From contig CAXXFF010000002.1 in assembly GCA_963676835.2 (NCBI GenBank), positions 544,001 through 608,000 of the forward strand: 64,000 nucleotides of DNA. Direction: 5' to 3'. Position 1 is the stretch's first letter; each line of letters starts with the position of its first letter. A model generated the notes under the pieces. It did no database searches and had not been told where the DNA came from. It worked only from the letters and a program-made list of their open reading frames with translations. Shown here in pieces: positions 1 through 64,000 of the stretch. The translations under genes were made by a program, and so were the position numbers. Source of the stretch: Marispirochaeta sp. GTDB taxonomy: Bacteria > Spirochaetota > Spirochaetia > JC444 > Marispirochaetaceae.

Positions 1-1
1 G

Positions 2-262
2 CGGCAAAGTGCATCAGCAACAATCCGGCGGCTGATTGAAGCGGCAATGAAAGAAGCCTCCCCGGAAGAAAAGACCAGAGAGGCTATCGATGCTGCAGGC
101 AAGTTTCTCTGGACCATGGCCGGAAACCTGTCAGATTTTGAAGAAGCATCCCGGGCGTTGTACGCACAGAAATGGCATATTCTTGATGCAATCACAGCAG
201 CCTGGCCGGAAGATATCGCAAAGCATCTGAACATGATGCTTAAGGCGACAGGCAAACAGTAG
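2..262 (+). CDS. DUF2239-like protein, 5'-partial (frame is open from the window start)
   Basis: Frame reads RQSASATIRRLIEAAM...AAGKFLWTMAGNLSDFEEASRALYA, resembling the DUF2239 C-terminus from memory. Confidence 0.55.
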   Translation, partial: RQSASATIRRLIEAAMKEASPEEKTREAIDAAGKFLWTMAGNLSDFEEASRALYAQKWHILDAITAAWPEDIAKHLNMMLKATGKQ

Positions 263-294
263 ATGCGCTCGTTATACGGGCTTCACAATTTTAA

Positions 295-768
295 TCAGCA
301 GCTTTCCAGCAGGCTCTGAAGTACTCGTTCCCATGCTGCATTAAAGTAATCAAAAACAGCATCCCAGGAGGGATCATTCGGCCATCCAAGATGATGTATT
401 TCTACCTCGGTTGACTCGTCTGTCAGAGTATTGAACAGAACGACAACCCAGGTTGGATTTACTCCTCCACGGATATCCGGGAACAGGGGAGGAGCATTCC
501 AGGAAAAAGAGAGCATTCTCTGAGGGAGATATGAGAGAATCCTGCATCCTTCAGAACCTCTCTCTCCCGGGGGATTATCCATAAGAAAATAGATCTCAAA
601 GGCTCCGCCGGGCACCAGTTCAACTTTATTATCAGCTCCGAAAAAGGTCTTCAAGCCCTCACTGGTGGTCCATTTATCCCATACAGCCCCGGAGGAAAGG
701 GGGATAAGCTCAGATTTGATAATACTTCTTCGATGTTCAGCCATATTACTCTCCTGTTCTTCTACCAT
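295..768 (-). CDS. SRPBCC/AHSA1 (START-like) domain protein
   Basis: VWDKWTTSEGLKTFFG...ELVPGG...LSFSW...YFNAAWERVLQSL pattern. Confidence 0.8.
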   Translation of the reverse strand: MVEEQESNMAEHRRSIIKSELIPLSSGAVWDKWTTSEGLKTFFGADNKVELVPGGAFEIYFLMDNPPGERGSEGCRILSYLPQRMLSFSWNAPPLFPDIRGGVNPTWVVVLFNTLTDESTEVEIHHLGWPNDPSWDAVFDYFNAAWERVLQSLLESC

Positions 769-929
769 CTAAAATGCTTCAGGAAAGAAGACAGGACAAG
801 AATAATCCGCAGAAATGAGTAACGGCAGAATTCCATTCTGGAGTGTAAATGAACCAGTCGAAATCACATGGGATGGTGATTTTTCATAAGGTGTAGTAAG
901 GTTAATCAATATTTTCGGGGAGAGTATTT

Positions 930-2063
930 ATGACTCTGGCAATACATTTAGACCTGCTGGTTTATTCCCTTCTCATTTCTTTATTTCTGCTCATCTACAT
1001 AACAAAAAACTACTCTTTCTCCGAGTACTCCACCGGCTTGTTTGCAGCAATTATCATTTCAACCAGTTGTGTATTGCTTCTGGAAATCTCCACCTGGCTG
1101 GTAGATGGAAATGACTCTCCGGCCATGCGTATCCTTAACTATTTGACCAACTCTGTGCTCACCTCATTAGAATATATACCGGGGTTTTTCTGGCTCCTCT
1201 ATTTCGATTACAAGATCATCGATGATTTTGAAGCCGCAAAAAAGAGAGCTCCTTTTTACCTGCTTCCAGGGGTAATTATTCTCGGCATTGTCCTTTTCTC
1301 ACTTAGAACTGGATTCCTGTTTTTTCTCCAGCCCGGCAATGTCTATACCAGAGGTCCGGGGGTCTATGCAGTCTCTGGCATCTACTATATTCAGTATATT
1401 ATTGCTTTCTTTATAGCAGTACGACACAGAAGAAACGTAAATGCCGAACTGGTTCTTTCATTGGTTGCATACTTTACCCTTCCCCTTCTGGCTATGATTC
1501 TTCAGATAGCTTTTTATGGAGCAACATTAATCTGGCCAATGTTCACCCTGGTAAACCTCATTGCCTTTATCCTGCTGGAAAAGGATGTGATGCTGCGGGA
1601 TCCTCTAACCGGTATCTATACCCGGGGCGAGTTTCAGCAGAAGGTTTTTCGTCTTATAAAAGCCAAAAAACCCTTTACCCTGATTATGTTTGATCTGGAC
1701 AAGTTTAAGGAAATAAACGATACCTACGGCCATCAGGCAGGAGATGATGCCTTAATCGAACTCGTCAGTCTGGTAACTGTGGAAAAAAGAAAAACCGATA
1801 TCTTCTGCCGATACGGTGGCGATGAGTTTATGATCCTCATGCAAAGCGACAATCCCAATGTCGGGCAGTATCTCAAAGAACGGATCGAAAACTCTGTCTT
1901 AATCCGCAACAAGTCCAGCGAAAAAGAGTATTCCCTCTTCATGAGTTTCGGAATTGTTCATGTCGGAAAAGATAATGAAAGCAGCCAACAAAAAATTCTG
2001 GAAGAAGTTGACATGCAGATGTATCAGGAAAAATCTGTCAACAGGAAGAAGCACAAGGGGTAA
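930..2063 (+). CDS. Membrane-bound GGDEF-domain diguanylate cyclase
   Basis: Multiple N-terminal TM helices, DPLTG, DLDKFKEINDTYGHQAGD, RYGGDEF. Confidence 0.9.
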   Translation: MTLAIHLDLLVYSLLISLFLLIYITKNYSFSEYSTGLFAAIIISTSCVLLLEISTWLVDGNDSPAMRILNYLTNSVLTSLEYIPGFFWLLYFDYKIIDDFEAAKKRAPFYLLPGVIILGIVLFSLRTGFLFFLQPGNVYTRGPGVYAVSGIYYIQYIIAFFIAVRHRRNVNAELVLSLVAYFTLPLLAMILQIAFYGATLIWPMFTLVNLIAFILLEKDVMLRDPLTGIYTRGEFQQKVFRLIKAKKPFTLIMFDLDKFKEINDTYGHQAGDDALIELVSLVTVEKRKTDIFCRYGGDEFMILMQSDNPNVGQYLKERIENSVLIRNKSSEKEYSLFMSFGIVHVGKDNESSQQKILEEVDMQMYQEKSVNRKKHKG

Positions 2064-2081
2064 AAACACGCCCGTCAACGG

Positions 2082-2480
2082 TCAGCCCAGGGCAACGACT
2101 AAACCTGCAATAAACTGTATCAGTGCCACCGGCGCCCAGATCCGCTCTATTTTGCTCGGTGTTATGGTATTCATCACTGTCCCGAACAGGTAAAACACAA
2201 CGACAAACCAGACTGCAATTTTTGCAAAGTTCAGCATACCCGGCAGCAGAACTTCAGCACGGGTTAGAATAATACCACCCATAAACGCAAGAATCGCCAT
2301 ATTGACCAGTGCAGCAAGTCGCATTTTCGGCGGGTATTTGCCTGGAAACCTGCCGCCCATGGATGCGGATCCCCACGGCAGTCCCAGGGCAAGGCATGCC
2401 TGAAACAGAACCAGAATTCCACTGAAAAAGGCAAAAATCAGGGCTGCTATTGTCTGCATAATGATTTGTAACTCCTGCAT
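2082..2480 (-). CDS. Small integral membrane protein
   Basis: About four hydrophobic helices; LALGLPWG...MGG motif. Confidence 0.7.
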   Translation of the reverse strand: MQELQIIMQTIAALIFAFFSGILVLFQACLALGLPWGSASMGGRFPGKYPPKMRLAALVNMAILAFMGGIILTRAEVLLPGMLNFAKIAVWFVVVFYLFGTVMNTITPSKIERIWAPVALIQFIAGLVVALG

Positions 2481-2528
2481 AAAAATTACACAGGAAGTTG
2501 TACAAAATCAAATCTGGCTGGAGCTGTT

Positions 2529-2990
2529 TTACAGCCCGGAAGCCTTGCCTGTTATTTCCTTAATATCAATCCTGAGAATGGTTACTTTTGACACAGCTTT
2601 CTCAGGAATATCCCAATCATCCTTACCGGTATGCTGGGCCATAATTAGGTTAAGGGCGGCAATTTTTTCAGAGGGATCTTTAACTTCAGAAACTGTTCCG
2701 GTGGCAATTACAGAACGGAATTTAGTACCATAACCGCAGGCATTTTCGGAAGTAACCAGCTCTATGGAATCGGAAATTTCAACACATACATTATTGTTAC
2801 TGCGTATAATCTGCAGTTTCCTGCCCTCAACTGCGGTATGCAGGAAAATAGAGTTATCCTTGTACCCGTAGTTCATGGGAATCACATAAGGAAAAATACC
2901 GTCGCTTAATGCTACCCTGCAAATAGTATTGGTGGATAAAATCTCATGTATCATCTTCGGATCAGTAATCTGCTTGTCTGTTCTTCTCAT
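2529..2990 (-). CDS. Pyridoxamine 5'-phosphate oxidase-like flavin-binding protein (NimA-like)
   Basis: MRRTDKQI, PYVIPMNYGY, HTAVEGRK, FRSVIATG, ITGK. Confidence 0.85.
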   Translation of the reverse strand: MRRTDKQITDPKMIHEILSTNTICRVALSDGIFPYVIPMNYGYKDNSIFLHTAVEGRKLQIIRSNNNVCVEISDSIELVTSENACGYGTKFRSVIATGTVSEVKDPSEKIAALNLIMAQHTGKDDWDIPEKAVSKVTILRIDIKEITGKASGL

Positions 2991-2991
2991 A

Positions 2992-4518
2992 TCACAACTC
3001 TTCTTTATTGCATTTATTTATCGGACGAAAAGGCTCTTTCACAATTAAAATATTTTCCTTTATTAATTTCTCAACCTTTATCATCCAGGTAGTATCAACC
3101 AGGCTTTTCAGAAAATAATTATCGTGGCTGACAAGCAAAACAGCACATTCTGATTCCTTCAGAGTCTGTTCAAGACATTCTGCAGAACCAAGATCCATAT
3201 GATTCGTTGGCTCGTCCATAATCAGAATTGCCGGGGATTGAATAAACCCTTCCGACAACATGAGTTTACGCAACTCTCCCGGACTCGGCATCCCGGACTC
3301 AATCACCCTTACGGGATCAGAACCCAACCTGTCCATTGAAGCATAAATATCCGCCTTAATATTCCCCGGAAGAGTTCTTATTCTTTGCATAAATGAAGCA
3401 GTTTCATCTGGAGGGATTTCCTGTGGAATATAAAGACATTTTTTCATTGGAACAGACTGAAGAATAAATTTAATTAAACTGGATTTTCCCGAGCCGTTTG
3501 GTCCGACAATCCCGATCCGATCCCCCGGCTTTACTTCCAGGTCAGGAAAATGAAGAGTCTTTGCGCCTATATCAACTGAACCGGATGGTATCCTGAAGAT
3601 AAAATCTGACCGCAAAGCACTATAATCAGCGTAAATCTTGAAGTCCCGCTGCTGTTTTACATTAATCCCGTCCAGTTTCTCTTCTTCCGTGATAATCCTG
3701 TTCTGTATTCTGGTAAATAACTTCCCCTGAACTGCATCACGTCCCGTCAACTTTGCCAGATCAAGCTTTGCCCTCCCATCGTGATCTTTTCGATGAAGAT
3801 TCTTTTTTGATCTATCTGAATCAGCTCTTGCAGCCAGATTCTTTTTCCGTGTCGCCTCAATCTTCAGTTTTTTTACCTTTTTCTGCAGTTGTGCCCTTGT
3901 GTGTACTGCCTCTGCATGCTCACGAGACACTTCCGTTCTACCGGATTCATAATTACCCGGTCGCAAAACAGCCCTGGGTGGATCAAGAAAAAGGCAATGC
4001 CCGGGAAGTGAATTCAGAAGCATTCTATCATGACTTACAAGAAGCCCGGTTCCACGAAAGAGGGATAAAGAATTGTACACCAACTCTCTGCTTTCAAAAT
4101 CCAGATGGTTGGTTGGCTCATCAGCCAGAAGAATGTCCGGTTCTCCGCTTAAAGCACAGGCAATCTGGAAACGGATACGCTCACCGAAACTCAGAGTATT
4201 CCATCTCTCAGCCCAGTCATTCTCTATTCCAAGAATTCCCTTTAGTCTCATGGTATGATGAGAGTAGTCGAATAAAAACTGTTCTGTTTCAGCAGGAAGA
4301 GCAATGGAATTCTGGGAGCAGTAAGCAGCTGTTCCCAAGACTGTCACACTACCGCTCAACGGCTTGAGATTGCCTGCAAGTAAATTTAAAAGAGTAGTTT
4401 TGCCGCAACCATTTTTCCCGACTACTGCAGTCCATCCGTCTGAGAATGTACAGGAAAGATTGGTAAATAATGGAGATGTGAATCCGAATGTCAGGTTATT
4501 TATAATTATACCGGTCAT
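2992..4518 (-). CDS. ABC-F family ATP-binding protein (possible ribosome-protection type)
   Basis: Two ABC domains (GKNGCGKTT/LSFGE/DEPTNHLD; GPNGSGKSS/DEPTNHMD), basic linker, no TM segments. Confidence 0.85.
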   Translation of the reverse strand: MTGIIINNLTFGFTSPLFTNLSCTFSDGWTAVVGKNGCGKTTLLNLLAGNLKPLSGSVTVLGTAAYCSQNSIALPAETEQFLFDYSHHTMRLKGILGIENDWAERWNTLSFGERIRFQIACALSGEPDILLADEPTNHLDFESRELVYNSLSLFRGTGLLVSHDRMLLNSLPGHCLFLDPPRAVLRPGNYESGRTEVSREHAEAVHTRAQLQKKVKKLKIEATRKKNLAARADSDRSKKNLHRKDHDGRAKLDLAKLTGRDAVQGKLFTRIQNRIITEEEKLDGINVKQQRDFKIYADYSALRSDFIFRIPSGSVDIGAKTLHFPDLEVKPGDRIGIVGPNGSGKSSLIKFILQSVPMKKCLYIPQEIPPDETASFMQRIRTLPGNIKADIYASMDRLGSDPVRVIESGMPSPGELRKLMLSEGFIQSPAILIMDEPTNHMDLGSAECLEQTLKESECAVLLVSHDNYFLKSLVDTTWMIKVEKLIKENILIVKEPFRPINKCNKEEL

Positions 4519-4644
4519 AGCTTCCTCCCGAAAGCAGCAACCGGGCCTGTTTATTTAAATCTGAAATTTAATTCAGTAAGCTTGCCCGGGAAACGGATGT
4601 GCAGAAATTCACAATCGAGATAAAAATTTTTGTGAAAATCCGCC

Positions 4645-4720
4645 TTATATCCTCATTTCCCCTGAAACTCCAGTAAGTAACTATTTCTTTCACAGTAACA
4701 ACGGCAGACAATCCTGTCAA
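4645..4720 (-). promoter_or_regulatory. Sigma70-type promoter plus 3-codon uORF (MRI*) in the ABC-F leader
   Basis: Minus strand TTGACA (4720-4715)-17 nt-TACTGT (4697-4692); ATG AGG ATA TAA at 4656-4645. Confidence 0.5.
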
Positions 4721-4943
4721 TCTGATAATTCAGCAGGATGCAGTCTCAGTATCTTCTTGATTTACTCCATCTATATACTGCAGCTCCATCAAAACAGAAC
4801 ATCCCGTTTTTACAGTTTTATTTAGTACCTTTCGAAACTGATTTTCAGGAGATTTTTCCCTGAATGTTCCGGTTCTACTTTTTTCATAATACTCTCCAGC
4901 TATTTTACCCGAGCCCAGGTGAAAGCTGTAAGTTGAGATGAAT

Positions 4944-5360
4944 TTACCGAAGTATTTCTTCCAATTTATTCAATACCTGCTCATTGGCAGGTTTAATCAC
5001 AGGTAGAATTTTTTCCAGCAATTCCGGATCATCAAAAACCTGTAGAAAATTTAGAATAGAACCTGTATCAGTTCTCTCAATCGTTAATGTAACCGTAAAA
5101 TACGGCATCCCGTCATGCCGGATAATAACTTCATCAGGTTTGCTTATAGAGATGAACCTGTTTTCATTCGGATATTCTTTTCCATCCGGGCCTATCATGG
5201 TAAAAATCCATCGACCATCCTCTTTGAATTCAAAAATATCGAATTTACACGAGAACCCTTCGGGGCCCCACCATTTAGCCAGTTTTTCTTTATCCTCTAT
5301 AGCATTGAAAAGTATTTCCGGTTCTACAGGAAATTCTCTTTGACTAACAAACTGGTGCAT
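4944..5360 (-). CDS. SRPBCC/AHSA1 domain protein
   Basis: LAKWWGPEGF...GRWIFTMIGPDGKEYPN. Confidence 0.85.
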   Translation of the reverse strand: MHQFVSQREFPVEPEILFNAIEDKEKLAKWWGPEGFSCKFDIFEFKEDGRWIFTMIGPDGKEYPNENRFISISKPDEVIIRHDGMPYFTVTLTIERTDTGSILNFLQVFDDPELLEKILPVIKPANEQVLNKLEEILR

Positions 5361-5409
5361 AAAGTCTCCTTTATTTTTAAAGTATCCTATTCCACCTGTT
5401 TGTCAATTA

Positions 5410-5808
5410 TTATTTGCAGAAGATGAGTTCTATGATAAAAGATACCCCAATCACAGCCAGCAACAACATCACATTGATTAAGCCATAGATCACTGCTTCT
5501 TTCCGGGGAGGCTTCAGATCAAACTTTGAAGGTAAAAAATACACAATCTGGAAGAAAAGAAAAATAAATGAAGTATTTGTAACTCTGGCAAGAAAAACAC
5601 TTTTACTTTCTTTCAGATAATCAAACAGATAATAGCTTGAATCAAGTGCCATCAGAATTATACTTGCTGCAAGAACCAGAATCAGGTTCAGACCTGCCTG
5701 GAAAATAATCCAGCCTCTTATACTTCGTAATTTACTGAAGCCAGCCAGTAAGCCAATAACATAAATAATGAAAACAGCTCCGAGTAATACAGCTTCTAAC
5801 CAATGCAT
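5410..5808 (-). CDS. Hypothetical membrane protein
   Basis: 132-aa ORF with about four hydrophobic segments. Confidence 0.6.
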   Translation of the reverse strand: MHWLEAVLLGAVFIIYVIGLLAGFSKLRSIRGWIIFQAGLNLILVLAASIILMALDSSYYLFDYLKESKSVFLARVTNTSFIFLFFQIVYFLPSKFDLKPPRKEAVIYGLINVMLLLAVIGVSFIIELIFCK

Positions 5809-5875
5809 TCAATAGTATCCTGCGCCGGACTTGGTATGATTTTCTTCAACTTAGACATAAGACCAGACATTCAAC

Positions 5876-6310
5876 TCACTTACAATCTGGAACATTTTTA
5901 TCTATCTGCTTCCCCATGCTGATACGTTCTTCAACTTTGTACCCATTCTTTCTATAAAATTCCTGTACATCGCTGTTTGAACTTACAACCTGAAGATTTA
6001 TCTTCATACAGCCTTTTTCAGACAGAGAGTCTTCCGCAAACTGTAAGAGCTTTGATCCGATCCCTTTATTTCTATATGCCGGTGATACCGCCAGAGAGTA
6101 AATCCACCCTCTGTGACCATCATATCCGGTCATTACAGTACCGATGACCATGGTTTCATCCATGGCAATGTAGAGCTGATCATCAATTTCCAGCTTTTTA
6201 TCTATAGATAACCCCGGTTCGTTTCTTACATCGGTATAGCCGAACACTGTTTTCCAGAGTTCAATCACCTGTTTGCGGTGCATTAAATTGTTGTATTTTT
6301 TTATGTGCAT
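5876..6310 (-). CDS. GNAT acetyltransferase (YpeA-like)
   Basis: GTVMTGYDGHRGWIYSLAVSPAYRNKGIG, KINLQV, FYRKNGY. Confidence 0.9.
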   Translation of the reverse strand: MHIKKYNNLMHRKQVIELWKTVFGYTDVRNEPGLSIDKKLEIDDQLYIAMDETMVIGTVMTGYDGHRGWIYSLAVSPAYRNKGIGSKLLQFAEDSLSEKGCMKINLQVVSSNSDVQEFYRKNGYKVEERISMGKQIDKNVPDCK

Positions 6311-6319
6311 CTTCTATAA

Positions 6320-6733
6320 TCACTCCGAAAGCACAAAATCCCCTGAAGAACTCCGTTTCAGCCTGACGATGTTGTGAACCGCCTCTTTGTTGATAGTACC
6401 ATAGATATGAGGAAACAGCTCTTCAGCTCCACTGAGGTTCTCATATACACATTTGGAATTCAGCTTCTCTTCTATAATTTCCAGAGCAATGACTTGTGAT
6501 TCGCCTCCATAATGCTTTTTCAGAACATTACTCAACTGGGTTTTCGTACAGCAATGAAGAAAATCATTCGACAACAGCTGAACCTTACCATATTCTGGAT
6601 CATCATAGTGATTATGAAACTGCTCTACAGTCAAAATATGATAAAATACTTTTTTCTTTTCCACTAAGTACCTTCCTTTTTTATAACAGCATATAAGCCG
6701 CAAAGAGAATGCTGTCACAAAATGCTTACCCAA
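6320..6733 (-). CDS. DUF952-like protein (true start probably downstream of 6733)
   Basis: FYHI...FLHCCT...ELFPHIYGTIN. Confidence 0.75.
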   Translation of the reverse strand: MGKHFVTAFSLRLICCYKKGRYLVEKKKVFYHILTVEQFHNHYDDPEYGKVQLLSNDFLHCCTKTQLSNVLKKHYGGESQVIALEIIEEKLNSKCVYENLSGAEELFPHIYGTINKEAVHNIVRLKRSSSGDFVLSE

Positions 6734-7217
6734 GAATAGAATCTCTCAAGGCAAAAATTGCATTGAAATAGAACAGACAAAAAGCAAAAAAACGTAGAAA
6801 CGAAACTGATATATTTTCAATCAGAGAAGGATTCTGGTATTTTTTATCAGACCCTATTATACAGCAAAAAAGAAGGTAAACACCGGCGTATATATAATTA
6901 TTATTTATAAAGTTTACCTGAAGAAACAAAAGAACAATGCCTGTTCCTGTGGACAATACTGCAGGGAGCCATTGAAAAATAATACCGCACAATTTAAATA
7001 TAAGTTTCTGTAATACAAAAGCCACAAAGAAGAATAAAACAAACATTATGTAGAAAAGGTACTTCGCAATATGGACCATACTGACAGACCCGATCGAAGC
7101 CGGCAAAAGTCTCAACCAGAATACCACGTATATAATAAAGGGGAGAATCAACAGTACTGCAGCTTTTCTGTTTCTAAACTGTGTAATGTCATTATCAAAA
7201 AACAATTGTGCTTTCAT
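6726..7217 (-). CDS. Hypothetical membrane protein
   Basis: Highly hydrophobic 163-aa ORF. Confidence 0.6.
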   Translation of the reverse strand: MKAQLFFDNDITQFRNRKAAVLLILPFIIYVVFWLRLLPASIGSVSMVHIAKYLFYIMFVLFFFVAFVLQKLIFKLCGIIFQWLPAVLSTGTGIVLLFLQVNFINNNYIYAGVYLLFCCIIGSDKKYQNPSLIENISVSFLRFFAFCLFYFNAIFALRDSILG

Positions 7218-7253
7218 GTTTGCCTTTTTGTTAAAACATTGAAGAAAAGCAGA

Positions 7254-7619
7254 CTAAATCCAAATATCATTCGGCGCAGTTTGCGCTCCCCCGGCGTCCC
7301 CCGTATTGAGTGTTCCGGCAGGTTCGATCAAAAGAATTTTACATTCTTTTTCTGCATATGGTTTATGCTTCACCCCTTTTGGAATAACCAGCATCTCTCC
7401 TGCATGTAATGTCTTCTCTGTCTCATCAAAATCAATCCTTAAGACCCCTTCGATGACAACAAATACTTCATCAGTTTCTTTATGATCATGCCAGGTAAAA
7501 TCCCCCTCTACACGGGCAAGTTTAAAATGATAATCGTTCATTTGTGCAATAATCTTCGGAGCCCACAGATCAGAGAATAACTCAAACTTCTGCTTAAAAT
7601 TCACGACTGCATTGTTCAT
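7254..7619 (-). CDS. Cupin domain protein
   Basis: [13 protein letters not shown]...[14 protein letters not shown]. Confidence 0.9.
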
Positions 7620-7699
7620 GACGTCTCCTCTATCATGGATTTACTTTTCCCATTTCTTGAACCTTTCATTCCTCCATTACTTGAAATACAAAATGGGTA

Positions 7700-8020
7700 C
7701 TATTTATTCTTCTTAGCCTTTTTTACCGGTACTTTAATAACTTTCTCAAGCTCATCTATTATTTTGAAAAAATTATCATTATCCTCAACATCAACTACGT
7801 AATGTTCCTTTGCTCCAGCATAAGGAAATCCTGTTTCTTCTTTAAGATACGGCTTAAGACAATCCAGCTTTTTTGCATACACCGTATTGTTACAGACAAG
7901 CAATATCGGTTTATCGTTTACATAAACCATATATTCCCCAAACATTTTCCTGTATCTTTTATTCCACCGATTATCAATCTGATCGTAGACAAATTCTATA
8001 AATTCTGGTGTTGTTGCCAT
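7700..8020 (-). CDS. TfoX N-terminal-like protein
   Basis: YRKMFGEYMVY...LLVCNNTVYAK...YAGAK. Confidence 0.75.
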   Translation of the reverse strand: MATTPEFIEFVYDQIDNRWNKRYRKMFGEYMVYVNDKPILLVCNNTVYAKKLDCLKPYLKEETGFPYAGAKEHYVVDVEDNDNFFKIIDELEKVIKVPVKKAKKNK

Positions 8021-8030
8021 CGTTATCTCA

Positions 8031-8423
8031 TTAATCCTTATTAAATGATCCTATCTCAATTAAGTTTCCTTCAGGATCTGCGACATAGCAAGTTCTTTGT
8101 CCCCAGGGTTCAGTGGTAGGTTCGAGTACCGAGACTGCTCCCTTACCAATGACTTCAGCGTATGTTTTATCAACGGCACTATAATTCTCAACTCCTAAGG
8201 CAATTTCAAAGTGGGCATTGAATTTCTTCACATACTCAAAACTTCTATTTACCATTTTCTCAAAATCGGTGCGTCTATAAAGCAGGAATAAAGTTCCATC
8301 TTTCTCCAGATATACATTTGTTGCATTCTCATCTTCTTTTATATTAAATCCAAGAACCTCTCTGTAAAAGCGTATCATCACAGTCATATCTTTCACAAAG
8401 ATTCCAAATCCTTCCAGTTTCAT
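8031..8423 (-). CDS. VOC/glyoxalase family protein
   Basis: FYREVLGF, EPWGQRTCYVADPEGNLIEI. Confidence 0.9.
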   Translation of the reverse strand: MKLEGFGIFVKDMTVMIRFYREVLGFNIKEDENATNVYLEKDGTLFLLYRRTDFEKMVNRSFEYVKKFNAHFEIALGVENYSAVDKTYAEVIGKGAVSVLEPTTEPWGQRTCYVADPEGNLIEIGSFNKD

Positions 8424-8495
8424 TGCTGCTCCAATCTTGTATCTTCAGAAATCTGTAAAAGGAAAATTTCATGCAGGAACGCTGTATGCTCATTA

Positions 8496-8753
8496 TCAGG
8501 AAATAGTTTTTATCAGCGTAAGTAACAGAACAATAAAAACAGGGAGCAGAATAAATACACCAACCAGAAAACTTATTAAAAACCACTTGCTTCGGTCCTT
8601 TAGTAAAGCTTCCCTTTTTCCGCTATCAAGCTCTCCGTTTAAAGATTTCCTCTGCTGAATCTCAAGCTCAATAACCTTCCAGGTGAATAAAAGAACAAGT
8701 AGAAATACTATAATTAAAAATGGTTTAGTCAAAAAAATGTAACAGAGGATCAT
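8496..8753 (-). CDS. Small hypothetical membrane protein
   Basis: Two TM helices, 85 aa. Confidence 0.45.
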   Translation of the reverse strand: MILCYIFLTKPFLIIVFLLVLLFTWKVIELEIQQRKSLNGELDSGKREALLKDRSKWFLISFLVGVFILLPVFIVLLLTLIKTIS

Positions 8754-9081
8754 CCTCTTCTTCCTCTATTAATGGCATCGAGGTGATCAAAATCACATCA
8801 CCTTCTATTTTCAGTCCATATTTTCTTAATCTGGGAGCATCCTGATTAAGACACTCTCCGCTTACCAGATTAAATTTCCATCCATGACGGGGACAGGTTG
8901 CTACATCGCCGGAAATATGCCCTCCGGTAATATCCGCCCCCTGGTGCTTACAGCCGACTTCAATGGCATAAAATTCCGAATTCCGCCCCTTGATAATGCC
9001 GACTTTTCTGCCCAATATGGTAACACTTTTTATTCGGGTATTCTTGAATTCATTAACATTGGCCGCTTTGATATAGTCCAA
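8725..9081 (-). CDS. Rieske (2Fe-2S) ferredoxin-like protein
   Basis: CKHQG...CPRHGWKFNLVSGEC. Confidence 0.85.
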   Translation of the reverse strand: MDYIKAANVNEFKNTRIKSVTILGRKVGIIKGRNSEFYAIEVGCKHQGADITGGHISGDVATCPRHGWKFNLVSGECLNQDAPRLRKYGLKIEGDVILITSMPLIEEEEDDPLLHFFD

Positions 9082-9185
9082 TTCGGGTTATCCTGCCTTG
9101 TGTTTAAAGACTGTAGTAAGTAGTAAGTTTAAGTATACTATATAGAGACCATGGCTTGCGATTTTTATATGTCTTTAGTTCGGTC

Positions 9186-9220
9186 TTTTCCCATAATATT
9201 TCGCTGTTATACGGGGAAAA
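9186..9220. repeat. Collapsed remnant of an array recombination site
   Basis: TTTTCCCATAATATTTCGC-T-GTTATACGGGGAAAA retains the TTCGC-T-GTTA end shared by intact sites. Confidence 0.45.
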
Positions 9221-9445
9221 GCACCGCAAGAAGAAGAGTACCCACTCCTGTAACTATATTTGCATATATTAAATGGGGTGATACCGCCTATCCCTGTGAT
9301 AATACCGAGAAATAGCCCAGCTGCTGATTGATTTTAGAATCCGTGTGTATTCCGATGATTTCGGACAGTGATTCCGGCGGAAAACGGACAGCTGCCTGAA
9401 GGAAGTAAATCCTCGTCTTCAGTATGATCAGGTGTCCGTTTTGCG

Positions 9446-10186
9446 TCAATCTACAGCATAGAGTTTCCTCCTTACCGAGTCCCCGGTTATTACAATTCTA
9501 TGAGAATGAAAGGCAAGACGGTCCATTATGGCATCGGCAATCGTGGGGTCACCGATAATGCTGTGCCAGTTTTCTACCGGCTGTTGGGCGATCACTATCG
9601 TAGATTTTCTCCGGTGTCGATCTTCAAGGATTTCAAGAAATGCCATCCGTGCAGTATGCTCCAGCGGTTCCAGACCGAAGTCATCGATAATGACCAGCTT
9701 GTTTTTCATTATGCGTGACAAGTGCTTCAGGTAGGTTCCATCATCCCTTGCCGCCGCTATTTCATTGAATAAACGCGTTGTGGAAAAGTAAGCGACGGTA
9801 TACCCATACTGACATGCCTGATGTCCGAAAGCCGATCCAAGAAAACTTTTTCCTCCTCCGGTCGGACCCGTGATGAGCAGGTCCTGCCCCCGGGATATCC
9901 AGGAGCAGGCTGCAAGTCTTAAGATCTGGTTTTTGTCCAGATTCCGGTCGAAGGTATAGTCGATATCTTCAATCGCTGCCTTATAGCGGAAACGGGCCGC
10001 ATTGGCAAGGCGCGCCAGTCGGCGATTGTGTTTCTCATCCCATTCTGAGTCGACAAGGTAGCTGATAACCTCATCGGTTGTAAGATCCATATGGCGTCCG
10101 GTCTCCTGCAGTGTACGGAAGGCCTGTACCATTCCGTGGAGACGCATCTCGGTCATCTTGTTGATTGTCGCCTGATTATTATTCAT
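9446..10186 (-). CDS. istB: IS21 helper ATPase IstB
   Basis: GPTGGGKS Walker A, LVIIDDFG, ADAIMDRL, GDSVR. Confidence 0.95.
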   Translation of the reverse strand: MNNNQATINKMTEMRLHGMVQAFRTLQETGRHMDLTTDEVISYLVDSEWDEKHNRRLARLANAARFRYKAAIEDIDYTFDRNLDKNQILRLAACSWISRGQDLLITGPTGGGKSFLGSAFGHQACQYGYTVAYFSTTRLFNEIAAARDDGTYLKHLSRIMKNKLVIIDDFGLEPLEHTARMAFLEILEDRHRRKSTIVIAQQPVENWHSIIGDPTIADAIMDRLAFHSHRIVITGDSVRRKLYAVD

Positions 10187-10194
10187 CGGTTACC

Positions 10195-11757
10195 TCATTT
10201 GTAGATTGCAGAATCCCGCAGGTTCTTGTGATCGGCGAAGAGAAACACCTGTTTGTTCTGCTGTTCATCCTTTTCTTGTCGCATGATTTCATCCAGATAT
10301 GCACGAACATCCCGATAACTGATTCTCGAGTAGTTCAACGCACGTCGGCAGGCCCAGTTCAGCCGGTGTGATCCGGCATCCTTTGCCAGGTTCAGCACAC
10401 CAAGGCAGGATTTGTACGCCTGCTGCTCATGTGGCTTGCTGTTTAATAGATGTGAAATCACCAGGAACGTCTCTTCTCCAATCGACTCAGCCCAGGTGGT
10501 AAACTTCTCCGCCGACCATGATTCAACAAATTGATGGTGCCTGGGCATGTGTGCGGACTGTGTGGAGTATTGTCCTTTCTTTCTGCTCCGGCGGTGCTGG
10601 GCTACGCGTACATTCTTGTGATATACCGCTATAATTCGCTCATCAAAGATCACTTTGACCTGTTCTCCCTTCAGCTGCCAGGGAACAGAGTAGTAGTGCT
10701 TATCTTTTGACAGAATAAAGTGATAGTCCGGTGCAACCTTGTGAGTTTCGAAGTATTTCATTGGATACGGTTCGCCCGGCAGCGTCTTCAGCGCAGACCG
10801 TTCGATCTCTTCAAACAACTGACGCCGTGAGATTTGCAGCTTTGTCAGTTTCCGGGTATTGTGTTCTTCAAGAAGTTCTGCGATGGCCTGGTTGAGCTCA
10901 GCCAACGAATGGAACCTCTTGCCGTACAGCGGGGCGAATATCCGCTGATAGGTTAACTTGACGGCATTCTCCGCCAGGGATTTGTCTTTCGGTTTATAGG
11001 CCCTGGCGGGGATTATCGTCGTCCGGTAGTAATCGGCAAAATCATCGAACAACGGATTAAGCTCCGGCTCATATTTACTCGCACTGAGCACGGCCGCCTT
11101 CAGGTTATCCGGGACGAGAGCTCGCGGAACCCCGCCGAAGTACCTCAAAGCCCGTTCTGTGGAGCGGACAAAGGCCTCTTGTTTCTGGCTCTCACTTGCT
11201 TCAACATAGGCCAGCTGACTTGCTCCGAGTACCGCAACGAATATTTGTGCCCGCTGCTCATCTCCATCAGGATAGTAAGGGAACGTTTCTCCGGCATAGT
11301 CGAGATATGCCATATCTCCAGGCTCGTGGGGCTGACGCATCGTCACCTCACCGCAGTCCAGAAACACCGTAAAGTGGTGACAGAACTGACTGTATCTATA
11401 TCCGTTTGGATACTTTCTACGGTATTCCTTCCATAGGAACTGCTTCGTCATCCCCCGCTGTTTCAGCCGTTTGGCGTACTCGGGGAACAGTGTCGTTAGT
11501 TGTGTATACTGCTCACTTTCTTCCTGCTTTTTCTCTTCGAACAGGCCAAGCAGCTGCTCATCGGTAAGCTTTTGGCTTGCTGCATAGCTGATCCCGGTGC
11601 GGCGGAATCGCACCAGATATTCGCTGACTGTGGTTTTAGATACTCCGGTCAGTTGGGATACATCCCGAAGTCCCAGCTTGCTCTCGTACGTGAGCGCAAG
11701 CAGTTTACGCATGTGTTTCACATGAATCCTCGCTCTCGACATTCTGTACTCCGTCAA
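10195..11757 (-). CDS. istA: IS21 transposase IstA
   Basis: HTH, DYAG, FGGVPRALVPDNLKAAV, KPKDKSLAE, YSVP. Confidence 0.95.
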   Translation of the reverse strand: MTEYRMSRARIHVKHMRKLLALTYESKLGLRDVSQLTGVSKTTVSEYLVRFRRTGISYAASQKLTDEQLLGLFEEKKQEESEQYTQLTTLFPEYAKRLKQRGMTKQFLWKEYRRKYPNGYRYSQFCHHFTVFLDCGEVTMRQPHEPGDMAYLDYAGETFPYYPDGDEQRAQIFVAVLGASQLAYVEASESQKQEAFVRSTERALRYFGGVPRALVPDNLKAAVLSASKYEPELNPLFDDFADYYRTTIIPARAYKPKDKSLAENAVKLTYQRIFAPLYGKRFHSLAELNQAIAELLEEHNTRKLTKLQISRRQLFEEIERSALKTLPGEPYPMKYFETHKVAPDYHFILSKDKHYYSVPWQLKGEQVKVIFDERIIAVYHKNVRVAQHRRSRKKGQYSTQSAHMPRHHQFVESWSAEKFTTWAESIGEETFLVISHLLNSKPHEQQAYKSCLGVLNLAKDAGSHRLNWACRRALNYSRISYRDVRAYLDEIMRQEKDEQQNKQVFLFADHKNLRDSAIYK

Positions 11758-11940
11758 ATAGTAGTTTTGCTATTGTGACGAGAGTGCTCGTGTTAATCGA
11801 GGATTTCTTATTTCAGGTTAAAGCAATTCCGGCGCTCCGGAAAAACTGTCCGTTTTCGGCCGGAACAGGTGTCCGTTTTTGCCCGGAATCACTGTCCGCT
11901 TTCCTCCGGAATGGGTGTCCGTTTTCGGCCGGTGTACACA

Positions 11941-12489
11941 TCCGGGGTCAACCTGTTCGGATTCATATGATTTTTTGATTTTTATATATATTTTTGTCAA
12001 TTTTTCAATCTCACGCATTTTCTGTATTGAATCAACTGTCCAGGGACTATCCCTATGCTCTGACATCACAGTCGAGAACATATAGTATGCTTCAGCCATT
12101 TTATTAATTAAAGAATCAATTACTGCCGGGGTATCAACTGCTGTTTTAACGGCATCAGCATTAAATAAACCTTCAATTGAAAAATATTTCCATTGCGAAG
12201 GATGAATTGTCTGGATTATTTTAATGCCTTTTTTATATATAATATATGCATCATCTCTTTCCGGAACGCTACTGACAGTCTGTTGCGTATCAATCTTTTT
12301 AAGCAGGTTCGAATAAGCCTGATTAAGACGGATCATTGAGAGATGGCTGTTACAGGTGGTCTGATTGGTATCAGGATGAAACTTCTTTGATTTCTCCCGG
12401 AAGGCTTTTTTCAGCTCGGAATATGAAAACGTCTCATCAAGGCCGAGAATATCATTATCAGTCATCTTTTTCCCTGTCGCATGTTTCAT
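11941..12489 (-). CDS. DnaJ (J-domain) protein whose 3' end is disrupted by IS21 (ORF now reads into the IS to 11818)
   Basis: ILGL...LKKAFREKSKKFHPD...LNQAYSNL; removing the IS gives ...EQVDPGF*. Confidence 0.75.
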
Positions 12490-13067
12490 ATTTCACCCGG
12501 CATAATATTCCCAGGCACCGGCCTGGACGTATCATAAACCAGTTCAATATATTTTTTATTGTTATACTCAAATTCTTTAAGCTTTTCCATTTTCAATTTA
12601 TCAATGTGGGCTTTAACGGATCTTGGATTCTTTACATTCACAAATGTCACCAGAAAAGGGTACTGCTCTTCCATAACAAGCCTGGCAAACTCAAACAATC
12701 CTTCAAGAACCCCTTTGCCACGGAATTTTTTATCTATGCATACCGGACCATATTGGTATGAGTTTTCAACCGTTAGCGTGTGCCCCTGATAACGTAAACT
12801 CTCTAAATCTTTTATCATATGCTGGAACATAGGCCATTTTGAGCAGTATTCCCAGGATGCTGACATCACAAAACCGATAATCAGATTGTCTTCGACAGCA
12901 ACAACTAATCCGTTCTCTTTTATGAGTTCCAGCAATAACTCCCGGTTCAGAAGAGTGGTTACAAAACCATCCGCCTTATCTGATTCTGCGATCGTATCGA
13001 TATGGTATTTTCTGTGTAATGACAAAACACCGGGGATATCATTACCGGCAGCCAGTCTGTATTCCAT
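12486..13067 (-). CDS. GNAT family acetyltransferase
   Basis: YQYGPVCIDKKFRGKGV, NPRSVKAH. Confidence 0.85.
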   Translation of the reverse strand: MEYRLAAGNDIPGVLSLHRKYHIDTIAESDKADGFVTTLLNRELLLELIKENGLVVAVEDNLIIGFVMSASWEYCSKWPMFQHMIKDLESLRYQGHTLTVENSYQYGPVCIDKKFRGKGVLEGLFEFARLVMEEQYPFLVTFVNVKNPRSVKAHIDKLKMEKLKEFEYNNKKYIELVYDTSRPVPGNIMPGEI

Positions 13068-13334
13068 TCATCCACCTCGGCAGCAATTCTACGCAGTATA
13101 CTGATAATAACGTGCAAACATCTAATCACTCATTCCCTGAAGTTTCTGTCACAACATCGGAGCGACTTGGTTGTCGGTTGTTCTAACTTAACATAACCAA
13201 TTTTAAATTAAACTCAGCGGGAAGCAGTTCACCATAAACACGATTGTTTTTGAACAGAATCATGTCATTATCAAAAACCAATACTTCTTCCATAAGATCT
13301 CTGCCGTCTGAACGAAGAAAAACATCATCGCAAC

Positions 13335-13877
13335 CTAAAGATGCTTCTGCATATAGACAATATCAAATTCTCTTCCAAGCTTGGTACCTATTCTCCTGAA
13401 TCTCCCGCATTCGCGAAAGCCGTTTTTCATATGGAACCGCTGACTAATCAGATTCTCTCCCGAAATAGAAACCAATACCTGCGTTTTTCCTTTTTTCCTG
13501 GCAGCTTCTAACAGCTGTTCGAGGATAAACGCCCCAACCCCCTGGCCTGTTGATTCTTCCGCCAGGAAGTATGTCAACTCTACGGTCTTCTCAAAGGTCG
13601 GATTGTCCGAATAGGGTTTAAGCTGGCAGAATCCGATCAGAGAATTGGCCTCATTTAGAATGGCAAATCCGCAAAGCCGCCTTGCATTATCAATAAACTT
13701 GTCAAAGTAATCATAGTCAACCTCCTCCGGCCGATAAGCATAGGTTGTATTACGAATGTAGTAGTTATAAATATCAATTACCGGCTTTCTGTGCCGTTCC
13801 TCCAGGGGTTCGAGTGTAACCATGCGCAACTCCCTATACATTTTTAGTCGAAAACTGCTCCAGTAGAACTCTAACAA
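13335..13877 (-). CDS. GNAT acetyltransferase (YncA/Pat-like; true start probably near 13823)
   Basis: IYNYYI, TGQGVG, NLISQRFHMKNGFRECG...GTKLGREFD. Confidence 0.85.
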   Translation of the reverse strand: MLEFYWSSFRLKMYRELRMVTLEPLEERHRKPVIDIYNYYIRNTTYAYRPEEVDYDYFDKFIDNARRLCGFAILNEANSLIGFCQLKPYSDNPTFEKTVELTYFLAEESTGQGVGAFILEQLLEAARKKGKTQVLVSISGENLISQRFHMKNGFRECGRFRRIGTKLGREFDIVYMQKHL

Positions 13878-13898
13878 TCCTGGCGCGAAGGAGCATAT
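13872..13898. repeat. Collapsed remnant of an array recombination site
   Basis: TAAC-AATCC-TGGCGCGAAGGAGCATAT resembles the TAAC-5nt start and GGCGAAG...GGAGCATAT inner end of intact sites. Confidence 0.4.
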
Positions 13899-14437
13899 TA
13901 CTTATTCTTACTCCCCAATCTATACAGAAACATTTGTGTATTTCCCGGCCTTGCTATTTCTGCTTCCAGTTTCATGCCGGCTTTAACAGCGATTTTTTGT
14001 GATATTTTATTATCAGGCTTTATTAAAGCTACTACACTATTAATTTTCTTTTCGTTGAATGCATAATTCAATAGCATTTCAGAGACTTCTGATGCATACC
14101 CGTTACCCCAATAAATCTCATCGATAACATAGATAACTTCAACTTCATCCTGGCCTTCTATACTCTTTTTCAACAAACCGCAGTGGCCGATGAGATTATG
14201 GGAAGTCCTCTCTTCCAGAATCCAAAGGTCATACTCTTCTTTAAATGGATTGTCTATATTTTCCTGTACAATAGGTTGGATTTCATTATTGTCTCTTGGA
14301 CCACCCATATATTTGGTTACCGCTGGATTGGTCCAAAGATTCACTACGAAATCTTTATCAGAAGGTACAATATTCCGTAATAACAATCGATTAGACTTTA
14401 TGCTGACAACATATTTTGCAGGTTCATTTTTTTTCAT
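13898..14437 (-). CDS. GNAT acetyltransferase (RimJ/RimL-like)
   Basis: RLLLR, IGHCGL, YWGNGYASE, DNKISQKIAVKAGM. Confidence 0.85.
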   Translation of the reverse strand: MKKNEPAKYVVSIKSNRLLLRNIVPSDKDFVVNLWTNPAVTKYMGGPRDNNEIQPIVQENIDNPFKEEYDLWILEERTSHNLIGHCGLLKKSIEGQDEVEVIYVIDEIYWGNGYASEVSEMLLNYAFNEKKINSVVALIKPDNKISQKIAVKAGMKLEAEIARPGNTQMFLYRLGSKNK

Positions 14438-14558
14438 ATCATTCTCACGCTATCTTCCGTTCTTCAGTACAGTTTAAGACTGCCTGCAGTTAAACTGTAA
14501 CAGTGTCCATCGATATAGAAGAGGCAGCAATTGTTGTTTCCTGAAACACGGATATTAC

Positions 14559-14837
14559 TTACTCTTCCGGCAAGGCCTCAAATTCTTTCTTCCTGGTTTC
14601 AAACCATTCCTGCATTTTCTGAGGCTTTTCCATTAACGCTTTCATGTCATTCATCGCCTTAAGGTGAGCCTCATCACCTTTTTGAAACATTTCCATTCCA
14701 TGATTTTTACTTAATTCGGCTATCTCTTCGAAAGTGTTTGCCTGAAAAATCTTGTTACAAGCTCCGCCAAGTTGCCTGCAGGTCATTGATTTCATAAAAA
14801 CTCCTTCATGGAGGACATACTCTTTAAATGATATCAA
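14559..14837 (-). CDS. DUF1059-like small protein (true start probably at MKSMTC)
   Basis: MTCRQLGGAC...SKNHGMEM. Confidence 0.7.
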   Translation of the reverse strand: MISFKEYVLHEGVFMKSMTCRQLGGACNKIFQANTFEEIAELSKNHGMEMFQKGDEAHLKAMNDMKALMEKPQKMQEWFETRKKEFEALPEE

Positions 14838-14921
14838 ACATTAAAGAAGTTGCAACCTAACATATAGCAAATAGATAAAGTTGGTCGGTGTCTGATCTTC
14901 GGGAATCGATATATCCAACGA

Positions 14922-15416
14922 CTATAGCTTCTTCTCCATACAATAAAACGGTTGTTCCCTAAACGGAAATGTCACTTCTCCGATATTCGCATACCCTTTA
15001 CTCAAATACAATTTCTGCGCAACCTTATTCGCACTGTATACATCCAATCTTACACTACTGTACTTATTCTTTCTGGCATAAGCTTCAATGAACTCCATCA
15101 GTCTACCTGCGATACCCCGGCCCTGAAAATCAGGATGAACTGCCAGCCTGTGTATAATCAGGTTCTTCCCATCCGCATCGCCCCACTTGACTTGCCCATA
15201 TTCTATTGGCTGTTCTTCGTTGATCGCAAAATAGGCCTCACATAAGTCCTCTTCTTTAATTACATATCCATATCCATTTTTTATATCTTCTTCAACAATC
15301 GCATGAGTGGGATAGTGTTCATTCCATTGATAAATCCCCTGTGATTCCATGGAAGAAATGCATTCAGAAAACATGCTCATAATTATAAGCAGATCTTGTA
15401 CTTGTGCTATGGTCAT
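14922..15416 (-). CDS. GNAT family acetyltransferase
   Basis: GIYQWNEHYP, IHRLAVHPDFQGRGIA, RLDVYSAN, LYLSKGY. Confidence 0.9.
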   Translation of the reverse strand: MTIAQVQDLLIIMSMFSECISSMESQGIYQWNEHYPTHAIVEEDIKNGYGYVIKEEDLCEAYFAINEEQPIEYGQVKWGDADGKNLIIHRLAVHPDFQGRGIAGRLMEFIEAYARKNKYSSVRLDVYSANKVAQKLYLSKGYANIGEVTFPFREQPFYCMEKKL

Positions 15417-15544
15417 TCCTATTAATCACCTCACTTGTTTCTTTTTTATACTTTTTATTGAAACACAGGGAAAACTGCACCTGTCATCCCGTGAAGTTGT
15501 TAAAGAAAATATGGGTAGAGCTGTATATCCCCTTTTTTGTATTG

Positions 15545-15997
15545 TTAATTTATGCCTTCAGCAGAATTATAATAATTGCTCACACTTTCTTTTACAAATA
15601 GATACCAATAGATGACTAAACTAAACAGAAGTGAAGGGAGTATATTTATAAGAGTGAGCAACTCATTCATTCTCAGAACCGGTAAAATAATTGATGGAAT
15701 CATATAACTACACATCATCAACAACCTTCCCCATTTTATTCTATTCAAAATTGTATACCCGCAAATTGGACAGATTATACCTGCAGCAACAAAAATCCAG
15801 GGGGCTTTTGTTTTCATAAAATCACCATAAGTCATTGCAACACCATTTACAGTGTAATTCATCCCGGGAAAAGGGATGACAGCTATTATAAACAGACTGA
15901 AACAGAGAAAACATAATGCCACTACACGCAATACAAAAGGCATAGATGCAATCTTTGATCTAAACGCCTGTATATATTCAATAATTTTGAAATACAT
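15545..15997 (-). CDS. Hypothetical membrane protein
   Basis: About four TM segments, ends YWYLF...SNYY. Confidence 0.65.
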   Translation of the reverse strand: MYFKIIEYIQAFRSKIASMPFVLRVVALCFLCFSLFIIAVIPFPGMNYTVNGVAMTYGDFMKTKAPWIFVAAGIICPICGYTILNRIKWGRLLMMCSYMIPSIILPVLRMNELLTLINILPSLLFSLVIYWYLFVKESVSNYYNSAEGIN

Positions 15998-16033
15998 TTT
16001 TCTCCTCGAACCAATTCTTTAGTTAATTTCATA

Positions 16034-16109
16034 CAATGTCCCACGAATAGGTGAAGTTGCTATGGGAAATTTGGGGGAAGTCACAAGCGAGACCGTGCAT
16101 TCGCTGTTG
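16034..16109. repeat. Degenerate attC-like site S9
   Basis: CAAT-GTCCC-ACGAATAGGTGAAGTTG...GCATTCGC-T-GTTG. Confidence 0.6.
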
Positions 16110-16130
16110 TATGATGTGCTTGTTAGTGTG

Positions 16131-16598
16131 CTATGCCTTTTCCAACATCCTCTTTAAATCATCCATGTCAGCAAGAAAAGCCTTCTTCATCCCACCCACC
16201 ATAAATGAAAAGAGTAAATTGAGAAGTTTCGCAGTAAAAGTAGTTGCTCTTCCGGAAAACTCAATTGAAACTCCGGTTTTACCGCCTTCATCAATAAAAC
16301 GCCATTCTGTAGCGTAGTGCATTCCGTTTGACTGCGCCTCTTCTTTGAAATAGTCGGGAGGGTTGAATTGAGTTATTTCCATTGTTTCGCTGGATTCTTT
16401 TCCAAACATGACTCGGGTTTCTTTAAACTTACTCCCTATGCCGACTTCTCCAGGTGTCAAGATTTCAATACTTTTAATGGCCTTTACGTTGTTTGCTAAA
16501 TTTTTCAGGTCAGAAAACGCATTGAATACTTCAGCCTTTTCTGCATTGATTGTGCCATGGGCTTTAACTTTCATTCTGGTCTCCTTTGCTATTTTCAA
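16131..16598 (-). CDS. SRPBCC family protein (cassette gene)
   Basis: GEVGIGSKFKETRVMFGKE...DMDDLKRMLE. Confidence 0.85.
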   Translation of the reverse strand: MKIAKETRMKVKAHGTINAEKAEVFNAFSDLKNLANNVKAIKSIEILTPGEVGIGSKFKETRVMFGKESSETMEITQFNPPDYFKEEAQSNGMHYATEWRFIDEGGKTGVSIEFSGRATTFTAKLLNLLFSFMVGGMKKAFLADMDDLKRMLEKA

Positions 16599-16670
16599 AC
16601 TTAACTATAGGTATTTCTATAGAATTCAAAACTGCTTTCAGCTGTTCTGCCGAACACCGGCAGTTTCATA

Positions 16671-16738
16671 CAACATTCCGCGAAGTTGTCGAAAGCAATT
16701 TGGGTGACGCCGCAGGCGGAACCGCTTATTTGCTGTTA
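16671..16738. repeat. Partially deleted attC-like site S8
   Basis: CAAC-ATTCC-GCGAAGTTG...GCAATTTGGG...GGAACCGCTTATTTGC-T-GTTA; left arm appears shortened. Confidence 0.7.
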
Positions 16739-16759
16739 GGTGACGTTCTGTTTTTGCAC

Positions 16760-17059
16760 TTAAGATACTTTCACTTGTTGAATTTTATCGAGTTCTATTT
16801 CAATTTTTGGACGTTCAATACGCAATTCATACTCATCCTGAATTCCAAGCCAAAAATCTGGAGAGTTTCCAAAATACTTAGCTAAGCGAAGAGCAGTGTC
16901 TGCAGTAATCTTACGATTTCCCTTTAGAATTTGAGAAATTCTAGTCGCTGGCATATTTGTATCTTTTGCTAACCGATATGCACTTATGTTCATTGGACCA
17001 AGAAATTCTTCTAGGAGAATTTCTCCTGGAGTTATTACTGGGATTTTTTCCATACTCAC
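16760..17059 (-). CDS. higA: HigA family antitoxin
   Basis: TPGEILLEEFL, HTH, ITADTALRLAKYFGNSPDFWLGIQ. Confidence 0.93.
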   Translation of the reverse strand: MSMEKIPVITPGEILLEEFLGPMNISAYRLAKDTNMPATRISQILKGNRKITADTALRLAKYFGNSPDFWLGIQDEYELRIERPKIEIELDKIQQVKVS

Positions 17060-17343
17060 CTCTTATGGTAATCAGTTATCTCGACTTCGGTGGCTGTTCC
17101 ATTATTCCAATAAAAACAAATACGCCACTGAGAATTAATCCTTATGCTGTACTGCCCTTTTCTATCCCCTGAAAGCTGCTCAAGTCTGTTACCCGGCGGT
17201 ACCCTAAGATCATTGATGTCTTTTGATCGATGTATAAGTATTAACTTTCTTAAGCCTATTCTTTGCATTTCTTTCGGGAAATGTTTTGAATAGGTTCCAT
17301 TCCATATTTTCTTTGTGTCTTTATCTTTAAAAGATTCTATCAC
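17056..17343 (-). CDS. higB: HigB (RelE-like) toxin
   Basis: MIESFKDK...DLRVPPGNRLEQLSGDRKGQYSIRINSQWRICF. Confidence 0.93.
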   Translation of the reverse strand: MIESFKDKDTKKIWNGTYSKHFPKEMQRIGLRKLILIHRSKDINDLRVPPGNRLEQLSGDRKGQYSIRINSQWRICFYWNNGTATEVEITDYHKR

Positions 17344-17349
17344 TAATCA

Positions 17350-17378
17350 ATAGTAACGCTTCTCGTTACTAACGTCAA
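17350..17378 (-). promoter_or_regulatory. higBA promoter with overlapping palindromic operator
   Basis: TTGACG-17-TACTAT on the minus strand; palindrome TAGTAACG-N5-CGTTACTA at 17351-17371; -10 box 6 nt from the GTG start (probably leaderless). Confidence 0.7.
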
Positions 17379-17407
17379 GCGTTAATATATTTAAACAGAA
17401 TGTCATT

Positions 17408-17483
17408 TAACGTTCCGCGAATATATGAAGTTGGCCGAAGGCCAATCTTTGTGAAGCGCAGCGAAACCGCCTATTCGCTGTTA
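17408..17483. repeat. attC-like site S7
   Basis: TAAC-GTTCC-GCGAATA...TATTCGC-T-GTTA with inner hairpin TTGGCCGAAGGCCAA. Confidence 0.8.
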
Positions 17484-17532
17484 TATGTCGTTTGACTGTA
17501 ACCGTCAATTAAACCTCACCCAGAGAAAAAAA

Positions 17533-19053
17533 TCAGAGGGAAATATTCCATGGCAGCAATTTTTCCCAGTTATCAGATTCATTCATGAGTGGAGCTTCCT
17601 CAAAAACGCGTCTCAGGTAGTCGTTCGGGTTCACATTATTTTGTTTGGCTGTCTCAATCAGTGAATACATGGCACAGGAACTTTCTGCCCCCTTTGGACT
17701 ACCGGAAAATAACCAGTTCTTTCGGCCCAGAACAAACGGCCGAATAGCCTGTTCCGCGCTATTGTTGTCAGGTGTCAGATAAGGAGAATCGAGGTAGTGT
17801 ACCAGTTTCTCCCATTCGTTCAAGGTGTACTGAATTGCTTTCCCAAGCAATAACGAAGGAGGAACCTGCTGACTGCGTTTTTCAAGCCAGGTTCTAAACT
17901 TCTGCAAAACCGGTTCCGCCTGAGATTTGCGCTGGTCAACAAACTGGTCTTCGGGCAATTCCATACTGCGAAGACGCTCTTCAATTCCATACAGTTTCCT
18001 GATGGCATTCAATGCTTCCTGTGCACTTGCTGCTTTCTTCGAGGCCTTTGCAGCTTCATGAAACTTTCGCCGAACATGGGCCATGCAGCCGACATGGACT
18101 ATCTGTTCATTCCCCGCCAGGGCTGTACGATACGCATCATAGCCGTCGGTCTGTAAAAAGCCGCTGAATCCATCGAGAAGTTCTTTAATATGCCGGGACC
18201 CGCGGGTTTCCCGGTATGAATAAAGCAATCCCGGGTTTTCCGGAGGGCCGCCGCGGGCAAGCCACATATAGGATTTCGCCGTGTCAGGGCGTTCCGGTTC
18301 TCCGTGTACCTGGACCGGGGTTTCATCCATGTTGATGACCGGCCCTGACCGGATATGCGTTTTCAGTGTTTCTATTAACGGTTCAATTTTATCAAACGCC
18401 GCCTGCTGCCAGTTGCTCATGTTCTGACGGCTTATGTGGATGCCGATTCTTTCAAACCGTTTCTCCTGCCGGTAATAGGGCAGATGATCGACAAACTTGT
18501 TCACTATGATGAAGGAGATCAATCCTGGCGTTACAATGCTTTTAGGGATAATACTTGCAGGGGGATCAGCAACCCTTACCGCCGGCTTCTCTTCATCCCC
18601 GGAGCCTTCACAGTTTTTACAGGCATACTTGGGGCGGATAATCCGTTCCACCCACATCTTCGGGGGGATTACCTGTAAGCGCTCGCTGGTCTCTTCGCCG
18701 ATACGAACCAGCGCATGGCCGCAGGCACACTGTTTTTCTTCTTCGGGAATATCAATGATGATCTCATCCCGGGGAAGGCTTTCATCAATTGGTTTTCTGC
18801 CGGATTTCCTGCGGGGATGGGACTGAACTGGTACGGAAGTCTCTGATGCATCGTTCTCCGAAGTACCATTCTCTTCAAGTCCGAACAACAGCGGTTGATA
18901 CTCATCCAGTTGTTCTTTTTCACTTTTACGGCCAAATTTCTGAAGAAGAAGCAATTTGTACTGCTCTTCCAAGGCACCATAACGCTGCTCCCAGGAACTA
19001 TTAAGTTCGTGGATATAGTCCTGTACTTCCCTGGGAAGTTCTGTAACATCCAT
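17533..19053 (-). CDS. tnpC: IS66 transposase TnpC (copy A)
   Basis: FGRKSE, CACG, HLPYYRQ, MDETPV, QTDGY, CMAHVRRKF, DNNSAEQAIRP, GRKNWLF. Confidence 0.95.
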   Translation of the reverse strand: MDVTELPREVQDYIHELNSSWEQRYGALEEQYKLLLLQKFGRKSEKEQLDEYQPLLFGLEENGTSENDASETSVPVQSHPRRKSGRKPIDESLPRDEIIIDIPEEEKQCACGHALVRIGEETSERLQVIPPKMWVERIIRPKYACKNCEGSGDEEKPAVRVADPPASIIPKSIVTPGLISFIIVNKFVDHLPYYRQEKRFERIGIHISRQNMSNWQQAAFDKIEPLIETLKTHIRSGPVINMDETPVQVHGEPERPDTAKSYMWLARGGPPENPGLLYSYRETRGSRHIKELLDGFSGFLQTDGYDAYRTALAGNEQIVHVGCMAHVRRKFHEAAKASKKAASAQEALNAIRKLYGIEERLRSMELPEDQFVDQRKSQAEPVLQKFRTWLEKRSQQVPPSLLLGKAIQYTLNEWEKLVHYLDSPYLTPDNNSAEQAIRPFVLGRKNWLFSGSPKGAESSCAMYSLIETAKQNNVNPNDYLRRVFEEAPLMNESDNWEKLLPWNISL

Positions 19054-19114
19054 GCTAATAAGAATTCTAGCATGCCGTACATTCTATGTAAATTCCTTTA
19101 CACCAATAATATGC

Positions 19115-19462
19115 TTACGAAACCCGCGAATATTCCAAACTAGTATGTTCATTCCAAAAATCGATGCCTTTCAACAGCATCGATAGCTGTTCCGGGGTAA
19201 TCATACGTGCAGTTTCTTCGGTTACGGGCCAGGGAAACTTATGCTTTTCCAGTTTCTTCTGCCAGAGACAGAATCCGTTCTTGTCCCAGTAGAGGGCTTT
19301 CATAATTCGTCGTTCGCGGTTGCAGAACAGAAACAGATTGCCGCTTAACGGATTTTCATTCATATAGTCCTGCACCATGACAACTAAGCCGTTGATTGCT
19401 TTACGCATATCAGTGATGCCTGGCCGGATAAATATCTGTACCGCTGATAAATCTGGGGTCAT
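19115..19462 (-). CDS. tnpB: IS66 accessory protein TnpB (copy A)
   Basis: TDMRKAINGL, LFLFCN, KALYWDKNGFCLWQKKLE. Confidence 0.95.
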   Translation of the reverse strand: MTPDLSAVQIFIRPGITDMRKAINGLVVMVQDYMNENPLSGNLFLFCNRERRIMKALYWDKNGFCLWQKKLEKHKFPWPVTEETARMITPEQLSMLLKGIDFWNEHTSLEYSRVS

Positions 19463-19658
19463 TCATAAACCCTCAAGGCTGTTAATACTGCTTTAAGCTG
19501 GTCATGGTTTGCTGTTACCGGCAGAGTAATAACAATATCGTGCAACTTTATGGTAATGGTTTCTTTTTTGGATAAATGATGAAAAGAGCTTTTTACTGGT
19601 ATGAACCCGGCTGCTGCTGTTTCAGAAGCTAATCCTGTTTGTACGGCACGTTTCCTTT
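19459..19658 (-). pseudogene. tnpA: 3' part of copy-A IS66 tnpA, interrupted by copy B (5' part at 22043-22172)
   Basis: Near-identical to the 3' part of 21630-21959; ends at the TTTCCTTT duplication. Confidence 0.85.
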
Positions 19659-19693
19659 GTAACCGTCAATTAAACCTCACCCAGAGAAAAAAA

Positions 19694-21223
19694 TCAGAGG
19701 GAAATATTCCATGGCAGCAATTTTTCCCAGTTATCAGATTCATTCATGAGTGGAGCTTCCTCAAAAACGCGTCTCAGGTAGTCGTTCGGGTTCACATTAT
19801 TTTGTTTGGCTGTCTCAATCAGTGAATACATGGCACAGGAACTTTCAGCCCCCTTTGGACTACCGGAAAATAACCAGTTCTTTCGGCCCAGCACAAATGG
19901 CCGGATGGCCTGCTCCGCGCTATTGTTGTCCGGCGTCAGATAAGGCGAATCAAGGTAGTGTACCAGTTTCTCCCATTCGTTCAAGGTGTACTGAATTGCT
20001 TTCCCAAGCAATAACGAAGGAGGAACCTGCTGACTGCGTTTTTCAAGCCAGGTTCTAAACTTCTGCAAAACCGGTTCCGCCTGAGATTTGCGCTGGTCAA
20101 CAAACTGGTCTTCGGGCAATTCCATACTGCGAAGACGCTCTTCAATCCCATACAGTTTCCTGATGGCATTCAATGCTTCCTGTGCACTTGCTGCTTTCTT
20201 CGAGGCCTTTGCAGCTTCATGAAACTTTCGCCGAACATGGGCCATGCAGCCGACATGGACTATCTGTTCATTCCCCGCCAGGGCTGTACGATACGCATCA
20301 TAGCCGTCAGTCTGTAAAAAGCCGCTGAATCCATCGAGAAGTTCTTTAATATGTCGGGACCCGCGGGTTTCCCGGTATGAGTAAAGCAATCCCGGGTTTT
20401 CCGGAGGGCCGCCGCGGGCAAGCCACATATAGGATTTCGCCGTGTCTGGGCGTTCCGGTTCTCCGTGTACCTGGACCGGGGTTTCATCCATGTTGATGAC
20501 CGGCCCTGACCGGATATGCATTTTCAGAGTCTCAATTAAAGGTTCAATCTTTTCATACGTCATCTGCTGCCAGTTGCTCATGTTCTGACGGCTTATGTGG
20601 ATGCCGATCCGCTCAAATCGTTTCTCCTGCCGGTAATAGGGCAGATGATCTACAAATTTATTCACTATGATGAAGGAGAGCAATCCAGGCGTTACAATGC
20701 TTTTAGGGATGATACTTGCAGGGGGGGCAGCAACCCTTACTGCCGGCTTCTCTTCATCCCCGGAGCCTTCACAGTTCTTGCAGGCATACTTGGGACGGAT
20801 AATCAGTTCTACCCACATCTTCGGGGGGATTACCTGTAAGCGCTCGCTGGTCTCTTCGCCGATACGAACCAGCGCATGGCCGCAGGCACACTGTTTTTCA
20901 TCTTCGGGAATATCAATGATGATCTCTTCCCGGGGAAGGCTTTCATCAATTGGTTTTCTGCCGGATTTCTTGCGGGGATGGGACTGAACTGGTACGGAAG
21001 TCTCTGATGCATCGTTCTCCGAAGTACCATTCTCTTCAAGCCCGAACAACAGCGGTTGATACTCATCCTGTTGTTCTTTTTCACTTTTACGGCCAAATTT
21101 CTGAAGAAGAAGCAACTTGTACTGCTCCTCCAAGGCACCGTAGCGATGTTCCCAGGAACTGTTTGCTGTCTCAAGAGAGTGAATGTAGTCTTGTACTTCC
21201 TTCGGAAGGGCTGCAACATCCAT
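19694..21223 (-). CDS. tnpC: IS66 transposase TnpC (copy B)
   Basis: Near-identical to 17533-19053 with a different N-terminus. Confidence 0.95.
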   Translation of the reverse strand: MDVAALPKEVQDYIHSLETANSSWEHRYGALEEQYKLLLLQKFGRKSEKEQQDEYQPLLFGLEENGTSENDASETSVPVQSHPRKKSGRKPIDESLPREEIIIDIPEDEKQCACGHALVRIGEETSERLQVIPPKMWVELIIRPKYACKNCEGSGDEEKPAVRVAAPPASIIPKSIVTPGLLSFIIVNKFVDHLPYYRQEKRFERIGIHISRQNMSNWQQMTYEKIEPLIETLKMHIRSGPVINMDETPVQVHGEPERPDTAKSYMWLARGGPPENPGLLYSYRETRGSRHIKELLDGFSGFLQTDGYDAYRTALAGNEQIVHVGCMAHVRRKFHEAAKASKKAASAQEALNAIRKLYGIEERLRSMELPEDQFVDQRKSQAEPVLQKFRTWLEKRSQQVPPSLLLGKAIQYTLNEWEKLVHYLDSPYLTPDNNSAEQAIRPFVLGRKNWLFSGSPKGAESSCAMYSLIETAKQNNVNPNDYLRRVFEEAPLMNESDNWEKLLPWNISL

Positions 21224-21285
21224 ACTGAAAAAAATTCTAGCATACAGCTCTTTCTCTGTAAATTCCTTTACACCATTAAAATGCT

Positions 21286-21633
21286 TTAAGAAACACGGGA
21301 ATATTCCAAAGTAGTATGTTCATTCCAGAAATCGATGCCTTTCAACAGCATCGATAGCTGTTCCGGGGTAATGGCAAGAGCATCTTCTTCAGTTACGGGC
21401 CAGGGGAATTTATGCTTTTCCAGTTTCTTCTGCCACAGGCAGAAACCATTCCGGTCCCAATACAATGCCTTCATGATTCGTCGTTCGCGGTTGCAGAACA
21501 GAAACAGATTGCCGCTTAACGGATTTTCATTCATATAGTCCTGCACCATGACAACTAAGCCGTTGATTGCTTTACGCATATCAGTGATGCCTGGCCGGAT
21601 AAATATCTGTACGGCTGATAAATCTGGGGTCAT
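21286..21633 (-). CDS. tnpB: IS66 TnpB (copy B)
   Basis: As copy A. Confidence 0.95.
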   Translation of the reverse strand: MTPDLSAVQIFIRPGITDMRKAINGLVVMVQDYMNENPLSGNLFLFCNRERRIMKALYWDRNGFCLWQKKLEKHKFPWPVTEEDALAITPEQLSMLLKGIDFWNEHTTLEYSRVS

Positions 21634-21959
21634 TCATAAACCCTCAAGGCTGTTAATACTGCTTTTAGCTGGTCATGATTTGCTGTTACCGGCAGAGTAA
21701 TAACAATATCGTGCAACTTTATGGTTATGGTTTCTTTTTCGGATAAATGATGAAAAGAGCTTTTTACTGGTATGAACCGGGCTGCTGCTGTTTCAGAGCC
21801 TATTCCGGTTTGTACGGCACGTTTCCTTTCGGCTTTTTTCCAGCTGTAAAACGTTGTGGGTGGTATTTCGTGCTGCCGGCAATACTCCTGCCCGCTTAAC
21901 CCGCTTTTTTCCCAATTTCTAAGATGTTCACACTGCTGTTCCCGGTTATATTTGACCAT
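21630..21959 (-). CDS. tnpA: IS66 TnpA (copy B)
   Basis: WEKSGLSGQEYCRQHEIPPTTFYSW HTH; ATGA overlap with tnpB. Confidence 0.9.
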   Translation of the reverse strand: MVKYNREQQCEHLRNWEKSGLSGQEYCRQHEIPPTTFYSWKKAERKRAVQTGIGSETAAARFIPVKSSFHHLSEKETITIKLHDIVITLPVTANHDQLKAVLTALRVYE

Positions 21960-22042
21960 GCGATTCCTCCATTAAGGGAGGATTGTAGGGCATTCATTGA
22001 TGTCGGCATAAGGTGGGGTTTAATTGACGGTTACTTTCCTTT

Positions 22043-22172
22043 CGGCTTTTTTCCAGCTGTAAAATGTTGTGGGTGTTATTTCGTGCTGCCGGCAATACTC
22101 CTGCCCGCTTAACCCACTTTTTTCCCAATTTCTAAGATGTTCACACTGCTGTTCCCGATTATATTTGACCAT
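22043..22172 (-). pseudogene. tnpA: 5' part of interrupted copy-A tnpA
   Basis: Duplicates 21830-21959 with a few substitutions. Confidence 0.85.
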
Positions 22173-22232
22173 GCGATTCCTCCATTAAGGGAGGATTGTA
22201 GGGCATTCATTGATGTCGGCATAAGGTGGGGT

Positions 22233-22652
22233 TTAATTGACGGTTACGTTTGACTCTTGCACCCAGTTTTCAATGATCAGTTTGGGTACTCTCTCAAATT
22301 CCTTTACATTATTTGTAACAAGACATAAGTTTCTTGTTACACACTGTGCGGCTATTTGGAGATCATATGGCCCAATTGGGGTACCTAATTTATTTAGATA
22401 AGCACGTATATACCCGAAGTTCTCAGCGTCTAATTCACTAAAAGGGATAATTTCAAAAGGAGACAGAAATCCATATAGTAATTCCCTATTTCGATCAGGA
22501 TATAAACTTTTTGCTATTCCATACTCCAGTTCAGCTATAGTAATTGAAGAAAGAGCAATATTAAACAACTCTTCATCCTCTATCCTGATTTGAAGTTCGG
22601 GATATTTCTTTTTCATTAAATAAATACAAATATTTGTATCAAGTAAATACAC
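22233..22652 (-). CDS. vapC: VapC PIN-domain toxin (last residues now supplied by the IS66 end)
   Basis: YLLDTNICIY, ITIAELEYG, GTPIGPYDLQIAA, LVTNNVKEFERV. Confidence 0.93.
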   Translation of the reverse strand: MYLLDTNICIYLMKKKYPELQIRIEDEELFNIALSSITIAELEYGIAKSLYPDRNRELLYGFLSPFEIIPFSELDAENFGYIRAYLNKLGTPIGPYDLQIAAQCVTRNLCLVTNNVKEFERVPKLIIENWVQESNVTVN

Positions 22653-22882
22653 TATATACTTTCCCGTTCTTGCATTTCGGGCTGCTCTCTCCCTTCCGAG
22701 AATAAATCATCGGAAAACATATTTATACTATTTCTAAAAGAAGACCATAAATCATCTTTTGAAGTTAGAATAATAGAGCTTCCTACTTTATGTATAAGGA
22801 GCTCCGAATCAGAAATCGCATATTCTTTTGGGATTCTAATAGCTTGGCTATTGCCACTTCGGAATACTTTTACCGTTTGCAT
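22652..22882 (-). CDS. vapB: VapB antitoxin (AbrB/MazE fold)
   Basis: KVFRSGNSQAIRIPKEY, REQP...QERE. Confidence 0.92.
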   Translation of the reverse strand: MQTVKVFRSGNSQAIRIPKEYAISDSELLIHKVGSSIILTSKDDLWSSFRNSINMFSDDLFSEGREQPEMQERESI

Positions 22883-22902
22883 ATTTTATGCCTCCTGCAT
22901 CA

Positions 22903-22931
22903 AGTATATACCTATGTGTATACATTTTCAA
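22903..22931 (-). promoter_or_regulatory. vapBC promoter
   Basis: TTGAAA-17-TATACT on the minus strand, followed by an AGGAGG RBS. Confidence 0.65.
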
Positions 22932-22946
22932 GAGTCAAATGACATA

Positions 22947-23035
22947 TAACGTCCCGGGGTTATGTGACGTACGGCGTAAGCCGTATGTGGCGCAGCCCGA
23001 GGAGCGTATAGCGACGAAGCACATAGCCCCTGTTA
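22947..23035. repeat. attC-like site S6
   Basis: TAAC-GTCCC-GGGGTTATGTG...CACATAGCCCC-T-GTTA. Confidence 0.88.
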
Positions 23036-23052
23036 TACGACGTTTCATATAT

Positions 23053-23460
23053 CTACCTTTGAGCAATTATTTCTTTTACAAACTCTTTTGAAAAATCGTA
23101 TTGCTCAGAGTTTTCCACCTCAAATTTTATATTATATCCTTCCGAATATTTTCTGGCGGTTGATACCATTTCTTTATATTTTACCATATCCTCTTTAGAC
23201 TCAAAATATTCTTTTTCATTTTTTCTAATAGCCATACTCAGAATAAAGGAATCGTTCAACGGAATAAAATAGTAAAGTGCTTTTTTCTTATCTTCTACTT
23301 TTTCCATCCAGCCACTCGATCTTGAATGATTCCAGGTGTGTTGAAAATCTTTTGTCAATTTATTTAAATCTTGATAATATTCGGAAACAACACCGAGTGC
23401 TTCATTTATTTTTTCGTTTGTAGGTTCATTCGATTTTTCTTTAAACGGTCTTTCACTCAC
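23053..23460 (-). CDS. DUF3788-like protein (cassette gene)
   Basis: EPTNEKINEALG...WNHSRSSGW...KKKALYY...KYSEG. Confidence 0.7.
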   Translation of the reverse strand: MSERPFKEKSNEPTNEKINEALGVVSEYYQDLNKLTKDFQHTWNHSRSSGWMEKVEDKKKALYYFIPLNDSFILSMAIRKNEKEYFESKEDMVKYKEMVSTARKYSEGYNIKFEVENSEQYDFSKEFVKEIIAQR

Positions 23461-23494
23461 TTTTTACTCCATTTTAGATATGTGATATGTCGTA

Positions 23495-23634
23495 TAACGT
23501 GATGCGAATATGCGAAGATATTCGCTGAAATTATACTATCATGTTTGTCCATTAGAACAAACATGATTTTTGTAAAATGCAAGAGCGGATATTTTGAGCG
23601 AAGGCTGAAAGCCGTAGCCGCATATTCGCAGTTA
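23495..23634. repeat. attC-like site S5
   Basis: TAAC-GTGAT-GCGAATATGCG...CGCATATTCGC-A-GTTA. Confidence 0.88.
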
Positions 23635-23659
23635 GTAGAAGTGTTTAATTTTTTTATAA

Positions 23660-24112
23660 CTATAATTCGTTTGTTCTACCAAAAGCAAAAGTTGCTTTTG
23701 ATGTGTATTTTGCAGAAAACCCTTTCATTTCTGAATCCATGGCTTGATCTAACATTATTATTGCATTTGCACCTTTTGTTTTAGCATAATCCTTCAATAA
23801 TTTATAATACTCAGAAGCATCTGGTTGCTTATAATTCATATTGAACCCTGATAATTTGTTCGTTGTATTTATTGTGATCATTCCAATTTGATTGTATTTA
23901 AAAGAAGGTGGTATTAACATATTAGAATGATATGCAACGGCTGAATCAACCGCTAATGCAGGATAAACTTTACCTGTTGGTATATACAATTCTTCTAAAT
24001 CAGTCATTGTATAATCTGATACATTACTTTTTTCTTTGTTTGTAGATGTTGTTACACATCCCAATAATGTTAATAAAAGTACTAAAATTAAAATTAACTT
24101 TCTCATGGTCAC
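23660..24112 (-). CDS. Putative lipoprotein (cassette gene)
   Basis: MRKLILILVLLLTLLGC lipobox; AKTKGANAII. Confidence 0.75.
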   Translation of the reverse strand: MTMRKLILILVLLLTLLGCVTTSTNKEKSNVSDYTMTDLEELYIPTGKVYPALAVDSAVAYHSNMLIPPSFKYNQIGMITINTTNKLSGFNMNYKQPDASEYYKLLKDYAKTKGANAIIMLDQAMDSEMKGFSAKYTSKATFAFGRTNEL

Positions 24113-24188
24113 TCCTTAATTATTAATAAATTATTTATAGCAAAATTTCTTCTTAAAATCAATATTCTATAATTTTAAACACTTCTAC

Positions 24189-24442
24189 TAACGTTCCGCG
24201 AATATATGAATTTTCTATCAAAAACACGGGTTTATTTTCAATATAACGCCGTTTTCTGCTGCAGACCGTGAAATTGGCGCAGAATGTGCGTAAGCAGATT
24301 CTGTGACAATAGGGCTGACAGTAGCAAAACATGGTTATATTGTCGTTTATTATAGCATGTAAATTGTTTATTTCGGAACCAATTCTTTTTGATAGAAATT
24401 TGGCGAAGCCCGGAGCGAAGCGGAGCATATCATTCGCTGTAA
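24189..24442. repeat. attC-like site S4 (254 bp, right core reads GTAA)
   Basis: TAAC-GTTCC-GCGAATATATG...CATATCATTCGC-T-GTAA. Confidence 0.8.
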
Positions 24443-24473
24443 AACGAAGTTTTCTTGGGGGCGCGTACAATAA

Positions 24474-24890
24474 TTAATGCTGATGTACGAAGCTGTTAAT
24501 AAAATTTCCATCCATATCAAAAACAATGTCGAATGTATCAGGATCAATTCCATACCCAGTCCACCAACCTATTGAATATAATAATATATCTCTCTCTTCT
24601 TCATAATCATTGATAAAGGCATCCTCTGGTTCTCCTAAGAGTTCAATTGTTTCTAGTTTATTTAATTTTTTCTCATTCAAAATACTTTGTAGTGATTCTA
24701 CCATTTTCCCGCGATCATTATCGGTGCCCCAGTTTCCAGCATTTTCCTTCCAAACCACTTCATTAAAAGGGAGATCATCGAAAATATTTCCACCTTTTGC
24801 AATGTAGGAGACACAACTAGAAAAAATTAGAGTTGCGAAGAATATCAGAAAAACTGAAATGTTGTTCCTATGCGTAAAGATCGTTTTCAT
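24474..24890 (-). CDS. Putative lipoprotein (cassette gene)
   Basis: LIFSSC lipobox; RGKMVESL...ELLGEPE. Confidence 0.75.
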   Translation of the reverse strand: MKTIFTHRNNISVFLIFFATLIFSSCVSYIAKGGNIFDDLPFNEVVWKENAGNWGTDNDRGKMVESLQSILNEKKLNKLETIELLGEPEDAFINDYEEERDILLYSIGWWTGYGIDPDTFDIVFDMDGNFINSFVHQH

Positions 24891-24921
24891 TTTGAAAAAT
24901 ATCCCCCAAGAAAATTTTGTT

Positions 24922-25006
24922 TAACGTTCTGACAATATATGAAGTCTACCACGGAGTGGGAGATTTGGCGAAGCCCGAAGCGAAGCGGAGCATATATTGT
25001 CTGTTA
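24922..25006. repeat. attC-like site S3
   Basis: TAAC-GTTCT-GACAATATATG...CATATATTGTC-T-GTTA. Confidence 0.9.
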
Positions 25007-25063
25007 GAAGTAGTTACATCCTGCCATTGCATAATAAATAAACCGAAAGGAAAACACTAAGAT

Positions 25064-25531
25064 TTAATACAGTGGTTCAAACTGCTTATTCTCGGGATTC
25101 CAGAAATATACACGAGCATTATTAATGAAGTTTTTCCCTTCATTTGTGTAGACTGATAACTTTAAAGTTATATCGTCTCCTATTTCAATTTTATACCCAT
25201 AGAAGACTGAATCTCGACGCATTGGCACTTTGTGAGGATCTTTGCTCCAATAGTCTGTAATCATCTCTTTCTCAATTCTAAAAACTTCATGAATAGATCT
25301 GGAGCTCGTAGAAAGGATTAGCATTTGGTCAAAAAAAGTTTGACTATCGTCAATGTAGTGGAATCCGAAATATAAACCCTGAGGTTCGAAGGAGGTGATA
25401 ATGAACTCTTTTTCATTAAAAAAAGATTTCATTTCATCGTCAATTGACTCAGAGAATGAAAAATATGAAAAACCTAAAAGAAAAACTAGCGTGATGAAAT
25501 ATTTTTTTGACATGTACATCTCCATAACCAA
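25064..25531 (-). CDS. Hypothetical exported protein (cassette gene)
   Basis: Signal-peptide-like MSKKYFITLVFLLGFSYFSFS. Confidence 0.7.
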   Translation of the reverse strand: MVMEMYMSKKYFITLVFLLGFSYFSFSESIDDEMKSFFNEKEFIITSFEPQGLYFGFHYIDDSQTFFDQMLILSTSSRSIHEVFRIEKEMITDYWSKDPHKVPMRRDSVFYGYKIEIGDDITLKLSVYTNEGKNFINNARVYFWNPENKQFEPLY

Positions 25532-25553
25532 TTGAAAAGGATGTAATTACTTC

Positions 25554-25637
25554 TAACGTTCCGGGTTTATATGACGTTTTTGCAACGCAAAAATGTGGCG
25601 TAGCCCAAGCCGAAGGCGCAGCATATAAACCCTGTTA
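25554..25637. repeat. attC-like site S2
   Basis: TAAC-GTTCC-GGGTTTATATG...CATATAAACCC-T-GTTA. Confidence 0.9.
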
Positions 25638-25660
25638 TACGATGGTTTTTGGTTCAGTTG

Positions 25661-25975
25661 TCAGGCCTTCTGAATTTTCCAAACTGAATCCTTTAATTCC
25701 CTATATGCTTCCATACCAGGACTGAGATCAGAAATATCATTTATTGATGAATCAATATTCAAAGCTTCTTGCATACTGATCACACGGCCATCTTCTGTAT
25801 TATTAGTTGTTCCACAAAAAAATCCCCAAGAATGATCATCCTCATAGTGCACAACTTTTAAAATGGGATATCCTTCTTCAAGCACTTGCTTTGTGGTAAT
25901 TGCAGCAGTATTTGGCGATTGATCAAAATTCCATTTATCCATCAGCATACCATTTCTATAAAATAAGTTTTCCAA
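25661..25975 (-). CDS. DUF2185/Imm33-like small protein (cassette gene)
   Basis: AAITTKQVLEEGYPILKVVHYEDDHSWGFFCG...IDSSINDISDL. Confidence 0.7.
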   Translation of the reverse strand: MENLFYRNGMLMDKWNFDQSPNTAAITTKQVLEEGYPILKVVHYEDDHSWGFFCGTTNNTEDGRVISMQEALNIDSSINDISDLSPGMEAYRELKDSVWKIQKA

Positions 25976-25986
25976 AAACTATCGTA

Positions 25987-26131
25987 TAACGTCTCGCCAA
26001 TATGCGAAGTTGCCTGGCACCCCATCGGGGTTGATAAATGCTGGGAAAATTGTAGCACGGTTTTTCCGGCATTTGTCAAAGGCAATTTGGGTGCAGTGAG
26101 CAAAGCGAACGGAACCGCATATTGGCTGTTA
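25987..26131. repeat. attC-like site S1
   Basis: TAAC-GTCTC-GCCAATATGCG...CGCATATTGGC-T-GTTA. Confidence 0.9.
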
Positions 26132-26336
26132 TGCGAAGGAATCAGACTTTTATTCCTGCTCACACCAGCGTCGTTCTTGCCGGGTGCGACTGCACCTTAA
26201 TGAAGCCTTCCACTTGGACGGTCTTTATTACGCATTGCGTATTAATTCCCGGCCCGCGCAACTCTTTAAAAAGCAGGAATTACGACACCATTTTTAATGG
26301 TGCGACTATATATCCCCACTGATTCTTTCGCATAAC
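26128..26336. other. ORF-less structured first cassette
   Basis: Bounded by an 18-bp inverted repeat like the other cassettes; no fitting ORF; several internal inverted repeats. Confidence 0.7.
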
Positions 26337-26352
26337 TACACTTATCCGCATT
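26325..26352. other. Candidate attI-like insertion site (11-6-11 core)
   Basis: CTTTCGCATAA-CTACAC-TTATCCGCATT; last TAAC of the array, not followed by a site body, adjacent to the integrase 5' end. Confidence 0.65.
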
Positions 26353-26373
26353 GTACATTAAGTTCCCCATTAT

Positions 26374-27222
26374 ATGAAGCAACATAATACTTCTGCGGTT
26401 ATTATAAGTATGAGCACTACATATATTGAGAAAATAGCCAGAGAAATGCAGGATCATATGATCTTCCGTAACTATTCACGCCACAGCATTACAGCATACA
26501 TTTCTCACATTCGATCATTTCACAACTTTTGCAGCAATACCAGTGAATCCAACCGCGAAAAACGTATCATTGCGTATATAAATCAATGTCCCCACTCAAG
26601 CAGGACAGTGGCGCGGTCGGCCTTGAAATACCTCTATGTAAATATCCTGAAAATCCCGGTTTCCATTTTAGATGTTAAGGTGCGTCATAGCCAAAAAATC
26701 CCCCCGGTTTTATCACGAGCCGAGGCTATCAGTCTTATCAACTCCATTACAAATTGTAAGCACCGTCTTATGATCGCCCTTTTGTATGGATCAGGATTAA
26801 GGGTAAGCGAAGTTGTCAATTTGAAAGTTGGAGACGTACTTCTTTCGCGTCAAAAGCTTCATATCAGGCAGGCGAAGAACAAAAAAGACAGGATTGTAGT
26901 CCTGTCCGCAGAATTGATGCCCCAGATAATTAACGATATAGCCGGCAGATCACCGAAAGAGTGGCTGTTCTTAAATCAATCTGGAAAGAAATATGCTATC
27001 CGGACAGTTCAGGCTGTTTTCAAAAAAGCCCTTCACAAGTGCAATCTCAACAGAAATGCCAGCTGTCATTCCCTCCGCCATTCGTTTGCAACATCACTGC
27101 TGGAAAATGGTGTGGACATAAGGCTTATACAGGCTCAACTTGGGCACTCAAATCTCAAAACAACCATGCGCTATACAAGGATTTCCGGAGCTATGATTGA
27201 AAATCTTCAATCTCCTTTATAG
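26374..27222 (+). CDS. Integron-like tyrosine recombinase (start may be 26410)
   Basis: N-terminal RNYSRHSITAY SAM-like domain; KIPPVLSRAE; YGSGLRVSE, AKNKKDR, HSLRHSFATSLLENG, LGHSNLKTTMRYT. Confidence 0.92.
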   Translation: MKQHNTSAVIISMSTTYIEKIAREMQDHMIFRNYSRHSITAYISHIRSFHNFCSNTSESNREKRIIAYINQCPHSSRTVARSALKYLYVNILKIPVSILDVKVRHSQKIPPVLSRAEAISLINSITNCKHRLMIALLYGSGLRVSEVVNLKVGDVLLSRQKLHIRQAKNKKDRIVVLSAELMPQIINDIAGRSPKEWLFLNQSGKKYAIRTVQAVFKKALHKCNLNRNASCHSLRHSFATSLLENGVDIRLIQAQLGHSNLKTTMRYTRISGAMIENLQSPL

Positions 27223-27385
27223 CAATTATTACGCAATGCGCAAAATATGCTTCTGTATACAAATCTTTTTGCATAGAGTACAATAAGGTTGAATTAATAC
27301 CAGAAAATAATACTGCCTTAGGCCTGCCGAAGTTTACCTGTTTATTTAACCCTAATGGTGGTAAATTTAGTGAGAGAGTTTTTTT

Positions 27386-29566
27386 ATGCTTTCACGCAAA
27401 GTGATTGTCACATGCTGTTCTCTTTTCTGTGTACTCTCTATATTCACATACGCACAGAGTACCGCAGTAAATCTTGACGAAATGTATGCTTACCCTCTGG
27501 GGTTTTCCGTGGATATCTCAAGTTATTCGCCTGTTGTGGCCCTGGGCACAGATTTTGATTACACCTTCAGTGTTAACGATTTCTCAGCAAAAGCTACATA
27601 TCCATTGCCGCAGCATCCGGTCTGGCAGCCCTATCTTTCTCTGGGCCTGATTTCCTACACATCAACAGATACCGAAAACGAAGCTCAGGCAGATCAATTT
27701 AACCATAATCAGGCATATCTTTCCGGTGGAATTTCCTATCTTACAAAGATGTCAAAGCAGATGGAAATCGGAGTGAGTACCGGCCTTGGGTTGAGTCAAT
27801 CCTATTTTTCAGAATTAGGTGGATCAACGGATACTGTCGGGCAGATGAATCTGCTTGCAGATTTAAACGGCCACCTTGGCCTGAATGTATCTTATAATCT
27901 GCATCTGGCCTTCGAACCGCGAATCCGCTATACAAAAACATTCGGACTTTTAGAGCGCTTTAACGGCGTAACCTTCGGTGTTGGGTTTACCGGCCAATAT
28001 CGTCTTGGAGAAGATCCGGACTCTCCCAAAGCTGAAATTAAGAGTATCCGCTTTCTTGACGGAAAAATCTCCAATATATTTGCAGCTCTTCAGAGTTTCT
28101 ATGTAAACAACAGCATCGGGTCAGTTGCATTCGTAAATGAAGACAAATTTCCCATAACCAACGTGGAAGTCTCTTTTTATCAGGCCGGGTTTATGGATAC
28201 CCCTACACTGCTTAAATCCTTCGATAAAATCGATTCAAAAGAAGAACAGTCTCTCGATATCTTCGCCGCCTATAACACCCGGGTATTTGAAACCGCTGGA
28301 ATCACACCACTTACCGGTGAGCTGGTTGTAGCATATACAAGCCGGGGGCGCAGCTATACTCAGAAACTCCCTCTTACCTATGATATGTACGACAAAGAGG
28401 CCCTTTCCTGGGATGACACACGTAAAGCCGCGGCCTTTGTTACTCCCGCAGACAGTGCCCTCAGAAACTACAGCAGCTATGTTCGCCAAATTTCCAGAGA
28501 ACGAAATATTACCGGCTACAGCGAAGAGATGCAGACCGCCATGCAGATCTATTACGGCCTTAAGGAACTCGGACTTATTTACCAGCTCGATCCAACCAGC
28601 CCCTTTGATCAGGCCCAGGAAAACACCGGCGTAATCGATGCAGTCAGTATTCCGCGAAACACCCTTAAACGACTTACCGGTGACTGTGACGATCTATCTG
28701 TACTCTATTCAAGTCTGCTTGAATCCGCTGGAGTTGAAACCGCCTTTGTAACTGTACCGGGACATATATACGTGGCGTTTAATACAACCGTACCTTCACG
28801 GGATTATCAACTGCTCCATCCATCCCAGAAGATGTCCATAAATATAAAAAATCAGCTCTGGGTTCCTGTGGAAGTAACCATGGTTGGCACCGACGATTTC
28901 TTAACCGCCTGGCGAACCGGTATTCAGCAGTTTACATCTCTGGACAGCAATCCTGATCAGCGGGAAATTATCAATATCCGCCAGTCCCAACAGACTTACC
29001 GGGCAGTGGGGCTTCAGGAAACCGACCTGGGCCTGCAGTACGGAGACTCCCAGACAGTAGCCCGGAACTTTTCCCGGGATGTAAATCAGGTAATCAACGA
29101 AATTATCCAGTCTTACAGTACCATTGCTGAGGAGACAAATAACAAAAGCGGTTTCAACCGGCTGGGAATTGTCAGCGCCATGTTCCGCCGCTACAGCGAA
29201 GCAGAACAGGCATTTAACCGAGCCCTGGCTCTGGACCGGAATTTTCTTTCCGCCCGGATAAATCTTGCAAATGTCTACTTTCAGCGCAATGAATATCAGA
29301 ATGCTCTGCGTATTCTCCATGCGGTGGAAAAGGAATATATTGCCAGCGGCAGAGAACAGTCCCGCAGTCTGCAGATTGTGCTTCTGAACATTTCCCGCTG
29401 TTACTATTCGCTGGAAAACTTCGATATGGCCGAAGATTATCTGGCAAGGCTTAAAGAACTGAACCCGGATCTTGCAAATCAGAACTCGTATCTTGCAGCC
29501 CAGAACGGATCCCGGGCTTCCCGCGGTGGAGCCGATTCGGGTGTTTTGTTTGTGGAGGAAGATTAA
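27386..29566 (+). CDS. Exported protein with beta-strand-rich N-terminus, transglutaminase-like domain and C-terminal TPRs
   Basis: Signal peptide; GDCDDLSVLYSSLLESAG...PGHIY...WVPVEVT; TPR-like FNRLGIV...AEQAFNRALALD. Confidence 0.75.
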   Translation: MLSRKVIVTCCSLFCVLSIFTYAQSTAVNLDEMYAYPLGFSVDISSYSPVVALGTDFDYTFSVNDFSAKATYPLPQHPVWQPYLSLGLISYTSTDTENEAQADQFNHNQAYLSGGISYLTKMSKQMEIGVSTGLGLSQSYFSELGGSTDTVGQMNLLADLNGHLGLNVSYNLHLAFEPRIRYTKTFGLLERFNGVTFGVGFTGQYRLGEDPDSPKAEIKSIRFLDGKISNIFAALQSFYVNNSIGSVAFVNEDKFPITNVEVSFYQAGFMDTPTLLKSFDKIDSKEEQSLDIFAAYNTRVFETAGITPLTGELVVAYTSRGRSYTQKLPLTYDMYDKEALSWDDTRKAAAFVTPADSALRNYSSYVRQISRERNITGYSEEMQTAMQIYYGLKELGLIYQLDPTSPFDQAQENTGVIDAVSIPRNTLKRLTGDCDDLSVLYSSLLESAGVETAFVTVPGHIYVAFNTTVPSRDYQLLHPSQKMSINIKNQLWVPVEVTMVGTDDFLTAWRTGIQQFTSLDSNPDQREIINIRQSQQTYRAVGLQETDLGLQYGDSQTVARNFSRDVNQVINEIIQSYSTIAEETNNKSGFNRLGIVSAMFRRYSEAEQAFNRALALDRNFLSARINLANVYFQRNEYQNALRILHAVEKEYIASGREQSRSLQIVLLNISRCYYSLENFDMAEDYLARLKELNPDLANQNSYLAAQNGSRASRGGADSGVLFVEED

Positions 29567-32500
29567 TGAAAAATCTTCTGAATATTCTACTTATTACAAC
29601 CTTTTCAATCTTCATACTCTCCTGTCCGGAACCGATTTCTCAGGAAGTACTTAATCAGGCGGAAGATACTTACAGCCCGCGAATCTCAGTTTCAGGCCCG
29701 GATAACAACGATATTTACTATTCAGAAACAACCGTTACTGGAACAGTTAGTGATGATGCCATAGAAAACGGTGATTCTCAGGGCGTTATAGATTCATTCA
29801 GTTTTGAAATCCTCTACGATGCGGACCGCCGCGGAGGTATCGTCCGGGAAGGCGGCACCTATGTAATGGATACCGATGTCGGAACCGGGGTTGTCTCATA
29901 CACTCCTGCAACAGGAGCCTTTGAATTTACCGTATCAACAATTACCCCGTCTGTTCTCACCGGCCAGGTAACCCTGAGAATGACAGCAACCGATTCCAAT
30001 GGAAACACAACTATCAGTGACCTGAAACTTCTGGAAAGCAATGGCCCGGTGATCAGCCTGGTGGATCCGGGAACCACAGTTACTGAATTCGATACCGGCG
30101 ATGATATTCCAATCAGCGGCACGGTGGTAAATTCAAATCAGGATTCCGGTGCAGATCAGATAAGCAGAATTTCCTGGAATGCCAACAATGCAATAACCGG
30201 GGATCTCACCCTGGATGGTTCTGATGGAACCTTTACCAGTAACACAAGTCAGGGAATAACCCTCTCATATAATACCAGCACAACGGCGTTCAGTTCTATT
30301 TTGCGGGTCAGTGACACGACAACCGGCTTTTATGTAATCACCGTTGAAGCCGAGGATTTCAACGGGCATGTCACAACGGTATCAAGAACCATTTACCGGG
30401 AAGGTGCGGGCCCGGACTTCGACTTCACCGGCAGTACAAATACCCTGGCGAGCAGCACATACCTCCGTAAAGATGCCTATTCGCCATTTCCCATAGAGAT
30501 CACCTTCGATGATTATACGGAAGTTACCAGTCTCAAATATCAGGGAAAATCCAACGCCGGAGATCCTGCCCTGGATGAAGTCACCCTTTCGCCGCTCCCC
30601 TCTGGTAACACTTACACATTTACTCCCAATTATGGGACATACTTCACAGAGATTCAGGGCTGGCTTGCCACTACCGAGGTTCTCCAGCTGTATGTAACCG
30701 CGGAAAATGCTGAAGGAGAAGAGTCTGTCCATCTCCTTAATATGATGCTCGATTCTCAGGGACCAACCGTAAGTATCGACGGAATCAGCGGCACCAATGC
30801 TTATAACGGCAACACCTACGCCACCGACGGAACAAAAACCATTGATTTCAGCTATAGCGATTCATATTCCGGTATGGATGACATTACTCTGTCTATAACC
30901 GGGCAGACTGTTTCCAATGTTGATCCGCCGACTACAAGTTACGACCAAATCTTCACAACGGGTACAGACGGTGGAACAGTAACCTTTACTCTTTCTGCAG
31001 ATGATGTTGCAGGTAATACCTCGACCGCAACTCAGAACGTCATCTTCTACTTTGATGACCCGACGATCTCATGGGACGATATTACCTCCGGCGGTAATTC
31101 CTATGCAGCCTCGGGCGATACCATAACCCTGGAATTTTCATCAGATCACGTGCTCGATACCCTTCCAACCGCTCAGATCAACGGCGTATCCGCCACAGTA
31201 GCCAGAGTGGATGATACAAACTTCACCGCAGAAGCCTCTCTCAGCAGCGGTTCAAGAATCGATAATGTAGGCATTTCAATAGACAGTGTTACCGATGCCG
31301 CCGGCATCAGTTTGTCCAGCCCCTACACGGCATCAACTACCCTTATTTACGATCCCGTTGCCCCGGTTATTTCCACCGTCAGTTCTTCCCCTACAGCTGG
31401 ATCATCCCTGCAGAAGAACGACTCTGTAACGGTCACCTGGAATGCTTCCACCGACGGCGAAACAGAAATAGCCTCAGTAAGCTTTGATTTTTCAGAACTC
31501 GGCGGCGGAGCAGTCGCCGGCTCATTATCCGGAGGCAGCTGGTCAGCAACCTTCACCGTTACAGACGACGATGTTGAAACAACAGATGCGGACGTACTTA
31601 TTACCGCAACCGATCTAGCCGGTAACAGCAACAGTACTCCATATGAACACGGTTCGTGGATAATCGATACCACCCCGCCGACCATTACCACCGCAAACAT
31701 CAGTCTCAGTGGATCATCAGGTACCGCAGGAACATATACAACCGGCGACACCGTAACCTGTACCTGGGATGCTGCAGCGGACGGCAATACTGACATAGCT
31801 TCTGTTGATTTTGACTTCTCAGATTTTGGCGGCGGGACCGTTCAGGATACAAGCTCTACCGGCGGCTGGTCTGCAACATATACCCTGGTTTCCGGCAGCA
31901 TAGACGCTACCTCCGCGGTTGTAGAGGTTTCCGCATCCGATACCAGCGGAAACGATACATCATCAAATGTTGACAGCAGTCAGGCGAAGGTTGATACAGA
32001 GACACCCAGTATTTCACTGGCCAGGATATCTGTGAACGGTGCATCCGGCACAGGCGGCACGTTTATTACCGGTGATACAGTAAGCTGTTCCTGGAGTGCA
32101 ACCGCAGACGGCGACACAGATATAGATTCTGTAGATTTTGATTTCTCCGACTTCGGCGGAGGCAGTGTTTCCGGTACCTTCTCCAGCGGCAGCTGGTCAG
32201 CATCATATACATTAATTGAGGGGTCTATAGATACCACCACTGCTGTGGTTTCCCTGACTGCTGAGGATGACGCCGGTCTTACAGACATACAGGACAGTAA
32301 TCAGGTTTCTGTGGATACCGACACCCCGGAAATAACCCTGCCCAATATTTCGGTCAGTGGTGCCAGCGGTTCCGGCGGCGAGTTCCTTGCAGGCGATACA
32401 GTTACCGTGACATGGGATGCCGCATCAGATGGTTTTTCAGACATAGATTCAGTGGAATTTGACTTTTCCGATTTCGGCGGAGGCACCCAAACAGATTCAA

Positions 32501-32988
32501 GTTCTACCGGAGGCTGGTCCTCTACTTACACCCTTTTATCCGGTTCTATAGAATCTGCAGCCGCTGTAATCTCCCTTACAGCCGAAGATGATGCAGGCCT
32601 TACCAGCAGTTCTTCAGACAGCAGTAACCAGGCAGTGGATAACCAACTCCCCACCATAACCGGCGGCTCCGTTAACATCACCGACACATCAATCATCGTC
32701 ACCTTTTCAGAAGCCGCATATTCAGCAGCAGACGGCAGTGGTGATCTTGTTGCTGCAGATTTCGACATTTCAATCAGCGGAACCGGTGCTACCGACGCCT
32801 CCATCACTTCTGTATCACATACTGAAGGAGACTCCAGTGCGACTCTGACCATCAGCTACACCGGCACACAGACAGCAGATAATGATATAATAATTACACC
32901 CGCTGACGGCGCATCGGTTTATGATCAGGCGGGGAATCCCATGGACGCAGCACAAACAACCGGCACAATCGATCTGACAGGAAGTTAA
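29566..32988 (+). CDS. Large Thr/Ser/Asp-rich Ig-like-repeat lipoprotein (adhesin-like)
   Basis: ILSC lipobox, repeated D.AGN motifs, four tandem ~105-aa repeats. Confidence 0.8.
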   Translation: MKNLLNILLITTFSIFILSCPEPISQEVLNQAEDTYSPRISVSGPDNNDIYYSETTVTGTVSDDAIENGDSQGVIDSFSFEILYDADRRGGIVREGGTYVMDTDVGTGVVSYTPATGAFEFTVSTITPSVLTGQVTLRMTATDSNGNTTISDLKLLESNGPVISLVDPGTTVTEFDTGDDIPISGTVVNSNQDSGADQISRISWNANNAITGDLTLDGSDGTFTSNTSQGITLSYNTSTTAFSSILRVSDTTTGFYVITVEAEDFNGHVTTVSRTIYREGAGPDFDFTGSTNTLASSTYLRKDAYSPFPIEITFDDYTEVTSLKYQGKSNAGDPALDEVTLSPLPSGNTYTFTPNYGTYFTEIQGWLATTEVLQLYVTAENAEGEESVHLLNMMLDSQGPTVSIDGISGTNAYNGNTYATDGTKTIDFSYSDSYSGMDDITLSITGQTVSNVDPPTTSYDQIFTTGTDGGTVTFTLSADDVAGNTSTATQNVIFYFDDPTISWDDITSGGNSYAASGDTITLEFSSDHVLDTLPTAQINGVSATVARVDDTNFTAEASLSSGSRIDNVGISIDSVTDAAGISLSSPYTASTTLIYDPVAPVISTVSSSPTAGSSLQKNDSVTVTWNASTDGETEIASVSFDFSELGGGAVAGSLSGGSWSATFTVTDDDVETTDADVLITATDLAGNSNSTPYEHGSWIIDTTPPTITTANISLSGSSGTAGTYTTGDTVTCTWDAAADGNTDIASVDFDFSDFGGGTVQDTSSTGGWSATYTLVSGSIDATSAVVEVSASDTSGNDTSSNVDSSQAKVDTETPSISLARISVNGASGTGGTFITGDTVSCSWSATADGDTDIDSVDFDFSDFGGGSVSGTFSSGSWSASYTLIEGSIDTTTAVVSLTAEDDAGLTDIQDSNQVSVDTDTPEITLPNISVSGASGSGGEFLAGDTVTVTWDAASDGFSDIDSVEFDFSDFGGGTQTDSSSTGGWSSTYTLLSGSIESAAAVISLTAEDDAGLTSSSSDSSNQAVDNQLPTITGGSVNITDTSIIVTFSEAAYSAADGSGDLVAADFDISISGTGATDASITSVSHTEGDSSATLTISYTGTQTADNDIIITPADGASVYDQAGNPMDAAQTTGTIDLTGS
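31348..32640 (+). repeat. Four diverged intragenic tandem repeats (~315-330 bp)
   Basis: Repeated GDTVTxTWDAxxDGxxDIxSVxFDFSDFGGG...GGWSxTYTL. Confidence 0.85.
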
Positions 32989-32994
32989 ACCATA

Positions 32995-35900
32995 ATGGAT
33001 GTAAAAAAAAGGCTGTTTCGTTTCCTCGCCACCGCCGGATTATCAGCGGTGGCTCTACTCGCAGGCTGCCGCCGTAATGAAGCTGCCCTGGAAACAGCCT
33101 TACCCGACAAAGATGCCCCCCCTATCGGGACAAGCAGCCAGCCCTACGAACCGGAATCGGTACCCAGGCCTGAAATTGCCGCCACAGAATCTGACAAAAG
33201 TCCTCCACCTGTGGTTTCGCAGATAGAATCACCGGCAGAGACTGCTGCTTCGGTAAAATCGGCAGACCGACCGCAGACTCCATCGGTAATAGCCTCTGAT
33301 ATCACAGCGAAGCAGTCAGTCTACACACCACCGATAATAGCCGCCGATGACGAATGGCCGTTAATGGGAATAGCCAGACCCTATACAGGCGAACTGCAGA
33401 AGCCGAAAGCACCGGCAACAGTCCGACCGCAGCCACAGCCCAAACCGGTACCAGTTCCGGTTATCCCCAAACCGGATCCAATTCTGCCGCCCCAGAAACC
33501 GGCATCTTTTATTAAACCGGAGCCGGAACCTGAGCCTGTAACACCCCAAAAAGAAGAAGAGATCCTTGCAGGACCATTCTTTGAAATAGAAACACCCCTT
33601 TCCGGCAGCTACTATTCAGAAGAGATCATTCTCAAGGGAAAAGTCAGTAACAGCTCTGAGCAGACAGACGAAACAGATAATGTCCTTGGTCTGTACTGGG
33701 CACCGGAAGATGACCCGGAAAATATACGCTATATACTGTTTAACGAAGACGGAACCTTCACCTCATTTATCGATGCTTCCCGTTTTTCCGGTGCACTCAG
33801 ACTGGTATTTACCGCAGAAGACATGCAGCATAATAAGAGTATCCGTAGTATTACCCTCAAAGATGGACGCATTCCTCCGCAAATTAATCTTGAAACCCCG
33901 AAACAGGGTGATTCCTATGGTCCGGCCTTCTATATAAGCGGTACTGTTTCCGATCCTTATGCAGCCGATCCAGCTTTCGGCGAGATCGAAAAGGTAGAAT
34001 ACACACTGTCATCCCTTCTCTACCAGGAGAACGAAGAGGACCTAACCGGATCAGTAGTCCCCGGGAGTGACGGCACTTTTTCCTTTGCAGTTGATTCTTC
34101 CAGCCTTCAGGGTGTTCAGCAGCTGGAAGTCCGTGCTGTCGGCAATAACGGCGTTTCAACCCTGGCAGCCCTTACACTTAATCAGGGAGAAGCTGTAATA
34201 AATAAGTTTACCGCTGTTCCCGCAGACAGTTCCGCCCTTGTCTCCTGGCTGGAACTCCCATTCGTCGACAAGTATACAATAACCTGGACTCCATATTCCG
34301 GAGGAGTTCAGACAGGTCCGTCACTGTCAGCAACAGCCGCGTCCTCTCCTGCCCGTCTGGAACCACTGGAAAACGGTCTGAATTATCAAATTCGGGTCGA
34401 CACAGAAATAAACGGTAAACTGATAAGCAGCCGGAGCATACAGCTTCTGCCTCTTACAGCGGAAGACCTTCGTCCATCTCTTGTACCCGACTATCAGCGG
34501 ATTACTGTTCAGTGGAAACCGGTTCCCGGCGCAGGAGCATATGATGTTTTGCGGTCTACAAACCCGGACGGTACCAATGCTGAAATCCTTGCTACAGGCA
34601 TCGAAGAATCAAGTTTTATCGATTACACAAGTGAATTCGGAACTACCTACTATTATGCTGTTCAGCCATCCGACACTATCAGCATTTGCAGCCTTTTCTC
34701 CGCCGCGGAAAGCCTTGAGTCGCCGGTTCAGAAGCTTGAAGTGGTCAACCGGACACCACAGTTCACCAAAGGACGCCTTTTCTCTCTTGGAGGCTACATC
34801 TACTATGCAGACACCGACGGCGGACTTAATATCATCGATGTCTCCCTACCTGGCAGTCTTACCCCGGTAGGCTCAATAGAGACAGAAGGTGCGTCAGGTC
34901 TAACTGTAAGCAAAGACTACGCATTTCTTGCAGAACGGGAACGGGGTTATAAGATAATCAACATAAGTGACCCCAGGTCACCTTATGAGGTGAACCGCAC
35001 AAAAACATCAAACGCAATGGATGCAGCCTGGTTTAATGATGTACTATATATAGCCGACGGCGAAACCGGCTTAAAGGTATTCGATGTCTCCGACCCCCTC
35101 TATCCTTCCGAAGCGTACAGGGTTCTTCTCCCGGAAACACGGAAAGTACTGGTTTCCGGCGAAACCCTGTTTGTATTAACCGCTGAAAATCTCCGGATCT
35201 ATTCCTGTCAGAACCCGTTAAGGCCTGAAGAATTGTCAGTTCTGCCTCTGAAAAACCCTGAGGATATCGCTTTAAGTGAGAACGGCAGCACAGTATACAT
35301 TATTCAAAACAGAACAGCCCTGATAATCGCCGATGTCCAGGACTCCACAACCCCTCAGCTGCTCACTTCAATTGATCTGCCAGGCGCCCTGAATATAGAT
35401 GTGCAGCGTGATTTTGCCTTTATTTCTCTGGGCGACCAGGGCTTTCAGGTTATTGATGTCCGGGACCCGGCGTCGCCTTATCTCTTTGATCAGGAAAAGA
35501 TGAGCAGCGTTACCGATCTGGCCCTGAACGGAACGACTCTTTTTACCTGCGGAGCCGAAGGCATTCAGCGCTACTCTGCCTATCTCTACGGTAACTCCTA
35601 TGAAACAGCCCAGATTAAACTGGACAATGTGGTTCACAGCCTGACACTTACCGGTAAAACTCTCTATGCCGCCAAAAACGAAGCAGGTATGTCTGCAGTT
35701 TCTCTGGAAAGCGCCGATTTCTCCGCCGTATCAGAAGTCCCTTTCTGGCGGGGATATGCCTCAGACAGCCTGCAGCTTTCAGACTATACTCTGGTCGCCG
35801 CCGGGAAGGACGGGGTTGCTGTATTCAGTTCGAAAGAAAATACCGGCAGTCCGGTTTTTATCGCCGCAACGGAAAATTCTGCTGTCCGTATTGCAGATGC

Positions 35901-36507
35901 GGGAAACGGATTTATTGCAGTTCTTAAAGAGGATTCCGGTATCGGATTTTACAACAGCAGGGATTTTTCTGTCCCCGAATCCGGCGGCTTAGCCGTATTA
36001 CCTGCCGAACCCGCAGCATTTATACCTCTCGAGGACCCGAGAGATCTCCTTGTTCACGGGAATATACTTATTGCAGCGGATAATAATCTGGGCCTTCTCA
36101 CCTTCGATATTTCCAGCTGCGACAAACCGGAACTGCTTTTCCCCTTGAAAGTCCCCCATGTAAAAACGCTGACCTCCATCAACGACCTCATCGCTGCCGG
36201 TGGTGCCGACGGCATTGAAATTGTTCAGTTGGAAGATAACGGCAGCCTCACCACTCTTTACTCACTGGATATTCCCATGGTTGAAGGGCTGACCAGCGAC
36301 AGCAGCTACATCTATGTTGCCCAGGGTGTAAATGGGATAAAAGTCATAGACCCCTTCGCCCAGAGAGGCCCCCGGGTGGTCAGCGAATCCCCCTGGATAT
36401 ATTCAACAGATATAGTTATCGATGGAAGTACTGCGTACTCGGCATCAGGAAACATAATTAGAAAAGTACATATAGTAGTTCCCCCCTGGCTTAAAAGCAG
36501 AGATTAA
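32995..36507 (+). CDS. Lipoprotein with Pro-rich linker, Ig/FN3-like domains and LVIVD-type repeats
   Basis: LLAGC lipobox, PQPKPVPVP tract, WKPVPGAGAYDVLRS...YYYAV, YIADGETGLKVFDVSDP repeats. Confidence 0.8.
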   Translation: MDVKKRLFRFLATAGLSAVALLAGCRRNEAALETALPDKDAPPIGTSSQPYEPESVPRPEIAATESDKSPPPVVSQIESPAETAASVKSADRPQTPSVIASDITAKQSVYTPPIIAADDEWPLMGIARPYTGELQKPKAPATVRPQPQPKPVPVPVIPKPDPILPPQKPASFIKPEPEPEPVTPQKEEEILAGPFFEIETPLSGSYYSEEIILKGKVSNSSEQTDETDNVLGLYWAPEDDPENIRYILFNEDGTFTSFIDASRFSGALRLVFTAEDMQHNKSIRSITLKDGRIPPQINLETPKQGDSYGPAFYISGTVSDPYAADPAFGEIEKVEYTLSSLLYQENEEDLTGSVVPGSDGTFSFAVDSSSLQGVQQLEVRAVGNNGVSTLAALTLNQGEAVINKFTAVPADSSALVSWLELPFVDKYTITWTPYSGGVQTGPSLSATAASSPARLEPLENGLNYQIRVDTEINGKLISSRSIQLLPLTAEDLRPSLVPDYQRITVQWKPVPGAGAYDVLRSTNPDGTNAEILATGIEESSFIDYTSEFGTTYYYAVQPSDTISICSLFSAAESLESPVQKLEVVNRTPQFTKGRLFSLGGYIYYADTDGGLNIIDVSLPGSLTPVGSIETEGASGLTVSKDYAFLAERERGYKIINISDPRSPYEVNRTKTSNAMDAAWFNDVLYIADGETGLKVFDVSDPLYPSEAYRVLLPETRKVLVSGETLFVLTAENLRIYSCQNPLRPEELSVLPLKNPEDIALSENGSTVYIIQNRTALIIADVQDSTTPQLLTSIDLPGALNIDVQRDFAFISLGDQGFQVIDVRDPASPYLFDQEKMSSVTDLALNGTTLFTCGAEGIQRYSAYLYGNSYETAQIKLDNVVHSLTLTGKTLYAAKNEAGMSAVSLESADFSAVSEVPFWRGYASDSLQLSDYTLVAAGKDGVAVFSSKENTGSPVFIAATENSAVRIADAGNGFIAVLKEDSGIGFYNSRDFSVPESGGLAVLPAEPAAFIPLEDPRDLLVHGNILIAADNNLGLLTFDISSCDKPELLFPLKVPHVKTLTSINDLIAAGGADGIEIVQLEDNGSLTTLYSLDIPMVEGLTSDSSYIYVAQGVNGIKVIDPFAQRGPRVVSESPWIYSTDIVIDGSTAYSASGNIIRKVHIVVPPWLKSRD

Positions 36508-36540
36508 AAGCAGAGTATAAAAAATGTATGGAGTCAAACT

Positions 36541-37230
36541 ATGCCCTCAATGTATGAAATCTATCAAAGTCACGCACCAAAATACGATGAACTGGTAAAT
36601 GCGGAAGATTACCGGCATAACCTGCGCAGCTGGCTCAGAGCCAACATCGAATGGAACGGAAAACAGGTAGTGGAAGCCGGAATTGGTACCGGAAGAATCA
36701 CCCGGTTTTATATAGACCTTGTCGAAGCAGTTTTCGGTTATGACCGAGAGTCACATATGCTTGAGCAGTGCAGGGAGAACCTCAAAGAGTTCTCAGAAAA
36801 TCTCCATCTGGAAAAACAGGAAAACATGCAGCTTAAAGCTAACCCTGCGGATATATTCATAGAAGGGTGGAGCTTCGGGCATACCATTATCCAGAACGAA
36901 GATACTTTCAGCTCAGCTGTCCCTCAATTGATGGACCGTATTTTCAGTTGTGTAAAACCCGGTGGAACCATAATTATTGTTGAATCGGAAGGAACTAACG
37001 TAGACGCCCCAAAGGTAAAAACTCCCTGTCTCTCCCGTTTTTATCATGTACTGGAAAACGAGTATGGTTTTACCCATACAACCATAAGCACAGATTACCG
37101 CTTTTCTTCCATTGAGGAAGCAAGCCGCATAATGGGTTTCTTTTTTGGTGATGCAATGGGAGAAGATATTCTTCGTCAGAAACGTACTGTTATCCCAGAG
37201 TATACCGGCATCTATACAAGGAAAATTTAA
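36541..37230 (+). CDS. Class I SAM-dependent methyltransferase
   Basis: VVEAGIGTGRIT, VKPGG. Confidence 0.85.
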   Translation: MPSMYEIYQSHAPKYDELVNAEDYRHNLRSWLRANIEWNGKQVVEAGIGTGRITRFYIDLVEAVFGYDRESHMLEQCRENLKEFSENLHLEKQENMQLKANPADIFIEGWSFGHTIIQNEDTFSSAVPQLMDRIFSCVKPGGTIIIVESEGTNVDAPKVKTPCLSRFYHVLENEYGFTHTTISTDYRFSSIEEASRIMGFFFGDAMGEDILRQKRTVIPEYTGIYTRKI

Positions 37231-37347
37231 AGAAACATGTATAACGTTGACTTCGCATAATTATTTAAATCAGGACCCATTGTAAAAACAGTATAAGATG
37301 ATATATTGCCAGATATAAATTGAGAAAAAGTACATAGAGTATAAAAA

Positions 37348-37659
37348 ATGAGTTATCAGGAAATACTTCAGTTTGAGTGGGACGAATCAAAAAATATAAT
37401 CAACCAGAAAAAACATGGCATCTCCTTCTCAGAAGTATTATCTGTTTTTCAGGATTCAAATATTCTCTCCATGTTTGATCCGGATCACTCACAAACCGAA
37501 GAAAGATGGATATCCATGGGAAGAAGTTTAGATGGTAAAATCCTGGTTATTTCTCATACTTTCCGACAAAACAAGGATAATGAAGAGCAAATCAGAATAA
37601 TTTCCGCCCGTTCTGCCACAAAACAGGAAGAAATAGTATATTATAAAGGAGCACTATGA
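37348..37659 (+). CDS. brnT: BrnT family toxin
   Basis: FEWDESKNIINQKKHGISF...EERW...IRIISARSATKQE. Confidence 0.92.
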   Translation: MSYQEILQFEWDESKNIINQKKHGISFSEVLSVFQDSNILSMFDPDHSQTEERWISMGRSLDGKILVISHTFRQNKDNEEQIRIISARSATKQEEIVYYKGAL

Positions 37660-37937
37660 GAAAGGAATATGATTTTTCCAATGCAAACCGCGGAACTTTT
37701 TATAAACCCGACAAAGGTATAAAAGTCACAGTTAACGTCGATGAAGAAGATATTCAACATCCTCAATTTGAAGTATTTTCGGTTGTTAATGGTAAATTTC
37801 GTTTTCGCCTTAAAAACGACAGCGGGACTGTTTTCACAAGTACAGACTCCTTTTCAACTCAAGAAGACTGTATTGCAGCAATTAATCAGCTCCGACATGC
37901 TTCTGTAATCGCACCAACAATGGTTACATCGGCCTAG
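37656..37937 (+). CDS. Putative antitoxin: BrnA-like N-terminus plus YegP/DUF1508-like domain
   Basis: MRKEYDFS start with ATGA overlap; FEVF...GKFRFRLKNDSG...SFSTQEDCIAAINQLR. Confidence 0.65.
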   Translation: MRKEYDFSNANRGTFYKPDKGIKVTVNVDEEDIQHPQFEVFSVVNGKFRFRLKNDSGTVFTSTDSFSTQEDCIAAINQLRHASVIAPTMVTSA

Positions 37938-38195
37938 TATTTTTGTAGTTTCCTTTCTCCACTAGGATTGAATATCAATCTACATATCGGCAAAAACGAG
38001 ATCCTCGGTCAGGAAAACGCGAAAGGTCAAGAATGCCCAATGGAGATAATACACCCCTGGTGGAAGTCCTTGACCGCATACGCTCGTACTGGTTTTCAAA
38101 TTTCCTTTTGAATAAGTTTCTACAAATAAACCTGAGATCTTTTGTTTCTCAGGATTATTAATTGTAGAGCTGAGACTTTATCCCCCGGCAGAAAA

Positions 38196-38921
38196 TCAAT
38201 CCGCCGTCGAAATCTGATACTTCTTGTCATGGGCAATCTGCATGTACGAACCAGACATTACATTATCACCGCTTATTGTCATCTCTTTTAATGATTTAAA
38301 GGTAATATAGGTAACTGTAAAATTTTTCAATGTGCCGGCGGGAATAAGCACGGAACCATCAGTTATATCCACAGTACGGATGAAATCCTCACCGGACTGG
38401 GTGGAGACTGAAGAAATAGAAATTACCACCGAATCCGGGCTGCTGGTGTATCCGCTGACATCCCAGGATACCGTAAGGTCAGACTCTTCATCATAGGGAA
38501 AGCTTTTGTCCGCACTAATATTAGCAACACAATCCGGCATGGCAAGGCTTGCAGCGTGGGTGTCACCGGAAAAATCAACATTCAGGGTAACATCATTTCC
38601 AATGCTAACCGGGTCAATCGAACTGTTTGCATAATAGACAATGGCATCGGCAAGAGTCTCTCCATTAACGGTTACAACCGCACCTTCGGTAATGGGACCG
38701 AACTCCCCGTCTTCCCGAACAACCACCTCGGCTCTTATGTTCTCCTCGGATGAGCCGGTTGGCATGTACTGTCGTATTTCAGCGGTAATTTTATACGGAA
38801 CATCTGCAGCTCCGGTGCCGCCCGTTCCTGAGCTGCTATCTGATGTTCCGGCGGATTCGCATCCGGTTGTCAATGCGAAAAAGATAACTACAATGAGAAC
38901 GAATAGACTTGGTTTTTTCAT
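38196..38921 (-). CDS. Putative lipoprotein
   Basis: MKKPSLFVLIVVIFFALTTGC followed by a Ser/Gly linker. Confidence 0.75.
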   Translation of the reverse strand: MKKPSLFVLIVVIFFALTTGCESAGTSDSSSGTGGTGAADVPYKITAEIRQYMPTGSSEENIRAEVVVREDGEFGPITEGAVVTVNGETLADAIVYYANSSIDPVSIGNDVTLNVDFSGDTHAASLAMPDCVANISADKSFPYDEESDLTVSWDVSGYTSSPDSVVISISSVSTQSGEDFIRTVDITDGSVLIPAGTLKNFTVTYITFKSLKEMTISGDNVMSGSYMQIAHDKKYQISTAD

Positions 38922-38932
38922 ACTTTCTTCCC

Positions 38933-38967
38933 TTTCTGTTTTTTCTGTTTTTTCTGTTTTTTCTGTT
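38933..38967. repeat. 9-bp tandem repeat (CTGTTTTTT, about 4 copies)
   Basis: CTG at 38936, 38945, 38954 and 38963. Confidence 0.85.
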
Positions 38968-39045
38968 GATGCTTTTTTATATGCATATCTGGTTTACTAA
39001 TTACCAAATAATAGCGCAAAGGTTGTGAAAAATAAATTTTTTTTC

Positions 39046-39837
39046 TTAACTCAGCAGCACCTCATCGTTCTCAAAATCCTTCCTGCGGATTTGATGAAAC
39101 TTATCCACAAGTTTATCCACAGTTAGGTCCTTTTTCTCTTCTCCCTGGATGTCGAGGATAATCTCCCCGGCGTCCAGCATTAAAAGGCGGTTGCCGTACT
39201 CAATGGCATGGGCCATATTGTGGGTAATCATTATGGCGGTAAGCTTATACTCTTCAATAAACCGTTTAGTCAGTTCCAAAACCTTGGCAGCATTGCGGGG
39301 ATCAAGGGCTGCGGTGTGTTCATCCAGCAGAATCAGCGCCGGCCGGGAGAGAACCATCATCAGCAGGGTAAGAGCCTGACGCTGACCGCCGGACAGTAAG
39401 CTGACATTATTCTCAAGACGCTCTTCCAGACCCATATCCAGAACAGTCAGATCCTTTTTAAACTCTTGCCGTAAGCTGTTGTTAAGACTCATCTTAAGAC
39501 CCTTGAAGCCCTTCTTCCGGCTTATGGCCATATTGTCTTCAAGGCTCATATTCCCGGCAGTCCCCAACAGGGGGTTCTGGAAAATCCTGCCGATGTATTT
39601 TGCACGTTTGTATTCCGGAACTTTGGTTACATCTTCATCGTTAACAAAAATTCTGCCTTCGCTGGGAGCATAGGTACCTGCAATCAGGTTAAAGAGGGTA
39701 GATTTTCCGGCTCCGTTGGAACCGATAATGGTAATAAAGTCGCCTTCATTTACGGTAAGGTTAATATTATTCATGGCACGGGTCTCATTTACCGTACCTT
39801 CGTTAAAAACCTTGCTTACACCTTCAAGCCGTATCAT
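39046..39837 (-). CDS. ABC transporter ATP-binding protein
   Basis: GSNGAGKST, LSGGQRQ, LLDEHTAALDP. Confidence 0.93.
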   Translation of the reverse strand: MIRLEGVSKVFNEGTVNETRAMNNINLTVNEGDFITIIGSNGAGKSTLFNLIAGTYAPSEGRIFVNDEDVTKVPEYKRAKYIGRIFQNPLLGTAGNMSLEDNMAISRKKGFKGLKMSLNNSLRQEFKKDLTVLDMGLEERLENNVSLLSGGQRQALTLLMMVLSRPALILLDEHTAALDPRNAAKVLELTKRFIEEYKLTAIMITHNMAHAIEYGNRLLMLDAGEIILDIQGEEKKDLTVDKLVDKFHQIRRKDFENDEVLLS

Positions 39838-40727
39838 GCTGCTGCCTTCCTTTTGCCGGTTTTTACTTTGGTAAGAATCAGGGAAAGGATAATCAGCAGT
39901 CCCGTAATCAGTTTAAGGTCATTGGGGGTCATATGGATCATATAGCCGTATAATCGTCCAAGAAACATGATTCCCCGGAAAACTATGGCCCCCAGTACCA
40001 CCCTTACCAGCAGAGGCCAGATCTTGTTGGAACGGATAAAAAACTCACCGATCATCACCGATGCAAGGCCCGAAACAACTATTCCGGTACCGAGATTTAT
40101 ATCCGCAAAGCCCTGATACTGGGCAGCCAGGGCACCGGCAACACCGACCAGTCCATTGGAAAGCCCTACACCGATAATCTTCATTACCTCCGGGTTAACC
40201 CCCTGGGAGATAACCATCTGCTGGTTGTTGCCCATGGCGCCCAGGGTCAGCCCCATATCGGTATGGAAAAAGAGATTCAGCAGAAAAATGATTCCCCCCG
40301 TTACCAGCAGCAGGAAAATCAGCACCGCATACTCACCGGGAATTCCAATTGCCGTACTTAAACGGTTCACAAATGAAAAGGCGGTATCCACATTCATCAG
40401 CGGAACGTTTGCCCGGTTTCCCAGCACCCGGATATTTACCGAGTAAAGCATGGTCATGGTTAGAATTCCCGCCAGCAGGTTGGGGACCTTCAGCTTGTTG
40501 TGAATAACTGCGGTTACAATGCCGGCAAGTATTCCACCCGCAAGGGCCAGAAGCATGGCTGCAAAAATCGGAAGTCCTGCGGTTATGGCAGAAGCAGCTA
40601 TGGCTGCGCCGAAGGGGAAACTGCCGTCCACCGTAAGGTCGGGAAAGTCAAGAATTCTGAAGGTAATAAAAACCCCCAGAGCCAGAATACCGTAAATAAG
40701 TCCTTCGTGGAGAATGCCCTCTATCAC
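39834..40727 (-). CDS. ABC transporter permease
   Basis: FRILDFPDLTVDGSFP, QYQGFADINLGTG, multiple TM helices. Confidence 0.92.
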   Translation of the reverse strand: MIEGILHEGLIYGILALGVFITFRILDFPDLTVDGSFPFGAAIAASAITAGLPIFAAMLLALAGGILAGIVTAVIHNKLKVPNLLAGILTMTMLYSVNIRVLGNRANVPLMNVDTAFSFVNRLSTAIGIPGEYAVLIFLLLVTGGIIFLLNLFFHTDMGLTLGAMGNNQQMVISQGVNPEVMKIIGVGLSNGLVGVAGALAAQYQGFADINLGTGIVVSGLASVMIGEFFIRSNKIWPLLVRVVLGAIVFRGIMFLGRLYGYMIHMTPNDLKLITGLLIILSLILTKVKTGKRKAAA

Positions 40728-41006
40728 GCTGCTGCTCGTTCCTTGTTATCAAGAGTATATGGTTTCACTTTTAAATATGCAGTACCTGTATTTTCAGGCA
40801 AGTGATTCTATCAGAAATAACAGGAAAGAACGACCCTTCACCATATACCCTATACCCTATACCCCTCTGGTAATGCCGGTTTTCTCGTTGCTCCAGGATA
40901 TTGCTTCCTGCATCTTTTCTTTCTTCTTTCTTCTTTTTTCTGGCCACTGGATTTTCGATTTGTCAAACTTCTGGACTTTTCAAAGTTCTACGGCTATTTT
41001 CTTTCT

Positions 41007-41810
41007 ATGATAAAATCACCAAAAGAGCTTGCGCTCAACAGAAAAATACTCAAACTCCTGGAGGGAAAGCCCCTAAAGCTCGCAGAAATCCTGATGGATG
41101 ATCCCGAAATTCACGCCATGCAGGAGTACGCTAATACGGTATCCATAAAACGTCTGGGATTTAACGATCACGGCCCGGTACACATGCGCATGGTCCTGCT
41201 CAATGCCGTTACCATGATGGAACTGCTGAAAAAAGCGGGCATAAAAATGAGTCTGGAAGAGGAGGAGATCGGCAGTTTTGAAGACAGTATGGCTGCAGTC
41301 ATGCTTGCCTCATTTCTTCACGACCTGGGAATGACCATAGGCCGGCAGGATCATGAACTTCACAGCACCTATCTTGCCTATCCCATAATCGACCGGATTC
41401 TAAAAGCAATCTACCCGGACAATCTGGAAAAACGGGTTATAGTACGATCCCTCGCAATTGAAGGTATTGTAGGCCATATGGCTCACCATACGGTTCACTC
41501 CCTGGAAGCAGGAATTATCCTGGTTGCTGACGGCTGCGATATGTCCAGAGGCAGAGCGAGAATACCGCTCTTCCTCAACACCGCACCCAAAGTGGGAGAT
41601 ATCCACAAATACTCTGCCAATTCAATAGAAAAGGTGAAGATAGAAGCAGGGGAGGAACTTCCCGTAAAAGTAACGGTCAAAATGTCATCGGAAGTGGGAT
41701 TCTTTCAGGTGGAAGAGGTGCTTATGACAAAAATCGCCTCCTCCACAGCCAAACCCTATATCGAGCTTTATGCCGGTGTGGACGGAGGCGAAATCAAACG
41801 CTACCTGTAA
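41007..41810 (+). CDS. HD-domain metal-dependent phosphohydrolase
   Basis: GFNDHGPVH, FLHDLG, VADGCDM. Confidence 0.88.
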   Translation: MIKSPKELALNRKILKLLEGKPLKLAEILMDDPEIHAMQEYANTVSIKRLGFNDHGPVHMRMVLLNAVTMMELLKKAGIKMSLEEEEIGSFEDSMAAVMLASFLHDLGMTIGRQDHELHSTYLAYPIIDRILKAIYPDNLEKRVIVRSLAIEGIVGHMAHHTVHSLEAGIILVADGCDMSRGRARIPLFLNTAPKVGDIHKYSANSIEKVKIEAGEELPVKVTVKMSSEVGFFQVEEVLMTKIASSTAKPYIELYAGVDGGEIKRYL

Positions 41811-41821
41811 AGCCAGTCTAT

Positions 41822-43600
41822 TTATAAATCTTCGTCGGGCATCTCTATGCGGATGTGCAGCTCTTCGAGCTGACGATCCGATACGGCCCGCGGTGAGTCC
41901 ATCATCGGCTCCTGAGCCTTCTGGTTCATGGGGAAAGCCACAATCTCCCTCAGGTTTTCTACATTAGCCAGCAGCATAACAATCCGATCAAGCCCGGGGG
42001 CAATTCCTCCGTGAGGAGGTGCACCATAACGGAAAGCGGAAATCATACCGCTGAACTGGGCATCAACTTCTTCTTTTGTGTAGCCGCCGATATCGAAGGC
42101 CTTATACATAATTTCCGGCCGGTGGTTTCTGATCGCACCGGAAGAAAGCTCCTCTCCGTTACAGACCAGGTCATACTGGTAAGCCAGAATCTCAAGGGGA
42201 TCCTTGTTTTCCAGGGCTTCCATTCCGCCCTGGGGCATGGAGAAGGGGTTATGACTGAACTGAACCGCTCCGGTATGCTCATCCAGCTCAAACATGGGGT
42301 AATCAACAACCCAGCAGAAGCGGAAGGTATCTTTTTCCAGCAGATCAAGATCCTTACCCAGCTTGTTCCGAACATGTCCGGCAATTGATGCAGCAGGTCC
42401 CGGCTGATCGCAGACAAAAAAGACCACATCACCATCGGCCGCATCACAGGTGGATGCGATAGCCTTCAGATTTTCCTCAGAGAGAAACTTTGCGATGGGA
42501 CTTTTTACCTCGCCGTCGGCCCAGGTAATATAGGCAAGCCCTTTGGATCCAACGGACTGGGCAAACTCAATCATCTTGTCAAAAAAAGAACGGGACTGAC
42601 CGGCAATACCCTTAACCGGCAGAGCCCGTACCACAGCGCCGGATTTAATTGCCCCGGCAAATGCCTTGAAATCGGAATTACGGAATGCCTCTGTGACATC
42701 CTGAATAACAATGGGGTTACGCAGGTCAGGCTTGTCGGAACCGTATTTGAGCATAGCCTCAGCAAAGGGAATCCGCTGGAAAGGTGCTTCAGACATCTTC
42801 CAGCCGGAAAACTCACTGAAGATTCCTGTCATCAGCTCTTCTATAACCTTGAAAACATCATCCTGTTCAACAAAGGACATCTCCACATCTATCTGGTAGA
42901 ACTCACCGGGGCTTCGGTTGGCCCGGGCGTCTTCATCGCGAAAACAGGGGGCAATCTGAAAGTAACGGTCAAAGCCGGCTACCATTAAAAGCTGTTTATA
43001 CTGCTGGGGAGCCTGGGGCAGAGCGTAGAATTTTCCCGGATGAAGCCTGCTTGGGACAAGATAGTCCCTGGCGCCTTCGGGACTGGAAGCGGTCAGAATA
43101 GGAGTCTGATATTCCGTAAAACCCATGGCTTCCATTCTACGGCGGACGGAAGAGATAACCTTCGAACGGAGGAGAATATGCTTATGCATGCTCTCCCGGC
43201 GCAGATCCAGGTAGCGGTAGGTAAGCCGCAGCTCTTCCGGCTCTTTATCCTCGGGAAAAACCTGGAAGGGGAGGGGATCACACTTGCCGAGAATCTCCCA
43301 GCTTTTAATCTCAACCTCAACCTCTCCGGAGGAAATACGGGTATTGACGGTTTCCTCGTCCCGCTTGCGGACGGTTCCGATGACCTTGATGCAGTTCTCT
43401 TTCTGAAGGTGGGCAACCTCATATTTGAAACCCGACTCGGGATAGCTGACCAGCTGAGTAATGCCGTAATTGTCACGTAAGTCGATAAAAAGAACACCAC
43501 CATGGTCGCGGTGATTATTGATCCAGCCCGAGAGGGTTACCTCCTGGCCGACATGATCCTGTGTAAGTTCGTCGCAACGGTGAGTGCGGTATGCGTTCAT
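41822..43600 (-). CDS. aspS: Aspartyl-tRNA synthetase (probably non-discriminating)
   Basis: RTH, RDHGG, ALPQAPQ, FRDED, GAPPHGGIAPGLDR; adjacent to gatCAB. Confidence 0.96.
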   Translation of the reverse strand: MNAYRTHRCDELTQDHVGQEVTLSGWINNHRDHGGVLFIDLRDNYGITQLVSYPESGFKYEVAHLQKENCIKVIGTVRKRDEETVNTRISSGEVEVEIKSWEILGKCDPLPFQVFPEDKEPEELRLTYRYLDLRRESMHKHILLRSKVISSVRRRMEAMGFTEYQTPILTASSPEGARDYLVPSRLHPGKFYALPQAPQQYKQLLMVAGFDRYFQIAPCFRDEDARANRSPGEFYQIDVEMSFVEQDDVFKVIEELMTGIFSEFSGWKMSEAPFQRIPFAEAMLKYGSDKPDLRNPIVIQDVTEAFRNSDFKAFAGAIKSGAVVRALPVKGIAGQSRSFFDKMIEFAQSVGSKGLAYITWADGEVKSPIAKFLSEENLKAIASTCDAADGDVVFFVCDQPGPAASIAGHVRNKLGKDLDLLEKDTFRFCWVVDYPMFELDEHTGAVQFSHNPFSMPQGGMEALENKDPLEILAYQYDLVCNGEELSSGAIRNHRPEIMYKAFDIGGYTKEEVDAQFSGMISAFRYGAPPHGGIAPGLDRIVMLLANVENLREIVAFPMNQKAQEPMMDSPRAVSDRQLEELHIRIEMPDEDL

Positions 43601-43691
43601 CTGTGTTTACCCCGTATAATCGGAAAAAGCCTGTAGTAAGTAAGCGAAATACTATCAGAAATAGAAGTACTGTTTCAAGGAAAGGGCGGCA

Positions 43692-45116
43692 TCAGAGCCC
43701 GAAATGGGCCCTGATCAGTGCCTGCGCAGTCTGAGGGTCGGCCTTGCCGGCGGATGCCTTCATTACCTGACCGACAAAAAAGCCGATTGGTTTGAGATCT
43801 CCCGACTGAATCTGCTCCACCGCCTGGGGATTCTCCGCGGCAATTTTTGCAATCAGCTCTTTGAGCTCATCGGAGTTGTCCTCCTGCTCAAGTCCCCGCT
43901 CATCCACAATTACCTCAGGTTCCTTGTCTTCCTCAAGGACTGCTTCAAGCACCTCCCGGGCGGCATTACGGTTGACCGTGTTCTTCTCCACCAGACCGAT
44001 CAGCCTGGCCAGCCGCTGCGGAGTAAGCGCGCTTTCCGCAAGGGAAACATCCATTCTTTTCAGATACTTCTGCACATCTCCGGTAATCCAGGCGGCAGCT
44101 GTGGCAGCATCGACACCGGCAGTTATGGTTTCCTCAAAGAAATCTGCAGAAGCCCGTTCTTCGGTAAGCAGTTCAGCCTGAACAAGCTTCAGCTTGAGCT
44201 CCTCAACAAAGCGGTTTTTCCGTGTAAGGGGCAGTTCAACCAGGGCGGCATCAACCCGTGACATAAACTCTTCTCCCGGACGGAAGGGAGGCATGTCGGG
44301 TTCGGGAAAATAGCGGTAGTCGTGGGCGCTCTCTTTTGTGCGCATCGACTCTGTTCTCGACGCAGCTTCGTCCCAGAGACGGGTCTCCTGCACCACCTTT
44401 TCACCTTTTTCGATAACCTTTCGCTGACGCTTCATTTCATAGTTAAGGGCAAGCTTGAGAAAGCGGGAAGAGTTAACATTCTTCACTTCCGTTTTTGTTC
44501 CCAAGCCCTTCCCCTGAAGGTTTATCGAAATGTTGCCGTCACAGCGCATGGATCCTTCTTCCATGTTGCCGTCACAGACACCCAGGTAGCGCACCAGGCT
44601 GCGGAACTGCTGTAAAAAAGCTTCTGCATCTTCTCCGGTAACCATATCAGGCTCGGTTACAATCTCAAGCAGACTGGTTCCAGCCCGGTTATAGTCCAGA
44701 AGACTGCCGCTGCTGGAGTGAATCATCTTTCCTGCGTCCTCTTCCAGATGAATATCGTGGATTCGGACCCGCTTAACTTCACCGCCCACCTCAATATCGA
44801 AGTAGCCGCCGGTTCCCACGGGCCGGTGAAACTGGGAAATCTGATAGTTTTTGGTCATATCGGGATAAAAGTAGTTTTTTCTGTCAAAGAGGGAGTTTTC
44901 TTCCAGCTTGCAGTTAAGAGCCTTACCAACAAGATAGGACATGAACATCGCCTCGTCGTTCAGGGCGGGTAGAACTCCGGGATACCCCATGCAGACGGGG
45001 CAGACATTGCTGTTGGGTTCATCGCCGAAACGGTTGTCACAGTCGCAGAAAACTTTGGTTTTTGTCTGAAGATGAATATGGACTTCCAGTCCTATGAATG
45101 ATTCGTACTTGCTCAC
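43692..45116 (-). CDS. gatB: Asp/Glu-tRNA amidotransferase subunit B
   Basis: IGLEVH, FDRKNYFYPD, HLEEDAGK, YRYFPEPD. Confidence 0.97.
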   Translation of the reverse strand: MSKYESFIGLEVHIHLQTKTKVFCDCDNRFGDEPNSNVCPVCMGYPGVLPALNDEAMFMSYLVGKALNCKLEENSLFDRKNYFYPDMTKNYQISQFHRPVGTGGYFDIEVGGEVKRVRIHDIHLEEDAGKMIHSSSGSLLDYNRAGTSLLEIVTEPDMVTGEDAEAFLQQFRSLVRYLGVCDGNMEEGSMRCDGNISINLQGKGLGTKTEVKNVNSSRFLKLALNYEMKRQRKVIEKGEKVVQETRLWDEAASRTESMRTKESAHDYRYFPEPDMPPFRPGEEFMSRVDAALVELPLTRKNRFVEELKLKLVQAELLTEERASADFFEETITAGVDAATAAAWITGDVQKYLKRMDVSLAESALTPQRLARLIGLVEKNTVNRNAAREVLEAVLEEDKEPEVIVDERGLEQEDNSDELKELIAKIAAENPQAVEQIQSGDLKPIGFFVGQVMKASAGKADPQTAQALIRAHFGL

Positions 45117-46507
45117 ACTGGCTCCTTGAAACCATCGGGGGTACCGGGACTAAAAACAGAGCGGTAGTCTTCAGCACCCTGGAAAAGCCGTTCCTCGCAG
45201 AGTGCCGGCGCCAGCAGCTGCATTCCCACAGGCAGCTTTCCGTCCATTCCGGCGGGAAAACTGAACCCCGGAATACCCGCAAGGTTTGCAGCGGCGGTAA
45301 ATTTGTCCGCAAGCTTCTGCTGAAACGCATCCAGCCCGGAATCCCCATGGGGAAATGCCGCAGATGGGAAGGCCGGCATGAGCATCATGTCGGCCCCGGC
45401 AAAAACTTCTGCAAACTCATCAGCAATCAGGGTGCGGATGCGCTGGGCCCTTCCGTAATACTGATCCTGAAAACCGGACCGCAGTACATAGGTACCCAGA
45501 AGAATACGCAGCTTGACCTCATGGCCGAAGCCTTCAGAGCGTGTATTCTTAACCATATCCATATGATCGTCTGCGGCGGCACGGTATCCGTAGCGGATTC
45601 CGGTGTAGCGTGCAAGGTTTGCCGACGCTTCCGCCATGGCAATGGTGTAGTAGGCTGGTACTACATATTCAAGACTCTTGAGTGTTACCGGAACAATCTC
45701 GTATCCCAGGCCGCGGAAACCTTCAAGGGTTTCCTCATAAACCTTTGCCACCCCGGGTGTCAGGTCGGAAAGACCTTCAAGAACAGCTATCCGCTTACTG
45801 CCGGAATCACCGGATTTATCTTCGTATTGAACCGTGGTCTGATCCAGTTCATCTTCACCCTTGATAACATCAAACACTGTTCTGCAGGTTTCAATGTCCC
45901 GGGAAAGAATCCCGATGCTTTCCAGAGATGAAGCATAGGCGACAAGACCATACCGGGAAACTGCACCGTAGGAGGGCTTGAGTCCGTACACTCCGCAGAA
46001 CGAAGCGGGCTGCCGCACCGAACCGCCGGTATCACTGCCCAGTGCGAAAGGTACCTGACCTGCTGCAACCGCAGCGGCAGATCCTCCGGATGAACCGCCG
46101 GGAACACAGCCGGTATCCCAGGGATTTGAAGTGGGCCCGTGGATCGAGTTTGCACAGGAAGACCCCATACCGAATTCGTCCAGATTGCATTTTCCGTACA
46201 CCACCGCACCGGCGGCATCAAGCTTGCTTATTGCAGTTGCAGAATAGGGAGAAGTAAATCCTTCCAGAACCTTGGAACCGCAGCTGAGGCCGAAGCCCTC
46301 CACGGCAATATTATCCTTTACTCCGTAAGGTACCCCGGAGAGAGCTCCTTCGGAGCTATCCTGCTTTGCCGGATTATCTGACCGGAGTTCAGTAAATGCG
46401 TTTATCTTCTTTTCCCAGCCGTCAACATAGGCACGGTGGGTTTCCGCCCGGGAGGAATCACTTAACAATCCCTTCCAGGGTGCAAGAATATCAGATTCAT
46501 TACTCAT
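45113..46507 (-). CDS. gatA: Asp/Glu-tRNA amidotransferase subunit A
   Basis: KDNI, GGSSGGSAAAV, GSDTGGSVRQPAS, SANLARY.GIRYG. Confidence 0.96.
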   Translation of the reverse strand: MSNESDILAPWKGLLSDSSRAETHRAYVDGWEKKINAFTELRSDNPAKQDSSEGALSGVPYGVKDNIAVEGFGLSCGSKVLEGFTSPYSATAISKLDAAGAVVYGKCNLDEFGMGSSCANSIHGPTSNPWDTGCVPGGSSGGSAAAVAAGQVPFALGSDTGGSVRQPASFCGVYGLKPSYGAVSRYGLVAYASSLESIGILSRDIETCRTVFDVIKGEDELDQTTVQYEDKSGDSGSKRIAVLEGLSDLTPGVAKVYEETLEGFRGLGYEIVPVTLKSLEYVVPAYYTIAMAEASANLARYTGIRYGYRAAADDHMDMVKNTRSEGFGHEVKLRILLGTYVLRSGFQDQYYGRAQRIRTLIADEFAEVFAGADMMLMPAFPSAAFPHGDSGLDAFQQKLADKFTAAANLAGIPGFSFPAGMDGKLPVGMQLLAPALCEERLFQGAEDYRSVFSPGTPDGFKEPV

Positions 46508-46531
46508 ATATGCTATACCTTGTTCCGGATC

Positions 46532-46810
46532 CTACAGAACCCGGGGAATACGGATAAACCGGTCCTGCATATCCGGACGATTCTTAAGAATCCCCTCGGA
46601 AACATCCCGGTTTCGGGGCTCATCCTTCCGTGTCCGGTTTCCCCGGACGCCTACGTGTGTAGTCGCTTCCACACCTTCCACATCTATTCCGTTCATAAGC
46701 TCAAAATATTCGAGCATACGGCCCACTTCATTCTCGAAAGCTGCCCGTTCGTCCGCAGAAAGTTCAAGATTCGCCAGTTCGGCGGTTAAATCGAGTTCCT
46801 TGTTATCCAT
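46532..46810 (-). CDS. gatC: Asp/Glu-tRNA amidotransferase subunit C
   Basis: AELANLEL...FIRIPRVL; operon position. Confidence 0.9.
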   Translation of the reverse strand: MDNKELDLTAELANLELSADERAAFENEVGRMLEYFELMNGIDVEGVEATTHVGVRGNRTRKDEPRNRDVSEGILKNRPDMQDRFIRIPRVL

Positions 46811-47068
46811 GATTGCCCCAACTCTACCCCTCCAGTATTGCTCATGTCAAGAGAAGCATTTAACTGTTTATATGGTAATAGGTTAAATCCCCATGACCCC
46901 TTTTACCCCATTTTATTTTGGTCCGTCCGATTTGACTTTTGCTTTTACTTCGTGTATTGTATATGCTTAAATCCTAGGACAGATTTTATACGCTGACCTT
47001 TGCTAACATACATCTAATCTGTATGTGATAATACTAGTATATACCTACTAATCGGGTAAGGAGCTTTA

Positions 47069-48493
47069 GTGGTCAAAACGGGCTTTCCTACTATTCATTT
47101 CTACGACCAGGACTTTGTCGACCTCTATGACCGCACATGGGCATGGCTTGAAGAATTCTGGGGAAAAGGAAGCAAAAAAAACGGGCTTGAAGCACGATTT
47201 TTCAAATATCCCAACAGCGAAACGGTAAACCAGTTCGACGCATGTCTGTCGACCTTTTTTCTGGTATACAGCAATAAAGTATATCCCGCATCCCCCTCAC
47301 TGGATAATTTCTATCAGAAGCAGGAAGAGTCCGGCGCCATCCGTGGTGAATATAATGCGGAAACAGGGGAGCCGGTTCTTACCGACGAAAATCCCGAAGG
47401 TGCTGCTCCTCCGCTCTTTTCCTATGCAGAGTACAATCTCTACCATAAAGAGGGAAACAAGAAACGCCTCAAGGATATAATGCCCATACTGGAAAAGTAC
47501 TTTGACTGGCTGGAAACAACCTTCAGAGACGACACCGGGCTGTATGCTGTCCCTCTTTCAGCAACCTATATGATGAATGCCCCCCGGGAGGGGACCAAAT
47601 ATCCCGTGGACTTCAATACCCAGCAGGCAATCAATGCCCTCTATATGTCCGCCATCGGTGATGTTCTGAACGACAAGGAGATGAGCTTTAAATACAAGCG
47701 TCACTACTTCTCCCTGAAAACCAGAATCAACTCCCAGATGTGGAACGACGAAACAGGATTCTATCACGACCTGGATGCCGACCAGAATCGGCTGCCCCAG
47801 AAAACCATTGCCGGTTTCTGGCCTCTGCTGGCGGAAATTCCCAACGAAGACCGGGCCAACAGGATGATTGATCACCTGACCAACCCGGATACCTTCGGTG
47901 TGGAGAACCCCTTTCCAACCCTTTCTGCGGACGATCCCAACTTCTCCGAAGATGGAAACGGCTACAACGGCGGTGTTGTTCCGGCATTTACCTTTATGGT
48001 GGTAAAGGGACTGGAAAAATATGCCCGCTATGAGATGGCCCGGGAATGTGCGATCCGGCACCTCTATTATATGCTGGATACCCTCCATCCCGAAGGCAAG
48101 GAGAAGGGCAACATCTATGAAGCCTATTCTCCCCGCAAGGACGGTCCGGCCAAGTGGGAAGGAAATCCCGATTTTCCCCGCCCTCTCTATCTGGCCTATG
48201 CCGCCCTCTCTGCGGTAACCCTGATGATAGAAAATATCATCGGTCTGTATATCAGTCTGCCAAGAAAAACCGTGGACTGGATTATCCCCACCCTGGAAAT
48301 CATGGGCATAGAAGGACTTTCCCTTAAACGCAACATGATAACCATTCTGAGCAACAAGAGCGGCAGGGGCTGGGAAATCAGACTGGAATCAGAAAAACTC
48401 TATTACTTTACCATCAACATCCTGAGCGAGCGGAAAAAGAAAACCCTGCCTATTCCTTCGGGAAAATGCTCCATGTTGATCGACAAGCTGTAA
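47069..48493 (+). CDS. Trehalase/MGH1-like (alpha/alpha)6 glycoside hydrolase-family protein
   Basis: INSQMWNDETGFYHD, TIAGFWPLLA, PTLSADDP, IYEAYSP. Confidence 0.8.
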   Translation: MVKTGFPTIHFYDQDFVDLYDRTWAWLEEFWGKGSKKNGLEARFFKYPNSETVNQFDACLSTFFLVYSNKVYPASPSLDNFYQKQEESGAIRGEYNAETGEPVLTDENPEGAAPPLFSYAEYNLYHKEGNKKRLKDIMPILEKYFDWLETTFRDDTGLYAVPLSATYMMNAPREGTKYPVDFNTQQAINALYMSAIGDVLNDKEMSFKYKRHYFSLKTRINSQMWNDETGFYHDLDADQNRLPQKTIAGFWPLLAEIPNEDRANRMIDHLTNPDTFGVENPFPTLSADDPNFSEDGNGYNGGVVPAFTFMVVKGLEKYARYEMARECAIRHLYYMLDTLHPEGKEKGNIYEAYSPRKDGPAKWEGNPDFPRPLYLAYAALSAVTLMIENIIGLYISLPRKTVDWIIPTLEIMGIEGLSLKRNMITILSNKSGRGWEIRLESEKLYYFTINILSERKKKTLPIPSGKCSMLIDKL

Positions 48494-48505
48494 GCGGAGA
48501 CTTTC

Positions 48506-49279
48506 ATGGGTCTTTTCGGCAAGATAATCGGCGGAACCATAGGCCTCCTTATGGGAGGCCCCCTGGGAGCCATCGCCGGAGTTGCATTCGCACATGTCCT
48601 GGAACAGTCTCAGGATGCCGACCGCATCTCCGGCTCAAGCTATTTCCGAAACTACAACCGCCGCATGAGCACCACCGAGCATGCCCACATGACCTTCTAT
48701 GTCGGCGCGTTTTCTCTGCTGGCGAAGCTTGCCAAGGTGGACGGCGAAGTTTCCCATAATGAGGAACTTACCATCCGGCGCTTCATGAGTGATGAACTCC
48801 GCCTGGACCCTACCTCTCAATACACCGCACTGAAGATTTTCGATGCCGCCCTGGAATCCTCTGAAGATTACCGGGACATAGCCCGTCAGTTCTACCGGGG
48901 ATTCCGCGGCCAGCCTCAGCTCCTGGAACTTATGATCGATATTCTTTTCCGGGTGGCCGTCGCCGATGGTGGAGTAAGCAAAGCCGAAGGCGGCATGATT
49001 CTTAATATTGCCCGGATCTTCAACTTTCAGCAGTATCAGTACGACCGCATCAAAGAACGTTATGTTGCCAATACCAACAAATACTATGCAATTCTCAACT
49101 GTAATCATGAAGACAGCGACGAAGAGATAAAGAAATCCTACAGAAAGCTGGTACGGGAAAATCATCCCGATGTTATTGCATCAAAGGGTCTTCCCGATGA
49201 GTTTCAGAAGGTCGCTGCCGACAAGTTCCGCCAGATTCAGGATGCCTACGAACATATCCGCAAGGAACGGGGCTTTTAG
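48506..49279 (+). CDS. djlA: DjlA-like co-chaperone (TerB-like plus J domain)
   Basis: GKIIGGTIG...GGPLGA, AKVDGEVS, VAVADG, YRKLVRENHPD. Confidence 0.85.
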   Translation: MGLFGKIIGGTIGLLMGGPLGAIAGVAFAHVLEQSQDADRISGSSYFRNYNRRMSTTEHAHMTFYVGAFSLLAKLAKVDGEVSHNEELTIRRFMSDELRLDPTSQYTALKIFDAALESSEDYRDIARQFYRGFRGQPQLLELMIDILFRVAVADGGVSKAEGGMILNIARIFNFQQYQYDRIKERYVANTNKYYAILNCNHEDSDEEIKKSYRKLVRENHPDVIASKGLPDEFQKVAADKFRQIQDAYEHIRKERGF

Positions 49280-49417
49280 GCTCCCGACCAGCCGCACACC
49301 TTTTTACACATTATACATTGTTCAATATTCCATATTTATTATGCAGGTCTCTCAATTATTGTTTTCTCAAAACAGGTGTGGTAGTATTTGCAACGCATAT
49401 TAAAAGAAGAGGTCTCC

Positions 49418-50224
49418 ATGGCGCAGGAAGAAGAACATCCCTATCTGATGGAACATCATGATGAAGGGGCCAGACTTACCCGAAAAACAAAAAGGGAACG
49501 GGTTCTTGACCAGGCAGGCTGGGCAGGGCTGAAACCCGGCATGCGGCTTTTGGATGTAGGCTGCGGCGCAGGCTATACAACCTCTATTCTTGCGGAAATA
49601 ACCGAAAATGCCGAAGGTATGGATGTTTCAGCAGAGAGAATTGCTGATGCGCAACAGGAATATCCCGCCCTGAAATTTCATCAGAAAGATATCTACGGTT
49701 CGCTCTCGGATCTCGGCGGCTTCGATTTTATCTGGGTACGGTTTTTTCTTGAGTATCACCGCAAATCTTCGGCGGATATTATCCGAAATCTGTCTACTCT
49801 TTTAAACCCCGAGGGGATTCTCTGTATTGCCGAGCTGGATTATCACAGCATGAACCACTATCCCGTAAGCGACTCCATGGAAAAAGCCCTTCGGGGACTT
49901 TCTGAACATCTGCAGAAATATGCAGACTGGGATCCCTTTATCGGCCGGAAGATTTATACAGGAATGTATGACGCGGGACTTGCAGAGATAGAAGTACGCA
50001 TGGAACCCCATCATCTGCTCTACGGCTCAATGGAAACGGTTCAGGAAAATGACTGGCTCACCAAACTGAATGTCGCAGCATCCAAAAGCGGTTATCCCTT
50101 CAGTGAGTTTAATAACGGATATGACGGTTTTTACGAAGAGGCAAGCAGGCTGCTTACCAGTCCCAGGCGCTTCACTTACACCCCGTTAATACTGTGCCGG
50201 GGAATCAGGCAAGCTGCTCGTTAA
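49418..50224 (+). CDS. Class I SAM-dependent methyltransferase
   Basis: LLDVGCGAG, FDFIWVRFFLEY; ATG at 49418 follows a GAGG RBS. Confidence 0.85.
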   Translation: MAQEEEHPYLMEHHDEGARLTRKTKRERVLDQAGWAGLKPGMRLLDVGCGAGYTTSILAEITENAEGMDVSAERIADAQQEYPALKFHQKDIYGSLSDLGGFDFIWVRFFLEYHRKSSADIIRNLSTLLNPEGILCIAELDYHSMNHYPVSDSMEKALRGLSEHLQKYADWDPFIGRKIYTGMYDAGLAEIEVRMEPHHLLYGSMETVQENDWLTKLNVAASKSGYPFSEFNNGYDGFYEEASRLLTSPRRFTYTPLILCRGIRQAAR

Positions 50225-52154
50225 ATACCGCATCCACCGCAAGAAGCCGGGATTTCTTAAGGTATTGAAAAAAGGCCCCTATCACCCTTCTGTCCAGATG
50301 ATCATCCGCCTCCTGCATCAAAAGTTCCAGGGCCTCTTCGGCATGAAGGGGCTTTCGGTAGTGACGTTTCGACGTAATTGCATCGTAGAAATCCGCAACC
50401 GCGATAATCCGGGCGCCGATGGGAATGTTGTTACCTTTAAGTCCCTGTGGATACCCGTTGCCATCCAGCCGCTCATGATGAGAAGATGCCACCAGCGGAA
50501 CCTGGGTATAGATCCCATCAAAATTAATCTGATTAAGTATCTCCCGTGTCTTGGCTGCATGGGTTTTTATTATTGCAAACTCCTCCGGAGTCAGAGTTCC
50601 CTGTTTTTTAAGAATGGAATCCGGAACACCGATCTTTCCATAATCATGCAGAAGTGCTGCGATGCGGATCATCTCCTGAAACTCTTTATCGAGCCCCATT
50701 TCACGGCATATACCCACGCTGTATTCGGTAACCTGTTCTGAATGACCGGCGGTCAGATTATCCCTGGCGTCGATACTGGATGCAAGTATCTTGATTATAG
50801 ATTTAAACTGGCTTTCGCGGCCGGTAATCAGCTTGGCATTTTTAATGCTCATCCCTATTACCGAGGCAATACCCTTCAGCATATTCAAATCACTGCTTAA
50901 AAGGGGGCGTTTGCTTTCAAGATTGTCCACCGCCAGCACACCAAGGGATTCACCCTCCACAACTATGGGACAGCAGATAAAAGACTTGGTTTCCACCAGA
51001 CGGGCAAAGGCCATACTGTGGGCGGAAAGGTCATCTTCAATTTCGTTTATATCATTAATAAGGAAGGAGCGCTGATCCTTGAAGCTGACGACAAACGCCC
51101 CCCGGGAAGTTTCCTTGTTAAGATGAAACTGGGTATTTGTCAAAAGATCCAGATGCTCGCCGCTGTAGCCGAAGCCCGCCCGGAACTCAAGCAGTGCCCC
51201 GTCCTCATTGGCAAGCATGATCATGCCTCTGTCATAATGAAGCTGCCGTTCAAATATTGCGGCAATACTGGTCAACACATCATCAATGCGGGAATATTTG
51301 CTTATGGCCTCTCCAACCTCGTGGCTGACAGTTGTATTGTTGTAGTTGATCCTTGTCTGCAGTGCCAGATCTTCTGTGGACTGACGCAGCTCTTCCAGTG
51401 TTTCCGACAGAAGATTACTCTCCCGGTATTTTGCCAGCAGGGAAAGACCAAGAACAGCCACAACACTGCCGAGAACACTGAAGCTCCAGGTAAGAGGTGT
51501 CAACAGAGGAGCGCTGATACCGGCAAACAGAATGCTTGCAGCCATTACGATATTCCGCACCATTCTTAAGGGAAAATAGGCGTTACGCTCCCAGTGAATC
51601 CGGTAACGGCAGCTTTTACCGCCATTAAAGAGACACTCTGTATGCTCAATTCTGGGGAGACGCTGGGTAAAGGCAAGGGCGATTGATTCAAGAATACCCA
51701 GCCTGTTTTCACACTGATAGTGCTTCTCTTCTGCACCGGCCTTGGGCGTTACAGTTATTTCAACGGAAGAAACATCCAGTTTTTTTACCGTAAACTCCGA
51801 TGAACGGGTTATCATCGCTGAAGAGCGGTCGAGAATTGAATATGCCTGCATGGGACCGAGAAAGCTGGCAAAATAGCGCCGTATCAGCGACTGGGTTTCG
51901 GAGGCTGTAACAAAGCGGCCTGCTTCCCTGGCAATGGTAAGGTTTCTGGTCTGCTGGACAGTCTTCTCATAAAAGCGGTCGATCTGTTCCTGGGTAAACC
52001 AGTGACCGTCGTCCCGCACTTCGTAGGACTTCATATCGGCATGATCAAGAATCCTCACGATATCTACTTCGGGATACCGTTTTTCAAGAAACTTAACCCA
52101 TACCTGAATGTTACGACTGTTATATAGCTTATCGCTATCTAACCCTTCTCCCAT
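50205..52154 (-). CDS. HD-GYP phosphodiesterase with N-terminal sensor, TM and GAF domains
   Basis: TAGHS, LLHDYGKIG, HHERLDGNGYP, IIAVADFYDA. Confidence 0.9.
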   Translation of the reverse strand: MGEGLDSDKLYNSRNIQVWVKFLEKRYPEVDIVRILDHADMKSYEVRDDGHWFTQEQIDRFYEKTVQQTRNLTIAREAGRFVTASETQSLIRRYFASFLGPMQAYSILDRSSAMITRSSEFTVKKLDVSSVEITVTPKAGAEEKHYQCENRLGILESIALAFTQRLPRIEHTECLFNGGKSCRYRIHWERNAYFPLRMVRNIVMAASILFAGISAPLLTPLTWSFSVLGSVVAVLGLSLLAKYRESNLLSETLEELRQSTEDLALQTRINYNNTTVSHEVGEAISKYSRIDDVLTSIAAIFERQLHYDRGMIMLANEDGALLEFRAGFGYSGEHLDLLTNTQFHLNKETSRGAFVVSFKDQRSFLINDINEIEDDLSAHSMAFARLVETKSFICCPIVVEGESLGVLAVDNLESKRPLLSSDLNMLKGIASVIGMSIKNAKLITGRESQFKSIIKILASSIDARDNLTAGHSEQVTEYSVGICREMGLDKEFQEMIRIAALLHDYGKIGVPDSILKKQGTLTPEEFAIIKTHAAKTREILNQINFDGIYTQVPLVASSHHERLDGNGYPQGLKGNNIPIGARIIAVADFYDAITSKRHYRKPLHAEEALELLMQEADDHLDRRVIGAFFQYLKKSRLLAVDAVFNEQLA

Positions 52155-52165
52155 GGACCACTACC

Positions 52166-54238
52166 TCAAGACTGAACTTTATGCAGGACCGATTGAATAT
52201 GCTCGAAGTAGGTATCTCCAATTGCAATATCCATTATCCATGCTACGTAACTTTTCTCATAATCTACGTTCATCTTATCGGCAGAATCCTGGGGAAACAC
52301 GAGTACCGGCGATGCAGAATTTGCACCGTCTGCAGCAGCGGATGCCAGGGCTTTGCGCACAATATCCCGGCTTATCAGCTCGGGCTTGATTACAAACATC
52401 AGGATAGAGTTTGTCAGCTCGGAAAGATTAATTCCCGGATCCGAACAGTTTATCACAAAGACCGCGGTCAGGCGATTGTTGTGTTTCAGTGACCTGAGCT
52501 GCACATTTCTGGTAATACCGAGCTCTTTGTATGCCGCAGTAACACCGGCGTTGGTGCTTTCTATGCCCGCAAAGGGGGGCAAATGCATGGCTTCAAGGAG
52601 CAGTCCTCCGGAAACTCTGGAGTAAAACTCGTTCAGATGGATCATGTCCTCTCTGTCTGAAGCCTCAAGAGACCAGAGGGCATCATGTGAAAGGTCCTCA
52701 TCAGAGGAAGAAAGGGTACAATAGGCCATTTCATCCCCGGAGCAGATTCGCTTGTTATCCACATAATCTATAAGTCCACCGAAAACCCGGTGGGGAAAAC
52801 GGTTTTTACGCCGGTAGAAACACATCAGATAATCGATGTTCATCCGGGTAAAGCGGGAGGTATCATTCAGGTAGCTTCCAGCCTGATGCAGAACATGTAC
52901 TCCTGCATTTTCACTCTTTTCCACCGATGAAGCATGGTGGTGCAGCAGCCAGGTACGCTCATAAAAGCGTACCATGGAGAGATGTCCCTGAATCTTGTCT
53001 TCCCGCTGATAGATAAAATGGCGGGCCACGTTGTTTCTATCCTGGTAGAGCAGTTCAAAACTGCGGCGTATCTGGTCCCTGTTCTGCTGCAGAAAGGTAT
53101 ACTTCTCCGGATAGATAAATCCCGACTCAAAGAAGAAACGCCAGAGGGAATCGAGATCAACCTTTTTACAGAGGGTTGCATAGGTATTGTGAGCCTGGTG
53201 AACCAGTGACAGCAGAATCAGATGATCCCGGGGATCAATATTGAGAATACAGAGGCCGTAGCTGAACTTTTTCCCAACCTCATTCCGGCTGCAGTGTATA
53301 ACCTGGGCACGGACCTTCACACTGCTGTATTCGGCAAAGTGGAGGGTAACCTCATCGAGAATCAGTCCTACCGGAAGTATCGCACTGCGGTGTTCATCCT
53401 TGAAGGAAAATCCCGTCCCGGACATGTCCGTCAGACGCCGTTCCAGCACCCGTCCCGACAGGGGATGGACAAACTGGCAGCGGGGACTTGTCTGCAGTTC
53501 GCTGCGCTGGCTTCTGAACTGCCTGGAAGGAAAGCGTTGAATCTGGTTCCTGCTTACCTTCAGGGTAAATATTCTATCGCCGCCGTCATTGGATATGGTT
53601 GAAATACGGCAGGGCTCACTGAACAGAAGCCCGCCTTTTCGCTCCAGAAGCAGCATTAAATCCGCATTGCTGTTGAACCAGCGGCTGGCTTCAACCTCTG
53701 CACTGCGGACAATCAGCTCTTCCCGGGAAAAACTGATAAGACTGCCTCTTACCCGGATACCGCTTTGAATAATGGTTGCATCAATATTACCAGCGTCTTC
53801 CGGGCTTTCATGATCGTTTTCCAGCACCAGTGCCGTTTTGGGCAGAGCAAGGGAAATCCCCGAACCGCCGATAATAACCTCTTCGGGATAAATCAGTACC
53901 GTGGTGTCTTCATCTATTATGCGGAGATTGGAAACCTTGTACTGATTAATCCAGTCGAAGTCTTCTCCATCCTCATGTATGAACTCAAAATCGCAGTTTT
54001 CCCCTTTACAGATCTGGGGAATAGCCGAGACAAGGCGTACTGTATCGAATTCGGTCTGCCGGAATTCAAAAACAACCGGTTCCCGGCAGAAATTGAGGTG
54101 ATTCAGCTTGTTAACCAGATATTTACGGCGGAGTGTTCGGACAGCCTCTGTTGATTTCGTCTCTTCTGAAGAGTCAGAAACGGGGACAGAAAGGTCTAGA
54201 CCGGGAAAAAGGGATGTCTGTTCCTTCAAGTCTCCCAC
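52166..54238 (-). CDS. PilZ-domain-containing protein
   Basis: RQFRSQR and DMSGTG PilZ-type motifs. Confidence 0.7.
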   Translation of the reverse strand: MGDLKEQTSLFPGLDLSVPVSDSSEETKSTEAVRTLRRKYLVNKLNHLNFCREPVVFEFRQTEFDTVRLVSAIPQICKGENCDFEFIHEDGEDFDWINQYKVSNLRIIDEDTTVLIYPEEVIIGGSGISLALPKTALVLENDHESPEDAGNIDATIIQSGIRVRGSLISFSREELIVRSAEVEASRWFNSNADLMLLLERKGGLLFSEPCRISTISNDGGDRIFTLKVSRNQIQRFPSRQFRSQRSELQTSPRCQFVHPLSGRVLERRLTDMSGTGFSFKDEHRSAILPVGLILDEVTLHFAEYSSVKVRAQVIHCSRNEVGKKFSYGLCILNIDPRDHLILLSLVHQAHNTYATLCKKVDLDSLWRFFFESGFIYPEKYTFLQQNRDQIRRSFELLYQDRNNVARHFIYQREDKIQGHLSMVRFYERTWLLHHHASSVEKSENAGVHVLHQAGSYLNDTSRFTRMNIDYLMCFYRRKNRFPHRVFGGLIDYVDNKRICSGDEMAYCTLSSSDEDLSHDALWSLEASDREDMIHLNEFYSRVSGGLLLEAMHLPPFAGIESTNAGVTAAYKELGITRNVQLRSLKHNNRLTAVFVINCSDPGINLSELTNSILMFVIKPELISRDIVRKALASAAADGANSASPVLVFPQDSADKMNVDYEKSYVAWIMDIAIGDTYFEHIQSVLHKVQS

Positions 54239-54320
54239 TGGAGGTTTCTCCTTTTATGATAAGCACTGGTTGTAACTGATAGCAGTATATCAGAAAGAAC
54301 TTAAGCAATGTAAGTTATAT

Positions 54321-54908
54321 TTACATTTTTATACGGCCCTTCAAGGACCGTGCCAGGGTAAGGCGGTCTGCATATTCCAGATCGCCCCCCACAGGAAGAC
54401 CAGATGCAAGCCGTGAAACTGCCGCACCGGAATCCTTCAGCAGATTACCCAGATAAAGAGCGGTAGTATCCCCTTCCACCGTCGGATTGGTAGCCAGGAT
54501 AATCTCGTCAACCTCCCCCGAGGTAATTCGCTTCATCAGAGAGTCGATATTAAGATCAGAAGGCCCTACACCGTCGATGGGAGAAAGAGCGCCGCCCAAA
54601 ACATGATACAGTCCCTGGAACTCATGGGTGCCTTCTATGGTGGCCACATCCTGAGACTGTTCAACTACACAGATATTTCGCGTATCCCGCCTGGGATCGG
54701 TACAGAAATCGCAGGGGTCGGCCTCGGTAAATATTCCGCAGACCGAGCAGCGTCTGATCCTGCTCTTTAAGGTTGCAATCTGATCAGCCAGGGCTCGCAG
54801 ATATTCATCGTCACTGGATAACAGAGAATAGGCCATACGGGTGGCGCTTTTTTTCCCGACCCCGGGAAAGCGGGACAGACTGCGGATCAGCTGATCGAGA
54901 ACGGTCAT
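54321..54908 (-). CDS. recR: Recombination mediator RecR
   Basis: PGVGKKSATR, C4 zinc finger, TOPRIM ATNPTVEG, GGDLEYAD. Confidence 0.97.
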   Translation of the reverse strand: MTVLDQLIRSLSRFPGVGKKSATRMAYSLLSSDDEYLRALADQIATLKSRIRRCSVCGIFTEADPCDFCTDPRRDTRNICVVEQSQDVATIEGTHEFQGLYHVLGGALSPIDGVGPSDLNIDSLMKRITSGEVDEIILATNPTVEGDTTALYLGNLLKDSGAAVSRLASGLPVGGDLEYADRLTLARSLKGRIKM

Positions 54909-55225
54909 CAGCTTCCCATAAAGCCGGGAGGCATGGGCATTCCGCCGGTGAGGGAGGAAAACTCTTCCTGGATGGTCTCTTTTGCCCTGCTTATCGCATC
55001 GCTGAGGGCGGCACGAACCAGATCTTCCAGCATGGGAACATCCCGGTTATCCACAACGATGGGGTCAATCTTCACTTCGGTCACCATCATCTGGCCGTTG
55101 ACAGTTATCTTAACCATATCGCCGCCGGCAGTACCGGTTACGCTGATTTTGCCGAGCTTTTCCTGCATATCCTGCATGTTGCTCTGAAGTGACTGGAGGT
55201 TTTTTAACATTTCAAAGGGATTCAC
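54908..55225 (-). CDS. ybaB: YbaB/EbfC nucleoid-associated protein
   Basis: GTAGGDMVKITVNG...LEDLVRAA; dnaX-ybaB-recR synteny. Confidence 0.93.
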   Translation of the reverse strand: MNPFEMLKNLQSLQSNMQDMQEKLGKISVTGTAGGDMVKITVNGQMMVTEVKIDPIVVDNRDVPMLEDLVRAALSDAISRAKETIQEEFSSLTGGMPMPPGFMGS

Positions 55226-56766
55226 ACTGATCCTCCTCGTACTATTTCACCGCGGAAAACCTTCTGTACCAGGGCTACCTGGTCATCTTCCTCATGATGA
55301 ACTTCCGCCTCAGCTTCTACCTGGGTCTGCTGAATAAGTTCAACTTTAATACTCGCCTGGGTTCCGGAAAGGTCGTTCAACAGCTGAACAACCTCAGAAC
55401 CTTCTTTACGCAGAAGATTTGCAGAAAAGGAATCCTCAAAAGCAAGGGTTAAAACTGAATCGTGCAGAACCCAGCTGACTGCTTTTTCAAGCGCCGCCGC
55501 CAGAGTCAGTTTTTTTTTTCCCATCTCCTCAATTACTTCTGCCCGGTAAAAATCATTGCGGGGAGGTTCCGGGACTGACTCGGGTTCATTTTCTTCCGTT
55601 CCGGTGGTTATATTCAACTTGCCGCTTTTCAGTTCACTGCGCAGAGTATGAATCTGACCCAGAATCTCCCGGCTGTTGAGGTACTCATTCAGTGAACTCA
55701 AGCGGGATAGAAGCAGTTCAAGCTCAAAGCGCTGGTTCAGGGAATAACGCACATTCCGGTAGAGATCAAGCAGAAGACTCAAGGCATGCTCAAGCTGGGA
55801 GACAGTGAAGGTATCCCTGGCTGCGGCTGAAAACCGTTCGATACCACAGCCGAGAACGGTCTCCCGGTTTATGCCGGATTTAATAAATAGAAGGTTACGG
55901 AAATACTCTGCAAGATCCATGATAAGCTGCTCAACGGAAACACCGTTCATCATTATCTCGCCGCATTTGGCAAGTACCGCCTCAGCCTCTCCTGCGGCCA
56001 TGGAACTGACCATATCGGTAAGATCGTCCATGCCTACCAGTCCGAGTTTTTCCCGGATCTTTTCCAGGGTAATATGTCCGGCGGAAAAGGAGACAACCTG
56101 ATCCAGCAGTGTATATGCATCCCGCATTGATCCGGTAGCTTCTTTGGCTATCCAGAAAAGGGCATCATCATCGGCTTCAACCAAAAGCTCTTCCGAAACC
56201 TTCCTTAAAAGGTCCCGTATTACCTCAACAGTAACCAGACGGAAGTTAAACTGCTGACACCGGGAGCGGATGGTTGCAGGAACCTTATGTATTTCCGTGG
56301 TAGCAAATATAAAGACTATATAGGGAGGCGGTTCTTCAATGGTTTTCAAGAGCGCATTGAAGGCGCTGTTTGAAAGCATATGTACTTCGTCTATTATATA
56401 GACCTTGTAGCGGGAAGAGTTGGGAGCAAAAAGTACCTCGTCTTTTATTTCCCGTACATCATTTACCGAAGTATTGCTGGCACCGTCAATCTCTATAACA
56501 TCAAGAGAGTTACCCTTGCTTATCTCCAGACAGTTGGAACATTTGTTACAGGGTACCGCTGCGGGACCTTCGAGACAGTTAAGTGATTTTGCAAGAATTC
56601 GTGCTGCTGAGGTTTTACCCACTCCCCGGGGACCGGAGAACAGATAGGCGTGGGCTATACGGCCGGATTCAATCGAACTTTTCAGGGTGGAGACAACGAA
56701 CTCCTGTCCCGCCAGGTCATCAAAAGACTGCGGTCGTTTTCGCGTCGCCGTTACCTCGAAATCCAT
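55222..56766 (-). CDS. dnaX: DNA polymerase III subunit gamma/tau
   Basis: HAYLFSGPRGVGKTS, EIDGASN, IDEVHML, FNALLKTIEEPP, SRCQ. Confidence 0.97.
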   Translation of the reverse strand: MDFEVTATRKRPQSFDDLAGQEFVVSTLKSSIESGRIAHAYLFSGPRGVGKTSAARILAKSLNCLEGPAAVPCNKCSNCLEISKGNSLDVIEIDGASNTSVNDVREIKDEVLFAPNSSRYKVYIIDEVHMLSNSAFNALLKTIEEPPPYIVFIFATTEIHKVPATIRSRCQQFNFRLVTVEVIRDLLRKVSEELLVEADDDALFWIAKEATGSMRDAYTLLDQVVSFSAGHITLEKIREKLGLVGMDDLTDMVSSMAAGEAEAVLAKCGEIMMNGVSVEQLIMDLAEYFRNLLFIKSGINRETVLGCGIERFSAAARDTFTVSQLEHALSLLLDLYRNVRYSLNQRFELELLLSRLSSLNEYLNSREILGQIHTLRSELKSGKLNITTGTEENEPESVPEPPRNDFYRAEVIEEMGKKKLTLAAALEKAVSWVLHDSVLTLAFEDSFSANLLRKEGSEVVQLLNDLSGTQASIKVELIQQTQVEAEAEVHHEEDDQVALVQKVFRGEIVRGGSV

Positions 56767-56799
56767 AGACTCCCTACCGTTTCAGCTGAAGAAAAAGAA

Positions 56800-56924
56800 C
56801 CCCCCGGGCTCCGGCCAAGTGAGCTGCGGCTCACCGATCAGTCGCTTACCGCTGCTACCTTCCGGTCCTGACGGGGTTGGGCGATAACCGGTAGCACAGT
56901 ACCTGGCCATCAACGCCAGAGGGG
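56800..56924 (-). ncRNA. ffs: Signal recognition particle RNA (small)
   Basis: Minus strand CCCGTCAGGACCGGAAGGTAGCAGCGG domain IV; directly upstream of dnaX; ends approximate. Confidence 0.9.
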
Positions 56925-56930
56925 AAAATA

Positions 56931-57018
56931 CGGAGAGAGAGGGATTCGAACCCTCGGTGCCCGGTTAGAGCACACACGCTTTCCAAGCGTGCACCTTCGA
57001 CCGCTCGGTCATCTCTCC
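56931..57018 (-). tRNA. tRNA-Ser(GGA)
   Basis: Anticodon arm CACGC-TTGGAAA-GCGTG, long variable arm, GGTTCGAATCC. Confidence 0.95.
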
Positions 57019-57094
57019 ATACACAACTTTCTTTCCGGATTGATTAAAAGTGGATTCACCGGCCTTCGCCGCTTTCGAATCCTTCTCTTCCTTA

Positions 57095-57181
57095 CGGAGA
57101 GAGAGGGATTCGAACCCTCGGTACGGCACGCCGTACAACGGCTTTCGAGGCCGCCCGATTCAACCACTCTCGCATCTCTCC
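57095..57181 (-). tRNA. tRNA-Ser(CGA)
   Basis: GCGGC-CTCGAAA-GCCGT, long variable arm. Confidence 0.95.
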
Positions 57182-57189
57182 AGAGATAG

Positions 57190-57263
57190 CGTACCCAAGA
57201 GGACTCGAACCTCTGACCTTTAGGTCCGCAACCTAACGCTCTATCCAACTGAGCTATGGGTAC
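57190..57263 (-). tRNA. tRNA-Arg(GCG)
   Basis: TTAGG-TTGCGGA-CCTAA, GGTTCGAGTCC. Confidence 0.93.
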
Positions 57264-57271
57264 AATTAAAG

Positions 57272-57358
57272 CGGAGAGGGAGGGATTCGAACCCTCGGTG
57301 CAGTCACCCACACAACTCCTTAGCAGGGAGCCCGATTCGACCACTCTCGCACCTCTCC
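57272..57358 (-). tRNA. tRNA-Ser(GCT)
   Basis: GCTCC-CTGCTAA-GGAGT, long variable arm. Confidence 0.95.
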
Positions 57359-57626
57359 ACGAAAAACCTGATACATGGCGCCGAAGGATGCGAACTTCGG
57401 CATAGTTTGGTTGACAGTAAAAGCTGCAACCTGTGACACAGCGGTGCTAAACGCTGTGTGAGAAGGTGGGATTCCCTTCCGATGTCCGGCTTCCTGCCGG
57501 CCATCTACAGGCCCCTCCGGAGTCACTGGCGCTCGGCATCCTGCCTCGCTACCGCACCTAATCGGTGCGCGTTCCTCCGGTTCGAATCCACCTTTTTTTG
57601 TTCAGCGGCAAGGCGCTGAACCTTAT

Positions 57627-57711
57627 CGGAGAAGGTGGGATTCGAACCCACGGAGCCTCTCGGCTCAACGGTTTTCAAGACCGCCTCCTTCGACCGCTCG
57701 GACACCTCTCC
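57627..57711 (-). tRNA. tRNA-Ser(TGA)
   Basis: GCGGT-CTTGAAA-ACCGT, long variable arm. Confidence 0.95.
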
Positions 57712-57759
57712 ACTCAAAACTAGGTGTCACACTATAGAGATACTGGGCTTCTTTGTCAA

Positions 57760-58629
57760 TCAGCGGGAGACAATTTCGAGGATGCGATCGAGATCATCCA
57801 GGGAGAAATAGGAGATCTCTATACGGCCTTTTTTGGGGCTTCCTTTTACCGAAACCTTGGTTCCGAAAAGGTCGATAAGACGCTGCTCAATGGTATTGAG
57901 TTCGGGATCCTTCTTCTTCATGGAGACACTTTTTTCAGCCTGTACAGCCCGTCCGCCACGGTTAAGCTCGCCCGCCTGGGCTTCCGCTTCCCGTACGCTC
58001 AGTCCGTCGGTAACAATCCGGCTGAAGAGAATCATCTGATCCGCAGGGTTAAGAATGGAAAGAAGAGCCCGTGCATGACCGGCGGTCATTTTACCGTAGG
58101 TCAGGGCATCCTGCATCTCCCGGGACATTTTTAACAGACGAAGGCTGTTGGCAATGGTGGAACGGTTCTTTCCCACCTTTTTGGCAACCTCATCCTGACT
58201 GAGGCCGGTATGATCTATCAGGTTCCGGTAGCCAAGTGCCTCTTCAATGGGGTTGAGATCTTCTCGCTGGATATTCTCTATAAGGGCAATCTCAAGCTTT
58301 TCCTCTTCGGTAAAGTTCCTGACAATAACGGGCACTTCCGCCAGGTGAGCAAGCTGTGCTGCCCGGAAACGGCGTTCACCGGCAATAATCCGGTACCCGG
58401 AGCCATACTCTTCTACGATAATGGGCTGGATAATCCCCTGTTCACGGATAGAGTCAGCCAGCTCCTTGAGACTATCTTCCGCGAAGGTTTTTCTGGGCTG
58501 ATCAGGATTGGGGTAGATTTTTCCAAGAGGAACCGAGAGCTGGCCATTGTCTGGTTTCTGTTCTTCTGTTCCGGAGTTCTGCAGCAGGGCTTCAATACCC
58601 TTTCCAAGAGCCCTTTTAGACACGTGCAA
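57760..58629 (-). CDS. parB: Chromosome partitioning protein ParB/Spo0J
   Basis: NPDQPRK, IIAGERRFRAA, ENIQREDLNPIEEA, GKNRSTIANSLRLL. Confidence 0.97.
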   Translation of the reverse strand: MHVSKRALGKGIEALLQNSGTEEQKPDNGQLSVPLGKIYPNPDQPRKTFAEDSLKELADSIREQGIIQPIIVEEYGSGYRIIAGERRFRAAQLAHLAEVPVIVRNFTEEEKLEIALIENIQREDLNPIEEALGYRNLIDHTGLSQDEVAKKVGKNRSTIANSLRLLKMSREMQDALTYGKMTAGHARALLSILNPADQMILFSRIVTDGLSVREAEAQAGELNRGGRAVQAEKSVSMKKKDPELNTIEQRLIDLFGTKVSVKGSPKKGRIEISYFSLDDLDRILEIVSR

Positions 58630-59371
58630 TTACCTCTTCGGCGAGCTCTTTATAGCTCATGGCCCCGGCACAGGAGGCGTTATACTGGTTTATGGGAACC
58701 CCGTGGGAAGGTGCCTCGGAGAGCCTGATATTGCGGGGAATGATTGTTCTGAAGACCTTGTCCTTGAAATAGTTGGTAACTTCCTGAACAACTTCATTGG
58801 CAAGCTTGGTTCGTGAGTCATACATGGTAAAAACAATGCCTATAATTGACAGAGCCGGGTTTAAGCCCTTCTGCACCCGCTGAATGGTCTGCAGAAGCAG
58901 GGTAAGTCCCTCAAGGGCAAAATACTCACACTGAAGCGGAACGAGCACATGATCCGCCGCGGTAAGGCCGTTAACCGTAAGAACACCAAGAGACGGCGGA
59001 CAATCAATCAGAATGAAGTCCCATTCCTCGCGTACCTTATTGAGAACGTTTTTCAAAAAGAACTCTCTGTTCTTTTCATCTATAAGTTCTACATTGGCTC
59101 CGGTAAGATCAATATTTGAAGGAACCACAAAAAGATTTTTAACTGTAGTCTCCCGGATAACCCGTTCAATTGGTATCCCTTTTGTAACTACATCATAAAT
59201 ACTCTCATCCTCAACCCTGGATCCTACACTGGAAGAGAGGTTTCCCTGGGGATCAAAATCTATCAGCAGCACCTTCTTGCCCAGTTCGGCAAGATATGCT
59301 CCGAGATTCGCGGTGGTTGTGGTTTTACCTACGCCGCCTTTCTGATTGGCGAATACTATTACCTTTCCCAT
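58616..59371 (-). CDS. parA: Chromosome partitioning ATPase ParA/Soj
   Basis: NQKGGVGKTTT, DFDPQGN, DCPPSLG, LSEAPSHG. Confidence 0.97.
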   Translation of the reverse strand: MGKVIVFANQKGGVGKTTTTANLGAYLAELGKKVLLIDFDPQGNLSSSVGSRVEDESIYDVVTKGIPIERVIRETTVKNLFVVPSNIDLTGANVELIDEKNREFFLKNVLNKVREEWDFILIDCPPSLGVLTVNGLTAADHVLVPLQCEYFALEGLTLLLQTIQRVQKGLNPALSIIGIVFTMYDSRTKLANEVVQEVTNYFKDKVFRTIIPRNIRLSEAPSHGVPINQYNASCAGAMSYKELAEEVIARV

Positions 59372-59491
59372 AATGACGATTCATTATAGCGGAAAGCTCA
59401 ATACGTGTCATTTCTTTCTGCAATGCTTGACCAAAAAAACTCACTTATATAGCTTATTAGATATCTCATTTATTATCGCGAGGAGAACAAT

Positions 59492-59713
59492 ATGCGCGAA
59501 GAGGTGATTAAAGCACTGGAAGATGTCCGTCCCTCACTGCAGGCAGACGGTGGTGATATCGAATTCGTCGATCTTACCGATGACGGTCTGGTGACCGTAA
59601 AACTCAAAGGCGCCTGTAACGGCTGCCCCATGGCACAGATGACCCTTAAGCAGGGTGTGGAACAGTACCTCAAAGAGGTTGTTCCCGGCGTATCATCTGT
59701 AGAGTCAGTATAA
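59492..59713 (+). CDS. NifU-like (Nfu) Fe-S cluster protein
   Basis: VRPSLQADGGDIE...GACNGCP...TLKQGVE. Confidence 0.92.
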   Translation: MREEVIKALEDVRPSLQADGGDIEFVDLTDDGLVTVKLKGACNGCPMAQMTLKQGVEQYLKEVVPGVSSVESV

Positions 59714-59858
59714 AAAGAGCACTATTCCCTTCCGTTCCAGCAGATACCGGACGGAAGGGAAATATTTCACCTGAAAGTATTCAATTATTACCATAAATAT
59801 GCCGTTAATATCCTTGAGGGTGTTGCTTTCCTTAAATCCCACACAATAAGTTGGCCAG

Positions 59859-60923
59859 ATGCAACAGGAAACAGACATAGACCAGTCAGGACTTGAAAAA
59901 CTAATCCGCAGTATTCCCAAAGCTGAGATTCATCTTCATTTGGAAGGTCTCGTCAGTGTGGATTCTCTGTGGAATCTGATTCAGGAAAACCGGCTGGATA
60001 TTGAAGGCATTAAATCTCGCGAAGATCTTGTAAAGAAATTCAGGATCAACAGCCTGGACGAGTTTATCTGGCTCTTTATCAACATCCTTCAGAACGCCTT
60101 CCGCAAACCCGAAGATCTGAACTGGCTCATCAAAGATGCCAGGGAATACCTCACCAGAAACAATATTGTATATGCGGAAATCTTCTTTGCCCCTTCCAAG
60201 TTTGTCCAGAACGGTCTTGATTTCAATGAAATGATGACCATTCTCGATGAGGGCGCAAAAAAGCTCAAAAAAGAAAATAAAATAGAGATTAAATACATTA
60301 TCGACGTCTCCCGTACCTACGGCGTAGAAAATGCAGAGCAGAACCTGGCAATGACCCTGGAATATAAAAAAGATTCCATCATTGGTATCGGTCTTGGCGG
60401 AGCAGAAAGCCAGGGTCCGGCGGAAGATTTTCAGGAAGTATTTCAGAAAGCAATGGATGCAGGCCTCAAGGTTGTTGCCCATGCCGGTGAAGATATCGAA
60501 TCAAAATCCATATGGGACAGTCTTAAGTACCTGAAAGCTCAGCGCATAGGTCACGGAATCAGCGCCATGGATGATGAAAAACTGATAAAGTATCTGGCGG
60601 ACAAGCAGATTCCCCTGGAAATCTGCCCTACCAGCAATATCTTCACAAAGAAATATGTACAGAAACTCGAAGAACACCCTATCCGGCTGTTTTTTGACAA
60701 ATCCATCAATGTTACTCTAAACACCGACGATCCAACCCTCTTCGGCATAGAACTGGTGGAAGAATTTGTTAATCTTTTTAATCACCTCAATTTCAGCGTA
60801 GAAGAACTCCTTCAGATTATGAAAAACACTATCTACGCAACCTTTCAGGGGAAAAAAGAGCAGGATAAGCTCTGGAAGAACGCAGCAAAAGCAATCAAGA
60901 AAGCCGGCTACAAGGCTCCCTGA
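59859..60923 (+). CDS. add: Adenosine deaminase
   Basis: PKAEIHLHLEG, AHAGE, RIGHG, EICPTSN, NTDDP. Confidence 0.92.
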   Translation: MQQETDIDQSGLEKLIRSIPKAEIHLHLEGLVSVDSLWNLIQENRLDIEGIKSREDLVKKFRINSLDEFIWLFINILQNAFRKPEDLNWLIKDAREYLTRNNIVYAEIFFAPSKFVQNGLDFNEMMTILDEGAKKLKKENKIEIKYIIDVSRTYGVENAEQNLAMTLEYKKDSIIGIGLGGAESQGPAEDFQEVFQKAMDAGLKVVAHAGEDIESKSIWDSLKYLKAQRIGHGISAMDDEKLIKYLADKQIPLEICPTSNIFTKKYVQKLEEHPIRLFFDKSINVTLNTDDPTLFGIELVEEFVNLFNHLNFSVEELLQIMKNTIYATFQGKKEQDKLWKNAAKAIKKAGYKAP

Positions 60924-61203
60924 GTAGATTCACGCGACATACCTTACAATAACTCTTTCATAGCAGCGGCTTCTATATTCCGACTGCGCTCAATAGAGGC
61001 TCCACTTAACCACTGCTGGTTGTAATCCTTAAAGTTAGAAAGACTCCTTTGGTCACAAACTGAGTCTCAGTAATTCTGTTCTGATCGCTATGATGAGTAA
61101 ATTTCAGAGCAAACATCGGCTATATCTCAGTTTATCAACATGAAGGGAGCGGTCCTGCTGATTTTGCAGTATCCTGGTGGTTGAGCTGAGTCGAAACCCA
61201 GCT

Positions 61204-61219
61204 TGTTTCACGTGGAACA
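61204..61219. promoter_or_regulatory. parS site 1
   Basis: TGTTTCACGTGGAACA. Confidence 0.9.
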
Positions 61220-61314
61220 TTACACCGATACACATCCCAGCATTTCACATAGAAGCAGGACCCCATACTGATCGAGAAAACTTATCATAGTCGAAGGGAG
61301 TTCGAAACCCACTC

Positions 61315-61330
61315 CGTTTCACGTGAAACA
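61315..61330. promoter_or_regulatory. parS site 2
   Basis: CGTTTCACGTGAAACA. Confidence 0.9.
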
Positions 61331-61644
61331 GTACTCTGATAAGGATCTCTTTCATAAGCATAAGAATCCCGGAGCAGCCATTTTACTGTCGGCTACACAG
61401 CTACGTGAGATGATTTCCGGTATATACATGGTCTTCTAATTTCCTGAAAAGATGGCACCGCCATATTCAACCTCTGCTGTTTATAATTCTGCAAGATAGA
61501 ATGGCTATTTAAAATGACAAGTCTCAACAAACCTTTTCAGGTCATACTGAGAAGACATCTACATTTTTCAAACAATTATTACAATGTGAATATTCCTGTT
61601 GATTAAGCAGCATTCAGGTGGTTGAACGGCGTCAAAACCAGCTC

Positions 61645-61660
61645 CGTTTCACGTGAAACA
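61645..61660. promoter_or_regulatory. parS site 3
   Basis: CGTTTCACGTGAAACA. Confidence 0.9.
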
Positions 61661-61769
61661 ATACGATGATTAAAAACCCCACCCTCCATAATAACGAGAA
61701 AGCCCCGCTGATTAAGAAACCTCCTGGTGGTTGAACAGAGTGGAAACCAGACACTGATACACTTATCTT

Positions 61770-61785
61770 TGTTTCACGTGAAACA
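61770..61785. promoter_or_regulatory. parS site 4
   Basis: TGTTTCACGTGAAACA (perfect palindrome). Confidence 0.93.
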
Positions 61786-61787
61786 GC

Positions 61788-61818
61788 AAAAAAAAGCCGC
61801 CCGGAAACCCGGACGGCT
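61788..61818 (-). terminator. Intrinsic terminator of gyrA
   Basis: Minus strand AGCCGTCCGG-GTTT-CCGGGCGGCT followed by a T tract. Confidence 0.8.
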
Positions 61819-61824
61819 GCTGAT

Positions 61825-61840
61825 TGTTTCACGTGAAACG
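61825..61840. promoter_or_regulatory. parS site 5 (abuts the gyrA stop codon)
   Basis: TGTTTCACGTGAAACG. Confidence 0.9.
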
Positions 61841-64000
61841 TTATTCTTCTTCGTTTAACTCATTTTCTACATCAGTCTCTTCGTCAAATAAATCTTCCTC
61901 TTCTTCCGATTGCTCATTTGACGCTTTTTCATCTGGTTTTTCCTGGGTCTCCTCATCCTCTTTTACAACCCTGGCAACCCCGATAACCACATCAGGAGGC
62001 GTAATGTTAACAATCCGCACACCAAAGGCCGATTTACCCATTACAGAGATCTCTTCAGACTTAATCTTGATGGCCACACCCTGAGAAGTTATGCAGACAA
62101 TCTCGTCATCCTCGTTAAGTGAGGTAACTCCGATAATTTCACCGGTTTTTTCAGATATCTTATAGGCAATCTGACCCCTGGTAGCTCTTCCGTGGGGAGA
62201 AAAATTATCATAATCCGTCCGCTTACCGTATCCGTATTCAGAAAGAAGCAGCATCTTTTCCTCATTATTCACGATCAGAATACCCGCAAGCTCATCTTCT
62301 TTCTGTAGTTTTATCCCCTGAACACCCCTGGAGGCCCTGCCCATGGTTCTCACAGCCTCTTCGTGAAAACGCAGAGCCTGACCGTGCTTGGAAACCAGTA
62401 CCAGCTCGTTATCACCGGTGGTCAGTTTCGCACTGATAAGCATATCTCCCTGATCCAGATTGATGGCCCGTATTCCCCGGGCTCTGGCATTGGAAAAGTC
62501 GGAAATATTAACCTTCTTTACCACACCCCTGCTGGTACCCATGAAAATGCAGCCTTTCTGCTCAAAATCATGGATGGAAACCACCGCATTTATCTCTTCA
62601 TCTGCAGTAATCTGCAGCAGCGCCCGGATATTGGTACCCCGGGAAGTTCTGGAACCTTCGGGGATTTCGTGAACCTTGATCCAGTAGGCCTTTCCTTCGG
62701 AGGTAATACAGAGGATATAGTCATGGGTAGAGGCGATAAACAGGTTTTCAATAAAGTCTTCATCCCGGAGATTGGCTGAGGATGAACCCTTACCGCCTCT
62801 TCCCTGGTTTCTGTAGGCGGAAACCGGAACCCGTTTGATCATTCCACGGTTGGTTGTCAGCACAACCATATCCTCTTTCTTGATCAGGTCCTCAATGTTA
62901 ATTTCCTCAACTTCATCGGCAACAATCTCTGTACGCCGTTCATCACCGTACTTTTCACCGATTTCGAGGGTTTCTTCCTTAACAACCTGCAGAATCTTAC
63001 GTACATCTGAAAGAAGATCCTTGAAATAGGCAATCTGGGCTCGTACTTCGTTCAGTTCATCTACAATCTTCTGGGTTTCCAGGCTGGTAAGCTTCTGAAG
63101 ACGCATATCCAGTATGGCCTGAGCCTGCCGTTCGGAAAGCTCAAAGGTTTTCATCAGGTTTTCCCTGGCGGTATCAACATTACGGGAAGCCTTGATTATG
63201 CGGATTACCTCATCAATGTTATCCAGGGCAATCTTCAGACCGATAAGAATATGTTCCCGCTCTTCGGCCTTTTTCAGGTCATACTTTGTACGCCGGGTAA
63301 CTACTTCTTCCCGGTGATCAACAAAATAACGGATACTGTCCTTCAGGGTAAGCATCTGGGGCTTACCGTCCACCAGTGCGAGGTTATTTACATTGAAGTT
63401 CTGCTGCAGTGCAGTGTGGGTAAAAAGCTGATTGAGAATAATCTTGGGGATTGCGTCCCGTTTCAGCTCTATCACCATACGCATACCGTTTCTGTCGGAT
63501 TCATCCCGCAAATCGGATATGCCGTCAATCTTTTTATCCCGGATTAGCTCGGCAATACGGATCATCAGATTGGCTTTATTTACCGCATAGGGAAGTTCGG
63601 TAACAATTATCCGTTCCTTGCCCCGTTTGGTCTCTTCAAGGGTAAACCGGGCACGGACGACAACCTTGCCCCGGCCGGTGGTATAAGCCTTCTTGATTCC
63701 CCGTCTACCAAAGATTATTCCACCGGTAGGAAAATCAGGACCCTTGATAAAGGCCATAAGATGCTTGATCTCAATCTCGGGATTATCGATATAAGCACCG
63801 ATTCCCTGGCAGATCTCTTTCAGATTATTGGGGGGAATGTTTGTGGCCATTCCGACGGCAATTCCACTGGCTCCATTGGCAAGGAGATAGGGAAAGGCCG
63901 CCGGCAGCACCAGGGGTTCGTCCATGGAATCATCATAGTTGGGACCGAAATCAACGGTCTCCTTCTTTATATCCCGGATCATCTCCTCTGCTATTCGCTG
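61841..64000 (-). CDS. gyrA: DNA gyrase subunit A, 5'-partial
   Basis: NGASGIAVGMATNIPP, GPDFPTGG, QAQAILDMRLQKLT, GyrA-box QGRGGKG, acidic tail. Confidence 0.96.
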   Translation of the reverse strand, partial: QRIAEEMIRDIKKETVDFGPNYDDSMDEPLVLPAAFPYLLANGASGIAVGMATNIPPNNLKEICQGIGAYIDNPEIEIKHLMAFIKGPDFPTGGIIFGRRGIKKAYTTGRGKVVVRARFTLEETKRGKERIIVTELPYAVNKANLMIRIAELIRDKKIDGISDLRDESDRNGMRMVIELKRDAIPKIILNQLFTHTALQQNFNVNNLALVDGKPQMLTLKDSIRYFVDHREEVVTRRTKYDLKKAEEREHILIGLKIALDNIDEVIRIIKASRNVDTARENLMKTFELSERQAQAILDMRLQKLTSLETQKIVDELNEVRAQIAYFKDLLSDVRKILQVVKEETLEIGEKYGDERRTEIVADEVEEINIEDLIKKEDMVVLTTNRGMIKRVPVSAYRNQGRGGKGSSSANLRDEDFIENLFIASTHDYILCITSEGKAYWIKVHEIPEGSRTSRGTNIRALLQITADEEINAVVSIHDFEQKGCIFMGTSRGVVKKVNISDFSNARARGIRAINLDQGDMLISAKLTTGDNELVLVSKHGQALRFHEEAVRTMGRASRGVQGIKLQKEDELAGILIVNNEEKMLLLSEYGYGKRTDYDNFSPHGRATRGQIAYKISEKTGEIIGVTSLNEDDEIVCITSQGVAIKIKSEEISVMGKSAFGVRIVNITPPDVVIGVARVVKEDEETQEKPDEKASNEQSEEEEDLFDEETDVENELNEEE

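What the first reader, a model, noticed from the sequence alone, without database searches (positions are those of the whole stretch)
16735..26336. Every cassette has its own 18-24-bp terminal inverted repeat extending far beyond the GTT/AAC core
Seen, left vs right end: 26128-26145/26319-26336 (17/18); 25634-25652/25972-25990 (18/19); 25003-25022/25538-25557 (19/20); 24439-24461/24903-24925 (20/23); 23631-23648/24175-24192 (18/18); 23032-23055/23475-23498 (21/24); 17480-17497 plus 22256-22259/22929-22950 (21/22 after removing IS66); 16735-16753/17393-17411 (16/19). The repeats differ between cassettes, so each gene plus its two ends behaves as one unit. Established: in canonical cassettes this self-complementarity is usually described for the 7-bp R box. 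Inference: an excised circle would rebuild a site with a ~20-bp outer stem that is absent when integrated. This could bias recombination toward integration or record how cassettes are made.
Basis: partly seen in the sequence, partly recalled or inferred. Interest (0 to 1): 0.87.

Follow-up and report, generated by a model that had tools for sequence, protein, structure and literature searches.

The report
Self-pairing ends of integron-like cassettes
Each mobile gene cassette in this spirochaete's integron-like array carries its own pair of roughly 19-base matching ends with one fixed G-T mispair, a design unlike classical integrons that should give the cut-out circle a much stronger recombination hairpin.

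Summary
They are cassette-specific: cognate ends pair for 16-24 nt, while non-cognate ends in the array reach at most 12 nt. A ninth, distal cassette pairs for only 9 nt.

The array lies beside a 282-aa tyrosine recombinase that lacks the IntI-specific domain. A true integron in the same genome serves as an internal control, and 14 of its 16 cassettes pair for only 6-9 nt. Print gives 9-11 nt for classical cassettes (PMC2727003).

The feature is general. Ends of 16-26 nt (61 of 62 pairs; median 19) occur in 23 loci from several phyla next to this recombinase family. Positions 13-19 carry no sequence conservation. Position 11 is always G on one end and A on the reverse complement of the other. 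This gives a G-T mispair on the strand opposite most cassette genes, with polarity set by the integrase side.

My best reading is that the crossover lies about 19 bp inside an enlarged attC stem, so only the excised circle rebuilds the full stem. Modelled stability is -37.9 kcal/mol for the circle against -24.7 when integrated. Function is untested.

This scan found the same thing earlier on other DNA (e1-6376893, e1-6741733, e1-995999). My five literature searches found it in no paper.

The parts
26374..27222 (+). Tyrosine recombinase, 282 aa, IntI/Xer-like but lacking the IntI-specific extra domain; the presumed cassette integrase
   Evidence: TIGR02249 scores 177 bits against a cut-off of 265, matched in two pieces with profile positions 178-239 missing; the best family is NF040815, XerA-like. 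In alignment A1 only the genome's true IntI carries the insert, and the catalytic R, K, H, R, H and Y are conserved.
26337..26373 (.). attI-like junction region between the first cassette's AAC (26334-26336) and the integrase start
   Evidence: The sequence shows the first cassette's right repeat ending at 26336, followed by unique sequence up to the ATG. No test of attI function was possible.
26128..26336 (.). Cassette c8 (209 nt, no convincing ORF), ends 26128-26145 / 26319-26336
   Evidence: 17/18 match with G/A at position 11.
25988..26130 (+). attC-like site (143 nt): AAC, 5-nt spacer, L'' ... L', 1-nt spacer, GTT
   Evidence: the L box GCCAATATGCG / CGCATATTGGC is complementary. This site type is 71-87% identical in other genomes of the class.
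25634..25990 (.). Cassette c7 (ORF 25661-25975 on the minus strand, no Pfam family), ends 25634-25652 / 25972-25990
   Evidence: 18/19 match with G/A at position 11.
25555..25636 (+). attC-like site (82 nt)
   Evidence: fold shown.
25003..25557 (.). Cassette c6 (ORF 25064-25531 on the minus strand), ends 25003-25022 / 25538-25557
   Evidence: 19/20 match with G/A at position 11.
24923..25005 (+). attC-like site (83 nt)
24439..24925 (.). Cassette c5 (ORF 24474-24890 on the minus strand), ends 24439-24461 / 24903-24925; the left end begins GTA instead of GTT
   Evidence: 20/23 match with G/A at position 11.
24190..24441 (+). attC-like site with a long variable loop (252 nt)
23631..24192 (.). Cassette c4 (ORF 23660-24112 on the minus strand), ends 23631-23648 / 24175-24192
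   Evidence: 18/18 match; this is the only pair with G/G, a perfect pair, at position 11.
23496..23633 (+). attC-like site (138 nt)
23032..23498 (.). Cassette c3 (DUF3788 ORF 23053-23460 on the minus strand), ends 23032-23055 / 23475-23498
   Evidence: 21/24 match with G/A at position 11.
22948..23034 (+). attC-like site (87 nt)
   Evidence: In run X1 this site has about three times the depth of its flanks and joins to other flanks at about 22947 and 23036.
17480..22950 (.). Cassette c2 (MazE-like antitoxin and PIN toxin, 22233-22882 on the minus strand). Its left repeat (17480-17497 plus 22256-22259) is split by the IS66 insertion; the right repeat is 22929-22950
   Evidence: 21/22 match after removing the insertion and one 8-bp target duplication, with G/A at position 11.
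17498..22255 (-). Two nested IS66-family elements inserted into the left repeat of cassette c2, counted with one copy of the 8-bp target duplication GTTTGACT
   Evidence: Pfam finds DDE_Tnp_IS66, TnpB_IS66 and HTH_Tnp_1. The repeated IS ends and the duplications GTTTGACT and TTTCCTTT were read.
17409..17482 (+). attC-like site (74 nt)
16735..17411 (.). Cassette c1 (HigB-like toxin and HTH antitoxin, 16760-17343 on the minus strand), ends 16735-16753 / 17393-17411
   Evidence: 16/19 match with G/A at position 11 and two further G/A mismatches at positions 5-6.
16672..16737 (+). attC-like site (66 nt)
16106..16674 (.). Cassette c0 (SRPBCC/polyketide-cyclase-like ORF 16131-16598 on the minus strand); its ends pair for only 9 nt
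   Evidence: position 11 is still G/A.
16033..16108 (+). Degenerate attC-like site (AAT instead of AAC); the last recognisable site of the array
   Evidence: Weak nhmmer hit to the 3' arm at window 16067-16108; sequence.

Best explanation
The repeats are the two halves of the basal stem of an enlarged attC-type recombination site. The site belongs to an integron-like system run by a Xer-like integrase that lacks the IntI-specific domain.

In this family the crossover lies within the invariant GTT/AAC triplet, about 19 bp above the base of the folded hairpin rather than 7-11 bp. When a cassette is integrated, about 19 nt of its own site stay at its integrase-proximal end and the rest stays at the distal end. 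Neighbouring cassettes therefore contribute unmatched halves to every site in the array, and these hybrid sites pair for only 4-9 nt.

The full stem has three parts: positions 1-10 (semi-conserved, a likely recombinase-binding arm), a fixed G-T mispair at position 11, and about 8 arbitrary base pairs. It can form only between the two ends of one cassette, either across the junction of the excised circle or across the looped-out gene in single-stranded array DNA.

What is shown: pairing as such is under selection, because the ends covary with no sequence conservation, and it is tied to the polarity of the array.

What is inferred: (1) the strand carrying G-T is the one that folds and recombines; it is the plus strand here, opposite to the cassette genes, as in classical integrons. 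(2) The long stem makes the circle a much better folded substrate than the array sites, which favours capture and re-insertion and steadies the array. (3) The position-11 mispair helps to tell the two strands apart.
For: Specificity in the window: cognate ends pair for 16-24 nt in 8 of 9 cassettes, and non-cognate runs reach at most 12 nt.

Unbiased set: for 29 cassettes from 3 genomes, delimited by their attC sites and not by their ends, positions 13-18 match in 93-97% of cognate pairs against 22-34% of non-cognate pairs in the same array. Matching falls to background by position 21. Position 11 is G/A in 28 and G/G in 1. Pairing reaches 16 nt or more in 26 of 29 cognate pairs and in 5 of 350 non-cognate pairs.

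Covariation: among 62 G/A pairs from 23 loci, positions 13-19 carry 0.2 bit or less of information, and all 62 eight-base words at positions 12-19 are distinct. The median stem is 19 nt (these pairs were selected for 13 or more of 15 matches, so only the length, diversity and position-11 results are unbiased there).

Internal control: the true integron of the same genome (IntI 355 bits, 17 sites) pairs for 6-9 nt in 14 of 16 cassettes and for 15 nt with mismatches in two copies of one cassette. A second true integron, in G044, gives 8 and 11 nt for its 2 cassettes, which I read from the printed sequence. Print gives 9-11 nt (PMC2727003, passage).

Enzyme link: the window enzyme and 9 of 9 tested relatives fall below the IntI cut-off and lack profile positions 180-239. 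In 4 of 5 array-bearing genomes no IntI scores above the cut-off. All 5 congeners have an orthologue, and G402 has 10 cassettes, all G/A.

Polarity: in all 23 loci the G-bearing end is the one distal to the integrase, whether the integrase points away from the array or toward it. Three cassettes whose long ORFs (265 aa or more) are reversed keep this polarity.

Folding with DNA parameters: mean MFE is -37.9 kcal/mol for cognate circle junctions, -24.7 for integrated sites and -24.8 for 56 non-cognate joins. The plus strand is more stable than the minus strand in 8 of 8.

The ends travel with the cassette: the first cassette keeps its repeat against attI. The cassette that begins GTTATTGGAAG is 90% identical over 741 nt between G402's array and this genome's true integron, where it lies circularly permuted with complementary site halves.
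Against: Nothing here is experimental. No circle junction was seen, because the only public runs are assembled contigs. Folding energies are predictions.

The claim about which strand recombines rests on analogy and on the G-T versus A-C asymmetry.

The exact phosphodiester of the crossover cannot be placed within the invariant triplet.

No cassette with the signature was found in the stretch fetched for 10 of 20 spirochaete loci or for 67 of 79 further loci of the recombinase family. I often fetched only one side of the gene, so I cannot tell whether arrays are absent or were missed.

One window cassette (c0) and one G044 cassette fall short, at 9 and 14 nt.

The canonical controls are few: 16 and 2 cassettes plus one published sentence.

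A whole-array fold puts the cognate stems in place of the local R boxes. This fits a role in the integrated state as well as one in the circle, and the same test on the canonical array was ambiguous.
Confidence: 0.6

Rival explanations
1. The same pairing acts mainly in the integrated array, not in the circle. In single-stranded array DNA each cassette's ends zip up across the looped-out gene. This places the two crossover points that bound a cassette on either side of one L-box hairpin, which either pre-assembles the excision synapse or withholds the R boxes and so blocks excision.
For: In the minimum-energy fold of the 3461-nt plus strand (22900-26360) all 6 cognate stems form, with 16-19 of 19 pairs. 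None of the 6 local R boxes forms, while 5 of 6 L boxes fold locally. Stem length is uniform, with a median of 19.
Against: Kilobase-scale MFE folds are weak evidence. The same test on the canonical array also left local R boxes unformed (1 of 5 on the plus strand, 0 of 5 on the minus strand) and formed 2 of 4 and 1 of 4 cognate pairings. In cells, single-stranded stretches are short and coated by SSB (established knowledge). This reading does not exclude the best explanation.
Confidence: 0.2
2. The repeats are a passive footprint of how cassettes are made or repaired, for example copying or correction across a hairpin in the circle, and have no present function.
For: Cassette genesis is unsolved (PMC4889954 says so in a passage I read). 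Distal, presumably older cassettes have lost the repeat (c0; the decayed region), which would also fit simple decay with age.
Against: The length is uniform at about 19 nt. The fixed G/A at position 11 (28 of 29) would be erased by any process that makes the arms identical. The rule is conserved across several phyla with integrases only 33-46% identical. All of this points to purifying selection.
Confidence: 0.08
3. The pairing works at the RNA level, as a 5'-3' stem in each cassette's transcript that controls stability, termination or translation.
For: The two ends lie outside the ORFs, in the 5' and 3' untranslated parts of each cassette.
Against: On the coding strand of most cassettes position 11 is an A-C mismatch, and the tolerated G-U would lie on the antisense strand. 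Polarity follows the integrase side and not the gene: 3 cassettes with reversed ORFs of 265 aa or more keep it. The ORF-less cassette c8 has the repeat as well. Rfam gave no match.
Confidence: 0.04
4. The ends are double-strand protein-binding sites read by sequence, like transposon terminal inverted repeats, and are not pairing partners.
For: Positions 1-4, 8, 11 and 12 are conserved (1.1-2 bits). The same TTATRYGAMG-like motif recurs in the inner L'' arm of the sites (read).
Against: Positions 13-19 carry about 0 bits yet match in 93-97% of cognate pairs, and all 62 words are different. A sequence-reading protein cannot explain that. The L'' and L' arms covary within each site, which shows that the sites work as folded hairpins.
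Confidence: 0.03

Closest known systems
Classical integrons (IntI, attI, attC cassettes), especially sedentary chromosomal integrons
   Same: An integrase gene lies beside an insertion point. The array holds mostly single-gene, promoterless-looking cassettes on one strand. The imperfect-palindrome sites are bounded by AAC and GTT, with covarying inner (L) arms and a variable loop. The first bases of each cassette complement the start of its own site. The cargo is typical: toxin-antitoxin pairs and small unknown proteins inside the array, with GNAT acetyltransferases in the decayed stretch to its left.
   Different: The integrase lacks the roughly 35-residue IntI-specific domain that defines IntI (definition from PMC4889954 and PMC9668308, passages). 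Cognate end pairing is 16-24 nt instead of 9-11 nt (PMC2727003) or the 6-9 nt of the true integron in the same genome. Position 11 carries a fixed G-T mispair. Instead of two single extrahelical bases there is an asymmetric spacer: 5 nt against 1 nt here, and 4 against 2 or 5 against 3 in relatives.
'Reverse' integrons of Treponema and other spirochaetes (PMC3607928, PMC4889954; passages read)
   Same: They occur in the same phylum. Some related loci here also have the integrase pointing toward the array (L061, L079, L084, L095, L102, L103, L110, L111, L132).
   Different: Those are reported as true IntI integrons with attC sites of 63-132 nt. The passages I read make no mention of long cognate ends. 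The window's integrase diverges from the array and is not an IntI.
Xer recombination on folded single-stranded DNA (integration of the CTX phage at dif; recalled, not tested here)
   Same: A Xer-type enzyme without the IntI domain would act on a hairpin that imitates a two-arm core site, exchange one strand and leave resolution to replication. The 3' half of each window site has an arm, 6-nt spacer and arm layout, for example ACCGCATAT / TGGCTG / TTATGCGAAGG (read). The 6-nt spacers differ between sites except for the CTG next to the crossover, which fits exchange of a single strand.
   Different: This system is an array of many cassettes beside a dedicated integrase, not one phage at the chromosomal dif site. 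I made no comparison with a real dif sequence.
pdif modules of Acinetobacter plasmids (recalled; seen only as a title in the listing, PMC9771954)
   Same: They are gene modules bracketed by inversely oriented Xer-type sites.
   Different: Those modules are flanked by double-strand XerC/D sites of fixed sequence. They have no hairpin sites with covarying arms and no module-specific 19-nt ends.

Membership tests
Integron (sensu IntegronFinder / Messier and Roy) | Integrase carries the IntI-specific additional domain near patch III | tested here: not met
   TIGR02249 scores 177 bits against a cut-off of 265, with profile positions 178-239 unmatched. In alignment A1 the insert is present only in the genome's other enzyme, the true IntI.
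Integron (sensu IntegronFinder / Messier and Roy) | Cluster of attC sites: imperfect palindromes with R''-L''...L'-R', AAC and GTT at the ends | tested here: met
   Nine sites lie at 16033-26130, with AAC and GTT at the ends and L arms that covary within each site. IntegronFinder's own covariance model was not available.
Integron (sensu IntegronFinder / Messier and Roy) | Two extrahelical bases on the bottom strand that set strand choice | tested here: inconclusive
   The folds show a 4-nt bulge from a 5-nt against 1-nt spacer rather than two single bulged bases. A fixed G-T mispair at position 11 is an alternative asymmetry.
Integron (sensu IntegronFinder / Messier and Roy) | attI next to the integrase, with the first cassette joined at the conserved triplet | tested here: met
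   The first cassette ends with AAC at 26334-26336, 37 nt before the integrase start. The same layout is seen in L053, L045, L014 and L059. attI function could not be tested.
Integron (sensu IntegronFinder / Messier and Roy) | Cassettes move as units (excision as circles, re-insertion) | tested here: inconclusive
   Cassette content differs completely between congeners, and only the sites match. One cassette is shared at 90% identity between G402's array and this genome's true integron, where it lies permuted. No circle junction could be observed.
Xer/dif-type site-specific recombination | Xer-like catalytic domain without accessory insert | tested here: met
   The best family is NF040815 (XerA-like) at 193 bits, below its cut-off of 220. 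XerC and XerD models score 132-142 bits against cut-offs of about 330. The enzyme is therefore Xer-like in build but is not an orthologue of XerC, XerD or XerA.
Xer/dif-type site-specific recombination | Core site of two roughly 11-bp arms around a 6-8-bp central region | tested here: inconclusive
   An arm, 6-nt spacer and arm layout is visible in the 3' half of all 8 window sites (read). I did not compare it with any real dif site, and the genome's own dif was not located.

The most novel reading that the evidence does not exclude
These cassettes are 'self-synapsing'. The 19-bp cognate stem with its fixed G-T mispair replaces what the IntI-specific domain and the extrahelical bases do in classical integrons. 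In single-stranded DNA each cassette closes on itself and brings both of its crossover points to one junction beside an L-box hairpin. A plain Xer-type enzyme can then excise or insert it by exchanging one strand. The mispair marks the strand to be cut, and the difference in stem stability between circle and array sets the direction of the reaction. On this reading the system would be an independent, perhaps ancestral, solution to structure-specific cassette recombination that is spread over many bacterial phyla and DPANN archaea.
Probability: 0.25. Interest if true: 0.9.

Novelty: new variant of a known kind. Interest (0 to 1): 0.78.

Why it matters
Integron biology rests on two tenets. The first is that only recombinases with the IntI-specific domain run cassette arrays. 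The second is that an attC site is delimited by its 7-bp R boxes, with self-pairing of 9-11 nt at most.

This window, with 22 further loci from at least five bacterial phyla, shows arrays beside a domain-less Xer-like integrase whose sites are built differently. The crossover lies about 19 bp inside the stem, so the site is complete only when a cassette's own two ends meet.

This gives a concrete, mutable handle on two open questions: what sets the direction of the reaction (capture versus loss) and what sets strand choice in single-strand recombination. It also gives a simple sequence signature: GTTR, G at position 8, G/A at position 11, then about 8 covarying pairs. With it, cassettes of this family can be delimited in genomes where current integron finders would probably report at most an integrase-less cluster of sites.

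The site design could also serve as a structure-specific recombination tool with a built-in, programmable 'address' for each cassette.

Tried and rejected
1. Real circle junctions. One search of public runs returned three runs from one study, all kept as assembled contigs, and no RNA holder was listed. Laying them on the array gave four joints: 23035>25553, 23036>26071, 23043>25980, and a 242-nt 'goes back' at 24430>24189. Each rests on a single low-depth contig. The three skips have only 23-34 nt on the shorter side. They join site arms that recur in other cassettes of the sample. I do not read them as excision or circle products.

2. Generic structure-based site finders. The pattern AAC, spacer, 8-9-mer ... 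reverse complement, spacer, GTT was far too noisy genome-wide and in AT-rich loci. I replaced it with nhmmer arm profiles and a cassette-end scan with a measured background.

3. General inverted-repeat search. In the 10 spirochaete loci without hits it found only chance-level repeats of 16 nt or less.

4. Whole-array folding as a test between 'circle' and 'array' roles. The canonical control was ambiguous.

5. Rfam. There was no match at E of 0.1 or less over 13000-27500.

6. Finding which flanking site travels with a cassette. I compared the shared cassette between G402 and this genome. The homology runs about 39 nt and about 21 nt into generic site arms on both sides, so this is undecided.

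7. Literature. Five full-text searches and passages of PMC3607928, PMC7439510, PMC4889954, PMC2727003 and PMC9668308 gave no description of long cognate ends, of a position-11 mispair, or of arrays run by a domain-less integrase. Supplements were not opened.

8. Rejected readings: chance, shared ancestry of neighbouring cassettes, a sequence-read transposon-like TIR, and an mRNA stem (see the rival explanations).

Full report
WHAT IS THERE

Window 16033-26336 is an array of nine attC-like sites. On the plus strand each reads AAC, a 5-nt spacer, an inner arm (L''), a variable loop, the complementary inner arm (L'), a 1-nt spacer and GTT. The sites separate short cassettes whose ORFs all lie on the minus strand. 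The inner arms differ between sites but are complementary within each site, for example GACAATATATG with CATATATTGTC and GGGTTTATATG with CATATAAACCC. The sites are therefore built to fold.

The cargo is typical of cassette arrays:
- a HigB-like toxin with an HTH antitoxin;
- a PIN toxin with a MazE-like antitoxin;
- an SRPBCC protein and a DUF3788 protein;
- four small proteins with no Pfam family.

Two nested IS66 elements (17498-22255, counted with one copy of the 8-bp target duplication) interrupt one cassette. At the right end, 37 nt beyond the last AAC, a 282-aa tyrosine recombinase gene (26374-27222, plus strand) points away from the array.

THE RECOMBINASE IS NOT AN IntI

The recombinase matches the integron-integrase model at only 177 bits against a cut-off of 265. 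The match comes in two pieces that skip profile positions 178-239, which is the IntI-specific domain. Its best family is a XerA-like model, at 193 bits against a cut-off of 220.

The same genome holds a true IntI on another contig (C3:28113-29042, 355 bits). In an alignment of 13 proteins only that enzyme carries the insert. The window enzyme and 11 relatives lack it, and all keep the catalytic R, K, H, R, H and Y.

CHECK OF THE OBSERVATION

In a 9 x 9 comparison of left and right ends the cognate pairs stand out. They match 10-15 of 17 at positions 8-24, against a non-cognate mean of 5.9 and a maximum of 10. The longest non-cognate run is 12 nt (c0 was mis-registered by 3 nt there and corrected).

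The ninth cassette, c0 (16106-16674), lies next to a degenerate site and pairs for only 9 nt. Further left, GNAT genes are separated by vestiges of sites with no recognisable ends by eye. 'Every cassette' therefore means 8 of the 9 cassettes that are still bounded by sites.

It is G on the left end and A on the reverse complement of the right end. That is a G-T mispair on the plus strand and an A-C mismatch on the coding strand.

CONTROLS FROM TRUE INTEGRONS

The genome's true integron offers an internal control. It has 17 sites of a different, roughly 160-175-nt type on C3, and its 16 cassettes were treated in the same way as the window's. Fourteen pair for 6-9 nt, and two copies of one small cassette pair for 15 nt with mismatches. 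At positions 8-24, cognate pairs (mean 6.3 matches) barely exceed non-cognate pairs (mean 4.6).

A second true integron, in genome G044, gives 8 and 11 nt for its two cassettes, which I read from the sequence printed. Bouvier et al. 2009 state that for most cassettes self-pairing extends beyond the 7-nt R boxes 'to a total of 9-11 consecutive complementary nt' (PMC2727003, passage read).

GENERALITY

Homologues of the window enzyme at E of 1e-40 or better occur in 100 of 401 sampled genomes of the phylum. All nine that I scanned fall below the IntI cut-off and lack the same profile segment.

I fetched 20 loci and scanned them for GTT...AAC pairs 120-6000 nt apart that match at 13 or more of 15 positions (positions 4-19, leaving out 11). 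Ten loci, plus the window, gave 45 cognate pairs. The background was 8 unique pairs per 1 Mb of other genome sequence.

A scan of the species-genome collection with an alignment of the short enzymes returned 80 loci from Spirochaetota, Patescibacteria, Firmicutes, Bacteroidota, Ignavibacteriota, DPANN archaea and other groups. Twelve of the 79 new loci showed the same kind of cassette.

All five congeners have an orthologue at 50-71% identity. The complete genome G402 has 10 consecutive cassettes of this type, separated by 67-135 nt.

In 10 of the 20 spirochaete loci and in 67 of the 79 others I found none in the stretch fetched. I often fetched only one side of the gene, so this says little about absence.

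PAIRING, NOT SEQUENCE, IS CONSERVED

To avoid circularity I took 29 cassettes delimited by their sites alone: 17 from the complete genome G399, whose 18 sites are nearly identical, 9 from the window and 3 from G044.
- Cognate ends match at 93-97% at positions 13-18, against 22-34% for non-cognate ends of the same array.
- The match falls to 72%, 52% and 34% at positions 19, 20 and 21.
- Position 11 is G/A in 28 cassettes and G/G in 1.
- Pairing reaches 16 nt or more in 26 of 29 cognate pairs and in 5 of 350 non-cognate pairs.

Over 62 G/A pairs from 23 loci, positions 13-19 carry at most 0.2 bit, and all 62 words at positions 12-19 differ. Positions 1-4, 8, 11 and 12 are conserved. The median stem length is 19 nt. 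This is the signature of a helix kept by compensatory change, with a fixed mispair and a fairly fixed length.

POLARITY

In every locus the end with G at position 11 is the one distal to the integrase. This holds whether the integrase points away from the array, as here, or toward it, as in nine loci that recall the 'reverse' integrons of spirochaetes.

The longest ORF points away from the integrase side in 54 of 62 cassettes. Three cassettes with clearly reversed ORFs (265, 297 and 827 aa) keep the polarity. The mark therefore belongs to the site and not to the gene or its transcript. On most transcripts the position would be an A-C mismatch.

FOLDING

I used DNA parameters. The site with its native, integrated flanks folds at a mean of -24.7 kcal/mol. 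With the cognate right end joined as in a circle cut at TAA|C it folds at -37.9, a gain of 5.8-17.4 kcal/mol in 8 of 8 cassettes. With a non-cognate end (56 combinations) it folds at -24.8. The predicted circle structures show one continuous stem from the cassette-specific extension through the R box, a 4-nt bulge and the L box. The plus strand is more stable than the minus strand in 8 of 8, by 1.3-13.3 kcal/mol.

When the whole 3461-nt plus strand of the array is folded, all six cognate stems form across their genes and none of the six local R boxes forms. The same test on the true integron was ambiguous, so I treat this only as a pointer to a possible role in the integrated state.

THE ENDS TRAVEL WITH THE CASSETTE

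- The first cassette keeps its full repeat directly against attI-side sequence, here and in G399, G044, G104 and G376.
- Relatives share the sites but none of the window's cassette ORFs, so the content turns over.
- One cassette, whose ends begin GTTATTGGAAG, sits in normal form in G402's array. At 90% identity over 741 nt it also sits inside two identical 845-bp cassettes of this genome's true integron.
- In that integron copy it is circularly permuted. A 3' half-site comes first, then the cassette with both ends, then a 5' half-site. The two halves are complementary (11 of 11 in the L box, plus TTACC with GGTAA). Joined in silico, they fold into one hairpin of -45.2 kcal/mol with the extended stem. 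This is what a once-circular cassette opened at a second site would look like, but because the site arms are generic it is not proof.

MECHANISM

Shown by the analysis:
- a cassette-specific helix of about 19 bp is under selection;
- it carries a fixed G-T mispair at position 11;
- its polarity is tied to the platform;
- it is linked to a Xer-like integrase without the IntI domain; in 4 of 5 array-bearing genomes no true IntI scores above the cut-off.

Inferred:
- The crossover is in the invariant triplet. Position 4 already covaries with the cassette (100% cognate against 70% non-cognate).
- Positions 1-10 form the binding arm. The motif TTATRYGAMG recurs in the inner L'' arm, and the 3' half of each site has an arm, 6-nt spacer and arm layout that recalls Xer core sites. 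That resemblance is recalled from memory and was not tested against a real dif.
- The 6-nt spacers differ between sites except for the CTG next to the crossover. This fits exchange of one strand with resolution by replication, as in integrons and, from recall, in Xer-mediated integration of folded phage ssDNA.
- The G-T strand is the recombining strand.
- The long stem makes the circle a far better substrate than the hybrid array sites.

Whether the helix acts in the circle, in the single-stranded array or in both is open.

STANDING IN THE LITERATURE AND IN THIS SCAN

Published definitions tie cassette arrays to enzymes with the IntI-specific domain. [quoted passage not shown] The archaeal integron paper uses the same criterion (PMC9668308, passage). 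A Treponema study states that treponemes are the only spirochaetes with integrons and does not mention long ends (PMC3607928, passages). Five full-text searches found no description of the feature.

Within this scan the same phenomenon was reported earlier on other DNA: e1-6376893 and e1-6741733 in spirochaetes and e1-995999 in Patescibacteria. The Xer-type arrays themselves were reported many times. My tests on this window and on independent loci agree with those notes.

VERDICT

The element is a new variant of the integron kind and not a member of it as currently defined. Its function remains to be tested.

Noticed in passing
G000 contig C3:3510-29042 (outside the window): The same genome holds a true integron. 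Its IntI scores 355 bits, and 17 conserved sites of roughly 160-175 nt of another type lie on one side. Five or six more sites of that type lie on contig C4 at about 241-245 kb, and one on C1. Two recombinase and site systems therefore coexist in one cell.
   Followed up: partly
G000 C3:23058-23902 and C3:26813-27657: Two identical 845-bp cassettes of the true integron, one of them in first position next to attI, each enclose a circularly permuted window-type cassette with its two ends and two complementary half-sites. This suggests a cassette with nested sites that either platform can capture. The gene content looks like a toxin-antitoxin pair but was not annotated.
   Followed up: partly
G000 C3:520-640 (minus strand) and C3:3380-3470 (plus strand): A further window-type end pair has G/A at position 11 (its ends begin GTTATGTTCA), but its two halves lie in opposite orientation near the contig start. 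This may be an inversion or an assembly oddity.
   Followed up: no
window 17498-22255: There are two IS66-family elements, one inserted into the other. The target duplications are TTTCCTTT for the inner element and GTTTGACT for the outer one. The outer element landed inside positions 11-18 of a cassette's left repeat, which should cripple that cassette's stem.
   Followed up: partly
window 13300-16033: Left of the last recognisable site, small minus-strand genes (three GNAT acetyltransferases and others) are separated by short gaps that keep fragments such as GAAGTTG. They look like decayed cassettes without ends. Pairing is thus lost with distance from the integrase.
   Followed up: partly
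window 25988-26130 and 25555-25636: Particular site types, including the 143-nt site with its long loop, recur at 71-91% identity in 9 of 40 other genomes of the class, while none of the cassette genes does. The long loop may hold a conserved element of its own.
   Followed up: no
window 26339-26347 and G000 C3:27663-27671: The sequences just beyond the last AAC of the two platforms (the Xer-type one and the true IntI one) share the 9-mer CACTTATCC. This could be a common attI feature or chance.
   Followed up: no
window 24439-24441: The left end of one cassette begins GTA instead of GTT. This is a change in the crossover triplet, and it should block that site.
   Followed up: no
window 22948-23036, run X1: In the contigs of the best-matching public run this site has about three times the depth of its flanks and continues into several other sequences just outside the AAC and GTTA. 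The same site therefore bounds other cassettes in that sample.
   Followed up: no
L150 (G402:C1) 9775-9906: In the congener's array one site has poorly matched inner arms (8 of 11). Its 3' arm matches the 5' arm of the next site 11 of 11, which hints at occasional exchange inside sites rather than at the GTT.
   Followed up: no
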